64,000 bases of DNA from TPA_inf: Saccharomyces (taxonomy: Eukaryota). Numbering within the stretch: the stretch's first letter is position 1; the number at the start of each line of letters is the position of its first letter. Where the stretch lies: contig BK006947.3 in assembly GCA_000146045.2 (NCBI GenBank), positions 1 to 64,000 of the forward strand. The letters are read 5' to 3'. The notes beneath the pieces are model-generated. The model was not told where the DNA came from and did not search any database. It worked only from the letters and a program-made list of their open reading frames with translations. The translations under genes and the position numbers were made by a program. This document shows positions 1 to 64,000 of this stretch, one piece after another.

Positions 1-370
1 CCGGCTTTCTGACCGAAATTAAAAAAAAAAAATGAAAATGAAACCCTGTTCTTTAGCCCTACAGCACTTCTACATAGCCCTAAATAGCCCTAAATAGCCC
101 TCATGTACGTCTCCTCCAAGCCCTGTTGTCTCTTACCCGGATGTTCAACCAAAAGCTACTTACTACCTTTATTTTATGTTTACTTTTTATAGATTGTCTT
201 TTTATCCTACTCTTTCCCACTTGTCTCTCGCTACTGCCGTGCAACAAACACTAAATCAAAACAGTGAAATACTACTACATCAAAACGCATATTCCCTAGA
301 AAAAAAAATTTCTTACAATATACTATACTACACAATACATAATCACTGACTTTCGTAACAACAATTTCCT

Positions 371-3300
371 TCACTCTCCAACTTCTCTGCTCGAATCTCT
401 ACATAATAATATATCAAATCTACCGTCTGGAACATCATCGCTATCCAGCTCTTTGTGAACCGCTACCATCAGCATGTACAGCGGTACCCTCGTGTTATCT
501 GCAGCGAGAACTTCAACGTTTGCCAAATCAAGCCAATGTGGTAACAACCACACCTCCGAAATCTGCTCCAAAAGATATTCCAGTTTCTGCCGAAATGTTT
601 TATTGCAGAACAGCCCTATCAGCATCGACAGGAATGCCGTCCAATGCGGCACTTTAGATGGGGTAACTCCCAGCGCAAGCTGATCTCGCAAGTGCATTCC
701 TAGACTTAATTCATATCTGCTCCTCAACTGTCGATGATGCCTGCTAAACTGCAGCTTGACGTACTGCGGACCCTGCAGTCCAGCGCTCGTCATGGAACGC
801 AAACGCTGAAAAACTCCAACTTTCTCGAGCGCTTCCACAAAGACCGTATCGTCTTTTGCCTCCCATTCTTCCCGGCACTTTTTTTCGTCCCAGTTCAAAA
901 AGTACTGCAGCACCTCTGTCTTCGATTCACGCAAGTTGCTCCATACTTTATAATACAACTCTTTGATCTGCCTTCCAGACATGCGGAAAACTTGGCTCCC
1001 TTGCTTGCCTCTTGTCGAATCCAATACACTAATTGTTTCTCTTCTTCTAGTAATGGCCAGGTACCAAGCATAATTTCTCTGTATCTGAGAGTAGATCTCT
1101 CCCCTTTTTACGCTAAAAAATTTCAAATACCCTACAGGGTCCCCATGATATGGCTCGATGTCTTCCAAGTATTCTTTGTATTCCTCGTCATTTCGCAGCA
1201 TTCTCTCCACAGCTAGTGCTTCCCAAGCCATCCTCCGATACGATACTTTCTGGCCAGCCCAACAGACACAGAGCTCGAACATCTTTTGACAGCCCTTGCA
1301 TAATCCGTATTGTGTGAATACTCCCTCTGGGCAGAAGTATACGTCAATACCATAGAGGAAAAGATGTTTAATTTCGTCAGACCGAAATCCAAGAAACTGT
1401 AAGACATTCATATTCTCGGAAGTATTGGGAAATTGTGCTTTCAGTTTCTTTCTCTCTAGCAAAACCATTTGACTCCCTTTCCGCTTATACGACTCTTTGT
1501 TAATGTCGGTGACTGGATGGAATCTATTATCCTCAGCATTGCCATCTTTATTGGCGTCCTCCTTGGCACTAGCGTTGGTACTTTCAGTGGTAGTGGCATT
1601 AGTGCTGGAGTTGGTGCTAGCAGTGGTAGTGGCATTAGTGCTGGAGTTGGTGCTAGCAGTGGTAGTAGCACTAGTGTTGGAGTCGGTACTTTCGGTGGTA
1701 GTAGCACTAGTGTTGGAGTCGGTACTTTCGGTGGTAGTAGCACTAGTGTTGGAGTTGGTACTTTCAGTGGTAGTCGCACTAGTCCTGACGTTGATGCTGG
1801 CAGTGGTAGTAGCACTAGTCCTGACGTTGGTGCTGGCAGTGGTAGTAGCATTAGTGCTGGAGTTGGTACTTTCAGTGGTAGTCGCACTAGTCCTGACGTT
1901 GATGCTGGCAGTGGTAGTAGCACTAGTCCTGACGTTGGTGCTGGCAGTGGTAGTAGCATTAGTGCTGGAGTTGGTAGTCGCATTGGTACTGGCATTAGCA
2001 CTACCATGAATGCACGTGTCGCTGTCCTCATCACTGCTGCAATACTTTCTGCACCTGTCACTGCTATTGCTCTCCTGGAAGCTAGACGGTAACGCAACGA
2101 TCGACATGGAAGCTGTCGCCTGTTTTTCAGCCAATCTGTCCATTCTTTCTATCAGTTCCACTGTGTCAGCAGACAGGTCTGTCCTGGAGCCACAGCATCC
2201 AACATGCTGGCCCTTTTTTCCTTTCTTTGATTCAAGTCCATAGAACTCGCGTACCTGTTCGGTTATACAGCCTTCCTTAATCGGTGGTAATTCACCCTTA
2301 CGATTCCTTGCCGCCCAACTGTTTTTTCTAGATAATAGATAACAGAGGCCCCCATCTCTTAGTCTCCCTACGCCTTGAATGAGCTCAATAATATTAAGTC
2401 TATTATCAAGCATGATCACCATCATCAATTGCTTAATGTCAATTCCTTCAGTCACTAATTTCGTTCCGATGAGAACTCGCATGCTACCGTCAGTGACAAA
2501 CTCCTTTGTGCGAGACACCTTTTCTGCAGCACCCAGCTTCCCGTGTATCCATACCACCCTAAAATACTTTCTCCAAGAGCAGGCCAATTCTTCCACTTCG
2601 TTGGTTGTGCTTGCAACTACAATGGCCTTCGACTCTGGTTCAATTTCAAAGAGGGCTAAAAGAAGCTTCAGTGCTTCTTCGGGCTGTGATTCCACTTTCT
2701 TCCAAATTTTATGAACATGCCCTAAAGGCACCTCGGATTTCTCCTTGATTAGATTAAACATCCGTGTTGGATAGCTGGATAGACCTCTGCTGAGATCTTC
2801 CGACCGTTTGAGCTCGTTGATGTCCATCGACTTCTTGGCCAGTCCCGTAAGCCCAATACGCTGCAACGCAGCATCAGCTACAGCCTCAGGTGCTGTGCCG
2901 CTCAAAAAGATTGCTTTCTCAAAAGCGTCAAAATCAAGGTTAGTTATGCCCCCAAATTGCGACTGCCGGTAGACCTCCGTTTCAAAGTTGTGAAACTCAT
3001 CTACAATGAGGTAACCCAATTTTACGTTGTTGGTCCTAAAGGTGCACTCAACAATATTCTCCCACGCAGCTATCCTGTCTGTGAAATTAGTGCTAGCAAG
3101 ATCATCGTAGATCCCCACGTATAAATCAGTAACGCCATCGCAACCTTCTTCAATAAAGTTTCTTACAGGGGCCACATTCAAGCAACCGCATCGGCTCAAC
3201 CTGATCATGCAATTAGCAAGCAACACTGTGTACGGTACAAACAGAAACGACACATATTTCACGTCGCCCTTAGACGCCAGTGCTATCAAGGGGAGATGAA

Positions 3301-6098
3301 ATAACTCCGTCTTACCATAGCCCGGTGGGGCCTGTACTGCCACAGAGGGTGTGTCTGCCATGTATATTTCATGACATAAGCGCAACTGATGCAAGTCCCT
3401 GAATTCAAAGGAGCTGCCAAAGAGTTTCTGGCCTGCGACGAGGATATCGTTTGTACTCTTGGGCTCTCGGGGCCTTTTTCGCGTTACTCTTGAAATTTTT
3501 TGATGATGATCTGAACTCGCCGCCTCACCTGCCACTACGTCTTCCGCATTCCGAGTACTAGAGAATGAACAATGGTAGTCGCTTTCAAGGCCTAACCATT
3601 GAATCCAGCGCTCGGAAGCTCGTTCCTGCAATAAAGTGGCGGTCGTCCCACTGACACTAGTTAACGAAAAGGAATCCACACCGTAAATATTTCGCCCTGT
3701 TTGAACGGAATGATTGGCCATGAGTTCACTCGTCGCCGACTCGTACAAATCTGTTTCAAATCTGCTACCTACGCAGTGCCGTCCTAGGGCAATCAACCCC
3801 TGACGCATCTCCCGAAAATTCAGCTTCTGAGGTGCATTCTTCGGAAGTTCCCTCATGTACTGCCGAAAAGTTGCGTATTCAACCAGACAGCCCTTCGCGG
3901 TATTCAGAAACATGTAGGAATACAAAACTATCCTCGAAATGTCTCGATTTGTTACTTGATCTGGATCCTCAAATCCCACCACATCCATCCAAGGATCATG
4001 ATTAAAAGCGTCATAACTGTTACCAAGCGCACATATTTGCATTTGCCTTAGCACAGTGACAAAATAAAACACGTAATCTGAAGTGAGTCCGTCAAGCGTC
4101 TTAAGTCGAGGCTCCGATGAACCGTTCTTGTTGTAATCAGTGTACAGTTGGATGCGTCTTGTTGTATCATCGACGTATACGTTGCGCTGAGGACCGGCAA
4201 AAGCGAGTAGCTGAAGCTCTGGATAACGGTAAGGGTATCCTACGGCAAAATGGATCATCCACATAAGTGGCACCGTAAGCTCGTCAATTGCAACAGTGAC
4301 TTTATTTTTAAGAGCCGCGGTCATTTTGTTAGTATCTCTTCTCAACTTGGGCAGCACAATTTCACGATATTTAACAGGTATCATTTGAAGGAAAGAATCG
4401 TTCTCCAGATACTCGTCAATTCCTCGCTTTGGCTCTCTGAACAAAACTTCTCGATTACGCAAAATGAGGCTGGCAATATCAACCACTGTAGGCATATAAA
4501 AGCAGTCGTTCAATTCTTCCCAAAGGTTATCAAACTGAGCCTTGCATGCAAAGTAAAAGCCGCGGACATACTCGCGATTAAACAGTTTTCCACATACTGA
4601 TACACCATCAGAAGAAGGTACCAAAGTTATTCTATAAGAGTCCTTCAGCGCGGTTTCCTGCGCTACTTCGTGGTACAGAATTTTGATCCATTTCCACATC
4701 GCAACGCCGTTGTTGTCATCAAATATATCTAAATCCCTTGCGGTACAAGCACAAGACGACACCAATAAAGCTTTCACGGCATCTAGTGTTTTTCTGAGTC
4801 TTCGTGGAGTGTTAGGACTGCGCAACTTACATACTTTCAAGCCATGCTCGTCCACAGAGGGAATAATGGGTTCTTCATTCGTAATGGATCGATCCTCTTC
4901 GTCACCAGCGCCACCACGGGGACCCGCCCCGAAATTGAGCGCACATGCTCGCAAGATAATATGCAAAATATCACCCAATCGGTCCTTTTTGTTCATCATA
5001 TCGTTACATATCTGTGAAAAGTACTTTATCTCAGTGGGTTTACGTGGGCATAGATCACGCTTCAGCCGCTCTGTGTCGACTTTCTTTTCGCCAGGTAAAC
5101 TTGCTTGGTATGCAGAAAAAATCGATAGCTCATCTACGTGTAGTAACAAAAACATGTAGGGTGCCAAATTGTATCCATATTTCCTTATGGTGCTTTTCTG
5201 AAGACCCCTTACAATAGGTGTGCCAGAAACAAAGTCAGTGAAAGTACGCATCGTAGAGCTGTCGTTCGGCCTGGCACTCGCTATTTCGTAACAACGTTCC
5301 AGGACACGGAAACTCAACTCATTATAGTATCCTCTGTTGAGGTAAAAAAGAGAAAGGGTATCGTAATCCTTTCTATTGAATTTCAAAGTATGCACTTGAA
5401 ACAACGTGTAGACCATCAAGTTGATTTTCTTGGGAATAAGATACTTTGAAGGGATTGGTCCGCCCTGGAAATCTGGTTCGTCTTCAACAAACGTCAGGAA
5501 CTTTTGTACATTTTTCCCGACCATGACGGAAACGACAATTTTTTCAAAAGACCTTTTCCTATCCATTGCACCAGTTCTGAATTTTACCACTTTGATTAGA
5601 CCAGACTTTTCGTCTTCGTAGAATGACCGCACTTCCGTGGGGATCGATTCAAATAAAGTTATTGAGGGACAATGTACCAAGTCGTTTTTGTTATTTAGAG
5701 CCGACTCAAACTCGTCAAAGTTTGCTTTTTCAAACTTACGCCTATCGGAAACTTTCATTTTATTTTTGTAAGTTTCGAAATTAACAATAGTATGTTGATT
5801 GTTATGCTTTTTGACAAGAAATCCATCAATATAAACAAAAGATTGTCCAGTTTCCGTCTTATCATCATCTAAGAATGTAATAATTAAGCTATTGAGAAGA
5901 TGCAGAATCTGCGCTATGCAGGTGCAAATCTCTAGCAGCAGCAAAGTAAATTCAGTTAGTAAGAAATCTCACTAAGATAAGCGACTGTCTGTCCCCTTCA
6001 AGCACAACATAGAAAGCAGAAGGATGTCTCATTCATCGCTTGATTTCCGGCCTGCAAAAATAAAGTAGTCGGTACGTACGTTCGTTTTCAATTTCCAT
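371..6098 (-). CDS. YRF1-6: Y'-encoded DNA helicase YRF1-6 (YNL339C), a spliced gene
   Basis: Exon 1 is 6098..6080 (ATGGAAATTGAAAACGAAC). The intron is 6079..5932, with 5'SS GTACGT, branch point TACTAAC (revcomp at 5955-5961) and 3'SS TAG. Exon 2 is 5931..371. The spliced protein starts MEIENEQICTCIAQ and carries DEAD/DEAH helicase motifs (GYGKTE, DEFH). The track ORF starts at a TTG at 5944. Confidence 0.9.
1565..2000. repeat. 36-bp minisatellite (~12 copies) inside the YRF1-6 C-terminal region, encoding Ser/Thr/Asn/Ala-rich 12-aa repeats
   Basis: Tandem units agtggtagtagcactagtgttggagtcggtactttc and variants. All three frames on both strands stay open across it, which produces the spurious overlapping ORFs in the track (1456-2097, 1469-2092, 1497-2009). 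Confidence 0.9.
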
Positions 6099-6616
6099 GG
6101 TGCACAGTATCTTAACTATCTGCTTAGTCGAGGAGAACCAGGATTCTGTTCGTTGCTCAGCCGCTTCGTGGATATTCTCTTGGATACTTTAAATATGGAC
6201 CTACGCTTAGCCTGCGCTTAGCCTACAACTTCTTCCGCTCTCGAAAAGACCAATATAATAGAAAGTTATAAATTACATTTCCTTATTAGGTATACGACCT
6301 CGCGCTTCGAAGTAGAGGAGCCCTTTTTGGCGTACCTACATATGGCGCGTCAGACAGACAAACTTCCCCCAAAAATGTATTACCCCGCCGAATAAGAAAA
6401 CAGACCCATTCACCCACGACGTATCAAGTTACTTCCTTGGTGCAATGTCCCACTATAAAAAAATTCCTTGACGCTAGATCGTTGGACTAAAATCTGCGTC
6501 ACAATCGCCTAAACAGGAAATATTGCCTATTTTCGTACAAGGTTACTTCCTAGATGCTATATGTCCCTACGGCCTTGTCTAACACCATCCAGCATGCAAT
6601 ACAGTGACATATATAT

Positions 6617-6693
6617 ACCCACACCCACACCCACACACCACACCCACACACCCACACCACACCCACACCCACACACCCACACCCACACCCATC
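6617..6693. repeat. Interstitial telomeric repeat tract (C1-3A/TG1-3) between Y' and X
   Basis: cccacacccacacaccacacccacacacc..., with a degenerate tail ccctaaccctaccctattctaaccct reaching to ~6726. Confidence 0.9.
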
Positions 6694-7428
6694 ACAACCC
6701 TAACCCTACCCTATTCTAACCCTGATGAACGTGTCTCTCAACTTACCCTCCATTACCCTACCTCCCCACTCGTTACCCTGCCCCACTCAACCATACCACT
6801 CCCAACCACCATCCATCACTCTACTTACTACTACCATCCACCGCCCATCATAACCGTTACCCTCCAATTACCCAAATCCAACTCTACTACCATTACCCTA
6901 CCATCGACCATCTGCTACTCACTATACTGTTGTTCTACCCTCCATATTGAAACGTTAACAAATAATCGTAAATAATACACATATACTTACCCTACCACTC
7001 TAATCCCACTACCACATGCCATACTCACCTTCACTTGTATTCTGATCGGTCATACGTACACGGATGCTACAGTATATACCATCTCAACTTACCCTGCCAT
7101 AACATTCCACTCCACTCCATGGCCCATCTCTCACTAAATCAGTACCAAATGCACCCACATCATTATGCACGGCACTTGCCTCAGCGGTCTATACCCTGTG
7201 CCATTTACCCATAACTCCCACGATTATCCACATTTTAATATCTATATCTCATTCGGCGGCCCCAAATATTGTATAACTGCTCTTAATACATACGTTACAC
7301 CACTTTTACACCGTATACTAACCACTCAATTTATATACACTTATGCCAATATTACAAAAAAATCACCACTAAAATCACCTAAACATAAAAATATTCTATT
7401 CTTCAACCATAATACATAAACACACTCA
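6694..7428. repeat. X element: subtelomeric repeats (STR, ~6694-6960) followed by the X core (~6960-7428)
   Basis: It sits centromere-proximal of the internal TG tract. It is AT-rich with no credible ORF (only dubious YNL338W/YNL337W-type frames) and has an ACS match at 7380-7390. The boundaries are approximate, from memory of TEL14L ending near 7428. Confidence 0.6.
7380..7390 (-). promoter_or_regulatory. ARS consensus sequence (ACS) in the X core
   Basis: Plus strand taaacataaaa is the reverse complement of TTTTATGTTTA, which matches WTTTAYRTTTW. Confidence 0.5.
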
Positions 7429-8329
7429 ATTGCGTATCAATACCACCATGACGTCATTAACTTAAATGTTCCTTAATACGTCATACCACTATGCTCTATT
7501 CCATATATTGTAATATAACTGTACTCTATAGTCATACAGACGCTTTTACTTCACCCCATCTTCTCATACTATTGTCATAGAATCTCACACTGACGCATGA
7601 TTAAAACGAATAATTTTTACTGTAAGGGCTGCCATCCGCGCTCTATCCTTTTGTTTGCAATATTTATATACAGAATCTCAAAACAAGCGGGAGAAGTGCT
7701 AATTACCCAGAGGTCATGCATAATCTGAGTACCACCGTACCTCTAGGTTTTGCTTTGATCCGTTTTACAGTGACACCGAACATAAGGGGAAGCTATTGAC
7801 ATGGTATCGAAAGGTTGTCCACATTGGGAAGTAACTTGGTTCTATGAATCTTCATGTCAGATACGTAGGACAGACTCTTCCTGTGTAAATATTTGTGACA
7901 GCTACGTCTATTTTCTACTAGATGTTTACACAGTTTTGTCACAGGAAATCTACGCTTAAAATATGTATTTCATTCAAGCGGTAACCGCTGTACGAGCAGT
8001 GACATTGCTGGTCGCACCTTAAATGTAAACCAACGTTACGGCACACCGTGATGTACCCGCATTAAAGTTTTGTAAATTCGTTATTACGATTATCGAGTTG
8101 GCTAGATAGAAAACCGGAAATGAAATGGATGCCCTTTTCGAATAGCTGAGTTTCTTTGCCTAAAATAGCCCAATATTGTTTCCCTTTTTCTATCACGAGG
8201 TTACTGAGCCATTGCATGAACGCGCGCGCCTCGGCGGCTTTTTTTTTCTGCTGTGCTGTATAAAAGCGAAAAGCCAGAAGTTACTATCTCGAATAAAAAA
8301 CCCCTCGAACTGCCATCTCACTACCGAAA

Positions 8330-9475
8330 ATGAAAGAGAATGAACTTAAAAATGAGAAGAGTGTAGATGTATTATCCTTCAAACAGCTCGAATCCCAAAA
8401 GATTGTTCTACCTCAAGATCTTTTCAGAAGCAGCTTTACCTGGTTTTGTTATGAAATTTACAAGTCCTTAGCGTTTCGCATCTGGATGCTATTATGGCTA
8501 CCACTTAGCGTCTGGTGGAAACTTTCCAACAATTGTATTTACCCACTTATAGTTTCACTTCTGGTCCTGTTTCTGGGACCAATATTTGTCCTTGTTATTT
8601 GTGGACTTTCTCGTAAGCGTTCCTTATCGAAACAACTCATTCAGTTTTGCAAAGAGGTTACTGAAAACACACCAAGTTCTGATCCTCATGATTGGGAAGT
8701 TGTTGCAGCAAATCTAAATTCGTACTTATATGAAAATAAGGCTTGGAATACTAAGTACTTTTTCTTCAATGCCATGGTCTGTCAAGAAGCGTTCAGAACA
8801 ACCCTTCTCGAACCATTTTCTTTGAAAAAAGACGAAGCTGCCAAGGTTAAGTCATTTAAGGATTCCGTCCCTTACATTGAAGAAGCATTGGGAGTTTATT
8901 TTAGAGAAGTTGAAAAACAATGGAAGTTGTTTAATTCTGAGAAATCATGGAGCCCTGTTGGCCTGGAAGATGCTAAACTTCCCAAAGAAGCTTACCGATT
9001 TAAGCTTACTTGGTTTTTAAAGAGGATTTCCAATATTTTTATGTTGATACCATTCCTTAATTTTTTGTGCTGCATATATGTGTCACGGGGAATGTGCCTT
9101 CTATTACGCACCTTTTATCTCGGGTGGATTCTTTTCATGTTGGTACAAGGTTTCCAAAACATGAGGATGATCGTTTTATCCGTGAAAATGGAACACAAGA
9201 TGCAGTTCTTGTCGACTATTATAAATGAGCAAGAAAGTGGTGCGAATGGATGGGACGAAATTGCAAAAAAAATGAATAGGTACTTGTTTGAGAAAAAAGT
9301 CTGGAAGAATGAAGAGTTTTTCTTTGACGGGATTGACTGTGAATGGTTTTTTAGCCACTTCTTCTACCGCGTTCTCTCTGCAAAGAAATCTATGCGGGCT
9401 CTATCATTGAATGTGGAACTATGGCCATATATTAAAGAAGCGCAATTATCCTGCAGTGAGGAGTCCTTAGCGTAA
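8330..9475 (+). CDS. COS1: COS family subtelomeric membrane protein COS1 (YNL336W), 381 aa
   Basis: ATG at 8330. The protein MKENELKNEKSVDVLSFKQLESQ... has multiple TM segments and a TATA (tataaaagc) at ~8260. Confidence 0.9.
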   Translation: MKENELKNEKSVDVLSFKQLESQKIVLPQDLFRSSFTWFCYEIYKSLAFRIWMLLWLPLSVWWKLSNNCIYPLIVSLLVLFLGPIFVLVICGLSRKRSLSKQLIQFCKEVTENTPSSDPHDWEVVAANLNSYLYENKAWNTKYFFFNAMVCQEAFRTTLLEPFSLKKDEAAKVKSFKDSVPYIEEALGVYFREVEKQWKLFNSEKSWSPVGLEDAKLPKEAYRFKLTWFLKRISNIFMLIPFLNFLCCIYVSRGMCLLLRTFYLGWILFMLVQGFQNMRMIVLSVKMEHKMQFLSTIINEQESGANGWDEIAKKMNRYLFEKKVWKNEEFFFDGIDCEWFFSHFFYRVLSAKKSMRALSLNVELWPYIKEAQLSCSEESLA

Positions 9476-10747
9476 AGATAAATACAACTTTTTCAATTTA
9501 TATATTTTGTAGTTTGTCAGCTGCGAATAACCAAAACGAGACTACTTTTTACCATTACAACCATTTTCTTTTTCCCTATTTCTCACTGGTTGACAGAAAT
9601 CAGTGTGCTATCATCCTACCATATGCGCTAAACTTATTGTCTTTCTCCTCCTAGAGATGCTGTATTCCATGCATATTCTGAACGATGGGTTGGTGTTTTT
9701 ATCAAGCAAGGTTAATCACATGGCGTGGCTTGCTCCACACATCAGTAGAAAACGCATACCGCAGCGGAATCCTTAAATAATAAGTGATTTTACTGTTCAT
9801 CAACTACAATCGGACTCTTTCACAATTACCCTTCTTGTTTTCCACATTTACTGTTAAATGAAGGGATGTACAGAAGGCTTAGGAAAACCTGTGCTGAATA
9901 CTGGATGGACACTGCATTCCCACAGTGAAACTTTTATAGATACACTGTCAGTTATTTTCGAACTTTCATCAAGTTGCTGAGTTTTAGTATCCCTTTGCCT
10001 TAGCTATATGTTTGAATGAGCAAAATATTTGCAATGTCTCTAGCTTTCTTGAAATATTGGTTTATATTGAGGGCTTGGTAAGATTTCAAATTTCACTTTG
10101 AAATACTCAGGAGAAAAATCATGCTCTTTTGATAATTTGGTGACTAAACATACATAAAACAGTTTAATTTTGGGTGGTAATGGCTGTGTGACTAGCTATA
10201 GAAAGAAAAAAATTAAAAAAAAAAAAAAAAATCAAGTAGTTCCTGCACTGCGACGTCCATTATAGCATTATGAATTGGTCCCTGATTTACGCATGCGATA
10301 AACTATTTTTAGCGCAGCCGCATATTATCCGAGAATAACTTCCGACATAAGAAAATTCGCAGAAAATAGATAAAAAACTGCTCTTGGCATTCTTCACTTC
10401 CTCTATTACACACTGTGTCATACCACAATCATCTCACAGTATGTATTTGTATGTTTATACATGCTATAACGTAAAACAATGTAGAATATATATCTAAATA
10501 CCTCACGGTTTTAGTTTAGTGCAGCCCACATACTACTTTTTTCCTTTTGTTTTTTTTTATATTTCAAAGGTTAAACTCGCTTAGACTATGTCTATAATAT
10601 AAAAAAAAAAATAGCTCTATTCCGTTTCTTTTATTCTATTTGATATTTCCATCACACTTTCATCTTAATCACGGATGTATACTGATAATAGGGTTGACTG
10701 CGCCTGTACGGATTACAGTGCCCTCTTCAATTGGAAAATCCAAGCTT

Positions 10748-11107
10748 TCAAGATGCGTAACTGTTATTCAAAGGATCCTCTAAGATAAAACACAGATCGG
10801 CAGATCCGAGAGTTGGCTTCTGTGCCTTGGGCTCAAATTCCTTTCCCACCTCATTCAAATTGATTTTTCTGACTCCAAAAAAAGACAAAGCCCTGCGATA
10901 GTTCCCGAATGTTGTAACATCAAAGCCAAGCACTCCTTTATAGAAGTCGCATGAACGTTGAATACTAGCAGCTGGTGAAACTACAGGGTCTAAACTAACT
11001 AGTATCCATATCGTTTTGAGAGCATTGAAAGTATACGGAGTACAAGCTGGGTTAGAAGGAATTTTTATCTTAACAGCAATGAAAATCAACTTTCTAGACT
11101 GAATCCC
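10748..11107 (-). pseudogene. Degenerate VOC/glyoxalase-fold-like reading frame with no ATG (possible gene relic)
   Basis: The open frame runs 11107..10751 and contains ...VVSPAASIQRSCDFYKGVLGFDVTTFGNYRRALSFFGVRKINLNE...GSADLCFILED. This fits the beta-alpha-beta-beta-beta VOC pattern (h.V.D...S..FY..vLGF). The frame has no ATG: the track's M is a TTG. A +1 shift after the stop gives 28 more codons (HLESLDFPIEEGTVIRTGAVNPIISIHP). Confidence 0.3.
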
Positions 11108-11451
11108 TCAAGAAAATTGCAAAAGACTAACCGATACTGGTTTAAAAGAGAAAGATGTCAAATATGCGGAGTTATACCATCAAACAACTTTGGACGGCCC
11201 CGAAACAAATGTCCGCAAAAAAGATCTTATTAAAGTGCATGGACACTATCATTTCTATAATACAAAATACTCCACCGCACAATAGTTTGTCGGGAAGTCA
11301 TCAATCAATCTTGTACGAGCTTTACAAATAACTTTTTAGGATCGGTCCCCTCATAAAATTATATATAAATGGGTTAGTTTCCTTCTTCTTCTGTTAACAT
11401 GAAGTTGCTTCGTACTGTTTTTTGCCTTGCTCCTCTTCAAAAGAATCAATC

Positions 11452-12129
11452 ATGTCACAGTACGGATTTGTAAGAGTTCCTAGAGAGGTAGAAAAGGCCA
11501 TTCCAGTGGTGAATGCACCTAGACCACGGGCCGTTGTTCCGCCTCCAAACAGTGAAACTGCTAGGCTTGTTCGGGAATATGCCGCTAAAGAATTGACTGC
11601 CCCCGTTCTAAACCACTCTTTGCGTGTTTTTCAATATAGTGTAGCTATCATAAGAGACCAATTTCCAGCATGGGACTTGGATCAGGAAGTTTTGTACGTC
11701 ACCTGCTTACTTCATGATATTGCAACAACAGATAAGAATATGAGAGCCACGAAGATGTCATTTGAGTATTATGGTGGCATACTTTCAAGGGAGCTTGTAT
11801 TTAATGCGACAGGTGGAAATCAGGACTACGCAGATGCAGTAACTGAGGCCATCATTCGTCACCAGGATTTGACTGGGACTGGCTACATTACCACCTTGGG
11901 GCTCATTCTGCAGATTGCTACTACGCTTGACAATGTCGGATCCAATACCGATCTGATTCATATCGATACAGTTAGTGCCATTAACGAGCAATTTCCAAGA
12001 CTGCACTGGTTATCATGTTTTGCTACGGTGGTGGACACTGAAAACTCGAGAAAACCGTGGGGCCACACCAGTTCTTTGGGTGATGATTTTTCAAAGAAAG
12101 TCATATGCAATACATTTGGGTATAACTAA
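11452..12129 (+). CDS. DDI3: Cyanamide hydratase (HD domain) DDI3 (YNL335W), 225 aa
   Basis: ATG at 11452 (MSQYGFVRVPREVEK...). The track ORF starts 30 nt upstream at a TTG. It is near-identical to paralog DDI2 on chromosome VI. Confidence 0.9.
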   Translation: MSQYGFVRVPREVEKAIPVVNAPRPRAVVPPPNSETARLVREYAAKELTAPVLNHSLRVFQYSVAIIRDQFPAWDLDQEVLYVTCLLHDIATTDKNMRATKMSFEYYGGILSRELVFNATGGNQDYADAVTEAIIRHQDLTGTGYITTLGLILQIATTLDNVGSNTDLIHIDTVSAINEQFPRLHWLSCFATVVDTENSRKPWGHTSSLGDDFSKKVICNTFGYN

Positions 12130-12207
12130 ATAGGTAAGTTTCAATGAGGCGAGTTCAGAATGAACAGTGATGATCTCCTTTCTCCATAACTATACTATAC
12201 GTCCCTT

Positions 12208-12876
12208 TTATTTACTGTAGTTTTTAAGAACAAATTCTCTGATGAACCAGTCGTGAAACCGTATATCGTTTTCTGCCAATTCCGGATGAAATGATGTCGC
12301 AAGAATATTGTTTTTTTGCTTAGCGGCAACAATTAGTTCTTGACCACCATTATCCTTCCCATCTAATTTGTACAGGACCTGCACATGTTCAGGATCCAGC
12401 ACCTCTTCTATTACTGGGGCTCTTATAAAAGTAGCAGGAAAATCATTGCAGTGAGGAATAAAGTTTGAAAAGTCGCAAATCCGGGTAGAAGACTGAGCTT
12501 GTCTCCCAAATGCATTTCTTTTTACTTTAACCTTTAGTAAATTCAGCGTCTTGACCAGTTTTTCTTCGTTAGATAATTGTTGTGAAATATAAATCATACC
12601 TGCACAAGTACCCCAGGTTACCTTGCTTGGGTTGTGTACGAATGCGTAGAGATCGTCGTAAAATCCTGTTCTTTCTGCAATAAGGGACATTGCAGTCGAC
12701 TCTCCCCCAGGTATGATCAATGCATCACATTGAGCTAGTTGATTTTTATCCTTCACTGTCATCACAGATAGTTTTTTTTCATAGAAATCCCTGTTTTCGA
12801 CGATGCATTTTTCTACGTGTCGCACATGTTCAATGAACGCACCCTGTAATGCCAAGACTCCGATAACGACGGTCAT
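12208..12876 (-). CDS. SNO2: PLP synthase glutaminase subunit (PdxT/SNO family) SNO2 (YNL334C), 222 aa
   Basis: ATG at 12876 (MTVVIGVLALQGAFIEH...). The protein has a class I glutamine amidotransferase motif (GTCAG) and is divergent from SNZ2. Confidence 0.9.
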   Translation of the reverse strand: MTVVIGVLALQGAFIEHVRHVEKCIVENRDFYEKKLSVMTVKDKNQLAQCDALIIPGGESTAMSLIAERTGFYDDLYAFVHNPSKVTWGTCAGMIYISQQLSNEEKLVKTLNLLKVKVKRNAFGRQAQSSTRICDFSNFIPHCNDFPATFIRAPVIEEVLDPEHVQVLYKLDGKDNGGQELIVAAKQKNNILATSFHPELAENDIRFHDWFIREFVLKNYSK

Positions 12877-13266
12877 TTTTGAGATATTACTCTTGTCTTG
12901 GCCCCAGCAACCGGGGTCATGGTAAGTGTGCTTGCTACTCAAACAGAAAAAAATGGGCTTTTATCAATGAATAACTTTTTTTTTTTGTAGCTGAATGATG
13001 AAAGATGGCTCAACTATTCTTACAGTTTCCAATAAAGTGACGCGCCGCCCAATGGCATAACAGTAGTAGGCACATTATATCGTTTGAATGGCAAAATGTT
13101 GTGGCAAGGAAAGATCAGAATTATTTGTTCATGTGGAATGAATTTCACACACACACACACACATATATAAAACTAGTATGTTTCTCCACCATAGTCACAT
13201 TATTATTCGACCCTTCTAGGAAAGGAACTATAATAGAAAAATAAGTATATCGTAAAAAAGACAAAA
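12877..13266. promoter_or_regulatory. Shared bidirectional SNO2/SNZ2 promoter
   Basis: A 390-bp divergent intergenic region containing a T-run (12974-12985), a (CA)8 microsatellite (13147-13162) and a TATA (atatataaaa, ~13163). Confidence 0.6.
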
Positions 13267-14163
13267 ATGTCAGAATTCAAGGTTAAAACTGGGCTTGCCC
13301 AAATGTTAAAGGGCGGTGTGATTATGGACGTCGTCACACCTGAACAGGCTATTATCGCAGAAAGAGCGGGCGCTTGTGCTGTAATGGCATTGGAACGCAT
13401 TCCAGCTGACATGCGCAAGTCTGGCCAAGTATGCCGTATGTCAGATCCTCGCATGATCAAAGAAATTATGGAAGCTGTTTCAATTCCGGTGATGGCAAAG
13501 GTCCGTATTGGACACTTCGTGGAGGCACAGATCCTGGAAGAGCTGCAAGTAGACTACATTGACGAAAGCGAGGTTTTGACTCCAGCTGATTGGACACATC
13601 ACATTGAGAAGCATAACTTCAAGGTGCCATTTGTTTGCGGTGCCAAGGATCTAGGTGAGGCTTTGAGAAGAATAAACGAAGGTGCTGCAATGATCCGTAC
13701 CAAAGGTGAAGCAGGTACCGGTGACGTTTCCGAGGCCGTCAAGCACATCACCAAGATTAAGGCGGAGATCCAGCAGTATAAAGAGAATTTGAAGACCGAA
13801 TCCGATTTTGCAGCTAAGGCCACAGAATTACGCGTCCCTGTCGACTTGCTGAAGACAACACTATCAGAGGGAAAGCTACCTGTAGTCAATTTTGCTGCTG
13901 GTGGAGTTGCTACTCCAGCAGACGCTGCTCTATTGATGCAATTGGGTTGTGAAGGTGTTTTCGTCGGTTCAGGTATATTCAAATCGTCAGATCCTGAGAA
14001 GTTAGCATGTGCTATTGTTGAAGCCACGACTCACTACGATAATCCAGCAAAACTGTTGCAAATTTCCAGCGATTTGGGTGACTTGATGGGTGGTATTTCC
14101 ATCCAATCAATTAATGAAGCAGGAGGCAAAAACGGTGCAAGACTTTCTGAAATCGGATGGTAG
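13267..14163 (+). CDS. SNZ2: PLP synthase subunit (PdxS/SNZ family) SNZ2 (YNL333W), 298 aa
   Basis: [28 protein letters not shown]..., a TIM-barrel PdxS. The paralog assignment (SNZ2 rather than SNZ3) comes from the chromosome XIV flanking genes. Confidence 0.9.
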
Positions 14164-14831
14164 AACTAGCGATGCTCACACAACGCTAATTTGTTTCCTT
14201 CGAAGGGGCAGTCGGCTATTGTAGTTTCTATATATTATGTAGCACAACATGGAAACCATATTCAGCCAGTTTGTATATATGAGAATTAAACGTTAAAACT
14301 TTTTCATCCTATCAGTCTTACACATTGGCCTTGCTAAAGGGCACAATCGTTCACGTATATACATATGTATGTTTACGTATATATATATGTGTTTACAAAT
14401 ATGCATGTATATTCTTTTCGAGGAAGATTATTATATGCTATTAGGCGATGAGTCGGCTTAATTTTTTAGGGGGACGAGATTGGCGCGTTAGTGCATAAAG
14501 ACAGCAAATCACCTGGAGGTGACAACATTAATGCATTTATCGGTTTTTGGCTATGATGCAATGAGTACAGTTCCAATTGAACGGCTCATGAACTATGAAA
14601 TATACGAATTATTCAACTAGCAGAAGGCTTGAAATATTACTTATTCAGATTATGAAAATGGTGCTGTTATAGCAAAATAAGCAACATCAATCTCTTGCGA
14701 CGACAGCAAACAAAACATATAAAAACCTCGTATTATCATCTTCATGAACAATATTCTTGTCCATTCTTTCGTTCTTTTACCTTTTCAATTTTATAAAAAT
14801 ACCACAACAACAATAAACACACTTCCAAGCT

Positions 14832-15854
14832 ATGTCTACAGACAAGATCACATTTTTGTTGAACTGGCAACCAACCCCATACCATATTCCAATTTTCTTG
14901 GCTCAAACCAAAGGTTACTTCAAGGAGCAAGGTCTAGACATGGCCATCCTAGAACCAACCAATCCTTCCGATGTCACTGAGTTAATTGGATCTGGTAAGG
15001 TCGACATGGGTTTGAAAGCCATGATTCACACCTTGGCTGCCAAGGCCCGTGGTTTCCCAGTGACCTCTGTTGCCTCTTTGTTGGACGAACCATTTACCGG
15101 TGTCTTGTACTTAAAGGGCAGTGGTATCACTGAAGACTTCCAGTCCCTAAAGGGTAAGAAGATCGGTTACGTTGGTGAATTCGGTAAGATCCAAATCGAT
15201 GAATTGACCAAGCACTACGGTATGAAGCCAGAAGACTACACCGCAGTCAGATGTGGTATGAATGTCGCCAAGTACATCATCGAAGGTAAGATTGATGCTG
15301 GTATTGGTATCGAATGTATGCAACAAGTCGAATTGGAAGAGTACTTGGCTAAGCAAGGCAGACCAGCTTCTGATGCTAAGATGTTGAGAATTGACAAGTT
15401 GGCTTGCTTGGGTTGCTGTTGCTTCTGTACCGTTCTTTACATCTGCAACGATGAATTTTTGAAGAAGAACCCTGAAAAGGTCAGAAAGTTCTTGAAAGCC
15501 ATCAAGAAGGCAACCGACTACGTTCTAGCCGACCCTGTGAAGGCTTGGAAAGAATACATCGACTTCAAGCCTCGATTGAACAACGATCTATCTTACAAGC
15601 AATACCAAAGATGTTACGCTTACTTCTCTTCATCTTTGTACAATGTTCACCGTGACTGGAAGAAGGTTACCGGTTACGGTAAGAGATTAGCCATCTTGCC
15701 ACCAGACTATGTCTCGAACTACACTAATGAATACTTGTCCTGGCCAGAACCAGAAGAGGTTTCTGATCCTTTGGAAGCTCAAAGATTGATGGCTATTCAT
15801 CAAGAAAAATGCAGACAGGAAGGTACTTTCAAGAGATTGGCTCTTCCAGCTTAA
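14832..15854 (+). CDS. THI12: HMP-P synthase, THI5 family (THI12, YNL332W), 340 aa
   Basis: [25 protein letters not shown]..., including the CCCFC motif ([16 protein letters not shown]). It is near-identical to THI5/THI11/THI13. Confidence 0.9.
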
Positions 15855-16117
15855 ACGTGCTTCGTCACTCGTTCAGCCCAGCCTTCCTCTACGACTTGTT
15901 TATGATTTCACATTAGCTGTTGTTTCCTACTCGATATATAGACATACATATTTACGTATCAGAGCATGTATACAAGCTTTAAATGAACTTCGTTTATCTT
16001 AACACTTTATTTCCTTGCAAAATTTGCACACACTCGGTGGATAAGGCAACTGCGTATAATTTGTAGCTTCTTTTCAAAATATAGTAGATGGATATTAACA
16101 TAAAATAATCACTTTAA

Positions 16118-17248
16118 CTAATTGTCAAAAGCTATCCTGGCAGACATCGATGTGAGGGGTGAAAGCTTCTTGGTTACCGCTGGGTCATCTCCTATTAAAC
16201 TTTTGGGAAAGCCAACATCAAAAGGAACAATACTTTCCAGGTATTCTATTTGTTCCGGTGTTAATTTAATACTCAAAGCCTCAATGTTCTGCTTGAGATG
16301 TTCAATTTTCCTTCCTCCAATCAATGGGAAAACATTTTTCGCTTTAGAGCGAACATAGGCAATAGCGATAGCAGTAACAGACTCTGTTCCATGTTCCTCA
16401 GCAATTTTAGTCAATGCTTCGCTGATTTTAACCTCCAATTCTGTTTGTTCGGGGCCACCCACAAAAGTACGCAGACCCTCTCCATTCTTCTTCCGTTCTT
16501 CCATTGCTTTTTTACTCTGAAATCTTCCACCTCCCATGACATCCCATGGGGCTAGAGCCATACCAAAATGCCTAGCCATTGGAATAATATCACGCTCAAA
16601 GTCCCTGTTCAATACATTCCATTTACCTTGATAGACGCTAAAAGGAGTTTTACCATGAGATGTAGCGTAGTAATTTGCCGCAGAAACAACCCAAGCAGGT
16701 GTATCAGATACTCCTAAATATAGGACCTTGCCCTGCTGAACTAAAATATGCAAACTATCCATAACTTCTTCGATTGAACTCATATAATCCCACCAGTGAA
16801 TGTAAAGTATATCAATCCAATCAGTTTGCAATTTGCGGAGAGAATCCCTCACACTCACATGTAAACTACGCTTGTGATTACCACAGTAGTTGGCACTTTT
16901 ACCACCACCTACTTCATACTTCTTATAATCTCCGGTAAACTTGGTGGCAATTACAATCTGGTCACGCAGTTTTCTTGATGCCATCCATTCACCTATCCAA
17001 ATCTCTGACTCTTCATTTTGGTAACTGTTTGCAGTATCAATACAATTACCTCCAGCTTCATAAAAAGCATCAAGAAGTTCAAAGGCCTGTTCCTTATTCA
17101 TAGAGCCCATAAAGCCTGACCATGCGTCGCCGATTGAAGCTCCTCCCAGAATTAGCGGTGAAACCCTTATGCCGGCAGTTTTAGAAAGAACCCTGAGACG
17201 TCCCAATTCGGTAGGTGGTTCAGGTAGAGGTTTAAACAAGTCAGTCAT
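16118..17248 (-). CDS. AAD14: Putative aryl-alcohol dehydrogenase (aldo-keto reductase) AAD14 (YNL331C), 376 aa
   Basis: ATG at 17248 ([21 protein letters not shown]...). The track ORF begins 24 nt upstream. Confidence 0.9.
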
Positions 17249-18000
17249 GCTGAATAGTGGTTTTTTATGCAATAGACAATATGTTAAGTAAAATACAAAG
17301 CCGTTCAGCTAATTGGTTAGCTAGTTAATGAAGAGAAGAACAGCATGCATCCTTGACTTGGAAATATTGTCATACTTAAATATGGTTGGAAATTTTGCCC
17401 CCCGGTTTCCTTGAATACGAACAATGCAACTTATTTGAGTCTTCGTACGAGATCTGCTTACTGGTTTTGTACAGCGCTGAAAGCGAATTTGAAAATATAT
17501 GCAATTAGAAGAGAGTGAATCAGATGAGGATAGGGTTAATACTGTAAAATTATTACCAAATATTGAATGACATATAAAAGTCGTAGTAACCGAATTTGTT
17601 TTTTATTATGAATAAAGACTTCTTGTTTTCGCATACTTCGATGATTTAAGAAATTAAAAGTCATTTACCCAGGCGTGATTATAAATTATATTGGCACCGC
17701 TTTATCAACAGCGGTGGGACGAGACGTTTAGATAGTAATTACAATAGAAATACAACTGTTTCAATATTAAAATATCTCTAGTATGTAAATAACACATATA
17801 GGCAATTTTCTTCGAAACGTATGGGACGCGGTTGATGTATGAACGGAACGCATCAATTAAAGGTTTGAGAAAAGTCTTTTGCAAAAAAATTGAGTTTGCA
17901 CTTCTCATACACAATTGGATAGCGTCTTAAGTGCCTTTTATTCACTTTTCTTCTTTTGTTTCACATTATTTATATTCGTATATACTTCCAACTCTTTTTT

Positions 18001-19302
18001 TCAATAGAATTCATTGTCATGCTCAACATGTAGGTCCCTCGCATATTGCGAACCACCCTTCGTATCTTTAGCCTCGGCAGAATCTTCTTCAACATCACCC
18101 AAATCTTCGGCATCCCTAGGTGTGTGATTCAACTGAACACTAGGGGCATACTTTGTGTTTTCCAAATTAGCAAATATATTGGTCATTACCTTGTCAAGAT
18201 ATTCGGGAGTATTTACATTGAACATATTCGAAGGTCTAACACTTAACTTATAATCTGGACCGTAATATTCGTAATATTCATTGTACGGTAAATCTTTATC
18301 CAAGACAACGTTATTTAGTAGACCTGTTTCAAAGCACCATGTCCTTGCAACATTTCTCATAGTATAGCCTCCTCCACCAACAACCATCATTGGGATCCCA
18401 AAGGATTTCACATAGTTTACACAATTAGCATGGCCTTCCATGGAAAGATTAAAGCAACCAAGACGATCGCCGGACAAGGAGTCCCCACCACACTGTAACA
18501 CGACAGCAGAAGGTTGATACCATTCCATAATTTTTTTTATCACAGGTTCAAACACAGATCTATACGTAGCATCGTCAATACCGTCTCTTAATGGCACATT
18601 GACCGCGTAGTTTTTTCCTGCACCCACCCCTATATCTCTCAGTTCACCTGTGCCAGGGAAAAACTCACCATATTTGTGGAAAGAACATGTCATGACACGA
18701 TCCGTTGTATAAAACGCTTCCTCTACACCATCACCATGGTGCACATCAATATCAATATACAGAACTCTGGGGTGGTATCGTAGTAGCTCAATAATGCCCA
18801 GTACTATGTCATTTAAATAACAAAACCCAGAAGCTTCCGATTTTTTTGCATGATGCAAACCACCCGCATAGTTGACAGCAACATCACATTTGCCTCTATT
18901 CAGACGAGCAGCTCCTTCCATAGAGCCACCACCAGATATGCTACAGTACTCATAGAGCCCATCAAAGACAGGACAATCATCTCCGACATTAAACTTGACA
19001 CTTTCTCTTTTAAACATTTCTAAATTATCTGGAGTAACCCTCGATAAAAAATCAATGTATTCATCAGTATGGAACTGACACATTTCTTGTTTCGTTGCCG
19101 GCTTAGCTCTGTAAATTTCCATCTTCTTGTACAAGCCATAATTCATAATAAGGGAATGTGCCATTCTTATTCTATGCGGCTTCATCGGGTGACCTGCTCC
19201 ATATGCATAGTTCCCAACGTCTGCATCGTAAAAATATGCAACGCGTCTTTTATCGCTTGGCTTGACCGTGATCGGATCAAAAGGTGTTGCTTCATATACC
19301 AT
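18001..19302 (-). CDS. RPD3: Class I histone deacetylase RPD3 (YNL330C), 433 aa
   Basis: ATG at 19302 ([26 protein letters not shown]...). The track ORF starts at a GTG at 19308. Confidence 0.95.
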
Positions 19303-19540
19303 CTGCACGGATATCGAGTTGTAGCCACGAATGTTTTGTATGGCGCAATTGTTTTATGAACCTTTATGGTTATTACTTCAAATTTTTATTATGTATAATC
19401 AACTACTAGTATCTTTTCTGTTTTTCCCTTTCGATAGATACTATGAGCCGGGGAGGGTAAGTAAATAAAAAGATAAATTTCAAGGCAAAATATGGGACAT
19501 ATATTTACAAATTTACCTATACGCTCTGAGTTGATATTAC

Positions 19541-22500
19541 TTAAGCACCTTCAAAATTAGCTCTCACCGCTTCATAATGATTCAGTTCAGCCCGCGACAC
19601 ACTTGGGGTGAGCTGCTCTTGTGCTTTCAAGAAGTCTTCCATTTTTACGACAACCTTAGTATCCTCTTTTGTCGCAATCTTATCAAACCAGCGACGTGTA
19701 GAAATATTCTCTCCCGTCAATTCGTTATGCTGAGAAACTTTTTTTTCTACCATGCGTGCAATTCTTGACATGGCGTTAAGCATTGCATCTGAGCAGAGAG
19801 CATAAAAATCTGCCCCGGTGTAATTAAATGGACATAGCTTTGCCAACTCAATAAGCTTTACGTCGTTGTCGAGCACGAATTTGCGAGTCAGAGCCTCTAA
19901 AATATTCAATTGTTTGGTATCCGTATCCGGAATGCCTAAATATAACAATTTATCGAATCGTCCTGGTCTTAGTAGTGCTTCGTCCAATAAGTCTGGTCTG
20001 TTTGTTGCTCCGATAACAAATACACCGTCAGCGTCGGTACTCATACCATCTAACTCTGCTAGTAACTGTGAAACGATACGATCCATAACACCACCCGAAT
20101 CACCTTGATTACCACGTTTGGGTGCTACTGAATCGATTTCATCGAAAAATATGACACAAGGTTTAGCCTCTCTCGCCTTTTGAAACACTCTGCGCACATT
20201 AGCTTCACTCTCACCAATGTACATATTCAACAGTTCAGGGCCTTTAACACTAAAAAAATTTAAAGAAAAATTTGTTGCAATGGCCTTAGCCATTAGAGTT
20301 TTACCTGTACCCGGTGGACCATAAAAAAGAATACCGCTTCTCTTTTTCATACCTGAGGTAAATAATTCAGGATGTTTTAGCGGCATGTCTATTGTGTCCA
20401 ATATTTCACCTTTAACAAAATCAATACCACCTATATCATCCCAAGTTACGTTAGGGATTTGTGGGGCACCAATCGAAACCGAGAATTCGTTCCTAGCTTT
20501 CGAAGTAGCTTTTGATAAATCCTCCTGAGTGATCAAAATTGATTGCGGAAGCCATCCACACTTCTTTGATTCTTGGTAAAAACGCGCAGTAGCCGTCATT
20601 CGTGCCGTTTCCACAATTGATTTGATGTCTAAAGGAGTTAAACCAGCAGAATATGAAGAGAGTGATGAAAATGAAATATTATCCATGTAAGATACTGGAA
20701 CCTTTTGTTGAACATCTCTGTTTAGTTCATGTGAAGATAAGTACCACTGAAAGATACGCAGTCTCTGTGCTTCAGACGGAACGGGTACGAGAATCTCAAA
20801 TCTCATATGTGATCTAAAGCTGGAAGGCACGTTATCTATGTTATTTACGGAGCCAACAAATGTAGTTCCTGGGAATTTAAACGTAAAATCGTCCAGAAGT
20901 TTAGACATTTCGAAGTTTATAGATTTTTGTAATTTGATTGCCTCTGGATCTTGATTAGCGTTTACGTCAAGCAAAATTGAATCCAAATGAGCCAAAAAAA
21001 TCACAGCAGGTGATGCGTACGGTAGGACATTTTCACATTTAGCCCTAATGTAACCAATAATCTTAGATGTTGAATCCAGTTGTCTTGAATTTGAAGTGAG
21101 CGAAAGGCAATCTATCTCCAGTAGATGTATACCAAGATATTTTGAAGCAAATCTCACCATTGTAGCCTTGCCCACATTGTTTGTAGTGGAATGAAGTAAC
21201 ACAGAGGCATTTAGGGTGATTCCCCTTTGAGAACAATTGAAGGAAGTTTCTAATATGTTAACCAATTGTCTTACATAGGGGAAGATATGCAAATCATAGT
21301 AAAAAGTTTCAGCAAAACCGTAATATCTCTGAAGATTGGATCTACTCAAGGGTAATGGTCTTCTGTTAGTGATATTAGTTGTTATTAGCTTCGTCCGATT
21401 GGGATCAATAATAAAATGAGAATTATCTTTAGAGAAGCAATCGAGCTCTGCGCTTGTGACAAAGAACCATACAAGGGAATCGTTCTTGTAGTACTGCCCT
21501 AGCTCATCTTCGTCATCAGACTCATCATTTTCCTCTGCTATATTGAGATCAGCCATACTTGAATCAAAAGCGATTGGGATTAAATCATTTTGACAAAGAA
21601 TCCTTTTGCTCTCGCTAAAAAACTTTTTCAAGGTTGTTAGAATAATATTTTGAAAGCATTTCTGAGATTGAAGCCAGCCTCCAACTCTTGAGATGAAAAC
21701 TTGATTAGCAATGGGAATATCTGTATGGCCTATATTGGACTTTGATATTGTCACGACGCTGCAGTCTGGAAAGCTTGCTATTATTTTGGGAGGTGCGTAT
21801 ATTGTTCTTTTTTTAAAGCCGTTGGGGAGTAGTAAAACAAACAGCTTAACTAGCCTGACGCAACCCATATTTGACACTGTTATAAACGATCCACTTGTGA
21901 CATCCAGGCGCAGTAGAGTTTCAGCGTCTGTAAAGGCATATATTGAATTATCATCATTGATGTGAGGTGCAGGTCGCAAAAGATCTCTTGAAATTGTGCA
22001 GGGGAGAGATTCAAGATCAATTGATAAAGCAGAATTTGTCCCTATTTTAGGTAATGCATATTCTTCATCTTCGTTAGCATATTTTAGAGCACTTAGTTTC
22101 TGCTCAGTATCATTTACTAATATCAATTGGGTTTCTGTAAAATCAACAAGGCCCTGCGGGAAAGGTGAGCAGTTTAAAATTTGGCAAAGACCAGATGTTA
22201 AAATATCTCGAGAATGAACCACGGTTTCCATGGAGTTGATGTTATATTTGTAATGCAAAAATTGTATTTGTTGCATCTCTTGCGGTAGGTCCATTAGTTT
22301 TGAGTACAATTGTTCATTAATCAGAAACGTTACGCTATCCAGTACAGGTACTACATTGTCTAATATGGGTTCAAAATAGCAAAAATCCATAGTGGGCTGT
22401 GTCGGCATAAACCCAAAAAGTTTGGAAGGTACAACAATGCTACAGAAGGGCAGTGAATCATCCAGGACACAATGTACAATTTTACCAGGCGTGCAACCTG

Positions 22501-22633
22501 GACCGTACTGAGGCAATCTAATTGTCCCATATAAACATTCAGCTTTTTTATCGCCGTATTCGAGATATATATCCCTAGAAATGCTACAGGGGGCGTATAT
22601 TCCGGAGAGACTAAACGTAAGCGATGCCTTCAT
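19541..22633 (-). CDS. PEX6: Peroxisomal AAA-ATPase PEX6 (YNL329C), 1030 aa
   Basis: ATG at 22633 (MKASLTFSLSG...). It has two AAA cassettes with a Walker A GPPGTGKT. The track's 20-aa N-terminal extension starts at a GTG. Confidence 0.95.
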   Translation of the reverse strand: MKASLTFSLSGIYAPCSISRDIYLEYGDKKAECLYGTIRLPQYGPGCTPGKIVHCVLDDSLPFCSIVVPSKLFGFMPTQPTMDFCYFEPILDNVVPVLDSVTFLINEQLYSKLMDLPQEMQQIQFLHYKYNINSMETVVHSRDILTSGLCQILNCSPFPQGLVDFTETQLILVNDTEQKLSALKYANEDEEYALPKIGTNSALSIDLESLPCTISRDLLRPAPHINDDNSIYAFTDAETLLRLDVTSGSFITVSNMGCVRLVKLFVLLLPNGFKKRTIYAPPKIIASFPDCSVVTISKSNIGHTDIPIANQVFISRVGGWLQSQKCFQNIILTTLKKFFSESKRILCQNDLIPIAFDSSMADLNIAEENDESDDEDELGQYYKNDSLVWFFVTSAELDCFSKDNSHFIIDPNRTKLITTNITNRRPLPLSRSNLQRYYGFAETFYYDLHIFPYVRQLVNILETSFNCSQRGITLNASVLLHSTTNNVGKATMVRFASKYLGIHLLEIDCLSLTSNSRQLDSTSKIIGYIRAKCENVLPYASPAVIFLAHLDSILLDVNANQDPEAIKLQKSINFEMSKLLDDFTFKFPGTTFVGSVNNIDNVPSSFRSHMRFEILVPVPSEAQRLRIFQWYLSSHELNRDVQQKVPVSYMDNISFSSLSSYSAGLTPLDIKSIVETARMTATARFYQESKKCGWLPQSILITQEDLSKATSKARNEFSVSIGAPQIPNVTWDDIGGIDFVKGEILDTIDMPLKHPELFTSGMKKRSGILFYGPPGTGKTLMAKAIATNFSLNFFSVKGPELLNMYIGESEANVRRVFQKAREAKPCVIFFDEIDSVAPKRGNQGDSGGVMDRIVSQLLAELDGMSTDADGVFVIGATNRPDLLDEALLRPGRFDKLLYLGIPDTDTKQLNILEALTRKFVLDNDVKLIELAKLCPFNYTGADFYALCSDAMLNAMSRIARMVEKKVSQHNELTGENISTRRWFDKIATKEDTKVVVKMEDFLKAQEQLTPSVSRAELNHYEAVRANFEGA

Positions 22634-22833
22634 ATTAATGTTACTATAATCGCTTTCTTTTGGAGGGTATGCAAACACATATATGCTCTCCACTACTGTT
22701 CTTTGTTCTAATTCTAATGACTTGTTTGAAAGTCTCCGATGGCCGCACTTTCCCGGAAGTGTTGACGATTATCGCCGTATACTATGTGGTGTAAGGAAGT
22801 GTAGCAATTGGCTACATGATATATAAAGTTCTT

Positions 22834-23274
22834 TTATCTCTTTCTTAGTAAAACACTTCTTTCGAGAACTTCTTTCGCCTCATTTATCTTGGCCGCCATG
22901 TAGGGACTCCCTCCTCTGTCTGGGTGGTTACGAACCATAGCCTTCCTGTGCTTTTTTTTCAGTAATTTTTCATCCAAGTGATTAATCTCTCTGGCGGAGA
23001 TATCCAAGATGAGCAAGGCTTCGGGCTCTGTCATTCGCGGTGCAAAGCCTCCCTGGTACTGGTTTAATCTATTTTTCAGTTCTTCGTCTATCAGTGAGCT
23101 TTTGAACTTAAGTGCATCGCGGTAGCCCGCCGTCGGGTTTTCTATGCGAATGTTATTTAGTTTTGCAATAGTTAAAGGGGACAGGGTCTTGTAGACGGTC
23201 CATGCATTGAGACCAGACTTGACACTTAGAGCAACCATTGTCACGCCCAAACCAATTATTATAGGCAAAACCAT
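22834..23274 (-). CDS. MDJ2: Mitochondrial J-protein MDJ2 (YNL328C), 146 aa
   Basis: MVLPIIIGLGVTMVALSV... with an N-terminal TM segment, a C-terminal J-domain fragment and HPD (NHPDRGGS). Confidence 0.9.
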   Translation of the reverse strand: MVLPIIIGLGVTMVALSVKSGLNAWTVYKTLSPLTIAKLNNIRIENPTAGYRDALKFKSSLIDEELKNRLNQYQGGFAPRMTEPEALLILDISAREINHLDEKLLKKKHRKAMVRNHPDRGGSPYMAAKINEAKEVLERSVLLRKR

Positions 23275-23662
23275 GCTGGAATATCCTATTCTTTGTGGCT
23301 ATACTGTGTATTGAGTGGATCCTAGCAACGAATTCGTTTGTTGTTATTTTTTTCTAGATTGTATCTCCGTTTCCGAAATTGTTATTCACAATGAGCGTTT
23401 ACCTCTTGCAATAACAATAATCAGAGAATAAGCTACAAGACGAAAAATGACGTTGAGCGTGGCAGTAATGCCATAACGAAGATCAATAGTGTATGGGATG
23501 TTGGATATGTCGTTTCCCTGCCAAAGAAAAAGAAACACAAAAAAGAAAAAGCAAAAAAAAACAGTGCTAAGGATTTGATATTAAACGAAGTCCCACCATG
23601 GAGGATCATATCCCAATAAATTTATGCATAGAATGGTACCATTCACAACTAATATAGCCTCT

Positions 23663-23750
23663 GCTGGTTCCTTTAGTAACCTCTTTAGTAACCTCTTTAG
23701 TGAAATGGTTCTTGCTGGCTCTATTATTTTCCTAATTCGGACGCGCTGGC
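23663..23750. promoter_or_regulatory. Cluster of three Ace2/Swi5-type sites (RCCAGC, on the opposite strand) in the EGT2 promoter
   Basis: gctggt at 23663-23668, and gctggc at 23714-23719 and 23745-23750. A tandem agtaacctcttt x2 lies adjacent at 23673-23700. Confidence 0.5.
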
Positions 23751-24047
23751 TCCGCGCCGTGAGGAAAAACAGCAGGCTGACAAGGGACTAATTTACTGAC
23801 ACTTTCGGCTGACACTTCCGAAAAGGTACTCAAGCTTTTATGAGTAAGATGCTGGTTTGATGCTAAGAATACGATTTAGTACTTCCTTTTTAATGTGGCT
23901 TGTTTTTTTTTTATTCGTCCATAACAGTACAAATATAAAAGCAGAATACATTCTTGCCGACCTAAAACTTGTGTCCTTAGACTCAAACTTTCTGATGGTT
24001 TTCTTTCAGTAGAATCAACATAAACAAGCATAATATAAAACACTACA

Positions 24048-27000
24048 ATGAATAAACTATTGTTACATCTAGTACGAGTCATTTCGATACTCGGCCTAGC
24101 AAACGCTCTCACACAAACGCAACCGATTTTAAAAGATATTCAAATAACAGATAGTTATACCAAAACAAAAGAATGTACGGATCCAGATCATTGGTTCATA
24201 ATAGAAGGGCAACTGTCTATTCCAAAGGGAAGTCAGCAAAATATAACATTCCAAGTACCAGATGCTTTCAGCTCATTCCCTCAAGAACCCTTCAGCATAA
24301 AACATAATTCTAACAGTGTTGCCACGATATCACGCCCAGATAAATCGACGAACAATTTCACCATTTCTATTCCAGAAAAGAGTTCAGAAGATATAACTAC
24401 TACATTTAACTTCCTTGCACAGCTTACATCAGATGCTAAATCCAAAGTTACAGAACCAAAAAGCATCGTTTACAGTTTCTATTCAGAAAATACTATGTTT
24501 AATGACGTTATTGATTACGTCGCTAAAAATACTTCTGCTATAACAACAGATGGTGGTATATACAAAACTAATAATACCGCCTGGTTTACCGTTGACTTAC
24601 CAATGAGAACGTTCAGAAATCCCGTTTATTTGACTTCTCAGACATCTTCCTCCTCAGATTACGTATTCGATACTTCGTTAACTAAGTTTGAGGTTGTCAC
24701 TGCCGTTGATTCTTTTAACGAACCTATTAATGCTATCCCATATACAACTGTTCATGACTACTCCACAGAAGATGAAATTAGATGTTTATTTAATTCTACA
24801 ATCAGCGGTGGGCTATACTTCCGTGTGACTTATTTCACAAAGAAGCTATCTACCTCGTCCATATCAAATACTGTCGAATTAACATATCCCGATGAAGGTA
24901 CATCTGTCAGACTTTTAGGAAAGAGAGATACTTCAACCACCCTAGCCTCAGAATTATATTCTGAGTCAGCTGCTAACATTGATTCCACCACCAGTGATGA
25001 CACAACTAGCTCTGATGCTGCTATAACACCAACATACTCAAATTCAACGCTTTCTTCTTATACTTCGCAATCATCCGCTATCCCTGAAGTTGCGGTTACT
25101 GCATCATTGAGTAGCGGGATCCTTTCTTCTACAGTTGACGGTGCTAGCACCTCGGCGGACGCTTCCATGTCCGCTGTCTCTACGGTTTCTTCTAGCAGTG
25201 AACAAGCTTCTTCTTCAAGTATTTCTTTATCGGCTCCAAGTTCTTCAAACTCAACCTTTACTACTCCTTCATCTTCTCTGTCTGCTACTGAAACATATAG
25301 TATTATCAGTTCAGCTAGTATATCTGTCACACAGGCTTCCTACATTGATAATTCTACAACTACCGCTGTTACCCAATCTACTTCTACTATAGCAGTTTCA
25401 TCTGCTGAAAAATTGTCAAGCACTCTATCATACACCAGTAACGTCACAATATCAGTATCATCAGCTACCCAACATACTACTACTCCTTCATATGTTAGTA
25501 ACTCCACTACACTCTCATCCTCATCTGTTCTTGAATCTGTAATTAGCTCTCCATACCTGGCAAACACTACTGTTTCAGGAGCTTCATCTGCAAGTCAATC
25601 TACTAATCCGCCATATGTCTCCAACTCCACAACATCATCCGCAACTCAATTAGCCACCATTGCTCCGTTCGCGATTAACATAACAGGAACAAGTATTTCT
25701 TCTAGTATCACTAATACTTCTTCAGTTAGTTCTACTACGTCCAGTTTATCATCCGGCCCATTTGTTTCAAACACAACGGTTGCCTCTGGGTCTTATATTC
25801 TAACCACTACTACAGAGTCTGCACAACTTACTGAAATAGGGAGTTTGATACCAATCTCGACTATTACTACTAGTACCACCACTTCTGGTACCGATAAAAC
25901 TGGTAGTAATAAGGTGGCCTCTTCAACTGAAATAGCGCAATCTATCGTAAACAACAGTTCACTTTCGGTGTCAACAATCAACACTAACGCTGCGACAGCA
26001 GCTGCTAATGCCAGAAATGCTACTTTCACTCATGCAACCCATTCTGGTTCGCTTCAACCCTCATATCATAGCAGCTCACTATTATCGTCCACAATTGACA
26101 CCAAGGTAACTACTGCTACTACAAGCACCAGTAGAGACGGTAGTTCGAGTTTGGCTTTCACCACTGGGCTCAATCAATCCGTAGTTACCGGTACAGATAA
26201 AAGTGATACCTATAGTGTAATTTCATCCACAGAATCAGCCCAGGTTACGGAGTACGACAGCTTACTTCCAATTTCCACCCTGAAGCCTACAGTCGTTACA
26301 GGTACAAGTAGAAACAGTACCTTTAGTATGGTGTCCTCCACCAAATTGACCGAAGCTACTGCAACGGATAAAGGTGATGCGTATAGTGTAATTTCATCTA
26401 CACAGTCGGCTCAAGTTACTGAATATGGAAGTATGCTTCCAATTTCTACGCTGGAAACACCAACAGTCATTATGAGTACCGATGAAAGCGGCTATTTTAC
26501 TTTAACTACATGTACTGAGTCTGGGCAAGCTACAGAATATGGTAGTCTGATTCCAATTTCCACACTAGATGGTTCAGTTATATATACATTTACTGGCGAA
26601 AGTGTAGTGGTGGGTTACAGTACCACAGTGGGTGCCGCCCAATATGCACAACATACAAGTTTAGTCCCAGTATCTACCATCAAGGGTTCCAAAACTTCTC
26701 TTTCAACCGAGGAAAGCGTAGTGGCTGGCTACAGTACTACAGTGGGTGCCGCCCAATATGCACAACATACAAGTTTAGTCCCGGTATCTACCATTAAGGG
26801 TTCCAAAACTTCTCTTTCAACCGAGGAAAGCGTAGTGGCTGGCTACAGTACCACAGTAGATTCTGCCCAATACGCCGAGCACACAAATTTAGTTGCCATA
26901 GATACATTGAAAACTAGCACATTCCAAAAAGCAACAGCAACTGAGGTTTGTGTCACATGTACCGCCCTTTCTTCCCCTCATTCTGCAACTTTAGATGCAG

Positions 27001-27173
27001 GTACTACTATTTCATTGCCAACAAGTTCCAGCACATCTCTATCTACAATAATTACCTGGTATTCCTCATCTACTATTAAGCCTCCTTCAATTTCTACATA
27101 CTCGGGCGCCGCTGGTCAATTAACCATCCGTATTGGCAGTTTGTTGCTAGGGTTAATCTCATTTCTGCTGTAA
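24048..27173 (+). CDS. EGT2: GPI-anchored cell-wall endoglucanase-like protein EGT2 (YNL327W), 1041 aa
   Basis: It has a signal peptide (MNKLLLHLVRVISILGLANA), a very Ser/Thr-rich body and a C-terminal GPI signal (GAAGQLTIRIGSLLLGLISFLL). Confidence 0.95.
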   Translation: MNKLLLHLVRVISILGLANALTQTQPILKDIQITDSYTKTKECTDPDHWFIIEGQLSIPKGSQQNITFQVPDAFSSFPQEPFSIKHNSNSVATISRPDKSTNNFTISIPEKSSEDITTTFNFLAQLTSDAKSKVTEPKSIVYSFYSENTMFNDVIDYVAKNTSAITTDGGIYKTNNTAWFTVDLPMRTFRNPVYLTSQTSSSSDYVFDTSLTKFEVVTAVDSFNEPINAIPYTTVHDYSTEDEIRCLFNSTISGGLYFRVTYFTKKLSTSSISNTVELTYPDEGTSVRLLGKRDTSTTLASELYSESAANIDSTTSDDTTSSDAAITPTYSNSTLSSYTSQSSAIPEVAVTASLSSGILSSTVDGASTSADASMSAVSTVSSSSEQASSSSISLSAPSSSNSTFTTPSSSLSATETYSIISSASISVTQASYIDNSTTTAVTQSTSTIAVSSAEKLSSTLSYTSNVTISVSSATQHTTTPSYVSNSTTLSSSSVLESVISSPYLANTTVSGASSASQSTNPPYVSNSTTSSATQLATIAPFAINITGTSISSSITNTSSVSSTTSSLSSGPFVSNTTVASGSYILTTTTESAQLTEIGSLIPISTITTSTTTSGTDKTGSNKVASSTEIAQSIVNNSSLSVSTINTNAATAAANARNATFTHATHSGSLQPSYHSSSLLSSTIDTKVTTATTSTSRDGSSSLAFTTGLNQSVVTGTDKSDTYSVISSTESAQVTEYDSLLPISTLKPTVVTGTSRNSTFSMVSSTKLTEATATDKGDAYSVISSTQSAQVTEYGSMLPISTLETPTVIMSTDESGYFTLTTCTESGQATEYGSLIPISTLDGSVIYTFTGESVVVGYSTTVGAAQYAQHTSLVPVSTIKGSKTSLSTEESVVAGYSTTVGAAQYAQHTSLVPVSTIKGSKTSLSTEESVVAGYSTTVDSAQYAEHTNLVAIDTLKTSTFQKATATEVCVTCTALSSPHSATLDAGTTISLPTSSSTSLSTIITWYSSSTIKPPSISTYSGAAGQLTIRIGSLLLGLISFLL
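26598..26939 (+). repeat. Three tandem 114-bp (38-aa) coding repeats in EGT2, preceded by degenerate ~180-bp repeats (26190-26590)
   Basis: The unit ESVVAGYSTTVGAAQYAQHTSLVPVSTIKGSKTSLSTE repeats three times, the first two copies being near-identical. Confidence 0.85.
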
Positions 27174-27336
27174 GAACTATTTTATCAAATAGAAAGTTAT
27201 AAATAAAAACTAAGAGTTCTTTTGGTATAATGCATAAATAATTTTTTTATATAATGTTTGTAATTGTAATGATAAATTTTTATCATCTTGGATAATTTTC
27301 GTATTATCGTAACATTCATTCGTTCTAGTTTTATGA

Positions 27337-28347
27337 CTAATTTGCATCGATAATTTCTACAGACGCCCTATCGGCTTCTAATGAGGGTCTTGGTGTTACT
27401 CTTCTCAGTAATTGATCTTCTAAACATCTACTACTTAGCAGTCGGTCTTGTACTTGAGGTCTTACATTAAAATATAAACCTTTTTCATCCTTTGTGTGTT
27501 TAGACTTTTTGTACTTGAAGGTCTCAATAGGAAGTATCCACTCTAACCAAGATGTACCCATTATATCTTGCCAGTTGGCCATTGAAGAACCCAAGTCAAA
27601 TATATTCTCTAAATGCTCATTTGTTCCATAGCTGTCATTGAGGATTTCAAGATCCCTTCGATACCTTCTCATTCCGTGTACCTCGATAGTAGTTTGGTTT
27701 TTACAAACCTGATAAATGCTGAAACAGGTAAATGCTAAAACAGAAATGAAAACAGCAACCGCCAATAGGGCCACCCCTAATAGATGAAAATCTATCAATT
27801 CACGGTTGAAACTACCGGAGTTAAACCACGTCCCAAGCTCATAGCAAGTATAAATTAGGACTAAGAACGCGTATAATGTTGTGTACATTAAGAATTGAAT
27901 AAAAAATTTTTGATTCCTAAAACCAGTGCATTCAGCGAACCAAGGGCAATGATGATCCATTTTCAATATGCAAACATCGCATGATGAACAATGATGACAG
28001 CGATCGGGCTTCCAAACATGGCATACTTGGCACACCCGAAATCTTCCATCATGTTTTAAGGTCAAACACCTTTTTGACATATACTCCGGAGGAAGTTCAA
28101 GTCCATTTTCCGCTGCCTTTAAATCGTGGACTAACAAATCAGGGAAATCTAGAGGAGAACCGGGACCTCTAGCAATAACCTTATAATAAGTGTATAGAGC
28201 CACTGCCAATGTCGGAACTATTGTTAGCGCGAGAAACCACCTAGGTATTTGATGAATCCTTGTCAATGTTATGTATGCAGTCCAAATATACAAACATGTG
28301 GTCAAACACCTGGGAAACAGACTTGTCAACGAAAGCCTGTCATTCAT
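27337..28347 (-). CDS. PFA3: DHHC palmitoyltransferase PFA3 (YNL326C), 336 aa
   Basis: It has a DHHC-CRD (CILKMDHHCPWFAECTGFRNQKFF) and four TM segments. Confidence 0.95.
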   Translation of the reverse strand: MNDRLSLTSLFPRCLTTCLYIWTAYITLTRIHQIPRWFLALTIVPTLAVALYTYYKVIARGPGSPLDFPDLLVHDLKAAENGLELPPEYMSKRCLTLKHDGRFRVCQVCHVWKPDRCHHCSSCDVCILKMDHHCPWFAECTGFRNQKFFIQFLMYTTLYAFLVLIYTCYELGTWFNSGSFNRELIDFHLLGVALLAVAVFISVLAFTCFSIYQVCKNQTTIEVHGMRRYRRDLEILNDSYGTNEHLENIFDLGSSMANWQDIMGTSWLEWILPIETFKYKKSKHTKDEKGLYFNVRPQVQDRLLSSRCLEDQLLRRVTPRPSLEADRASVEIIDAN

Positions 28348-28738
28348 TTGCGAAAAAGATTCTATCGAATTCCAAGATCGGCTTCTTTGTCTTGTATTTG
28401 GTACGACTTAGTTATATAGGTTTTTTTTTTTTTCTTGGACGCAATCACATAAAAGTGTAATATATCTCATTAGACAAAATTGGAAAAGTTAGATAATTAG
28501 CGTAAAAGCCTTCATTAATGATAATAGCGTGGGAGGTATAAGATGCGCTTAATAACGCTGAAGAATATAAAGTTTCTTATACATTCAATGAAACAAGGAA
28601 ATTTTCAATTTTAAATTTAAGTTGAAATAGCCTTTAGCACCTAAAAATAAAAAAATATTAAAACACCAACATGTTGTTGAACAAGTTTTCCAGAGAATTG
28701 ACCGAATATTTAAATTTCTATTTAAGAGTCATATAAAT

Positions 28739-31378
28739 TTATTGAAAATCAAGTTGTATATCTTTAGAAAAGCACAAATCCCTGTAAAGCTGCAAATTGT
28801 CGGGCTTAATGTGTATAACAGCAGAATAGTCATCAAGAGCAGGTTTATAATCATCGACATTGAGGACTTTTTCGTAAAATTTTTCGTCAACAGACACATG
28901 ATCAGGAGCAATAAGAAGTGCTTCTGTTGTCATCTCGTCATTCTCATCGTCGCCATCATCATCATCATCGTATACATCAGTGAAATCTTCTGCAATATCA
29001 ACTAGTGGTTCTCCTATTACTTTTCTCATTGGTGGAATCTCACTACTTTCATGACTGATAAAAATTGGATATTTTGAATACGAAAATGAATTCATTTTCT
29101 CTTCCAACTTTTGGCTTCTGTCAGATATTATGTGCAGGTAATGTTCATACAATTCTAATTCTTGCTTTGGAGATGTATCTCTGTCTAAATCGGTAGTCTC
29201 AACTACCCTACCTTCAGCCTTTTCTAAACTCTTACTGGATGTGATCATCTTTAGCTTATTATTCAGCCAACTTTGCTTCCTAGAAGTGAACGGCGACATA
29301 GCCTTGTCTTGTTTGGACAAAGCATTATGATATCTTCTTGTTGAATTCATATTATATGCAAAGAGATCGCGAATCCAAGTTACTGATCTTGGCAGATAAT
29401 ATTCATTCCAGTAATTGTCAAAGGCACCAGGATAACCTCTTACGTTTTTTATAATTTTCTCTCTTGTCACATCATTACCTGTTGCAATAAGTTCTTCATT
29501 AATCAATTCTTTTACACTTTTGATGTTGTAATCATTCCACCAATGAATATAGCTCCTTTTAGGCATATTAAGACTATAAGCATTATGCAAGTAGAAATCG
29601 GTATTCATTTCCCATAAAGAGGGAAATCCTTCTCTCCAGGAGTAGTGACCCAGGAATAAATTAATCGCATCTTGCCTTTGTGCATCAACGAATGAATTAC
29701 TGTAGAATCTTTTTATACTTTCGATCATATCCCTTGAATGGGAGCTCCACTGATTTATTTTTCTATATGTCTCCATGGTGTTAACCAAATGCGAACCGCC
29801 ATATTGTAATGCAATAGTATCTCCCAGATCATGAAACAATTCAGTTAGTATGTTGACGATATCAGAGTCGTACTCTAAATAACTATTATCGATAATTCCT
29901 AAAGATTTGAGCTGGCAACCAAGTGCTCTCTTGCCAATGACGAATTGGGCGGCGTTGGTCCTATCAAGACAGTCAATACAATTACTTCGACATATTCCTT
30001 CCTGGATCTTTGTAGAAGCAAAGTCTGGACCATTATGAAATATTCCTGTCGTCGTGACAGTGTTTACCGCGTACTTCTCTAAGAATTCAATAACACCTTG
30101 ACCATCTTGTTTAGAAGCCCTGCTCATATCCCAAGAGGTGTAATCTAATTTCTTTAGTGTTGGTAAAAATTCATTCAGATAATCTATACATTGTTCAAAT
30201 TCCCAGAGTAACTTAGTTTCTCTTGGCGTCTTTTCTTTGGTTTTAATTAAGTTCAGTATTTGAATGGTTCCGCCACCATATCTTTGAAACAAGTTATCAA
30301 AATGCAACGCAGCCGGAGAAAAAAATGGATCTACCACATTGATTCTTATAGGTGGCTTTGTGGTTAAATTGGACGCATCCTGGGTCCAGTATAAGGGGAT
30401 TGAGCCACGATGCTGTACAAAAGAAGTGTATCGATCACTATCAAAAAATCCATTTCCCGGTTGATGGAATGGAGTCAAAATCATATCTGTTACAATCTGT
30501 TCAGTTTCGACTTCGTTAGCAACATGACCTTTATTGTTAACACCACGCTTTAGAAAGCGTGCACCAGCAAAATGGTGGGATCTTCTTGCGATTAAAGTAA
30601 TATATATGGACTTACCCAAAACTGAAACATTAACCTGGTCAATAAATCCATGTATAATGCATTGGAACCAATCAAAAACAGTGTCAATACAAGCAAAAAT
30701 AGGAGATAATAAATTGTTATTCCAAACAAACATTTCGTTATAGTCGGTTATCCCGCAAGGTATTGTAATATCACATCGGTCAACCGCTTTTAATTTCTCT
30801 CGCAATATATTGGTTTGTAAAGTATTTGTGATATCGTAGGTATAACTGAAATAAAAGGTTTTTGTTAGGTCTAAATCCTTAAATATATTCAATAGCCTTG
30901 CCTCATCTGAACTTTTTTCAGGTTTTTTATAGTTGTTCGTAATAGGAATAATATCAATACCATCAATGTGATAAATACCATGACCGCCAATCACTGCAAC
31001 TTGGCTATACTTGGTAACCATTATTAAATAGTACCAACAGGTGAATTTAATGAATCCCAGAAGACCGTATCCTGTAATTTTCTTATGTAGACCATCTTCA
31101 GTTGCTTCTTCTAAACTTGCTAGTACATTCATGATTTCATTTCTGGTGAAGAAGACATTATCCTCCAACACAGTTAATTCTCCACGGGGTACAGTAAGAT
31201 CAATTTCTAGAATACGAAACATGGTTTCCCTTTTATTGCTTCCAACAATATACATTCGATCTTTGGTTTCGTATAACGTATATTTACCCATTACAAACTT
31301 AGAGGTCTTTCTCTGCTTAGACCCAGATGTGGTAAGTATACCTCCACCAAGGGTATGCTCCATTGCATCATTGTTCAT
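28739..31378 (-). CDS. FIG4: PI(3,5)P2 5-phosphatase FIG4 (YNL325C), 879 aa
   Basis: It has a Sac1-homology domain with the catalytic CIDCLDRTN motif. Confidence 0.95.
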
Positions 31379-31943
31379 CCTTGTCCTGTTTCTTTTTTGC
31401 TTTGCGTTACGTTACTACGTTTCAAAACTAATTAATTTCAAATAATATCACAGCATTTACATTTCAATAGTGCTCGGCTAAGTAGATGAGGACTATCGTA
31501 AAGAGACCAATAGAAGAGCTTGAAAACTTTACAAGAAATATATACATGTATATATTATATATATATGTTTAATGCAATTGCAAGAGGTATTAACAAATCA
31601 GGAGGACAAGTAAATGAACGTGCTGCAATAAACCCAAATGGCGTAACGAGTGTAGTGCGCCTTAGTGACCACCGCAAGATAGTGCCAGTAACTAGTGTAC
31701 AAGTGTGGCAAAATGCAAATGAGCGTTCTGGTAGTATGTGTCCAATGTTGTAGTGTCAACTTTGTCTGCCGTTCTGGTGGCTTTTGACAGTTGATTTTCC
31801 AACGATTATTATTATGCGCGAAATTAAAGAAAAGGAATCTTGTATGATGATAAAATAAATAGATCAAATTAAATCATCAGTACAGACCAGAAAACAATTA
31901 AGTGTCCTTTTAGAAATACGAGAGGGTGGTAAAATATTGAAGA

Positions 31944-33188
31944 ATGGTAAATTTCGATTTGGGCCAAGTTGGTGAAGTATTCCGTAGAAAGGACAAAGGA
32001 GCTATAGTGTCCGGAGACAACCCAGAAGAAGAAGAAGACGTCGATGCTTCTGAGTTTGAAGAGGATGAAGTAAAGCCTGTGCGTACAAAGAACAGAAGAC
32101 CCAAAGAGGATGCATTCACTCAACAAAGATTAGCGGCTATAAACCCGGTGTTAACGCCGAGGACAGTTTTGCCTCTTTATCTGTTAATTGCTGTTGTATT
32201 TGTTATTGTAGGAGGGTGCATATTAGCACAGAACTCCAAAGTGGATGAAGTAACCATATATTACCAGGACTGTATGACTAACGCAACCTCATCATGGAGC
32301 GACATCCCTTCTGAACATTGGCAATTTGTATTTCACAAATATAAAACATATAATACTGCACCACAATGGAGGTTTGTGGATGATGAATCAGATGACTTCA
32401 CAAAACAAAGAGGTACATGCCAAATCAGGTTCACTACTCCAAGTGATATGAAAAATAACGTATATTTGAATTATGTGCTGGAAAAATTTGCTGCCAATCA
32501 CAGAAGATATGTACTATCTTTTAGCGAAGATCAGATACGTGGGGAGGACGCCTCTTATGAGACGGTGCATGATGCAACCGGTATAAATTGTAAGCCACTA
32601 TCTAAGAACGCCGATGGTAAAATATACTATCCATGTGGCCTAATTGCGAACTCAATGTTCAACGACACGTTCCCCCTGCAGTTAACAAATGTAGGGGATA
32701 CGTCTAACAACTATTCATTGACAAATAAAGGAATCAATTGGGAATCTGATAAAAAAAGGTACAAAAAAACCAAATACAATTATACACAGATAGCACCTCC
32801 ACCATATTGGGAAAAGATGTATCCAGATGGATACAACGAGACGAATATTCCTGATATTCAGGATTGGGAAGAGTTCCAAAACTGGATGAGGCCAGGTGCT
32901 TTTGATAAAATTACAAAACTGATCAGAATCAATAAAAACGATACTTTGCCAGCGGGTGAATACCAGTTGGATATCGGTCTGCATTGGCCAGTATTGGAGT
33001 TTAATGGTAAGAAGGGAATCTACTTGACTCACGGTTCTCACCTTGGCGGTAGAAATCCATTTTTAGGTATAGTTTACCTGATTGGAGGCTGTATTTGTGC
33101 TGCCATGGCATTGATATTATTAACGTTTTGGCTCTTCGGCGGTAGAAAGATTGCTGATGCATCAAGTTTGTCATGGAATATGAAATAG
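31944..33188 (+). CDS. LEM3: CDC50/LEM3 family flippase beta-subunit LEM3 (YNL323W), 414 aa
   Basis: MVNFDLGQVGEVFRRKDKG..., with two TM segments flanking a large exoplasmic loop. Confidence 0.95.
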   Translation: MVNFDLGQVGEVFRRKDKGAIVSGDNPEEEEDVDASEFEEDEVKPVRTKNRRPKEDAFTQQRLAAINPVLTPRTVLPLYLLIAVVFVIVGGCILAQNSKVDEVTIYYQDCMTNATSSWSDIPSEHWQFVFHKYKTYNTAPQWRFVDDESDDFTKQRGTCQIRFTTPSDMKNNVYLNYVLEKFAANHRRYVLSFSEDQIRGEDASYETVHDATGINCKPLSKNADGKIYYPCGLIANSMFNDTFPLQLTNVGDTSNNYSLTNKGINWESDKKRYKKTKYNYTQIAPPPYWEKMYPDGYNETNIPDIQDWEEFQNWMRPGAFDKITKLIRINKNDTLPAGEYQLDIGLHWPVLEFNGKKGIYLTHGSHLGGRNPFLGIVYLIGGCICAAMALILLTFWLFGGRKIADASSLSWNMK

Positions 33189-33293
33189 AAAAGGAGTGAT
33201 GGTTTTCTTTATTTTTAACCCTGTAAAATTTTTTTATTTTTTTATTTTTACTCTTATATATGTATATGTTTGTGTTTATTTCTGAATAAAAAT

Positions 33294-34235
33294 TTATAAG
33301 AACCAAATTAAAACCGTTAATAGCCCACCCAAAATTGAAGTAAACGAACTCATACCTAGATGCTGGGCCTCATTATGCGAAACTGTTTTCTTTATTGCAG
33401 ATTTAATAACGCCTACAGTACCGGTTAAAGTACCCATCCCAATAGACCCCACGGAGGGAGAAGCGACTGTTACGTACTGGGAGGAGAAACGCTGGACAAA
33501 AGTAGTTTGCACAGTGATAGTGTTGCCCTGTCTAACAACAGTGACCCACATGGACGTTGGCGCACGTGTGGTTGTGTAAGTGGAGGTTGTACCTTCAGTG
33601 ATGGTAATGTATGAGTCAATAGATAGACTAGTGACAGCAGACACAGGAGGTTCTGTGAAGTCTGTGGAGGGGTCTGGCCTGGTGCCTGTTTCAGCTACTG
33701 CGCTCCCTGTCGATGTGGTCGTCTTTACACTGGAGGATGAACCAGACGAAGATACAGACGAGGACACAGACGAGGAGGCGGATGAAGTAGCACTGGTGCT
33801 AGAATGTGTGAACGTTTGAGTCAATGTAACTGTGGTACCCAAATCGTTTGTCGTGGTAACTGTAGATAAATACAGTCCCGAAGACAACGATGAAGTTGCG
33901 GTAGGAACAGTGGTGGTTGTCTTACCAGTAGATGAGGTAGAAGTCGTCGTGGTTGGTAGCATAGTGGCTCTGTTGACTGTCTGAGTAAGAGTGACGGTGG
34001 TTCCGACATCGTTAGTGGTAGTGAATACCGTAGTGAAGAAACCTGTTTGAGCGGTAGTTGTAGCAGCAGCAGCAGCGGTGGCAGGGTCCCATATTGTGGT
34101 CTCCGTAACCAGGGCCCCTGCGACATTTGTTACCACTGTAACCTGAGTTGTCACAGCTGCCATGACCGCAGCTGACCACAACGACAAAGAAAGTAGCAGC
34201 GTAGCGAATGAATGTAATAGCGTGCGACGCATCAT
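33294..34235 (-). CDS. KRE1: Ser/Thr-rich cell-wall protein KRE1 (YNL322C), 313 aa
   Basis: It has a signal peptide and a C-terminal GPI-like hydrophobic tail. An internal duplicated 15-aa motif TTTND(V/L)GTTVTLTQT occurs at ~34019-33975 and ~33857-33813. Confidence 0.9.
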   Translation of the reverse strand: MMRRTLLHSFATLLLSLSLWSAAVMAAVTTQVTVVTNVAGALVTETTIWDPATAAAAATTTAQTGFFTTVFTTTNDVGTTVTLTQTVNRATMLPTTTTSTSSTGKTTTTVPTATSSLSSGLYLSTVTTTNDLGTTVTLTQTFTHSSTSATSSASSSVSSSVSSSGSSSSVKTTTSTGSAVAETGTRPDPSTDFTEPPVSAVTSLSIDSYITITEGTTSTYTTTRAPTSMWVTVVRQGNTITVQTTFVQRFSSQYVTVASPSVGSIGMGTLTGTVGVIKSAIKKTVSHNEAQHLGMSSFTSILGGLLTVLIWFL

Positions 34236-34695
34236 TTTTTTTTTGATTGTCTTGCAGAAGTTGAAGAGGTCTTTACTGTAGCATATACAAGTGCTTAATT
34301 CTTGATTTTTATTTTCTTTTTTTCATAATACACGTTATAGAAAAAGCCCCATTCTCAGTTTATGAAAAAACGCGATATCACCATACACGCTGAGGTAGGG
34401 GGATACAAGGTGAAGAATGTACGCAATAAGGCGAAGTATATGGCACAATTGAGCAGTAAAAGTGTTAAAATATAGTGATATATATATATAAAATACGAGA
34501 GTACCAACTATTATGATCTTTTAATGCCCTCTTTCCGTTGAGATATTCATAATAGTAACCGTCACGGAACTGTCGCTTTATACGGTGAGGGGATTATTTA
34601 GTTCCTAATTTATATTAGATAAAGAAGATAATAAACATGAGGGATGCTGTAAATGAAAGTGAAATAACTGCTAGCTAGAAGAGCGGTAAGCAGCA

Positions 34696-37422
34696 ATGGC
34701 CAAAAATAACCACATTTCTGCCAGTGGTAACAGTACCTCTGGAGACCATCGTCTTAAAGAGGAGGTTCTGACCCCAACTACATCTGCCTCGACTCCTCAT
34801 AGAATATTTAGCGTGGACGATGATCCAAAGGAGATCCAAAACGATATCAGGTATCTTGAGGGTCTGCATGAAGGGTTGAAGTTCGCCCTGCATGCCAATA
34901 AATCCAAGCGATCTGTAAGCTCGCAATCACCAATCGTACATAGCAGCAACAACACGCTGCACCACCACGAGCACCAACAACACTTGCCGCCCACACTAGA
35001 GTCGCTATCCTCCAAGTCGCACTCTGTGCCAGACTTAAATACAGCTACTCCCAGCTCTCCGAAACGAATGCATTCATCTATCCGGGAATTACCTCATGAT
35101 GACAATGATGACGAGGACGCCAATGATGACAGTCGGTTCATTATACACGACTCGCACGGCCATGATTTACTTATAGACGAGATCAATTGCCAGTCGCCTT
35201 CACACTTGGAAAACAATGACCAGGCGTCTAATGCTTCGTCCACAGAGTCATTCACTTTACGAGAAAGACAGGACGCCATCAACGAGACCCACCCCTTCGG
35301 TATCAGGATATGGAAGCCTGCTTTATATAAGAAACACCGTTCAGTTCAAAGAACCGCGGCGCAAGACATTCACGAGACTCAGTTGAAGACTATTACCTGG
35401 GAGGTGACTTGTTCCAATGTGCTATGGTTTATTTTGTTCGGTTTCCCCATTGCGATACTCTTCTACTCGGCGGCTATTGTGGTATTTTTACTAGGCGGCG
35501 GAGGACTGGTAACGAACTCTGCGAAGGAGTACTCCAAGTGTCTGTATAAACTCGCCAATTATTTCCTTTGGCCTTTTGGCAAAATGGTATACTTGTTGCA
35601 GGACGAGCAATATTTACAAGAAGATAAGGATGAAGGTATTAGTATGCAGCAATTCTACAATTGGGTGACTTCATACTCCAACAGGCTGGTCTTCCACCAG
35701 TCTCAGGCCAAGTTTCAGCAAAGAGAGGACCATCCGGCCCCTGCAACGGAATCTTCGTCTTTGATGCCGCCCGCTAACACAACAGCAACACCGCTTAACT
35801 CGAACCATCCATCATATAATTCTATTAGACACGAAATTCCGCACGCAGCGGCTCAAAGACGGTACTTTGGGAGAGGAAAATGGAGCTGGGGTCGTGTTCT
35901 TTTCTATACAATCTTCCATCTCGTCTTGCAACCCATCCTTGCCGTCTTATCTCTTTGCCTCTGGCTCCTGGTGTTTACCATTCCCATGAGTAATGTTCTT
36001 TGGCAAATTATGTATCATTGCAGAAGACATCCGCTTGCATTAGGCTTCAAATATGTCGAGAACTCCTCCCAATCGCACGAAAATGAAATAACCCAGCAGC
36101 AATTGAACAAAAATATCCTCTTATGTACGTTCCGTGCCGCTGGCTGGCATTACTACAAGTACACAGTTGATGGTACAAATGTTATTGTTGTGAATTTAAT
36201 ATCCATCGTTTTCTTTACAATTTTTGACTTTTATGTTTTGAAAAATTTCCTGCATTGGAAAACGTGGTTCACATACGAATCCTCAATATTCATTCTTTGT
36301 TTGACATCCACCATCCCACTAGCATTTTACATTGGACAAGCAGTCGCATCGATCTCTGCTCAAACTTCCATGGGTGTCGGTGCTGTCATTAATGCATTTT
36401 TCTCGACCATTGTGGAAATTTTCTTGTACTGCGTTGCATTGCAACAAAAAAAGGGTCTTCTAGTGGAAGGATCCATGATTGGTTCCATTCTAGGTGCCGT
36501 TCTATTATTACCAGGTCTGTCCATGTGCGGTGGTGCTCTAAATAGGAAAACACAAAGATACAACCCTGCTAGCGCTGGTGTCTCTTCCGCATTGTTAATA
36601 TTTTCCATGATTGTAATGTTTGTCCCCACCGTTTTATACGAGATATATGGCGGCTACTCGGTAAACTGTGCAGACGGTGCTAACGACCGTGACTGTACTT
36701 TCTCGCATCCTCCCCTGAAGTTCAACCGTTTATTCACTCATGTTATTCAACCTATGTCCATATCTTGTGCCATTGTTCTCTTCTGTGCTTATATCATTGG
36801 CTTGTGGTTCACCCTTAGAACACATGCAAAGATGATTTGGCAATTGCCTATTGCGGACCCAACCTCGACCGCACCAGAACAACAGGAACAAAATTCTCAC
36901 GATGCACCCAATTGGTCAAGAAGCAAGTCTACTTGTATTTTACTTATGTCTACGCTCCTGTACGCAATAATTGCAGAAATCCTTGTTTCCTGTGTTGATG
37001 CTGTCCTAGAAGATATTCCCTCCTTGAATCCAAAGTTTCTAGGTCTCACCATTTTTGCTCTGATCCCCAATACGACAGAGTTTTTGAATGCCATTTCATT
37101 TGCCATCCATGGTAATGTAGCGTTATCAATGGAAATCGGTAGTGCTTATGCTTTACAGGTTTGTCTTTTACAAATCCCATCCTTAGTCATTTATTCCATT
37201 TTCTATACGTGGAATGTTAAAAAGTCGATGATTAATATCAGAACACAGATGTTCCCATTAGTCTTTCCCCGTTGGGACATATTTGGTGCTATGACGAGTG
37301 TTTTCATGTTCACCTATTTGTATGCTGAGGGTAAAAGTAACTATTTCAAGGGTTCCATGTTGATATTACTATATATCATTATTGTTGTAGGATTCTACTT
37401 CCAGGGAGCTCTTTCGGAGTAG
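34696..37422 (+). CDS. VNX1: CAX-family vacuolar monovalent cation/H+ antiporter VNX1 (YNL321W), 908 aa
   Basis: A long hydrophilic N-terminus is followed by ~11 TM segments with Na/Ca-exchanger alpha repeats (GNxxE-like: ALIPNTTEFLNAIS). Confidence 0.9.
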   Translation: MAKNNHISASGNSTSGDHRLKEEVLTPTTSASTPHRIFSVDDDPKEIQNDIRYLEGLHEGLKFALHANKSKRSVSSQSPIVHSSNNTLHHHEHQQHLPPTLESLSSKSHSVPDLNTATPSSPKRMHSSIRELPHDDNDDEDANDDSRFIIHDSHGHDLLIDEINCQSPSHLENNDQASNASSTESFTLRERQDAINETHPFGIRIWKPALYKKHRSVQRTAAQDIHETQLKTITWEVTCSNVLWFILFGFPIAILFYSAAIVVFLLGGGGLVTNSAKEYSKCLYKLANYFLWPFGKMVYLLQDEQYLQEDKDEGISMQQFYNWVTSYSNRLVFHQSQAKFQQREDHPAPATESSSLMPPANTTATPLNSNHPSYNSIRHEIPHAAAQRRYFGRGKWSWGRVLFYTIFHLVLQPILAVLSLCLWLLVFTIPMSNVLWQIMYHCRRHPLALGFKYVENSSQSHENEITQQQLNKNILLCTFRAAGWHYYKYTVDGTNVIVVNLISIVFFTIFDFYVLKNFLHWKTWFTYESSIFILCLTSTIPLAFYIGQAVASISAQTSMGVGAVINAFFSTIVEIFLYCVALQQKKGLLVEGSMIGSILGAVLLLPGLSMCGGALNRKTQRYNPASAGVSSALLIFSMIVMFVPTVLYEIYGGYSVNCADGANDRDCTFSHPPLKFNRLFTHVIQPMSISCAIVLFCAYIIGLWFTLRTHAKMIWQLPIADPTSTAPEQQEQNSHDAPNWSRSKSTCILLMSTLLYAIIAEILVSCVDAVLEDIPSLNPKFLGLTIFALIPNTTEFLNAISFAIHGNVALSMEIGSAYALQVCLLQIPSLVIYSIFYTWNVKKSMINIRTQMFPLVFPRWDIFGAMTSVFMFTYLYAEGKSNYFKGSMLILLYIIIVVGFYFQGALSE

Positions 37423-37699
37423 AAAGCAACTGTCCCCGCTTTTCACCTGGATACCTACCAATTTTTCTTTTTCTTATATCTTTGTATTGTTTGTCTTTCT
37501 TATTACTTTTTATTCTATATAGTCTTTAGTTAATTAATTACCCGCAACGATCATTAACACCTCTTAAATTGATCTACTCACAATTGGGTTGTTCTTATAC
37601 TTAGAGAGGTGCGTTCCTCGAAATAACTCGAATCAAGCCCACACCTGCTCCCTTTTTTATTTCTCCGTCAATTGCACTGTAGAATCCTTTTCTGGTCTC

Positions 37700-38554
37700 A
37701 TGTTGTGGAAAGTTTCTAAGATGTTCTTGGGTGGCTTGGTAGCGCTAACAACAATATCGGTTGCGACCCTTTATCACTACCAAAATCGCCTAGTCTACCC
37801 ATCATGGGCTCAAGGCGCCAGGAATCATGTTGACACTCCTGATTCCCGTGGAATCCCTTATGAAAAGCTAACCCTAATTACACAAGACCACATTAAACTC
37901 GAGGCATGGGATATCAAGAATGAAAACTCAACAAGTACTGTGTTGATCTTATGTCCCAATGCCGGTAATATTGGATACTTTATACTAATAATTGACATTT
38001 TCTATCGTCAGTTTGGAATGAGTGTATTTATTTATTCGTATCGTGGTTATGGTAACTCAGAAGGTTCACCCAGCGAAAAGGGTTTGAAATTGGACGCTGA
38101 TTGTGTCATATCGCATTTGTCAACGGATTCTTTCCATTCAAAGAGAAAACTAGTATTGTATGGTAGATCTCTAGGTGGTGCTAATGCTCTTTACATTGCT
38201 TCAAAATTTCGGGATCTATGCGATGGCGTTATACTGGAGAATACATTTTTGAGTATTCGAAAAGTTATCCCATATATTTTCCCCCTTTTGAAACGCTTTA
38301 CGCTTTTATGTCACGAAATCTGGAATTCAGAAGGCCTTATGGGAAGCTGTAGTTCAGAGACGCCATTCTTGTTTTTAAGTGGATTAAAAGATGAAATCGT
38401 TCCACCCTTCCACATGAGGAAACTGTACGAAACATGTCCTAGTTCGAACAAAAAGATTTTCGAATTTCCACTTGGTTCACACAATGATACTATTATTCAA
38501 GATGGGTACTGGGATATAATAAGAGATTTTCTAATAGAGAAGGGTTTTATCTAA
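37700..38554 (+). CDS. Alpha/beta-hydrolase (BEM46-like) YNL320W, 284 aa
   Basis: ATG at 37700 (MLWKVSKMFLGG...), with a GRSLGG nucleophile elbow. The track ORF starts 111 nt upstream. Confidence 0.85.
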   Translation: MLWKVSKMFLGGLVALTTISVATLYHYQNRLVYPSWAQGARNHVDTPDSRGIPYEKLTLITQDHIKLEAWDIKNENSTSTVLILCPNAGNIGYFILIIDIFYRQFGMSVFIYSYRGYGNSEGSPSEKGLKLDADCVISHLSTDSFHSKRKLVLYGRSLGGANALYIASKFRDLCDGVILENTFLSIRKVIPYIFPLLKRFTLLCHEIWNSEGLMGSCSSETPFLFLSGLKDEIVPPFHMRKLYETCPSSNKKIFEFPLGSHNDTIIQDGYWDIIRDFLIEKGFI

Positions 38555-38706
38555 AAGTAATAATCAAAATATTTGATAGATTTATTTACTTTACTGTATG
38601 TAAAGAAAATGTGGTCAGTCCTCACGGCCACTTAGTTACTGATGGTTATTTATTATGGAAAAAAAAACTGCACTTTGCTACTTCTTCTATTTATATTATG
38701 TAATAT

Positions 38707-40329
38707 CTACTCCGGTTCAAATATTTTATTGATCTCTTGCTCATTCTTTTTCCTCGTTTCAGGAACTAGTATCCAACTGAATATTATCAACGCTAATAGG
38801 CAAGCAGCAAATATGTATCCTAGTTTGAAATCAATTTTGGATACAATCATTGGTGTTAAAAGTGATATTAAGAAATTGAACATCCAATTGATAAATGTGC
38901 AAATAGCCATTGATATGGCCCTCGTTCTTAGAGGGAACAATTCGGACACTAGTACAAATGTAACTGGGCCCAATGTTATTGCAAACCAAAAAATAAAACA
39001 ACAAGTCACGATAATTAAAACAATATTTGAGAAGTCCGTTTCTCTTCCAAATGTCCCCACAGTAGCATATGTCATCATATAAAATAATAAATTTGTTGAA
39101 CCATATAATAAACATGTCTTGTGGCCCCATTTCTCCACGTAATATATGCCTAATATCGTAGAAAGGAAGTTAACACTTGACAGTATGATTGAAGTAATAT
39201 AAGGATCCTTAATCCCGACACCTTTGAAAACAGACGTTCCGTAATAAAAGAAATAATTTATTCCGGACAGCTGTTGAAATGCCATTATCATCATACCAAT
39301 AATCAGTCTCAACCATAACTTTGGCTTTCCCATAATAAATTCAAATGTGTTTCTTTTAACTAAGCTTTGCTTTTTTGATTCGTTGTTAGTTTCCTCATTA
39401 TTATAGTTATTTTCCAGCAAATCATCGATGAATTCAATTACCATGCTATCCGTCGCAGGGATGCCATTCATCCTCGCAAAAGAGTATTTAGCAGAGGGCA
39501 CATCATTTTTGATTTTTGCCAAGTACTGTGGAGATTCAGGAACGTAAACAAGTGACATTCCAATTATAATTGCCCAAATGTATCCCAAGAACAATGGCAA
39601 TTGCCAGGCTATATTTTGTGTAGGATCTTTATAACATCTTTCGCATATGAAATTTAAAATGTTTCCCATTAGTATGCCAAATGTTACAATCAATTGATAC
39701 GTAGATACCATGGAGCCTCTGATTTTTAGTGGAGAATTCTCGGAGAGAAACATTGGCACCAAGACAGTGGTTACTCCCACACCGATTCCCGTTACGGCTC
39801 TTCCCAATGTCAAAAAATACCACCTTCCATAGGAGAGAATTTGAATGGTTATACCGATGCAGTACACTACTAAGGCAAACCATATACCACCTTTCCTACC
39901 AATCCAATCACCGATTTTTGACAGAGTTAAAGCCCCTACGCCACAACTGATGTTAAAAATACTGATAATTAGGCCTATTTGCAGATCAGTAAGTTTCTTA
40001 GTAGATACAAAAATTGTTTCATCGTCATGGATAATATTAGTTGTGCCAAATTTTTCTTGAAAGCTAACCATATTTGTCATTCCACCGATGGTTCCAATGT
40101 CCCATCCAAAAATAAAGCCACCAAGCGAGATTACCAAGCACAATAAAACGGGAATATGCAGACTCGCATTGTGACTAATCTTTGCTGCTTGGCCTTCTAT
40201 ATTTTCTTCTTTATCATCTAGATACTTAATGGTTACATTATAATCCCTTCCCCTGCCTGCATCAAGCTCATTATTGTGAAAATGAGAGATGTATCCCGAG
40301 CTATGTTGATACGGAATCTGAGCAGTCAT
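38707..40329 (-). CDS. HXT14: Hexose-transporter family member HXT14 (YNL318C), 540 aa
   Basis: ATG at 40329 (MTAQIPYQHSSGYIS...). It is an MFS sugar porter with 12 TM segments and the PESPQYL motif. Confidence 0.9.
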   Translation of the reverse strand: MTAQIPYQHSSGYISHFHNNELDAGRGRDYNVTIKYLDDKEENIEGQAAKISHNASLHIPVLLCLVISLGGFIFGWDIGTIGGMTNMVSFQEKFGTTNIIHDDETIFVSTKKLTDLQIGLIISIFNISCGVGALTLSKIGDWIGRKGGIWFALVVYCIGITIQILSYGRWYFLTLGRAVTGIGVGVTTVLVPMFLSENSPLKIRGSMVSTYQLIVTFGILMGNILNFICERCYKDPTQNIAWQLPLFLGYIWAIIIGMSLVYVPESPQYLAKIKNDVPSAKYSFARMNGIPATDSMVIEFIDDLLENNYNNEETNNESKKQSLVKRNTFEFIMGKPKLWLRLIIGMMIMAFQQLSGINYFFYYGTSVFKGVGIKDPYITSIILSSVNFLSTILGIYYVEKWGHKTCLLYGSTNLLFYMMTYATVGTFGRETDFSNIVLIIVTCCFIFWFAITLGPVTFVLVSELFPLRTRAISMAICTFINWMFNFLISLLTPMIVSKIDFKLGYIFAACLLALIIFSWILVPETRKKNEQEINKIFEPE

Positions 40330-40618
40330 TTCTAGCAATAATTGAAGTACTTTACTTCCTAAGAATACGTTAACAAATTCTTTGTTAGTATTTCTAATTA
40401 AAAGTGGTTAATTGTTCTGTTAAACAGTATTCAATGTTGCTATTTGAATTTGTGTCATCATTAGAATTACTGACATTTTTATTTTCTATTTTTTTTTCTA
40501 TTTTTTTTCCTCTTCTTTTGAGGGCCGACGTATCGATTTGTCAAGGGAAGTATAATTAAAGAAAGCACTGATATACAGGTTGCTGGGTAGATATTAAGAA
40601 GCTCAACATAGACACGTT

Positions 40619-42016
40619 ATGGACGGGCATAATCAGAACCAGTACCAGAATCAGAATCAAATTCAGCAGTCACAACAACCACCTCTGAAGAAATATGTGA
40701 CACAGAGACGATCGGTAGACGTGAGTTCTCCGTATATTAACCTATATTACAACAGACGACATGGATTACCGAACCTAGTGGTAGAGCCAGAAACTTCATA
40801 CACAATAGATATAATGCCGCCTAATGCCTACAGAGGTCGAGATCGAGTCATAAATTTGCCCAGCAAATTTACGCATTTAAGCTCGAATAAAGTGAAACAT
40901 GTGATACCCGCCATCCAATGGACCCCAGAAGGCAGAAGACTTGTAGTAGCAACTTATAGCGGAGAATTTTCTCTATGGAACGCATCTTCGTTTACGTTTG
41001 AAACCCTCATGCAAGCACATGATTCGGCTGTGACTACAATGAAATATTCTCACGACAGTGATTGGATGATTAGTGGGGACGCAGATGGAATGATTAAGAT
41101 ATGGCAACCAAACTTTAGTATGGTTAAAGAAATTGATGCTGCACACACGGAAAGTATTAGGGATATGGCATTCAGTAGTAACGACTCGAAATTTGTTACC
41201 TGTTCAGATGATAATATCTTGAAGATTTGGAACTTCAGCAATGGCAAACAAGAAAGAGTATTATCGGGGCACCACTGGGACGTGAAAAGTTGTGATTGGC
41301 ATCCCGAGATGGGGTTAATTGCCTCCGCATCTAAGGACAATTTAGTAAAACTGTGGGATCCGCGTTCCGGAAACTGCATATCATCAATTCTGAAGTTCAA
41401 ACATACTGTCTTGAAGACGCGATTTCAACCCACCAAGGGAAATCTATTAATGGCGATTTCAAAAGATAAATCGTGTCGTGTGTTCGACATTAGATACAGT
41501 ATGAAGGAACTAATGTGTGTAAGAGATGAAACGGATTATATGACACTAGAATGGCACCCAATAAATGAATCTATGTTCACTCTGGCGTGCTATGACGGCT
41601 CGCTAAAGCATTTTGATCTTTTACAAAATCTAAACGAACCTATTTTGACTATTCCATACGCCCATGATAAGTGTATCACCTCGTTATCATATAATCCAGT
41701 AGGACATATATTTGCCACAGCAGCTAAGGATAGAACCATAAGATTTTGGACTAGAGCGAGGCCAATTGATCCTAATGCATATGATGATCCAACTTATAAC
41801 AATAAGAAGATAAATGGATGGTTTTTTGGCATCAATAACGACATCAATGCTGTGAGAGAGAAGAGTGAATTCGGTGCGGCCCCGCCACCACCAGCTACAC
41901 TTGAACCACATGCGTTACCAAACATGAATGGATTCATCAACAAGAAACCGCGTCAAGAAATCCCAGGCATCGATTCAAACATCAAGAGTTCCACATTGCC
42001 AGGTTTAAGCATATAA
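40619..42016 (+). CDS. PFS2: WD40 cleavage/polyadenylation factor subunit PFS2 (YNL317W), 465 aa
   Basis: It has seven WD repeats and an N-terminal Q/N-rich stretch. Confidence 0.95.
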   Translation: MDGHNQNQYQNQNQIQQSQQPPLKKYVTQRRSVDVSSPYINLYYNRRHGLPNLVVEPETSYTIDIMPPNAYRGRDRVINLPSKFTHLSSNKVKHVIPAIQWTPEGRRLVVATYSGEFSLWNASSFTFETLMQAHDSAVTTMKYSHDSDWMISGDADGMIKIWQPNFSMVKEIDAAHTESIRDMAFSSNDSKFVTCSDDNILKIWNFSNGKQERVLSGHHWDVKSCDWHPEMGLIASASKDNLVKLWDPRSGNCISSILKFKHTVLKTRFQPTKGNLLMAISKDKSCRVFDIRYSMKELMCVRDETDYMTLEWHPINESMFTLACYDGSLKHFDLLQNLNEPILTIPYAHDKCITSLSYNPVGHIFATAAKDRTIRFWTRARPIDPNAYDDPTYNNKKINGWFFGINNDINAVREKSEFGAAPPPPATLEPHALPNMNGFINKKPRQEIPGIDSNIKSSTLPGLSI

Positions 42017-42070
42017 AAGTGCGCTTTGACGAGATTTTAGGATACATAAATAAAAAGACTATATAACATA

Positions 42071-43075
42071 TTATTTGTGATAATATCTCTCATTTCTGGG
42101 GAATGTACCCCACAGGCACCACTGTTTACTTTTGTCGCTGATATCTTCATAGAATTTTTCTTTATTCTTTGGGGTATTCTTCTCGGTGTAATATTCAATG
42201 AAAAATAAATATCGCCAGTTTCTATCATGTTCGTCCAAATGGAATGGTCTAGAGTTTATAGAACACATGTTGAGTGAATGGATTTTTAGTATGTTCAAAA
42301 CATCTACCAAAGAACCAGGGTCATCTTGACGAGTAGTAAAGGTGAGTAGGTTAACCCGTAGTAATCCAGTGTCTTCTACTTCATTGTCGCCTGCGTTCTC
42401 CCTTCTCTTCAATACTAAAAATCTTGTTGTATTTCCTAGCTTATCATTTATCGAATGTTCAATGATGTACGCCTTATGCAATTGGGCAGCTGTTTCACTA
42501 GCAATGGCTAAATGCAGAATGTTGTCGCAATCGGCCGTTGATGACCGAATGCATTGGTTCACTGATTCAGATGTGGAAGAACAATCCAATCTTATAAAGG
42601 TGACCTGCGGAAATTTTTCTGCCATGGACCTTAAGTAACATTCAACCTGGCCCCATACTTGCGGATGTGAGTGTATTATGACTTCTTCAAAATTTCCAAG
42701 GGATGCAATACCATTTGGTAGTTGGATTGGGCTGATTAGACAATGGGTAATGGGTACATATTGCTCCGCTATAACTTCTATATCTGGTGTAATTCTATTA
42801 GTATCTGCTGGAGCAGGTAAGGATAGGGCTTTTTTGATCATCCTATCACGCAAGAGATCATAGGAAAAAACTACTTGTCCATTGGTGGAATTTTCCAACG
42901 GTACCACTGAATAATCTATACTAGTGTCGTTCTCCAATTGGTTAAAACATTGGGGGATAGAGGCTGCTGGGAGGTACTCAACATCAGATGTTGATTGAAA
43001 TTGTTGTAATGCAGCTTGATGGGAATACGTACCTTTGGGACCCAGAAAAAGAACCCTCAAAGTCTTGCTGGCCAT
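42071..43075 (-). CDS. PHA2: Prephenate dehydratase PHA2 (YNL316C), 334 aa
   Basis: ATG at 43075 (MASKTLRVLFLGPKGTYSHQAA...). The track ORF starts 34 codons upstream. Confidence 0.9.
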   Translation of the reverse strand: MASKTLRVLFLGPKGTYSHQAALQQFQSTSDVEYLPAASIPQCFNQLENDTSIDYSVVPLENSTNGQVVFSYDLLRDRMIKKALSLPAPADTNRITPDIEVIAEQYVPITHCLISPIQLPNGIASLGNFEEVIIHSHPQVWGQVECYLRSMAEKFPQVTFIRLDCSSTSESVNQCIRSSTADCDNILHLAIASETAAQLHKAYIIEHSINDKLGNTTRFLVLKRRENAGDNEVEDTGLLRVNLLTFTTRQDDPGSLVDVLNILKIHSLNMCSINSRPFHLDEHDRNWRYLFFIEYYTEKNTPKNKEKFYEDISDKSKQWCLWGTFPRNERYYHK

Positions 43076-43323
43076 AATTGAAGGATGAATGCGGAAATAT
43101 AATGAAGTTGCTTTTCGTACTTTTTTAGCCTGTTCTTTCTGCGTATTATATTCATCTACTAAAATTTTTATTTTCATTTTTCATTATGAAAATACAAGAG
43201 TCATGCTGATAACTGTGTAAAGAAACTGTACGCTTGTCGCAGATGATGTAGTACGTATTTTATTTACAGGTGTCATTAATATATATATATATATATATAT
43301 ACGTATACGGAAGTAATTCTTCG

Positions 43324-44280
43324 TTAATTTTCCATGGACTGTGATAGCGAAATCAATTTCTCGACGGTGAATCCCGGAGAGGCCTTAGAGAAATCTCTTA
43401 ACAACTGCACTCTCTGTTTAGCAACTGGAGTTTCTTCACCCATTGCACCATAAAACCTTTGCACGTTTAGCAATAACAGCTGTGCATCCTGTACATTCAC
43501 GTTTGTATCCGGTTCAACATGGCCATTCATAAAAACAATTCCCTTATCCTTGACCAAATCAGAATGGAACTGCAAGGTAGTATGTGGCCTTGCAAATTCC
43601 TGGTGTAGTTTGTATTCTGCTAGGGAAGTCATCATACAATGTGTTGTTTGGGGTCCGACAAACTGCCATTGGATGTAGTGTAGTTCCATTCCCTGTTCTT
43701 CGTTCGGTTTTGCATCCTCAGATTGAACTTGTCTAGGAAGTGGCAACACGAATATAGGGTTATTCCTGGCATTTGCCATCATCTTATCATAAACGGAGAC
43801 AGGAATCACAGCGCATAATGTATTATCTTTTTGTGCCCATCTTGCTCTCCAAAGAAACTCTACTTCCTGTTTCGATAAGTCCTTCAGTTTTCCAACATCC
43901 AAAAAAGAGTCCAATGTTTTGAAGGGAACTTTAGGAGCACTTGGATCGAGAGGACTTCTTGATTTCGTCATCAAATGCTTGGAGTTGTTATTTTCCATTT
44001 GAGTTTTTTGTTGGTAATCCTCTAGTTCTTTCAGGGGGTCGATTTTATTAAATTCCCGCTTCTTAGACTCTATAGTCTCTTTCAAATGATTTTTCAACTC
44101 TTCTATGCTGTTAAAACCTTGTTTTTGAGCCTCTTCCAAAAGTTTCTTTCTATACTTCTGCTCTGGGCTGGAAGAATAAAAACGAAAAACAGGAACTGTT
44201 CCAATTGCCTTGTTAAAAATGGGCGACAGCTGATTAGAAATATGGATTCTAGTGCCGATTTTTCTGGTTAGTCTCCACAT
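43324..44280 (-). CDS. ATP11: F1-ATPase assembly chaperone ATP11 (YNL315C), 318 aa
   Basis: ATG at 44280 ([20 protein letters not shown]...), with a mitochondrial presequence. Confidence 0.9.
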
Positions 44281-44446
44281 AGTTATTCTTAAATCTCTTT
44301 TGTTCTCTATTTTCAAGTCTTGATAAGTTCTTCACATCCTTCGATTACGGCGTCAAAATAAGCGTTATTTCCATTCGGGTGAGTTGAACCATTGATAACA
44401 ACATGGTTTAACGATACTTTGAAAGGTTTAGGCGGAGCCAACCATA

Positions 44447-45214
44447 ATGGATGAATCGGTGGATCCTGTGGAGCTGCTTCTACGACTACTGATACGGCAC
44501 AAACCTCATCTGAAACCATATGCCTACAGACAAGATAGCTGGCAAAGGGTGCTCGATGAGTACAACAGACAGACTGGGTCAAGATATAGACAATCAAGGA
44601 CGTTAAAAACCAAATTTCGTCGACTGAAGGACCTCTTCAGCGCAGATCGAGCCCAATTCTCTCCTTCCCAGTTGAAGCTGATGGGAGCACTCTTGGACGA
44701 AGCACCAGAACATCCAAGACCAAGAACTAAATTCGGAAATGAATCATCTTCATCCTTATCATCATCTTCTTTCATTAAAAGTCATCCGGGGCCTGATCCG
44801 TTTCAACAATTATCATCCGCTGAACATCCGAATAACCACAGCTCCGACGATGAGCATTCAGGCTCACAACCGCTGCCCCTGGATTCAATAACGATTGGAA
44901 TTCCGCCTACTCTTCACACAATCCCCATGATTCTGTCTAAGGATAACGACGTCGGGAAAGTCATCAAAAGCCCTAAGATAAACAAGGGTACAAATAGGTT
45001 CAGCGAGACAGTACTGCCTCCACAAATGGCTGCTGAGCAATCGTGGTCGGACTCTAATATGGAATTGGAAATATGTCTAGATTATCTTCACAACGAACTC
45101 GAGGTGATAAAGAAAAGGCAAGAAGATTTTGAGTGTAAAGTTTTAAACAAGCTCAACATAATTGAGGCTCTCCTTTCACAGATGAGACCACCCAGCCAAG
45201 GAGATAAAATATAA
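44447..45214 (+). CDS. DAL82: Allantoin-pathway transcriptional activator DAL82 (YNL314W), 255 aa
   Basis: MDESVDPVELLLRLLIRHKPHL..., with a C-terminal coiled coil. Confidence 0.9.
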   Translation: MDESVDPVELLLRLLIRHKPHLKPYAYRQDSWQRVLDEYNRQTGSRYRQSRTLKTKFRRLKDLFSADRAQFSPSQLKLMGALLDEAPEHPRPRTKFGNESSSSLSSSSFIKSHPGPDPFQQLSSAEHPNNHSSDDEHSGSQPLPLDSITIGIPPTLHTIPMILSKDNDVGKVIKSPKINKGTNRFSETVLPPQMAAEQSWSDSNMELEICLDYLHNELEVIKKRQEDFECKVLNKLNIIEALLSQMRPPSQGDKI

Positions 45215-45307
45215 AAACTTCTATTAGATATGCTTGATTCATGTCCATATGTATCTATTTATACAAACATTACGTAATATACACAGATTATACATGAAAG
45301 GTGCTCT

Positions 45308-48022
45308 TCATATTTGGCTTCTTGCTTCCACTAGCCTATCCCAACCAGGAGAGTCATCCCATCTGCCTTTGCCTTTACTCATTAGAGCTTTGATAGTAGA
45401 TCTACATTTGTATTTCCAGTCTTTGCAAACCAGACTGCCTGGCCCATATTTACCTTCCATTTCACCAAGTGATTCATAGGCAGCCACCAAATCTTCACAA
45501 GCATCCACTGTATCATTCCAAACCTTTTCTTCAACTTCTAAATCAGGATTGTGAGAAATGGCCCTATAAGCCTTCTCGTGGCATTCTAGGGCGGCCCATG
45601 GTCTCTTCCTCCAAAGTTCTACTCTTGCGACCAGTCGCCAACATCTTGCACTGGTTGTAATTACCTGAGGTAAAGTGTTACAGATAAACTCAGTACAGCT
45701 CTTTTGAAAATAAGATAATTGCTGCGGCTCCTCTGGATATTCACTAGTCACTAATAGTTCTACTAGTTTTTCAATAATTGGTAAGTCGATGGAACCTTCG
45801 CCAGATTTGTCCCTCCTAATACTGACTAATTGTTTACATGCAGTTAAGACATCCTCCCACTCATTCAACTTAACAGCAACAAGCATGTAATTCTCCCAAA
45901 TTTTCCAGTTCTTTTGAGCGTCACATGAAATGGCTCTTTTCAAACAACTATAAGCTTCTTTCAATTTATCCATTTTCGTATATGCAGCGCTCAAATTTGA
46001 CCATGAAAGAGCATGATAAGGGTCTAATGAAACACATCTGGTAAATGCCTCCGCAGCTATCTGCATTTTACCACATTGTAATCCAACGCAACCATAAAAA
46101 TACCACGTTTCAAAGCTTAATGGGTATTGCCTTAACGAGTCATTTAAATGTTTCAAGGTAGCAGAGTAATTTGGTTGTGCTCCAGACTTTGGAGGAGGAT
46201 TAAAGTAATACTTTGCAAGGGAATTTTTTGCGTTGACGTATTTTCCAATCTCCCAACTTTTTTCCCATAGGGATGGATCCTGTTTTATATCACCCAAAAT
46301 GGAGTAAGCCCTGGCATCCGAATCATTTTCATTTATTCTTTGAAGAAGGATTTCTTCTGCCTTTTTTTCATCTCCAACAGCGGCATAACATAATGCAGTC
46401 TCGCATGCCATACCAAGTCTTTCATAAATTTCCACAGCGGACTTCAAAATACCCAGCGACATATATTTTTCAGCTAAGGTGGCATCCAATTGCCACCTAG
46501 GGATGAACGGCAGCTGGTGGATGTATGACAGCCTGCTAGCAACATTGATTTCGCTTGAACTTGGAACCAATTTACTCTTAATCTTCAAATCCAATTCTTC
46601 TACGAGGGATTGCATTTGTAAAAGTCCTCTTTCAATAGTTTTAGCCTTTGTTGTCTCAATAATTGACCTTTCCCATAATGATCGGGCGAAAATAGACCAA
46701 TTTTTGTCACCGTTTTGATATAATATTCTAGAAAGCAAAGCAGTAAGTTCTTCTTCCACAAGAGGATCCTTGGCCGGAGTTGTGTTCTTTATGGTGTAAA
46801 GACGTAACAGCAACTGGATGTTGTCGTAATCAGATAGGGTAGGTTGATCGTTAGGGTTCAAATCCAGCAACAACTTTGGAATATTTTCTTGACGTAGTGC
46901 CAATGGCAATAGTTTATCTTCTTCATAACCTTCATTTAGGTCTACCTTTTGTCTTTTACTATAAATTTGCTCGTCTAGAGGTTCATCAGCAATGGACTCA
47001 AAATGAGGCTTCTCCAATAATAGATCGGACTCTAAAGCAAATGTTTCTGGTGTAGCAGATGTCGTTCTCAAAGCAAAATTTTGAAATGTGAAGGATTTGG
47101 CAAGAATGATCAAACCGGCATGAGCCTTTTGCTGATATTTAGTTCTAGTAGCGCGTGCACCCGTCATTACAAATTCAAAATTTGTTATCTTTTTCGCTCT
47201 GGTCAAGGATGGCAGGCACAAATGTTCTGTGTTGATGGCCAATGAACATTTGACATTCTCTAGATAGTACATTGCACAAAGTTCTCTTTTGAAATCTTCG
47301 TGAATACTCTCCGGTAATTCCTTAGTTATCGCATATGCAAGGTCAGCAGACTGATATATTGCAGATGCAACACTAGCTTGGAACCCAGAAGGTTCTGGAA
47401 TCAGTGACAATTGCGTCAAAAGAGCTCTTGCCCACCACCAATAAGCTACAGCTAATAATCCAGGAGTAGACTCAGCAGAGATAATAGGTAGCGGAATTTC
47501 TTGATCCGGGGTAACATCAAATAAGCTTTTTTGGCCGGTTATCCTTTCAAGTAATAATAGTGATAAAACCAAATACAATGGATCATCCATAAATTCGTAG
47601 GCAGGCTGGCCCATAATGGCTAATGAGCGGGAAAGGGCTGTATTAACTGCTCCTATTTCAATTCCAGTTTTGCCAAACAAACCTGAGATTGCTTTCAACC
47701 TAGCTGCTGGGCCGGTGTAGTTATTTTGAATAAAGGTCTGTAAGAGGGCAATAGCCAAAAATAGCATCTCATTTTCTTGGCCCATTTTGAAAACCTCAAC
47801 GTTAAGAAAGTCATTTAGAGCAGCAATAACACTAGATGTGGATATTTCTCCCGAAATACTAATTTTTCCCTTAAATTTGTCCACAAATTGCTGTACTAGC
47901 TGGTATGATTCACCACTGATGATATGTTCAGCCTTTTTCACATATGTCTGGTCGAAAGAACCACTTTTCAGAGATTCTACTTCTGCAGACAGCAATAATT
48001 TTGCATGCAATAACGTCTCCAT
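45308..48022 (-). CDS. EMW1: TPR-repeat essential protein EMW1 (YNL313C), 904 aa
   Basis: It has multiple TPR-like repeats in the C-terminal half. Confidence 0.9.
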   Translation of the reverse strand: METLLHAKLLLSAEVESLKSGSFDQTYVKKAEHIISGESYQLVQQFVDKFKGKISISGEISTSSVIAALNDFLNVEVFKMGQENEMLFLAIALLQTFIQNNYTGPAARLKAISGLFGKTGIEIGAVNTALSRSLAIMGQPAYEFMDDPLYLVLSLLLLERITGQKSLFDVTPDQEIPLPIISAESTPGLLAVAYWWWARALLTQLSLIPEPSGFQASVASAIYQSADLAYAITKELPESIHEDFKRELCAMYYLENVKCSLAINTEHLCLPSLTRAKKITNFEFVMTGARATRTKYQQKAHAGLIILAKSFTFQNFALRTTSATPETFALESDLLLEKPHFESIADEPLDEQIYSKRQKVDLNEGYEEDKLLPLALRQENIPKLLLDLNPNDQPTLSDYDNIQLLLRLYTIKNTTPAKDPLVEEELTALLSRILYQNGDKNWSIFARSLWERSIIETTKAKTIERGLLQMQSLVEELDLKIKSKLVPSSSEINVASRLSYIHQLPFIPRWQLDATLAEKYMSLGILKSAVEIYERLGMACETALCYAAVGDEKKAEEILLQRINENDSDARAYSILGDIKQDPSLWEKSWEIGKYVNAKNSLAKYYFNPPPKSGAQPNYSATLKHLNDSLRQYPLSFETWYFYGCVGLQCGKMQIAAEAFTRCVSLDPYHALSWSNLSAAYTKMDKLKEAYSCLKRAISCDAQKNWKIWENYMLVAVKLNEWEDVLTACKQLVSIRRDKSGEGSIDLPIIEKLVELLVTSEYPEEPQQLSYFQKSCTEFICNTLPQVITTSARCWRLVARVELWRKRPWAALECHEKAYRAISHNPDLEVEEKVWNDTVDACEDLVAAYESLGEMEGKYGPGSLVCKDWKYKCRSTIKALMSKGKGRWDDSPGWDRLVEARSQI

Positions 48023-48286
48023 AATTTTGCAACCACTAGTTTACTTTTTGCCTGGTCTGATAGCTTCTTTTTAGCAATTCCTTTGGCCTCGATGAGCTTC
48101 CATTTTCAATTTTCATCTTTTTTTTCACGATGCGAAGTTTCTTAGATAATTATCGCCATATACGAAACGCGTTAGGAAACGCGTTCTTTCCTTTATAATA
48201 AGCAATATTATATCAACTTAAGGTGGAAGTAATGTGGCAAAATCGATAGCGACTATCTAGAACAGGCTAGTTTAAGCATATACATA

Positions 48287-49216
48287 ATGGCAAGTATGTA
48301 TTAGTGCTAGGAATTGGAGGATTTGCTCTTTTCTGCATCATTTTTTTTATTTTTATTGGCGAATGTTAAAATTACTAACAATGGATGGGATTCCAATACA
48401 GCCTATCAACCATATAACGAATATTCATCAGTAACGGGCGGTGGCTTTGAGAACTCTGAGTCCCGCCCAGGTAGTGGGGAGTCGGAAACTAACACTAGAG
48501 TTAACACCTTGACACCTGTGACGATCAAACAAATTCTAGAGTCCAAACAGGATATTCAGGACGGCCCCTTCGTTTCGCATAACCAAGAACTTCATCACGT
48601 TTGTTTTGTAGGTGTGGTGAGAAACATTACAGACCATACTGCAAATATTTTTTTAACTATTGAGGATGGAACTGGTCAAATAGAAGTGAGAAAATGGAGC
48701 GAAGATGCAAATGACTTGGCTGCCGGTAACGATGACTCTTCTGGTAAAGGTTATGGTTCGCAAGTCGCCCAACAATTTGAAATTGGCGGTTACGTAAAAG
48801 TTTTTGGTGCTTTGAAAGAGTTTGGTGGTAAGAAAAATATACAGTATGCGGTGATTAAGCCCATAGATTCATTCAATGAAGTGTTGACGCATCACTTGGA
48901 AGTCATCAAATGTCATTCCATAGCCAGTGGAATGATGAAACAACCTTTGGAGAGTGCATCCAACAACAATGGGCAATCATTATTTGTCAAGGATGATAAC
49001 GATACATCTTCCGGCTCCAGTCCGTTACAAAGAATTCTAGAATTTTGTAAGAAGCAATGTGAGGGCAAAGACGCTAATTCATTCGCTGTTCCCATTCCAT
49101 TGATCTCGCAATCCTTGAATTTGGATGAAACTACCGTCAGAAACTGCTGTACGACCTTGACTGACCAGGGTTTTATCTACCCAACTTTTGATGACAATAA
49201 CTTCTTTGCCCTATGA
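48287..49216 (+). CDS. RFA2: Replication protein A 32-kDa subunit RFA2 (YNL312W), a spliced gene, 273 aa
   Basis: Exon 1 is 48287..48293 (ATGGCAA, only 7 nt). The intron is 48294..48401, with GTATGT, TACTAAC at 48373-48379 and 3'SS CAG. Exon 2 is 48402..49216. The spliced protein starts MATYQPYNEYSSVTGGGFENSESRPG. Confidence 0.95.
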
Positions 49217-49396
49217 AAATATATAGATTATTTTTTTAGCATTTCTTAGTATTCGTTTGTGTATTTCTACTAGGTAAGTACCAAAATTTGCCGGAAATAG
49301 AGTGGAAAATGGAACCCGTTCCAAGAAGGGGTAAGATGCATGAATATTAAGTTGGTTGCATAAATATGCTATATAAAGTCCACTACAAAAAGTCAT

Positions 49397-51688
49397 TTAT
49401 TTTTGCCCGTAAGAATAAAGAACGAATCCGTCCTTATCTCTGACTTCAATGGGAACATTTACACGCAGTACGGGCTTCAATAATAGTTCCCAGTCGTATC
49501 TGGTTCTAGGTGTACATAATGAAAAATGTCTCAGCATTCTTATTTTGACAGCTTTGAATTTTGACAAATTTCTCAGGAAACACCAGAGGTTAATATTTGG
49601 AATATCTTTAAAATTCTCTGGATCTTGGAAATCATTGAAAAAATTTTCCAATGTCACATTTTGTAAGAACTCCTCCACATCTAAATCTCTATATTCGATG
49701 GTTCGGTTCTTCAATTTGATTAAACTATCTCTTAGGCAACGCCTTACAGAGTTGTTCCAATAGTAAGTGTGGTGAATGTCTGATTCAGGGCTCATTACTG
49801 TACTTAAATTTGGAACTGCATTAGCATTTGGTATGTTATCTCTTATGGAATTATTTTCGTAACCGATTAATGTTTCTTGATCGTTCTCGTCGCCAACATC
49901 CTCATCTGTCTCATCAACACTAGTAATTGTTCTTGCTAGATGTTCCCAAAACGATAGAGGGGATAAAGGATACACATTGGTAAAGGGGATATTGATTACG
50001 TTAATAGAAATATTTTTACTTGGAAGTCTCTCCCAAAGTAAGCGGTAATAATGGTAGAAAGAATGAAATTCAGGGATTCTTTGTCGTTGAAAATTTTGTA
50101 GCTGTGCCGCAGTTAACATGGCGGGCTTTTTGTTATTGTCTGGTGATGGGTTATTTGAAACATCATTTCCTGTAGTTCTAGAAATATAGTTCAGATTTAA
50201 GGACAATACAACTGAAGATGTCGGCGGAGGAGTAATTATCTTCGAATCTGATGGCGCTTCAAATAATGTTTCTGTCATGGAATTGCAGTCATCAAAATCA
50301 TCTTCTGTATCCAAACTTCGCTGTTGGAAATAATATGATTCGCCGACTACCTGTTCGTTAGTGAAACATTTGCTATTACAATCAATTGTTAGATTGGATA
50401 ACGATGGGAAACAACTGCATAACAATAAGTCGAATTTACTGTTAATCTTCAGTAAGGATAGATGTTTGACCATTTTAAAGTAAGAGTGAAACAAACGTAA
50501 TATTCCATTTCCAGGAACTACATCACATGAATCTAAAGTAAGTGCAGTGATAGGAGACTGTAAACTGTACAGTTCATTATCTTCGTTCTTTAGAAATAGT
50601 GGTAAGAATTCCATTGGAGTATCTAGCGATTCGGTGTCTATCGTTACATTTTCTAGTTTAAGTTCATTAATTATGCCGAAACAGCAGAATAAACTCGGTC
50701 TTAGTACGAGCTTTTGGTGATGGCGTTGACGATTAAAGGTTCTTTGTCTTTTATTATTAGCTTTGATTTCCAGTATTTTCAACCTTGGCAGAGAATAATA
50801 CTTGGATTCGTATTCTTTGACAAATTTTTTGGATAGTTGGAAAGTCCTCAAATCTTCGTTTGTGATGGATTGCTGGCCCTTGATTATTTTCTTGAAAAAA
50901 TCTCTAGATCCATCGTTGAATACAGAGTACCATAAAGGAATTTTAAAATTCGGTTCCACATCACTCAGAATCACTCTGGTCAGGTTCGGTAGATAGTCTA
51001 TAATATCAAGCATTAGCTCAATATAAGTATAATGGAAGTAGTTGCTTTCCAATTTATCAAGCAGTTTGATTCGTTCTGAAGTTATGATGGGAGTCTCATC
51101 GTTTAGTCTGATGTTATTCAGTTTTTTTACGTCTTTATCATACGAATCGAGTTTATAAGATCCAGCAATAATAGAATCTTGGCCACTCTTATTATAGAAC
51201 TTACTGTATTTTAACAACGAGTCTTGGGACTGAGGATTTTTGAATTCGATGGATCTTACGAGGAACCTTGCATTTTGTGATCTAGATTGTGTGCTACAAT
51301 CACCGCTGTGTGTGACAATGTTCGACGTGTGGAACTCGGAGTGTATCAAAGCATTGAACTTTAACAACGAAAGTTTTGAGTCCAAAATAACGTTTTGGAA
51401 AAGGAACTCATTCGTAATCAAATTGTAGAACCTCGAATTGACTTGGCATAGTGTTACTAATGTATTGAAGTCCAAAGTTCGCAGTATTAACAGTAGAACT
51501 TTTGTTGGCAAACACATGAGGGACGATTTATCGTTGAAGCGTAGTGATCTCGATTTGATATCATGGCTCGTACTATGTAGAAGGCTTTTGGCATCAGCAC
51601 AGCCCTCTTCCTCTTCTTCTTCCTCCTTCGCAGCACTGGAGACCAGCGAGAAATATTTTGATCTACCAAACAATTGCAACCGTTTCAT
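49397..51688 (-). CDS. SKP2: F-box protein SKP2 (YNL311C), 763 aa
   Basis: It has a poly-Glu run, an F-box (LPTKVLLLILRTLDFNTLVTLCQVNSRFYNLI) and LRR-like repeats. Confidence 0.9.
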   Translation of the reverse strand: MKRLQLFGRSKYFSLVSSAAKEEEEEEEGCADAKSLLHSTSHDIKSRSLRFNDKSSLMCLPTKVLLLILRTLDFNTLVTLCQVNSRFYNLITNEFLFQNVILDSKLSLLKFNALIHSEFHTSNIVTHSGDCSTQSRSQNARFLVRSIEFKNPQSQDSLLKYSKFYNKSGQDSIIAGSYKLDSYDKDVKKLNNIRLNDETPIITSERIKLLDKLESNYFHYTYIELMLDIIDYLPNLTRVILSDVEPNFKIPLWYSVFNDGSRDFFKKIIKGQQSITNEDLRTFQLSKKFVKEYESKYYSLPRLKILEIKANNKRQRTFNRQRHHQKLVLRPSLFCCFGIINELKLENVTIDTESLDTPMEFLPLFLKNEDNELYSLQSPITALTLDSCDVVPGNGILRLFHSYFKMVKHLSLLKINSKFDLLLCSCFPSLSNLTIDCNSKCFTNEQVVGESYYFQQRSLDTEDDFDDCNSMTETLFEAPSDSKIITPPPTSSVVLSLNLNYISRTTGNDVSNNPSPDNNKKPAMLTAAQLQNFQRQRIPEFHSFYHYYRLLWERLPSKNISINVINIPFTNVYPLSPLSFWEHLARTITSVDETDEDVGDENDQETLIGYENNSIRDNIPNANAVPNLSTVMSPESDIHHTYYWNNSVRRCLRDSLIKLKNRTIEYRDLDVEEFLQNVTLENFFNDFQDPENFKDIPNINLWCFLRNLSKFKAVKIRMLRHFSLCTPRTRYDWELLLKPVLRVNVPIEVRDKDGFVLYSYGQK

Positions 51689-51906
51689 GATTCGGTTGGT
51701 TTGAACGTTTGAAAATGCGGTTCAACTTTTCATATCTAGCAGTGGCTCATCTTTATGTACTCTAGTCCTAAATCTTCTGCTGGTTATCGCAAAAAAATAT
51801 GTGATGTGCGGGTTTTTGGCAGTAATCATGACTCAGTCTCTGGAAAAACGTGCTATTTAACGGTTATATATCTATCTATGTACATGCCTGTGCATGAGCT
51901 CTTCAT

Positions 51907-52431
51907 TCATTTCTGGGAAGGGTGAGGGAGCTGGGATGCATTTTCTGAGTTGTTCTTGGCATATTTTCCCAGGACGTCCTTTAGCGAATCTGGGATGTCT
52001 TCAAACTCCAAGTCGCCCACGTCTTGGCTAACTTGTTCTCCGTTAGCTTTCATTAACTGTTCCACGGTAACATGATGATCATGGAATATTTTCAGATGGT
52101 CTGCTATCAAATGTCTCACTTTGCAGTGCGGACAAGAGATCAAGACAGTACCTTTCTCGTACGCCTGCTTGGACATTGTGTGTGAAGATCGGGTGTTACA
52201 TTTCTTGCAGGTGAAAGCTATCATCATCTTAGGCTTGTCTACCTTAAAAGACCCCAAATGAACCTTCTTATCGTCCTTTTTCACTTCATTATGTGCGATG
52301 ATATTGGTATGCAACGCTGCTGCGGGTAGAGTACGGCACACGTTGTAGCGTACGCGAGGCGCCCAACATCTGGCAAAGTACCTGGTAATTGGTATTTTAC
52401 TTTGCAGTAGTGTTCTAGTCCTCGGAATCAT
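51907..52431 (-). CDS. ZIM17: Mitochondrial zinc-ribbon Hsp70 escort protein ZIM17/HEP1 (YNL310C); 174 aa from ATG 52431, or 205 aa from the upstream in-frame ATG 52524
   Basis: It has a DNL zinc finger (CKKCNTRSS...CPHCKVRH). The second Met is followed by a textbook presequence ([23 protein letters not shown]). I cannot resolve which start is used. Confidence 0.75.
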
Positions 52432-52661
52432 GTTCAGTCTCTTGATATTCCAGTTGCACCGGTGCTGCTTTAGTATCGCTGATCCCTTGAAGCCAACATG
52501 ACGCTCTTTCACCTTTCCTCTCATAATTTTGATATCACGCGAAAATGCAAGAAAAAAAAATTACAATTATGAAGTGCAGAAGGAACCAAAAATATCATCG
52601 AAAGAAGGAGTACGTAGAGCGTTACTATTTTCAATCAGTGTTCCCATTGTGCATACAAGAA

Positions 52662-53924
52662 ATGTCTCAACCCCAGATGTCCCCTGAAAAAGAGCAAGAA
52701 TTGGCCTCCAAGATTTTGCATAGAGCTGAGTTGGCTCAGATGACGCGTCAATTAAAGCTTGGTTTAAGTAATGTCCCATCAACAAAACGAAAACAGGACT
52801 CTACAACAAAGAAAAGAAGCGGAGAGGATGCCGAAGATGTTGATGAGGACCACAAAACTCTTTTGGAAGCCATATCGCCTGCGAAAAAGCCTCTCCACGA
52901 TGATACAAATAAAATGACTGTTATATCGCCCGTAAAATTTGTAGAGAAGCCAAATACTCCCCCAAGTTCACGCCAACGAAAAGCCGAAGACCGCTCACAG
53001 CAGATCAAGCCTAGGAAGGAGGACACTCCATCTACTCCGAGGGCTTCTGCTACACCTATAATCTTACCACACGCTTCGTCACACTACCAGCGCCCCCATG
53101 ATAAGAATTTCATGACGCCAAAACGTAATAATAACAACAGCAGTAACCATAGCAATAACAATAATAATATCAAGAAGAAGGCAGCAGGCTCTAAGGATGC
53201 TCCACAGGACAGCGACAACACTGCGGGCGCTGATCTCTTAATGTATTTAGCCACAAGTCCATATAATAAGTCATCACATCATGGAACACCGATGGCCGTA
53301 AGGATGCCCACTACTCCACGCTCTTATCATTACGCGTCGCAATTGAGTTTGAACGGTAATACAGCAAGCACATCAAACGATGCAGTAAGATTCTCTCATA
53401 TCAAACCTTCAGCGTCTTCTCCGCAGTCCACTTTCAAATCTAATCTGTTACCGAATTTTCCGGACGAATCTCTCATGGATTCTCCATCACTATACTTGAG
53501 CAATAATAACGGTAGTGTCCAGGCGACACTATCGCCACAGCAGAGAAGAAAGCCCACCACAAACACATTGCATCCACCTAGTAACGTACCTACCACGCCT
53601 TCAAGAGAATTGAACGGTACCAATTTTAACTTACTCAGGACGCCCAACTTCAACATGGGAGACTATCTGCATAATCTTTTCAGCCCTTCACCAAGGGTCC
53701 CCGCCCAGCAGGGAGCGTCAAACACGTCAGCTTCAATTCCTTCTGTTCCAGCGATGGTGCCCGGATCATCTTCCAACACTTCTGCGATAGCAACAGCTGC
53801 TATATCAAGCCACACCACAAACAATTTTCTAGATATGAACGCAAACGGGATCCCGCTCATTGTAGGACCCGGCACCGACCGTATAGGCGAAGGGGAGTCC
53901 ATTGATGACAAACTCACTGATTGA
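52662..53924 (+). CDS. STB1: Swi6-binding G1/S regulator STB1 (YNL309W), 420 aa
   Basis: ATG at 52662 (MSQPQMSPEKEQELASKILHRAEL...), with many S/TP Cdk sites. The track ORF starts 39 codons upstream. Confidence 0.9.
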   Translation: MSQPQMSPEKEQELASKILHRAELAQMTRQLKLGLSNVPSTKRKQDSTTKKRSGEDAEDVDEDHKTLLEAISPAKKPLHDDTNKMTVISPVKFVEKPNTPPSSRQRKAEDRSQQIKPRKEDTPSTPRASATPIILPHASSHYQRPHDKNFMTPKRNNNNSSNHSNNNNNIKKKAAGSKDAPQDSDNTAGADLLMYLATSPYNKSSHHGTPMAVRMPTTPRSYHYASQLSLNGNTASTSNDAVRFSHIKPSASSPQSTFKSNLLPNFPDESLMDSPSLYLSNNNGSVQATLSPQQRRKPTTNTLHPPSNVPTTPSRELNGTNFNLLRTPNFNMGDYLHNLFSPSPRVPAQQGASNTSASIPSVPAMVPGSSSNTSAIATAAISSHTTNNFLDMNANGIPLIVGPGTDRIGEGESIDDKLTD

Positions 53925-54121
53925 TCGTTGACGGCCATATCAGTTGATGATTCCATACTTCCTGAAATGGACCACTCAAAGGGACAAAAATGACAAATGT
54001 TGAAATTATAAAATTACATATTAATACGTAAAATGACATTCTTTTTTAGGGAAATTCGGAGATAGATTATCACTATGTAAGCTTATGTATCGTAATATAC
54101 AGGGCCGATATTTCACCTAGT

Positions 54122-55897
54122 TTACTTTTTCTGGTGGCCTTTATGTTTATGACTGTGCCCCCTCTTGTGTTTGCTTTTAGAGGCTTTCTCTACAGGTATC
54201 AGTATGGTGTCCTCATCCTTCTCCCCTGCCTCTGCTTCGACTGGAGCTAACCCATTTTCGTTCTTAAAAGTTTTCTTCCTCCACTCTCTTAATCTTCTTG
54301 CCTTCATCACTTTCCTTTTATCCTTCGCTCTTAGTTCCTTGGAACGATAAGGTGCAAATTTCTTCAAACCAATAAATTCATTTAAATCAGTATCATCGGC
54401 GGCGAAAATCTCTCTTGCGGTCAAACCGAAACTCTCAGGAGAAACTTCACGGTAACGAAACTTCAAATCTTGCTCCTCTTTTGTACGGCTTCTACTCTTT
54501 CTTTCTTCTTCTTCTTTTTCAACCTCCTCTATTAGTGCTAGTTTGTTTTGTTCCAAAGCATTTTCCACTAATTCATTTACCTTTCTCTTTTCTTTCTTCT
54601 TTTGCAGTTTCTCTTCTTTCTTGCTCTTCTTTCTTTTTGGACCTTCTTCCTCGTCTTCTTCTTTTTGTTCTTTTTCCACTTCACCTTCTTCTGTTTGGTC
54701 ATCACCATCGGCGTCTGCATAAAAGTCACCCATTATTTCGTCATCCTCGTTCCAGGTAGGCTTTCCCTCTTGTTGATAAAATTCTTCATTAAATAATTCA
54801 GCTACCACGTTATCCCACTCTTCTTCTTTGAAATCGTTCTTCAATAGGGTGTCAGTGATTTTTTTCACCATGTCGGCATTAATTTCAGCACCATATTCCT
54901 TTGTTAGTTGCTCTAAAATGTCAGTCAATTTATTCAATTTTTTAGTCTTCTTTTTCTGAAGAGCTGTCTCCTTCTCTGCTTTTATTTGCTCTTTAATTTT
55001 TCTTTTTTCCTCTCTTTTTCTTCTGCGTGAAGAGTCATCGGATCTTCTTAGTGTAGCTTGACTACGTGCATAAGATATAATTTCAGCTGCGTTTGGGTCC
55101 TCGTACCTAAAATTGTAGGCATTCTCAAATTTTTCTGCAGCATCTTCAAATTCTTCATCGTCCTCTTCATTATTGTTGAGGTCAAGAGAAATCACCTTGT
55201 CCCCCTTCTTAGGAATCCAGGCCTGTTGATTCACAAATTCTTCCAAGAAATTTTCTTCATTTACGGTTGGATCCGGTAAATTTTTTCCTTCCTTCTTCGT
55301 AGAAGGTTCCTTTTTCTTCAAAAACCCATCGTCTTCATCTCCGCTAGACTCTTCATTTTCTTCATCGCTAAAGGCACTCTTGATTTCATTTAAAAGCTGA
55401 GTTTTCTCTTCACGTTGTTGCGAGACGAAAGATTGCTTTCCGTCAACAGTTGCATGTTCGTATTCTTCGTCATCCTCCTTTAAGGCATCACCAGAAAGTA
55501 TGTTCATACGGTGATAATCTTTTAGGTAAATAGGTTTATGCTTCCCCTCACGATTGGCCAGTTTGGCAGCAGCAGATTCGGGATCCTCGAAGAATTTGAC
55601 TTTAGGATCTAGTAGTTTGTCCGTCTTATTGTTTTTGATGGCATCTAGCACTTGATTAATACCGTTTTCCACTTCATCAGTAATCAATTCACCGTAATCA
55701 TCTTCCTCCTCTTCTTCCTCTTCGTCTTCTTCCTCATCTTCACTAGGAACGTACGATTTGCTTGCTTCGATTGCAGGCTTAACTGTCGTCGCAGAGGTTT
55801 CAGAAGTTTTTATGGTAGCAGTATCCGTTGCAGGTACGGCCGCTTCTTTTTTTGCTTGTTCTCTAGCTCTTTTAGCGGCAGACTTTTTTCTTGGCAT
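54122..55897 (-). CDS. KRI1: Nucleolar ribosome-biogenesis protein KRI1 (YNL308C), 591 aa
   Basis: It is highly charged K/E-rich low-complexity sequence with a poly-E/D run near the N-terminus. Confidence 0.9.
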   Translation of the reverse strand: MPRKKSAAKRAREQAKKEAAVPATDTATIKTSETSATTVKPAIEASKSYVPSEDEEEDEEEEEEEDDYGELITDEVENGINQVLDAIKNNKTDKLLDPKVKFFEDPESAAAKLANREGKHKPIYLKDYHRMNILSGDALKEDDEEYEHATVDGKQSFVSQQREEKTQLLNEIKSAFSDEENEESSGDEDDGFLKKKEPSTKKEGKNLPDPTVNEENFLEEFVNQQAWIPKKGDKVISLDLNNNEEDDEEFEDAAEKFENAYNFRYEDPNAAEIISYARSQATLRRSDDSSRRRKREEKRKIKEQIKAEKETALQKKKTKKLNKLTDILEQLTKEYGAEINADMVKKITDTLLKNDFKEEEWDNVVAELFNEEFYQQEGKPTWNEDDEIMGDFYADADGDDQTEEGEVEKEQKEEDEEEGPKRKKSKKEEKLQKKKEKRKVNELVENALEQNKLALIEEVEKEEEERKSRSRTKEEQDLKFRYREVSPESFGLTAREIFAADDTDLNEFIGLKKFAPYRSKELRAKDKRKVMKARRLREWRKKTFKNENGLAPVEAEAGEKDEDTILIPVEKASKSKHKRGHSHKHKGHQKK

Positions 55898-56445
55898 TGA
55901 ATTTAGGGTATATCACACTGTTGTTGAAAACTATGAGCATTTTGCTTTCTGAAGAAATGGTTCTGTTAACTAGATGAGATGAGATTGATATATTTGAAAA
56001 ATTTTAACCGATGACCTTGCGGCTCCTCCGGGTAATACTTTTTTCTCACATAAATATCAAAAAATAACGACGGTATTTCAATAATACTTTTATATAAGTA
56101 ATGATAACATGCGAGGCAATTTATTACAAGCCACGTAGGCCTAATTAAAATTATAAACTAACACTAAAGTAATAATAATATTTCAGATTAATAAAAGAAC
56201 AGGAAATAGGAAAGAGATAAAAAAAAATTAGGAACATAAAATAAAAAATAAAGAAGAAATTGAAGGAGTGACTGGATAAAAGAAGTGTATGATAATATCA
56301 AATGGAAATTTGAATATATTTTATTCCAAAAAATTTTTTTTCTTTTCCAAGTGAAATATAAACAGCGGATCAAAGGTGAAAAAAATCATAGTATTTTGTT
56401 CATTAAATTTTCCGAGGGGAAAGAGAACAAATTAATAGAAAATTA

Positions 56446-57573
56446 TTATTCAGCAACTTTCGTAGGTTTAATTTTATCAGCAAATTCACCCAGAATTTGT
56501 AACTCAAAATCATTAAAATCAAACAAATTTGGTAGCTTGATTGGTTCAGTGAAACCTCTTGGTAAGAAAGTGTCATCATTCCTTAATTCATTAAAGAACT
56601 GATGGGCAAGGATTCTTCTTGGAGACAGTCTTTGTTGTGGTTCGTAGACCAATATTTTCATCAAAAGATCGATACCATCTGGACCGGAATGGCCAAAATA
56701 CTTCTCAAACCTCTGTTGCGAAGAGCCCGAGAACAGTGGTTTGGAAAATAGAGGGCCATCGTAGGCCGGATTCGAAAAGAAAATGAATCTTTTATCGGGA
56801 GGACCTAACAATTTAGCAATTTCCCTTAGCTGTAGAAGGGGTTCTTGACCTTGAAATATGGCTTTGCCGATAAGCATCTCGCCCATGACACAACCAAGCC
56901 CCCATATATCGATCTGGGTGGTATATTGGGTACAACCAATGATCAATTCAGGCGCTCTATAAAATCTTGAACAGATGTAACTAATTGAAGGCTGGTTATG
57001 TTCCAATTTTTTGGCAGACCCAAAATCGCAGATTTTCAAGACACCGGTTTCCGGGTCTACAAGAACATTGGATGGTTTGATATCACGATGACAAACGCCA
57101 AGACCGTGTAAATAAAGCATCCCGCGGGCAATCTGATAAGTGTATAGCCTGATATGTTTTAATGGCATTTCTAGCTTGTTTGTCACATAACGATTAATCT
57201 CGATTTGTAGAGTTTCTGGTAAGCATTCCATGGCAAGGTGTTGATAAACTTTATTATCTTGCGGGGACAAATGAGTAAAGAAATACTGCAATTTAACGAT
57301 ATTTGGATGGTCGGCAATCCTCAGAATCTGTAATTCCCTGGACTTGTACTCGGTATGAGCAGGGACTTTTTTAATTGCAAAGGGGCCCAACCAGTTTTTC
57401 TTATCCTGGGTTAAATATGCTTGTACAACAGTCCCAAAGGCACCTCTACCGATTTTCCTGTACTCTTTCACCAGCATCCGCCTCGTGTTGTTCGATTTAT
57501 TCGAGGTTACATCGTCTGCAATGAATTCAGATCCCCTTTGCAGAGGAACACCATTCTGCTCTTCCGTAGACAT
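56446..57573 (-). CDS. MCK1: GSK-3 family dual-specificity kinase MCK1 (YNL307C), 375 aa
   Basis: It carries kinase motifs GRGAFGTV, HRDIKPSNVL, DFGSAK and an activation-loop Tyr. Confidence 0.95.
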   Translation of the reverse strand: MSTEEQNGVPLQRGSEFIADDVTSNKSNNTRRMLVKEYRKIGRGAFGTVVQAYLTQDKKNWLGPFAIKKVPAHTEYKSRELQILRIADHPNIVKLQYFFTHLSPQDNKVYQHLAMECLPETLQIEINRYVTNKLEMPLKHIRLYTYQIARGMLYLHGLGVCHRDIKPSNVLVDPETGVLKICDFGSAKKLEHNQPSISYICSRFYRAPELIIGCTQYTTQIDIWGLGCVMGEMLIGKAIFQGQEPLLQLREIAKLLGPPDKRFIFFSNPAYDGPLFSKPLFSGSSQQRFEKYFGHSGPDGIDLLMKILVYEPQQRLSPRRILAHQFFNELRNDDTFLPRGFTEPIKLPNLFDFNDFELQILGEFADKIKPTKVAE

Positions 57574-58145
57574 ATGTACTAGAATGTGATGGAGTGGGGG
57601 TTTCGGAAAATAAAAAGAAAATTGAAAGATGAAGCAAAGAACTCTGTAGTCTTGGGCTTAACTCCTATCAATAAACACGTTACGGGCCTGCCCACACTAC
57701 TAACACGACACAATGGCACTCACTTGCGAAATCTATGTCGTTTTCCCTTGGAGGTTACGCCTGCCCTCTTCCGCATATGAAGGTCGCTTTTTTCAGTGTT
57801 GTTTGTGGGTCACTGAACTGTCATTACATACGAACTGAGTGGAAGCAAGAATGCTGCTTTCGAAAGCCACTACAGCTACGTGTGATCATATAATTCCTGC
57901 ATAATATGGCTGCATGCTTTTTAATGATAGCTTCAATTATGATGATAATCACTGAGCTACTAGTATTCCATTATTCAGCCTAAGATTGGAACTTTCTATA
58001 GCAGCGGAGAGTGTTTGTTTCGTACTTCGTGACTGTTTGGCATAATAACGATGAATTGGGAAAGAGGGAAGACAAAATGAGAGTAAATCAGGTGGAAAGC
58101 AGTGGTTCTTCTGAAAAGAAAAAGTGACAGTGTGAACTGTTATAG

Positions 58146-58808
<663 letters not shown>

Positions 58809-58897
58809 TCAGCTCCCACTATGTATGAATTATAAACTATGTAAAAGAAGAAGAAATATATATATATTCGTGTAAATAATTCGATTTTTCCCTTTTT

Positions 58898-59791
58898 TTA
58901 ATTGTCGTCGTTAGAGTTGGCCAAAATCCTTAAAATAGACAAAAACAAATTGACGATGTCCAGGTAAAGCATCATGGCGCATCTAACTTCTTCATCAGGA
59001 TACACTTTCCTAAAAATCAGTTGCGTATCGATGAAAAGATACGCGGTAAATAAAATGGCACCAAGCCAGCCGTAAAGCAGATTAAACTTGGAAGAGTGGG
59101 TATTCCAGCCGAAAAGCAAGGCCGTGAGACCCATTCCGATCATAATCCATAGACCCCAGTTTAACCAATAGTATATTGACGTTGCGGAATTCAGCACGTT
59201 CTCGAATCTCTCTGATAGTGCGGTCAAGGAAACGCCGACTACGACGATGGTGGTGATCAGCAGAGCCGAAAGTACTGTATCCTTATCGTACGCTAAGGTT
59301 ACCAGCGACAGACAGTAAGCCTCGGAAAGAGTGAAAATGGAGAGCAGCGTGAGCTTTTGCTTGTACGAGGACAAGACGTACCAAGGCAGACGCCTTTGCT
59401 CTTGTGCCGGCTCTTCGCTGCTGCCCGTGAGCAACGGTTCGGGAACACTGGCCTCGTAGTCTTCGGGACGAGGACTTACTGCCAGCCAAATGCACGATAC
59501 TAGCGATACCACCATGCAGATGTAGAAGAGGGCGATATGCGACATGATAAAGTTCTGCAAAGAAGTGGAAACGCTAGCCCAGTAGCAGAACGACAAACTG
59601 GCCAGTAACTGGCATGACAGCAGAGAGTAAACCTTGTGCATAAACCGCTGGCGAATGATGGGTTCGCACGAGATAACCACCGTGGAATATTTAAAGTCTT
59701 CCGGGATGAAAGCGTTTCCATCCTGGCTGCTCGCAGGCTGGCCGTAAAGATGTGAGCTTTGCTCTTCGTAAGGAGGTGGAGGACCTGACAT
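58898..59791 (-). CDS. BXI1: Bax-inhibitor-1 family membrane protein BXI1 (YNL305C), 297 aa
   Basis: MSGPPPPYEEQ..., with seven TM segments. Confidence 0.9.
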   Translation of the reverse strand: MSGPPPPYEEQSSHLYGQPASSQDGNAFIPEDFKYSTVVISCEPIIRQRFMHKVYSLLSCQLLASLSFCYWASVSTSLQNFIMSHIALFYICMVVSLVSCIWLAVSPRPEDYEASVPEPLLTGSSEEPAQEQRRLPWYVLSSYKQKLTLLSIFTLSEAYCLSLVTLAYDKDTVLSALLITTIVVVGVSLTALSERFENVLNSATSIYYWLNWGLWIMIGMGLTALLFGWNTHSSKFNLLYGWLGAILFTAYLFIDTQLIFRKVYPDEEVRCAMMLYLDIVNLFLSILRILANSNDDN

Positions 59792-60296
59792 ATTAACTTG
59801 ATTCTATATCCTTTTATTTGCTGTTGCTCTTGAAATATTGTCAAGAGTAAGATGAGTGTTATAGCTGATTCTTTTCTTTATCCCGGAAAGATCCTTATTA
59901 TAGCCTCAAAAGGGGAGCGGCCGGGTACCCTGGTTGCGTTGCCGCCCCAATCTGCCATAGGCCCACCCATAAGAGTTTAGAAATGAATTATTCCTGGGCC
60001 AATGCTGCGATCACGAAAATTATCAACATCTTGATAAATTAATAGCAAGTTGGACTAACTTACAGGTTTTCTCGTGAGGGAAGTGGAAGAGAAAGAAGAA
60101 AGGAGCGTATGCAACTGCCCTTGGCAGCCGCCCATCGTCACTCATGGCCGTTACGCGCCGCGGCCGAAACACGCCAAATGCTATGTACATAACGGAAATG
60201 CTAATACGTAACAATATAATAATATAAAGCTTTCATAAGTCTTGGCACTGGCACTTGCATCAGCATCTCGTATATTAGATACATCATCAAGTCCAT

Positions 60297-61550
60297 ATGT
60301 CCCAGAGAAAGCGATACTCATTGAACGTCGTCACGTCCCCGTCGATACCGTCACCGACACCCAGTGCACCGATACGGACTAACGAATCCAATTGGGAAGC
60401 TGCTTCGCCAGCGAGTGCTGCATCTTCATTTCTCCCGAATGTTCATCATGGTGGCACGGTTTTGAATCCTGGGTTGGGCATAATGAGGTCACCTTCGTTG
60501 AACAAGTCTGGTGCGTTTGGCCGGTCCGGCAGCAGTGGTTCCAGTACAGTAATAGAACCGTCCAACATAAAGTTGCTGCTAATTGGAGATGCAAACGTAG
60601 GGAAGACAGCTATGATTTTGAGCTATTGCCGGGAACTGTTGACACGAGCGGAAATGTCACGATCGGCGCGACTGAGGCACCAGCAGCAGCAACAGCATAA
60701 AGACTTAGGATTGAAGAAAACTGTGGTGAACCATAGATTAAGCATGAAAGAGAAAAGAAAACGGTACAGCTCTAACGATTTTGAAAAGGAGTTCAAAGAT
60801 ATTAATCATTTTGCAGACGAAACAAGCGATTTCGGAAACCCGAACATCGGTGATGATAACAACCACGAAATGGCGGATCCTAATGAGATTGTCATCGAAA
60901 CCAGAAGTACTATCGGAATAGACATCAAGACGAACTTGGTCAACATAGATAACCGGTTTTTTAATGTCATACTGTGGGACACTGCGGGACAAGAACGGTA
61001 CCAAAACGCAATCATTCCATCACTGTACAAGAAGACTAATGCGGTGATATTAACTTACGATATAACAAATGCGAAGTCCTTCCAAAGCTGTATGGAGCGG
61101 TGGATAGTTCAGGCGTTGGAAAACTTTTCTTCCCAGGATTTGTTAAAAGCAAGATTTTTTCTGGTGGGTAACAAGATTGACCTTTATAAGGAAAGGCAGG
61201 TAACCCATTATGATGTGGTGCAAATGGTTCAGGAAATGCAACTGAAACATGGTATTAAAATTTCGGGAAACTTTGAAGTAAGCTGTAAATGGGTCAACGT
61301 GGTGGAGAGAACCATGAATATGATAATACTAGACCTGGTTGAGAACGGATGTTTCGAAAACAATGATCCTTGTGTGTCGATTACAACATCTGACGACGTC
61401 CAGGGACATGAGCAAGAATTCCACGATACAGTAGAAGAGCCTTTCAATTTCACTCGGCAACGTCAACACCAACTTGAAAAAAATAACACAGTGGATATTA
61501 CAAAACCTAATGACGACATTGCAAATAATCAATCAATTTGTTGCGTTTAG
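60297..61550 (+). CDS. YPT11: Rab-family GTPase YPT11 (YNL304W), 417 aa
   Basis: It has a long N-terminal extension followed by G-motifs [20 protein letters not shown] and a C-terminal CC(V) prenylation motif. Confidence 0.9.
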
Positions 61551-61957
61551 TCTTCGACAAATTATACAACAAGATTCGCAGGCAGCCATTGTCCAATACG
61601 CCAATGTCATTATATGTACCAATATAGACGCATTATACAATCCTACAATTTATATCATTGTAAAATTATTTACTACCACTTATTCTTCAATGGTGTTTTT
61701 AATGTTTTGTAGAGGAAAACTTAAAAGTTGTCATTTTTATTCAGATCGCAATCCATGGTTTGACACATTCTATCTTAAAAAAACAAAATCTATTTATTTT
61801 GGTTTCGGCTATATTGATGATGATGAATGTACATATAAAATGGCAAAATTTAAATAAATAAATTATTTAAAATCAATTTTGTTTGAGTTAAACGATAATA
61901 CTATAGTATAATGATAATATTAATAAAAATCTTAGCTTTTTATTTTTAACAACTCGC

Positions 61958-62942
61958 TTATTCGTCTTCTTCCAAAGTTTGAGCGGCAATACGATCCAAA
62001 TCTCTTTGACCGTTTTCAGAGATTCTTCTACCACCCTTTGGAGAGATTTCGACAATACCGATTTTTTCCAAAGCTTGCAAGACCTTTCTGTTGATAGAAC
62101 CGGAAGCATCAATGTGCTTGTATGGTCTGACACCTCTGCTCTTGGCACCACCGTACAATTTGTTCAACTTACCAACACCGACTTGCTTTCTCATGTAAAT
62201 GTGTCTAGCAACGGAGGCAGCACGCTTGTAGAACCAACCTTCAGCGTCTTGTGGTGGCATTTCATTACCAGAAGAGGTCTTGACAATGTCAACGTAACCT
62301 GGGACTTCTAATTTACCTTGTCTTTGCAAGAAAGAAGCGTAAGCATTGATGAAATCTTGAGCTGCAACGTCTCTAATTGAAAAAATGCACAATTGAAATG
62401 CTTTTGTTAGTAAAAAGTTTTCTCGTAAAAATAGAATATGGAATGCTCAGTGAAATGTTTATTGAGACAACTTCTTGGTGCGGCAGTATCGTGGTCTCGG
62501 GTTGTTGCTTAAATTAACGGCATAAAAATCGCTTTTCATTGCTTTTGCATTACCACGGTTACAGATTTCCTTCCAACTTAAACGTCTTGGTTCAGGTTCT
62601 CCTATTTCATTAGAAAACATCCCACCTAGTTAAAACCTCCTATCAATCAATTCCAATAAATAAATGATTACCTCTTCGTCTGAGAACTTCATTTTGTATA
62701 GTTGGCTCAAAATATTCTCTCCACAATTACAGCAATTATATCATAATAGTTTAACTCATTCGTTCGGTAAATGCACAGTAAAGATGAACTTCAATTTATC
62801 AGGTAATGGGAAATTCTGCACTAAATCCTTTTTCTCAATCCCATATGTTTTCATCTCGTTGTTTTCCACCTAATATCCATTCATTCTCTAAATACTCATT
62901 CAATGAGTGAAAGTTATACGTACCTAACGGAAACACCTGCCA
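61958..62942 (-). CDS. RPS19B: Ribosomal protein eS19, RPS19B (YNL302C), a spliced gene, 144 aa
   Basis: Exon 1 is 62942..62923 (ATGGCAGGTGTTTCCGTTAG). The intron is 62922..62373 (550 nt), with 5'SS GTACGT, branch point TACTAAC (revcomp at 62406-62412) and 3'SS TAG. Exon 2 is 62372..61958. The spliced protein is MAGVSVRDVAAQDFINAYASFLQRQGKLEVPGY... Confidence 0.9.
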
Positions 62943-63569
62943 TCTTTATTATCTTTGGTTCTATACCTTTGTTGTCAATATTCACAAAAATCCCACTTTA
63001 AAATTTCATTAGTCCATTTTAACGATTGTATCTTCACTAATGTTCGCTTATTGAAATGGGCACACCAACCGCGTTACGGGTGGCTCCCAGGGAGCCGTAA
63101 ACTGGAGATCTCAATACAGTAGAAAGAACAGCAATGTGCAAAACCTCACCAAACACCAGGGCTTGTCACTAGAGCTCCGTCCTGCTGGGCTCAAACGCGC
63201 CTAATTTATTCAGGGAGAACGGACGGACGTAGACGCGATTTTTTTGTCAAAGCACAAAAAGCTGACATCAGGAAGAAAATCAATAGTGCACCAAAGGTAT
63301 ATGGTGTGGGTTGCTAAAATGTTCGGATGTAAAGTAGTATTGAAAAAAAATGGGAAAAGTGTGTGAATGATAGTTTGTAGGTTTATGCATAGGGCGGAAT
63401 AGCTGACTTGATACTGAACTGATAGGTTTAGATTATGAAGTTATTATACATGTATATATTGTAGTCAGTCATATGGTATGGAAAAATCCCTCTTTCCCAA
63501 CCTAATATACACTGAAACAAGGAAAAAGGAACAAAGAAGAAAAATTGTAAGGTTTCAAACCATACTAGA

Positions 63570-64000
<431 letters not shown>

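Follow-up and report, generated by a model that had tools for sequence, protein, structure and literature searches.

Introduction

Human GLOD5 (PDB 3zw5) and Salmonella STM3117 (3hnq/3huh) are single-domain vicinal-oxygen-chelate (VOC) proteins of about 125-147 amino acids. The only member of their family to have been assayed is PA0880 (RdoPA) of P. aeruginosa, a 2-hydroxyparaconate lactonase that is 59.7% identical to Rdo1 of the Ustilago maydis itaconate cluster (PMC9875883). A remnant of a related gene has been catalogued in yeast as SACE0Np2 (chromosome XIV, 10637-10995, complementary strand), together with an identical duplicate, SACE0Fp2, upstream of DDI2 on chromosome VI (8730-9088, complementary strand) (Lafontaine and Dujon, 2010, BMC Genomics 11:260; PMC2876123). 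SACE0Np2 was found by similarity to the D. hansenii gene DEHA2E07282g, described as 'similar to a bacterial glyoxalase' and PA0880-like, and was interpreted as a bacterial-type glyoxalase gene that was acquired horizontally and decayed afterwards; other hemiascomycetes were reported to lack the gene, and the transfer was placed in the ancestor of the S. cerevisiae strains (PMC2876123).

The neighboring DDI genes have a popular, strongly inducible promoter. A binding consensus for Fzf1, CS2, has been mapped to -229..-190 of DDI2, and an upstream repressing region (URS) of DDI2/3 to -709..-229; the URS is covered by nucleosomes and its deletion de-represses DDI2/3 (Du et al., 2026, bioRxiv 10.64898/2026.05.06.723303). 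The pseudogene is not mentioned in that preprint. Here we describe the relic beside DDI3 in the first 64,000 nucleotides of S. cerevisiae chromosome XIV (hereafter the window). We report intact VOC genes in two further species, S. paradoxus (at the syntenic position) and S. uvarum, as well as in S. cerevisiae strain CQI_4a, and find that the mapped DDI2/3 URS coincides with the old promoter of the relic together with its 5' part.

A full-length VOC pseudogene lies divergent from DDI3

DDI3, the cyanamide hydratase gene, occupies 11452..12129 on the plus strand (100% identical to protein cluster P0121, whose homologues are named cyanamide hydratase). On the minus strand from 11110, a TGA stop (11110-11108) is followed by an ATG-free frame, ...LVSLDPVVSPAASIQRSCDFYKGVLGFDVTTFGNYRRALSFFGVRKINLNEVGKEFEPKAQKPTLGSADLCFILEDPLNNSYAS, which ends at a stop at 10750-10748 and which the open reading frame listing records as a TTG-initiated ORF of 113 amino acids (10748..11089). 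The adjacent minus-strand frame carries on with THLESLDFPIEEGTVIRTGAVNPIISIHP and a stop. An earlier note made from the sequence alone had described the ATG-free frame with its TTG start, the stop at 11108-11110 and the continuation in the neighboring frame, and these are all visible in the translation and the listing. Its restriction of the feature to the first half-domain of a VOC gene did not hold: the third minus-strand frame contains the remainder of the gene (SVYIRD, a stop, then DESVMEISNRIK) and the original ATG persists at 11009-11007, also in the third frame (MDTS followed by a stop), so that the relic is full length and includes both beta-alpha-beta-beta-beta modules. The absence of an ATG is thus correct for the 113-codon frame but not for the gene, whose ancestral start survives out of frame.

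The relic comprises ~127 codons spread over three reading frames. It extends on the minus strand over 10617..11009, from the ancestral ATG to the first stop of the final frame (TAG, 10619-10617), bounds that are slightly wider than those published for SACE0Np2. At its 5' end ATG GAT ACT (11001..11009), the first three codons including the start, is retained, with a +1 insertion near 11002 as the first frameshift. Frame segment 1 (LVSLDPVV...EDPLNN, 10764..11000) encodes the linker as well as the first beta-alpha-beta-beta-beta module. Loss of 2 nt between 10763 and 10762 then leads into segment 2, (V)THLESLDFPIEEGTVIRTGAVN (10692..10763), and a further 2-nt loss between 10691 and 10690 into segment 3 (10617..10691), which reads IISVYIRD, stop, DESVMEISNRIKETE, stop. 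The call for the whole relic is based on three-frame translations, DNA alignments with intact copies, tblastn, a full-length PDB match and the PMC2876123 entry. We conclude, with a probability of about 95%, that this is an unprocessed pseudogene derived from a 127-amino-acid GLOD5/STM3117/PA0880-type VOC enzyme gene and the same object as the published SACE0Np2. The earlier note had taken both this locus and its chromosome VI counterpart to be unannotated; both have been in the catalogue since 2010, to which the pseudogene call itself adds nothing. A pseudogene beside DDI3 is ordinary and already known; its regulatory afterlife is modestly interesting.

The relic belongs to the GLOD5/STM3117/PA0880 subfamily

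The frame-repaired translation (121 amino acids) matches GLOD5 (3zw5, E=2.8e-31) and STM3117 (E=2e-27) end to end, aligning to positions 28-145 in the GLOD5 chain, which has 147 residues, and to 24-141 in STM3117, with only one gap, of a single residue; for the intact S. paradoxus-type protein the corresponding values are 1.4e-43 and 3.7e-43. By homology to these solved structures, two tandem beta-alpha-beta-beta-beta modules are predicted to span the whole relic domain. At E<=1e-10 there are 494 homologues, the intact ones carrying PF00903, which together with the PDB matches bears out the VOC/glyoxalase fold originally proposed. The signature residues of the subfamily lie in LDHLVLTV, KINLHE.G.EFEPKA, GSADLC, RTGA and S.Y.RDPD.NLIE, and the relic keeps the family residue in 43 of 54 columns that are >=90% conserved among 116 homologues, the other 11 being changed. 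The relic descends from the GLOD5/STM3117/PA0880 subfamily but is not a functional member; unlike the intact GLOD5 and STM3117 proteins, it is disabled. PA0880, at 127 amino acids, equals the intact yeast proteins in length, a likeness drawn from the catalogue link and length. The Rdo1 gene is located in an itaconate cluster, whereas the yeast VOC gene lies beside cyanamide hydratase and outside any itaconate cluster.

Profile searches of the relic were less decisive. Pfam PF00903 scored 19.6 bits against a gathering cut-off of 20.6 (E about 1e-3), and an NCBIfam search of the relic returned nothing relevant, so the family assignment rests on the pairwise and PDB matches and on the intact orthologues, of which P0001, P0002, P0006 and P0007 all have a precomputed PF00903 match. 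When an intact homologue was compared with the 64-kb window by tblastn, the first segment matched with E=5.7e-36, the sole such locus in the window. A weak second match at 50561-50761 lies inside a 763-amino-acid ORF and was discarded as chance. An Rfam scan of 10200-11500 gave nothing credible.

Intact VOC genes in S. paradoxus, S. uvarum and one S. cerevisiae isolate

S. paradoxus CBS432 contains intact 127-amino-acid ORFs divergent from DDI3 at two loci. A VOC ORF of this strain is located at about 12403-12783 of CP020255.1. On its chromosome XIV (L014, 5183-5563, minus strand) the ORF is located between COS and DDI3, 437 bp from and divergent to the latter, just as the earlier note had anticipated for an intact syntenic ORF in this species. 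An S. paradoxus contig (L011) likewise has a minus-strand VOC ORF of 127 amino acids at 692-1075, 437 bp from DDI, and L018 holds a second intact S. paradoxus VOC-DDI pair. The order VOC(-)/DDI(+)/SNO/SNZ in L011 and L014 is collinear with window positions 10225-14453, and the relic is 83% identical in DNA to the intact syntenic S. paradoxus ORF. Neither of the CBS432 VOC ORFs is among the genes called on those records. Two intact VOC genes thus seem to be unannotated in the S. paradoxus reference, a gap that we attribute to annotation transferred from a species in which the gene is dead. The check in S. uvarum was borne out in part, the gene being present and intact there but away from any DDI gene.

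Strain CQI_4a of S. cerevisiae carries a 12-unit tandem array of the VOC gene in which 10 copies are intact. The array was resolved by repeat search and ORF scan; Tandem Repeats Finder missed it, the period being >500. The main text of the ScRAP paper mentions neither CQI nor glyoxalase. Apparent synteny of P0001 with a DUP/COS gene on contig L008 was rejected, as this contig is a chimera joined at Nextera adapters (7-43, 661-698 and 1620-1638). The intact orthologues in S. paradoxus, S. uvarum and CQI_4a imply that the gene is older than S. cerevisiae and that S. cerevisiae is not uniformly without an intact copy. The gene is intact in S. paradoxus and S. uvarum and in 10 amplified copies of one S. 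cerevisiae isolate, and the published inference of an entry confined to the S. cerevisiae lineage, and of a dead gene in every strain, has to be revised.

Disabling lesions and relaxed constraint in the S. cerevisiae relic

DNA alignments with three intact genes revealed the lesions +1, +3, -2 and -2, a CCA->TAA nonsense change and the loss of the stop codon (TAA->GAA); the single frameshift originally suggested is therefore three, accompanied by a nonsense codon, within what is indeed a decayed VOC gene. The +1 insertion follows codon 3, where the relic has an extra base relative to the CQI_4a and S. uvarum copies and shows the same gap against S. paradoxus. The 3-nt insertion at 10881-10883 is in frame and yields LSFFG in place of LTFG. 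At 10667-10665 an in-frame TAA stands where the intact genes have CCA and strain CPS has TCA, and the ancestral stop position (10628-10626) now reads GAA. Changed invariant residues include DH, L, T and N-L: the invariant His of segment 1 is lost (LDH to LDP), L, T and V of strand 1 are altered, NLH has Asn in place of its His, and GNLIE has S-V in place of N-L. Substitutions on the relic lineage are evenly distributed over the three codon positions (13/11/9), and the intact lineages show an excess at third positions (S. uvarum 17/11/42, CQI 6/4/11). The relic is thus under relaxed selective constraint and carries disabling mutations.

Both copies in strain CPS (L012, L013) share every indel with the S288C relic, and CPS retains TCA and CAT where S288C has TAA and CCT. 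CPS and the seven strains examined in the 2010 paper contradict an origin of the lesions in reference sequencing errors.

Two readings would deny that the feature is a dead gene. The VOC resemblance could be fortuitous similarity within promoter DNA, the outcome that the earlier note itself had named as fatal to its proposal, and the marginal PF00903 score would fit; we give this practically no credence, as it is refuted by the tblastn match, the full-length match to 3zw5, the 83% DNA identity to a live syntenic S. paradoxus ORF and the conserved residues retained. Alternatively, a functional VOC protein might still be made by non-ATG initiation coupled to programmed frameshifting or readthrough. 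A TTG-initiated 113-codon frame is available for this and 80% of the conserved residues remain, but three separate frame changes and a TAA would need to be bypassed, substitutions on the relic branch are even over codon positions, invariant residues including the LDH His are gone, and the S. cerevisiae copies show further independent decay, all of which make such expression highly improbable. We conclude that the S288C locus is a pseudogene that yields no VOC protein; a non-coding transcript or a short peptide may still arise from the 113-codon TTG frame.

The comparisons show the homology, the lesions, the synteny, the relaxed constraint and the overlap of coordinates with the URS, and from them we infer an order of events; any contribution of the relic sequence itself to regulation would likewise be inferred. 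Before S. cerevisiae and S. paradoxus diverged, their ancestor would have possessed an intact VOC gene head-to-head with DDI across ~440 bp of shared intergenic DNA. Coding constraint would then have been lost in the S. cerevisiae lineage, with accumulation of the three frameshifts, the 3-nt insertion and the replacements of invariant residues, and duplication of the subtelomeric COS-DDI-SNO-SNZ block from one chromosome end to another probably took the dead copy with it. The nonsense codon and the His-to-Pro change would have been gained afterwards in the S288C lineage. What is left of the gene now does no more than provide DNA upstream of DDI3: two-thirds of the relic, on its 5' side, and the former promoter lie within the nucleosome-covered repressing region, and CS2 lies within the old shared promoter.

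The 5' part of the relic and its former promoter overlap the DDI2/3 repressing region

The relic and DDI3 are separated by 442 bp (11010..11451), collinear with the 437 bp between VOC and DDI in S. paradoxus, and each VOC copy of the CQI_4a array is also preceded by the 270 bp that adjoin the VOC gene. The region 11010..11451 is the present DDI3 promoter and, by sequence comparison, served as the ancestral VOC promoter. CS2 (TGGACACTATCATTTCT) is located at 11240..11256 on the plus strand, at -212..-196 of DDI3 and about -235 of the relic ATG, and is the sole match in 64 kb, where 0 are expected by chance. It is identical at both S. paradoxus loci and is kept both in the VOC-only units of the CQI_4a array, with one mismatch, and in DDI-only units (L015-L016). 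Upstream of the S. uvarum VOC genes outside a DDI context (L004, L009, L010), no CS2 was found at <=2 mismatches, only a bare TGATAG core; this leaves VOC genes as general Fzf1 targets without independent support.

The URS coordinates were mapped on DDI2 and were carried to DDI3 (ATG at 11452) on the assumption that the two promoters are identical, for which the exactly matching positions of TATA and CS2 speak, as does the published identity of the two relics. The TATA box (11364-11369) is at -88..-83, agreeing with Du et al. (2026; bioRxiv 10.64898/2026.05.06.723303). The URS equivalent in the window is 10743..11223, consisting of 267 bp of the 5' part of the relic and 214 bp of former promoter. 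More than half of the mapped 480-bp repressing region of the DDI2/3 promoter is thus a dead gene, and the rest is its old promoter.

This overlap invites a reading that is compatible with pseudogene status, namely that the relic and former promoter have been exapted to hold DDI2/3 tightly off, as a functional upstream repressing element, until chromatin is remodelled in an Fzf1-dependent manner. Exaptation would explain retention of the relic in all DDI2/3-type loci; the strongest URS effect is at the -2 nucleosome (-415..-269, window 11037-11183), and the VOC-proximal part of the promoter is the best conserved segment between S288C and CPS (99.1%). However, it is in the relic body that S. cerevisiae copies are conserved least (96.9%), and the same DNA in S. 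paradoxus is a live gene. DDI paralogues from other S. cerevisiae strains (L015-L017) lack all sequence upstream of -244, the relic included, and the relic is therefore dispensable for keeping a DDI gene. The preprint found no sequence-specific repressor sites and favors nucleosome occupancy, so the relic may be passive filler. On balance we consider exaptation unlikely. Also tentative, and less likely than not, is the proposal that VOC and DDI were ancestrally a divergent pair on one bidirectional Fzf1/CS2 promoter, with intact VOC co-induced with DDI and its corpse constituting the URS in S. cerevisiae; the exact CS2 at both S. paradoxus loci, the presence of CS2 in VOC-only as well as DDI-only units and the coincidence of the mapped URS with the relic are compatible with it. 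If this proposal is true, VOC in S. paradoxus and in the CQI_4a array would be co-induced by cyanamide or MMS as part of the same chemical-stress detoxification response, and a dead VOC gene would be the nucleosomal repressing region behind the unusually high fold induction of DDI2/3.

Relatives of the yeast VOC gene

Like other S. cerevisiae subtelomeric pseudogenes in duplicated blocks, the relic is located ~10 kb from the end of its chromosome, was probably already inactive when duplicated and is kept as a pseudogene across strains. Unlike them, it is without any intact paralogue in the reference, and by similarity its nearest relatives outside Saccharomyces are bacterial. The best matches after Saccharomyces are from Paenibacillus and other bacteria, 65-72% identical to the intact yeast proteins, which nearly equals the identity between S. 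uvarum and S. paradoxus (73-79%). In a ranking by similarity, the top 120 homologues include no non-Saccharomyces fungus. A literature search combining GLOD5 with yeast subtelomere was without result. Also bearing on the proposed horizontal acquisition, vertebrate GLOD5 and U. maydis Rdo1 are members of the family too. For the GLOD5 family, which is poorly understood, the intact yeast genes provide a eukaryotic entry point.

Reading frames and family of the relic

The relic lies on the minus strand between a COS/DUP gene at 8330-9475 (+), a span that matches COS1 on chrXIV, and the divergent cyanamide hydratase gene DDI3 at 11452-12129 (+), itself followed by a SNO gene at 12208-12942 (-) and a SNZ gene at 13267-14163 (+). 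Since the COS1 span and the catalogued pseudogene position (chrXIV 10637-10995 C) both fall at the same numbers here, positions in the window are those of S288C chromosome XIV. Translation of the minus strand revealed the ATG-free frame that the earlier note had described, which follows a TGA opening at 11110 and runs to ...EDPLNNSYAS* (stop 10750-10748), as well as its continuation in a second frame as THLESLDFPIEEGTVIRTGAVNPIISIHP*. The proposed extent held for these two pieces and missed a third frame, which contains SVYIRD*DESVMEISNRIK and, further upstream, an ATG at 11009-11007 (MDTS*). A small VOC protein of full length results when the three segments are put end to end.

The joined 121-aa translation matched human GLOD5 (3zw5; E=2.8e-31) and Salmonella STM3117 (E about 2e-27) end to end, and a tblastn search of the 64-kb window with an intact homologue found the locus at E=5.7e-36. 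The resemblance to the VOC fold is thus confirmed beyond chance; Pfam PF00903 scored slightly below threshold (19.6 bits; cut-off 20.6). The same tblastn search gave no second credible VOC locus in the window, and a weak similarity at 50561-50761 (-) (28% over 78 aa, E=0.005), located inside a 763-aa ORF, was judged to be chance.

The relic is a dead gene

Lesions were defined by DNA alignment of the relic with the intact genes of S. cerevisiae CQI_4a, S. uvarum and S. paradoxus. A +1 insertion is located at about 11002, right behind codon 3; a 3-nt in-frame insertion at 10881-10883 produces LSFFG versus LTFG in the intact genes; 2-nt deletions fall between 10763 and 10762 and between 10691 and 10690; and a CCA codon is changed to TAA at 10667-10665. 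Because the ancestral stop has been lost (TAA to GAA, 10628-10626), the last frame ends at a TAG at 10619-10617. The suspected frameshift decay is therefore borne out by three frame changes (+1, -2 and -2) together with the TAA.

Substitutions found only in the relic when S. uvarum serves as outgroup are distributed 13/11/9 over codon positions 1/2/3. Purifying selection is expected to leave a third-position excess, and the intact lineages display one (S. uvarum 17/11/42, CQI 6/4/11). The relic retains 43 of the 54 positions that are at least 90% conserved in 116 intact homologues; among the 11 lost are the LDH motif's invariant His and the N-L of GNLIE. A gene decoded in some unusual fashion was considered and rejected on the basis of the lesions, the even spread of substitutions and the lost conserved residues. 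We conclude that the relic is a dead gene.

Prior description and possible origin

The relic is an ordinary subtelomeric pseudogene that was already known. The earlier note was aware of no gene annotated at this site or at its chrVI counterpart, which presumably holds for the standard gene annotation. The literature, however, contains SACE0Np2 at Sace0N (chrXIV) 10637-10995 C (Lafontaine and Dujon, 2010; PMC2876123), a position that coincides exactly with the relic. SACE0Np2 was picked up by its resemblance to D. hansenii DEHA2E07282g, itself described as 'similar to a bacterial glyoxalase' and as PA0880-like, and has an identical duplicate, SACE0Fp2, at chrVI 8730-9088 C; both were described as horizontally acquired and secondarily pseudogenized, with pseudogenized homologues in the seven further S. 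cerevisiae strains surveyed and the gene described as missing from the rest of the hemiascomycetes (PMC2876123). The same catalogue lists SACE0Np1, a small YHL048C-A-like pseudogene at window 7584-7720 (PMC2876123). What is added here is modest: intact, apparently unannotated S. paradoxus orthologues, an array in CQI_4a and an overlap with the DDI2/3 regulatory region.

Among the top 120 matches to the intact yeast proteins, the best from outside Saccharomyces were bacterial (Paenibacillus and relatives, 65-72% identity), nearly as close as the Saccharomyces VOC proteins are to one another (73-79%), and no non-Saccharomyces fungus was present. This pattern agrees with the published proposal of horizontal transfer (PMC2876123), which we grade as no more than plausible because the family also includes Rdo1 of U. 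maydis and vertebrate GLOD5. The one family member with an assay in the literature covered, the 127-aa PA0880 of P. aeruginosa, is a 2-hydroxyparaconate lactonase that shares 59.7% identity with Rdo1, encoded in the itaconate cluster of U. maydis (PMC9875883); by analogy, its activity offers a lead to a candidate function for the yeast enzyme.

Intact genes in S. paradoxus, S. uvarum and S. cerevisiae CQI_4a

Intact Saccharomyces homologues of 127-128 aa were returned by protein search. A search with DDI3 reached a contig from a synthetic yeast community (L011; PRJNA245328) on which a VOC gene at 692-1075 (-) is followed by DDI at 1513-2190 (+), SNO (-) and SNZ (+). The contig aligns collinearly to window 10225-14453, with 78.6% identity across VOC-DDI and 83.3% across SNO-SNZ, and its DDI is tied to S. 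paradoxus Ddi3 by cluster membership. S. paradoxus CBS432 carries an intact 127-aa VOC ORF (L014 5183-5563 (-); CP020255.1 about 12403-12783), divergent and 437 bp from the chrXIV DDI3, thereby providing the intact syntenic ORF that had been proposed as a check. A second intact 127-aa S. paradoxus ORF (L018 5183-5563 (-); CP020251.1) is divergent from a Ddi3 gene on another chromosome. Since both ORFs are missing from the gene calls of their NCBI records and the 90%-identity protein cluster of these ORFs has no NCBI member, the S. paradoxus reference genes seem to be unannotated. The intact copy of S. uvarum occupies another subtelomeric setting, flanked by DAK-like and DUF1349 genes. The published view of the gene as confined to S. 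cerevisiae and dead there needs revision. A COS-VOC adjacency on a public metagenome contig (L008) was dismissed as an artefact, in which three fragments are fused at Nextera adapters (7-43, 661-698 and 1620-1638).

S. cerevisiae CQI_4a contains 12 tandem units of 1231-1236 bp that are 99-100% identical (L002 about 3140-17800; GCA_029990785.1, contig CANCOQ010000002.1, about 798-813 kb of 821 kb), in a subtelomeric position adjoining MAL32-, PAU- and COS-like genes. The VOC ORF is intact and identical in ten units; the other two carry frameshifts that may be assembly errors. A TG1-3-like (telomere-like) tract abuts the VOC promoter in each unit, and the array resembles Y'-type amplification. 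It shows that strong amplification of an intact version is possible within S. cerevisiae.

Timing of inactivation

Strain CPS of S. cerevisiae carries a relic copy (L012/L013 7176-7549) that has every indel in common with the window relic. The CPS COS-relic-DDI-SNO-SNZ block adjoins THI-, AAD- and PhyH-type genes, neighbours that point to a different chromosome end. The shared indels imply that the frameshifts either arose before the block dispersed across S. cerevisiae subtelomeres or became uniform through gene conversion. CPS has TCA (Ser) in place of the S288C TAA, and CAT (His) in place of the S288C CCT (Pro), so decay is continuing. Identity to S. paradoxus is 83.0% for the relic, 87.5% for DDI3 coding sequence and 69-78% for flanking non-coding DNA; a value between coding and non-coding fits inactivation partway down the S. 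cerevisiae branch.

Overlap with the DDI3 promoter and repressing region

The relic and DDI3 point away from each other, their ATGs 442 bp apart. The Fzf1-binding consensus CS2 (TGGACACTATCATTTCT) occurs at 11240-11256, its sole match in the 64-kb window, and the DDI3 TATA box at 11364-11369; these positions agree with those reported for DDI2 (CS2 within -229..-190, TATA at -88..-83; bioRxiv 10.64898/2026.05.06.723303). The upstream repressing region (URS) was mapped to -709..-229, where nucleosomes -2 to -4 are evicted Fzf1-dependently, in a preprint that does not mention the pseudogene (bioRxiv 10.64898/2026.05.06.723303). In window terms the URS is 10743-11223, comprising 267 bp of relic coding sequence and 214 bp of its former promoter. 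On these coordinates the mapped URS and the relic region coincide; that the relic sequence itself matters for repression we consider unlikely.

In S. paradoxus, CS2 is exact between VOC and DDI at both loci; in the CQI_4a array, where DDI is lacking, it occurs with one mismatch upstream of every VOC copy. From these sites, the live S. paradoxus VOC gene may be regarded as a candidate Fzf1 target, a reasonable idea that we rate at less than even odds. No CS2-like site is present upstream of the S. uvarum, L009 or L010 VOC genes. A motif GAATG(T/A)CTGATAGC, which is no CS2 match, is common to S. uvarum (L004 9489) and the Saccharomyces-like L009 (3517) and L010 (1226), upstream of VOC genes that do not adjoin DDI.

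Among the S. cerevisiae DDI paralogues L015-L017, L015-L016 carry CS2 exactly and L017 lacks an exact copy. All three are homologous to the window only from 11208 (-244) onward, and have neither the relic nor any of the mapped URS. These paralogues, from strains with a paradoxus-like DDI such as BCN, represent a natural promoter-truncation variant in which the TATA position is retained downstream of -244.
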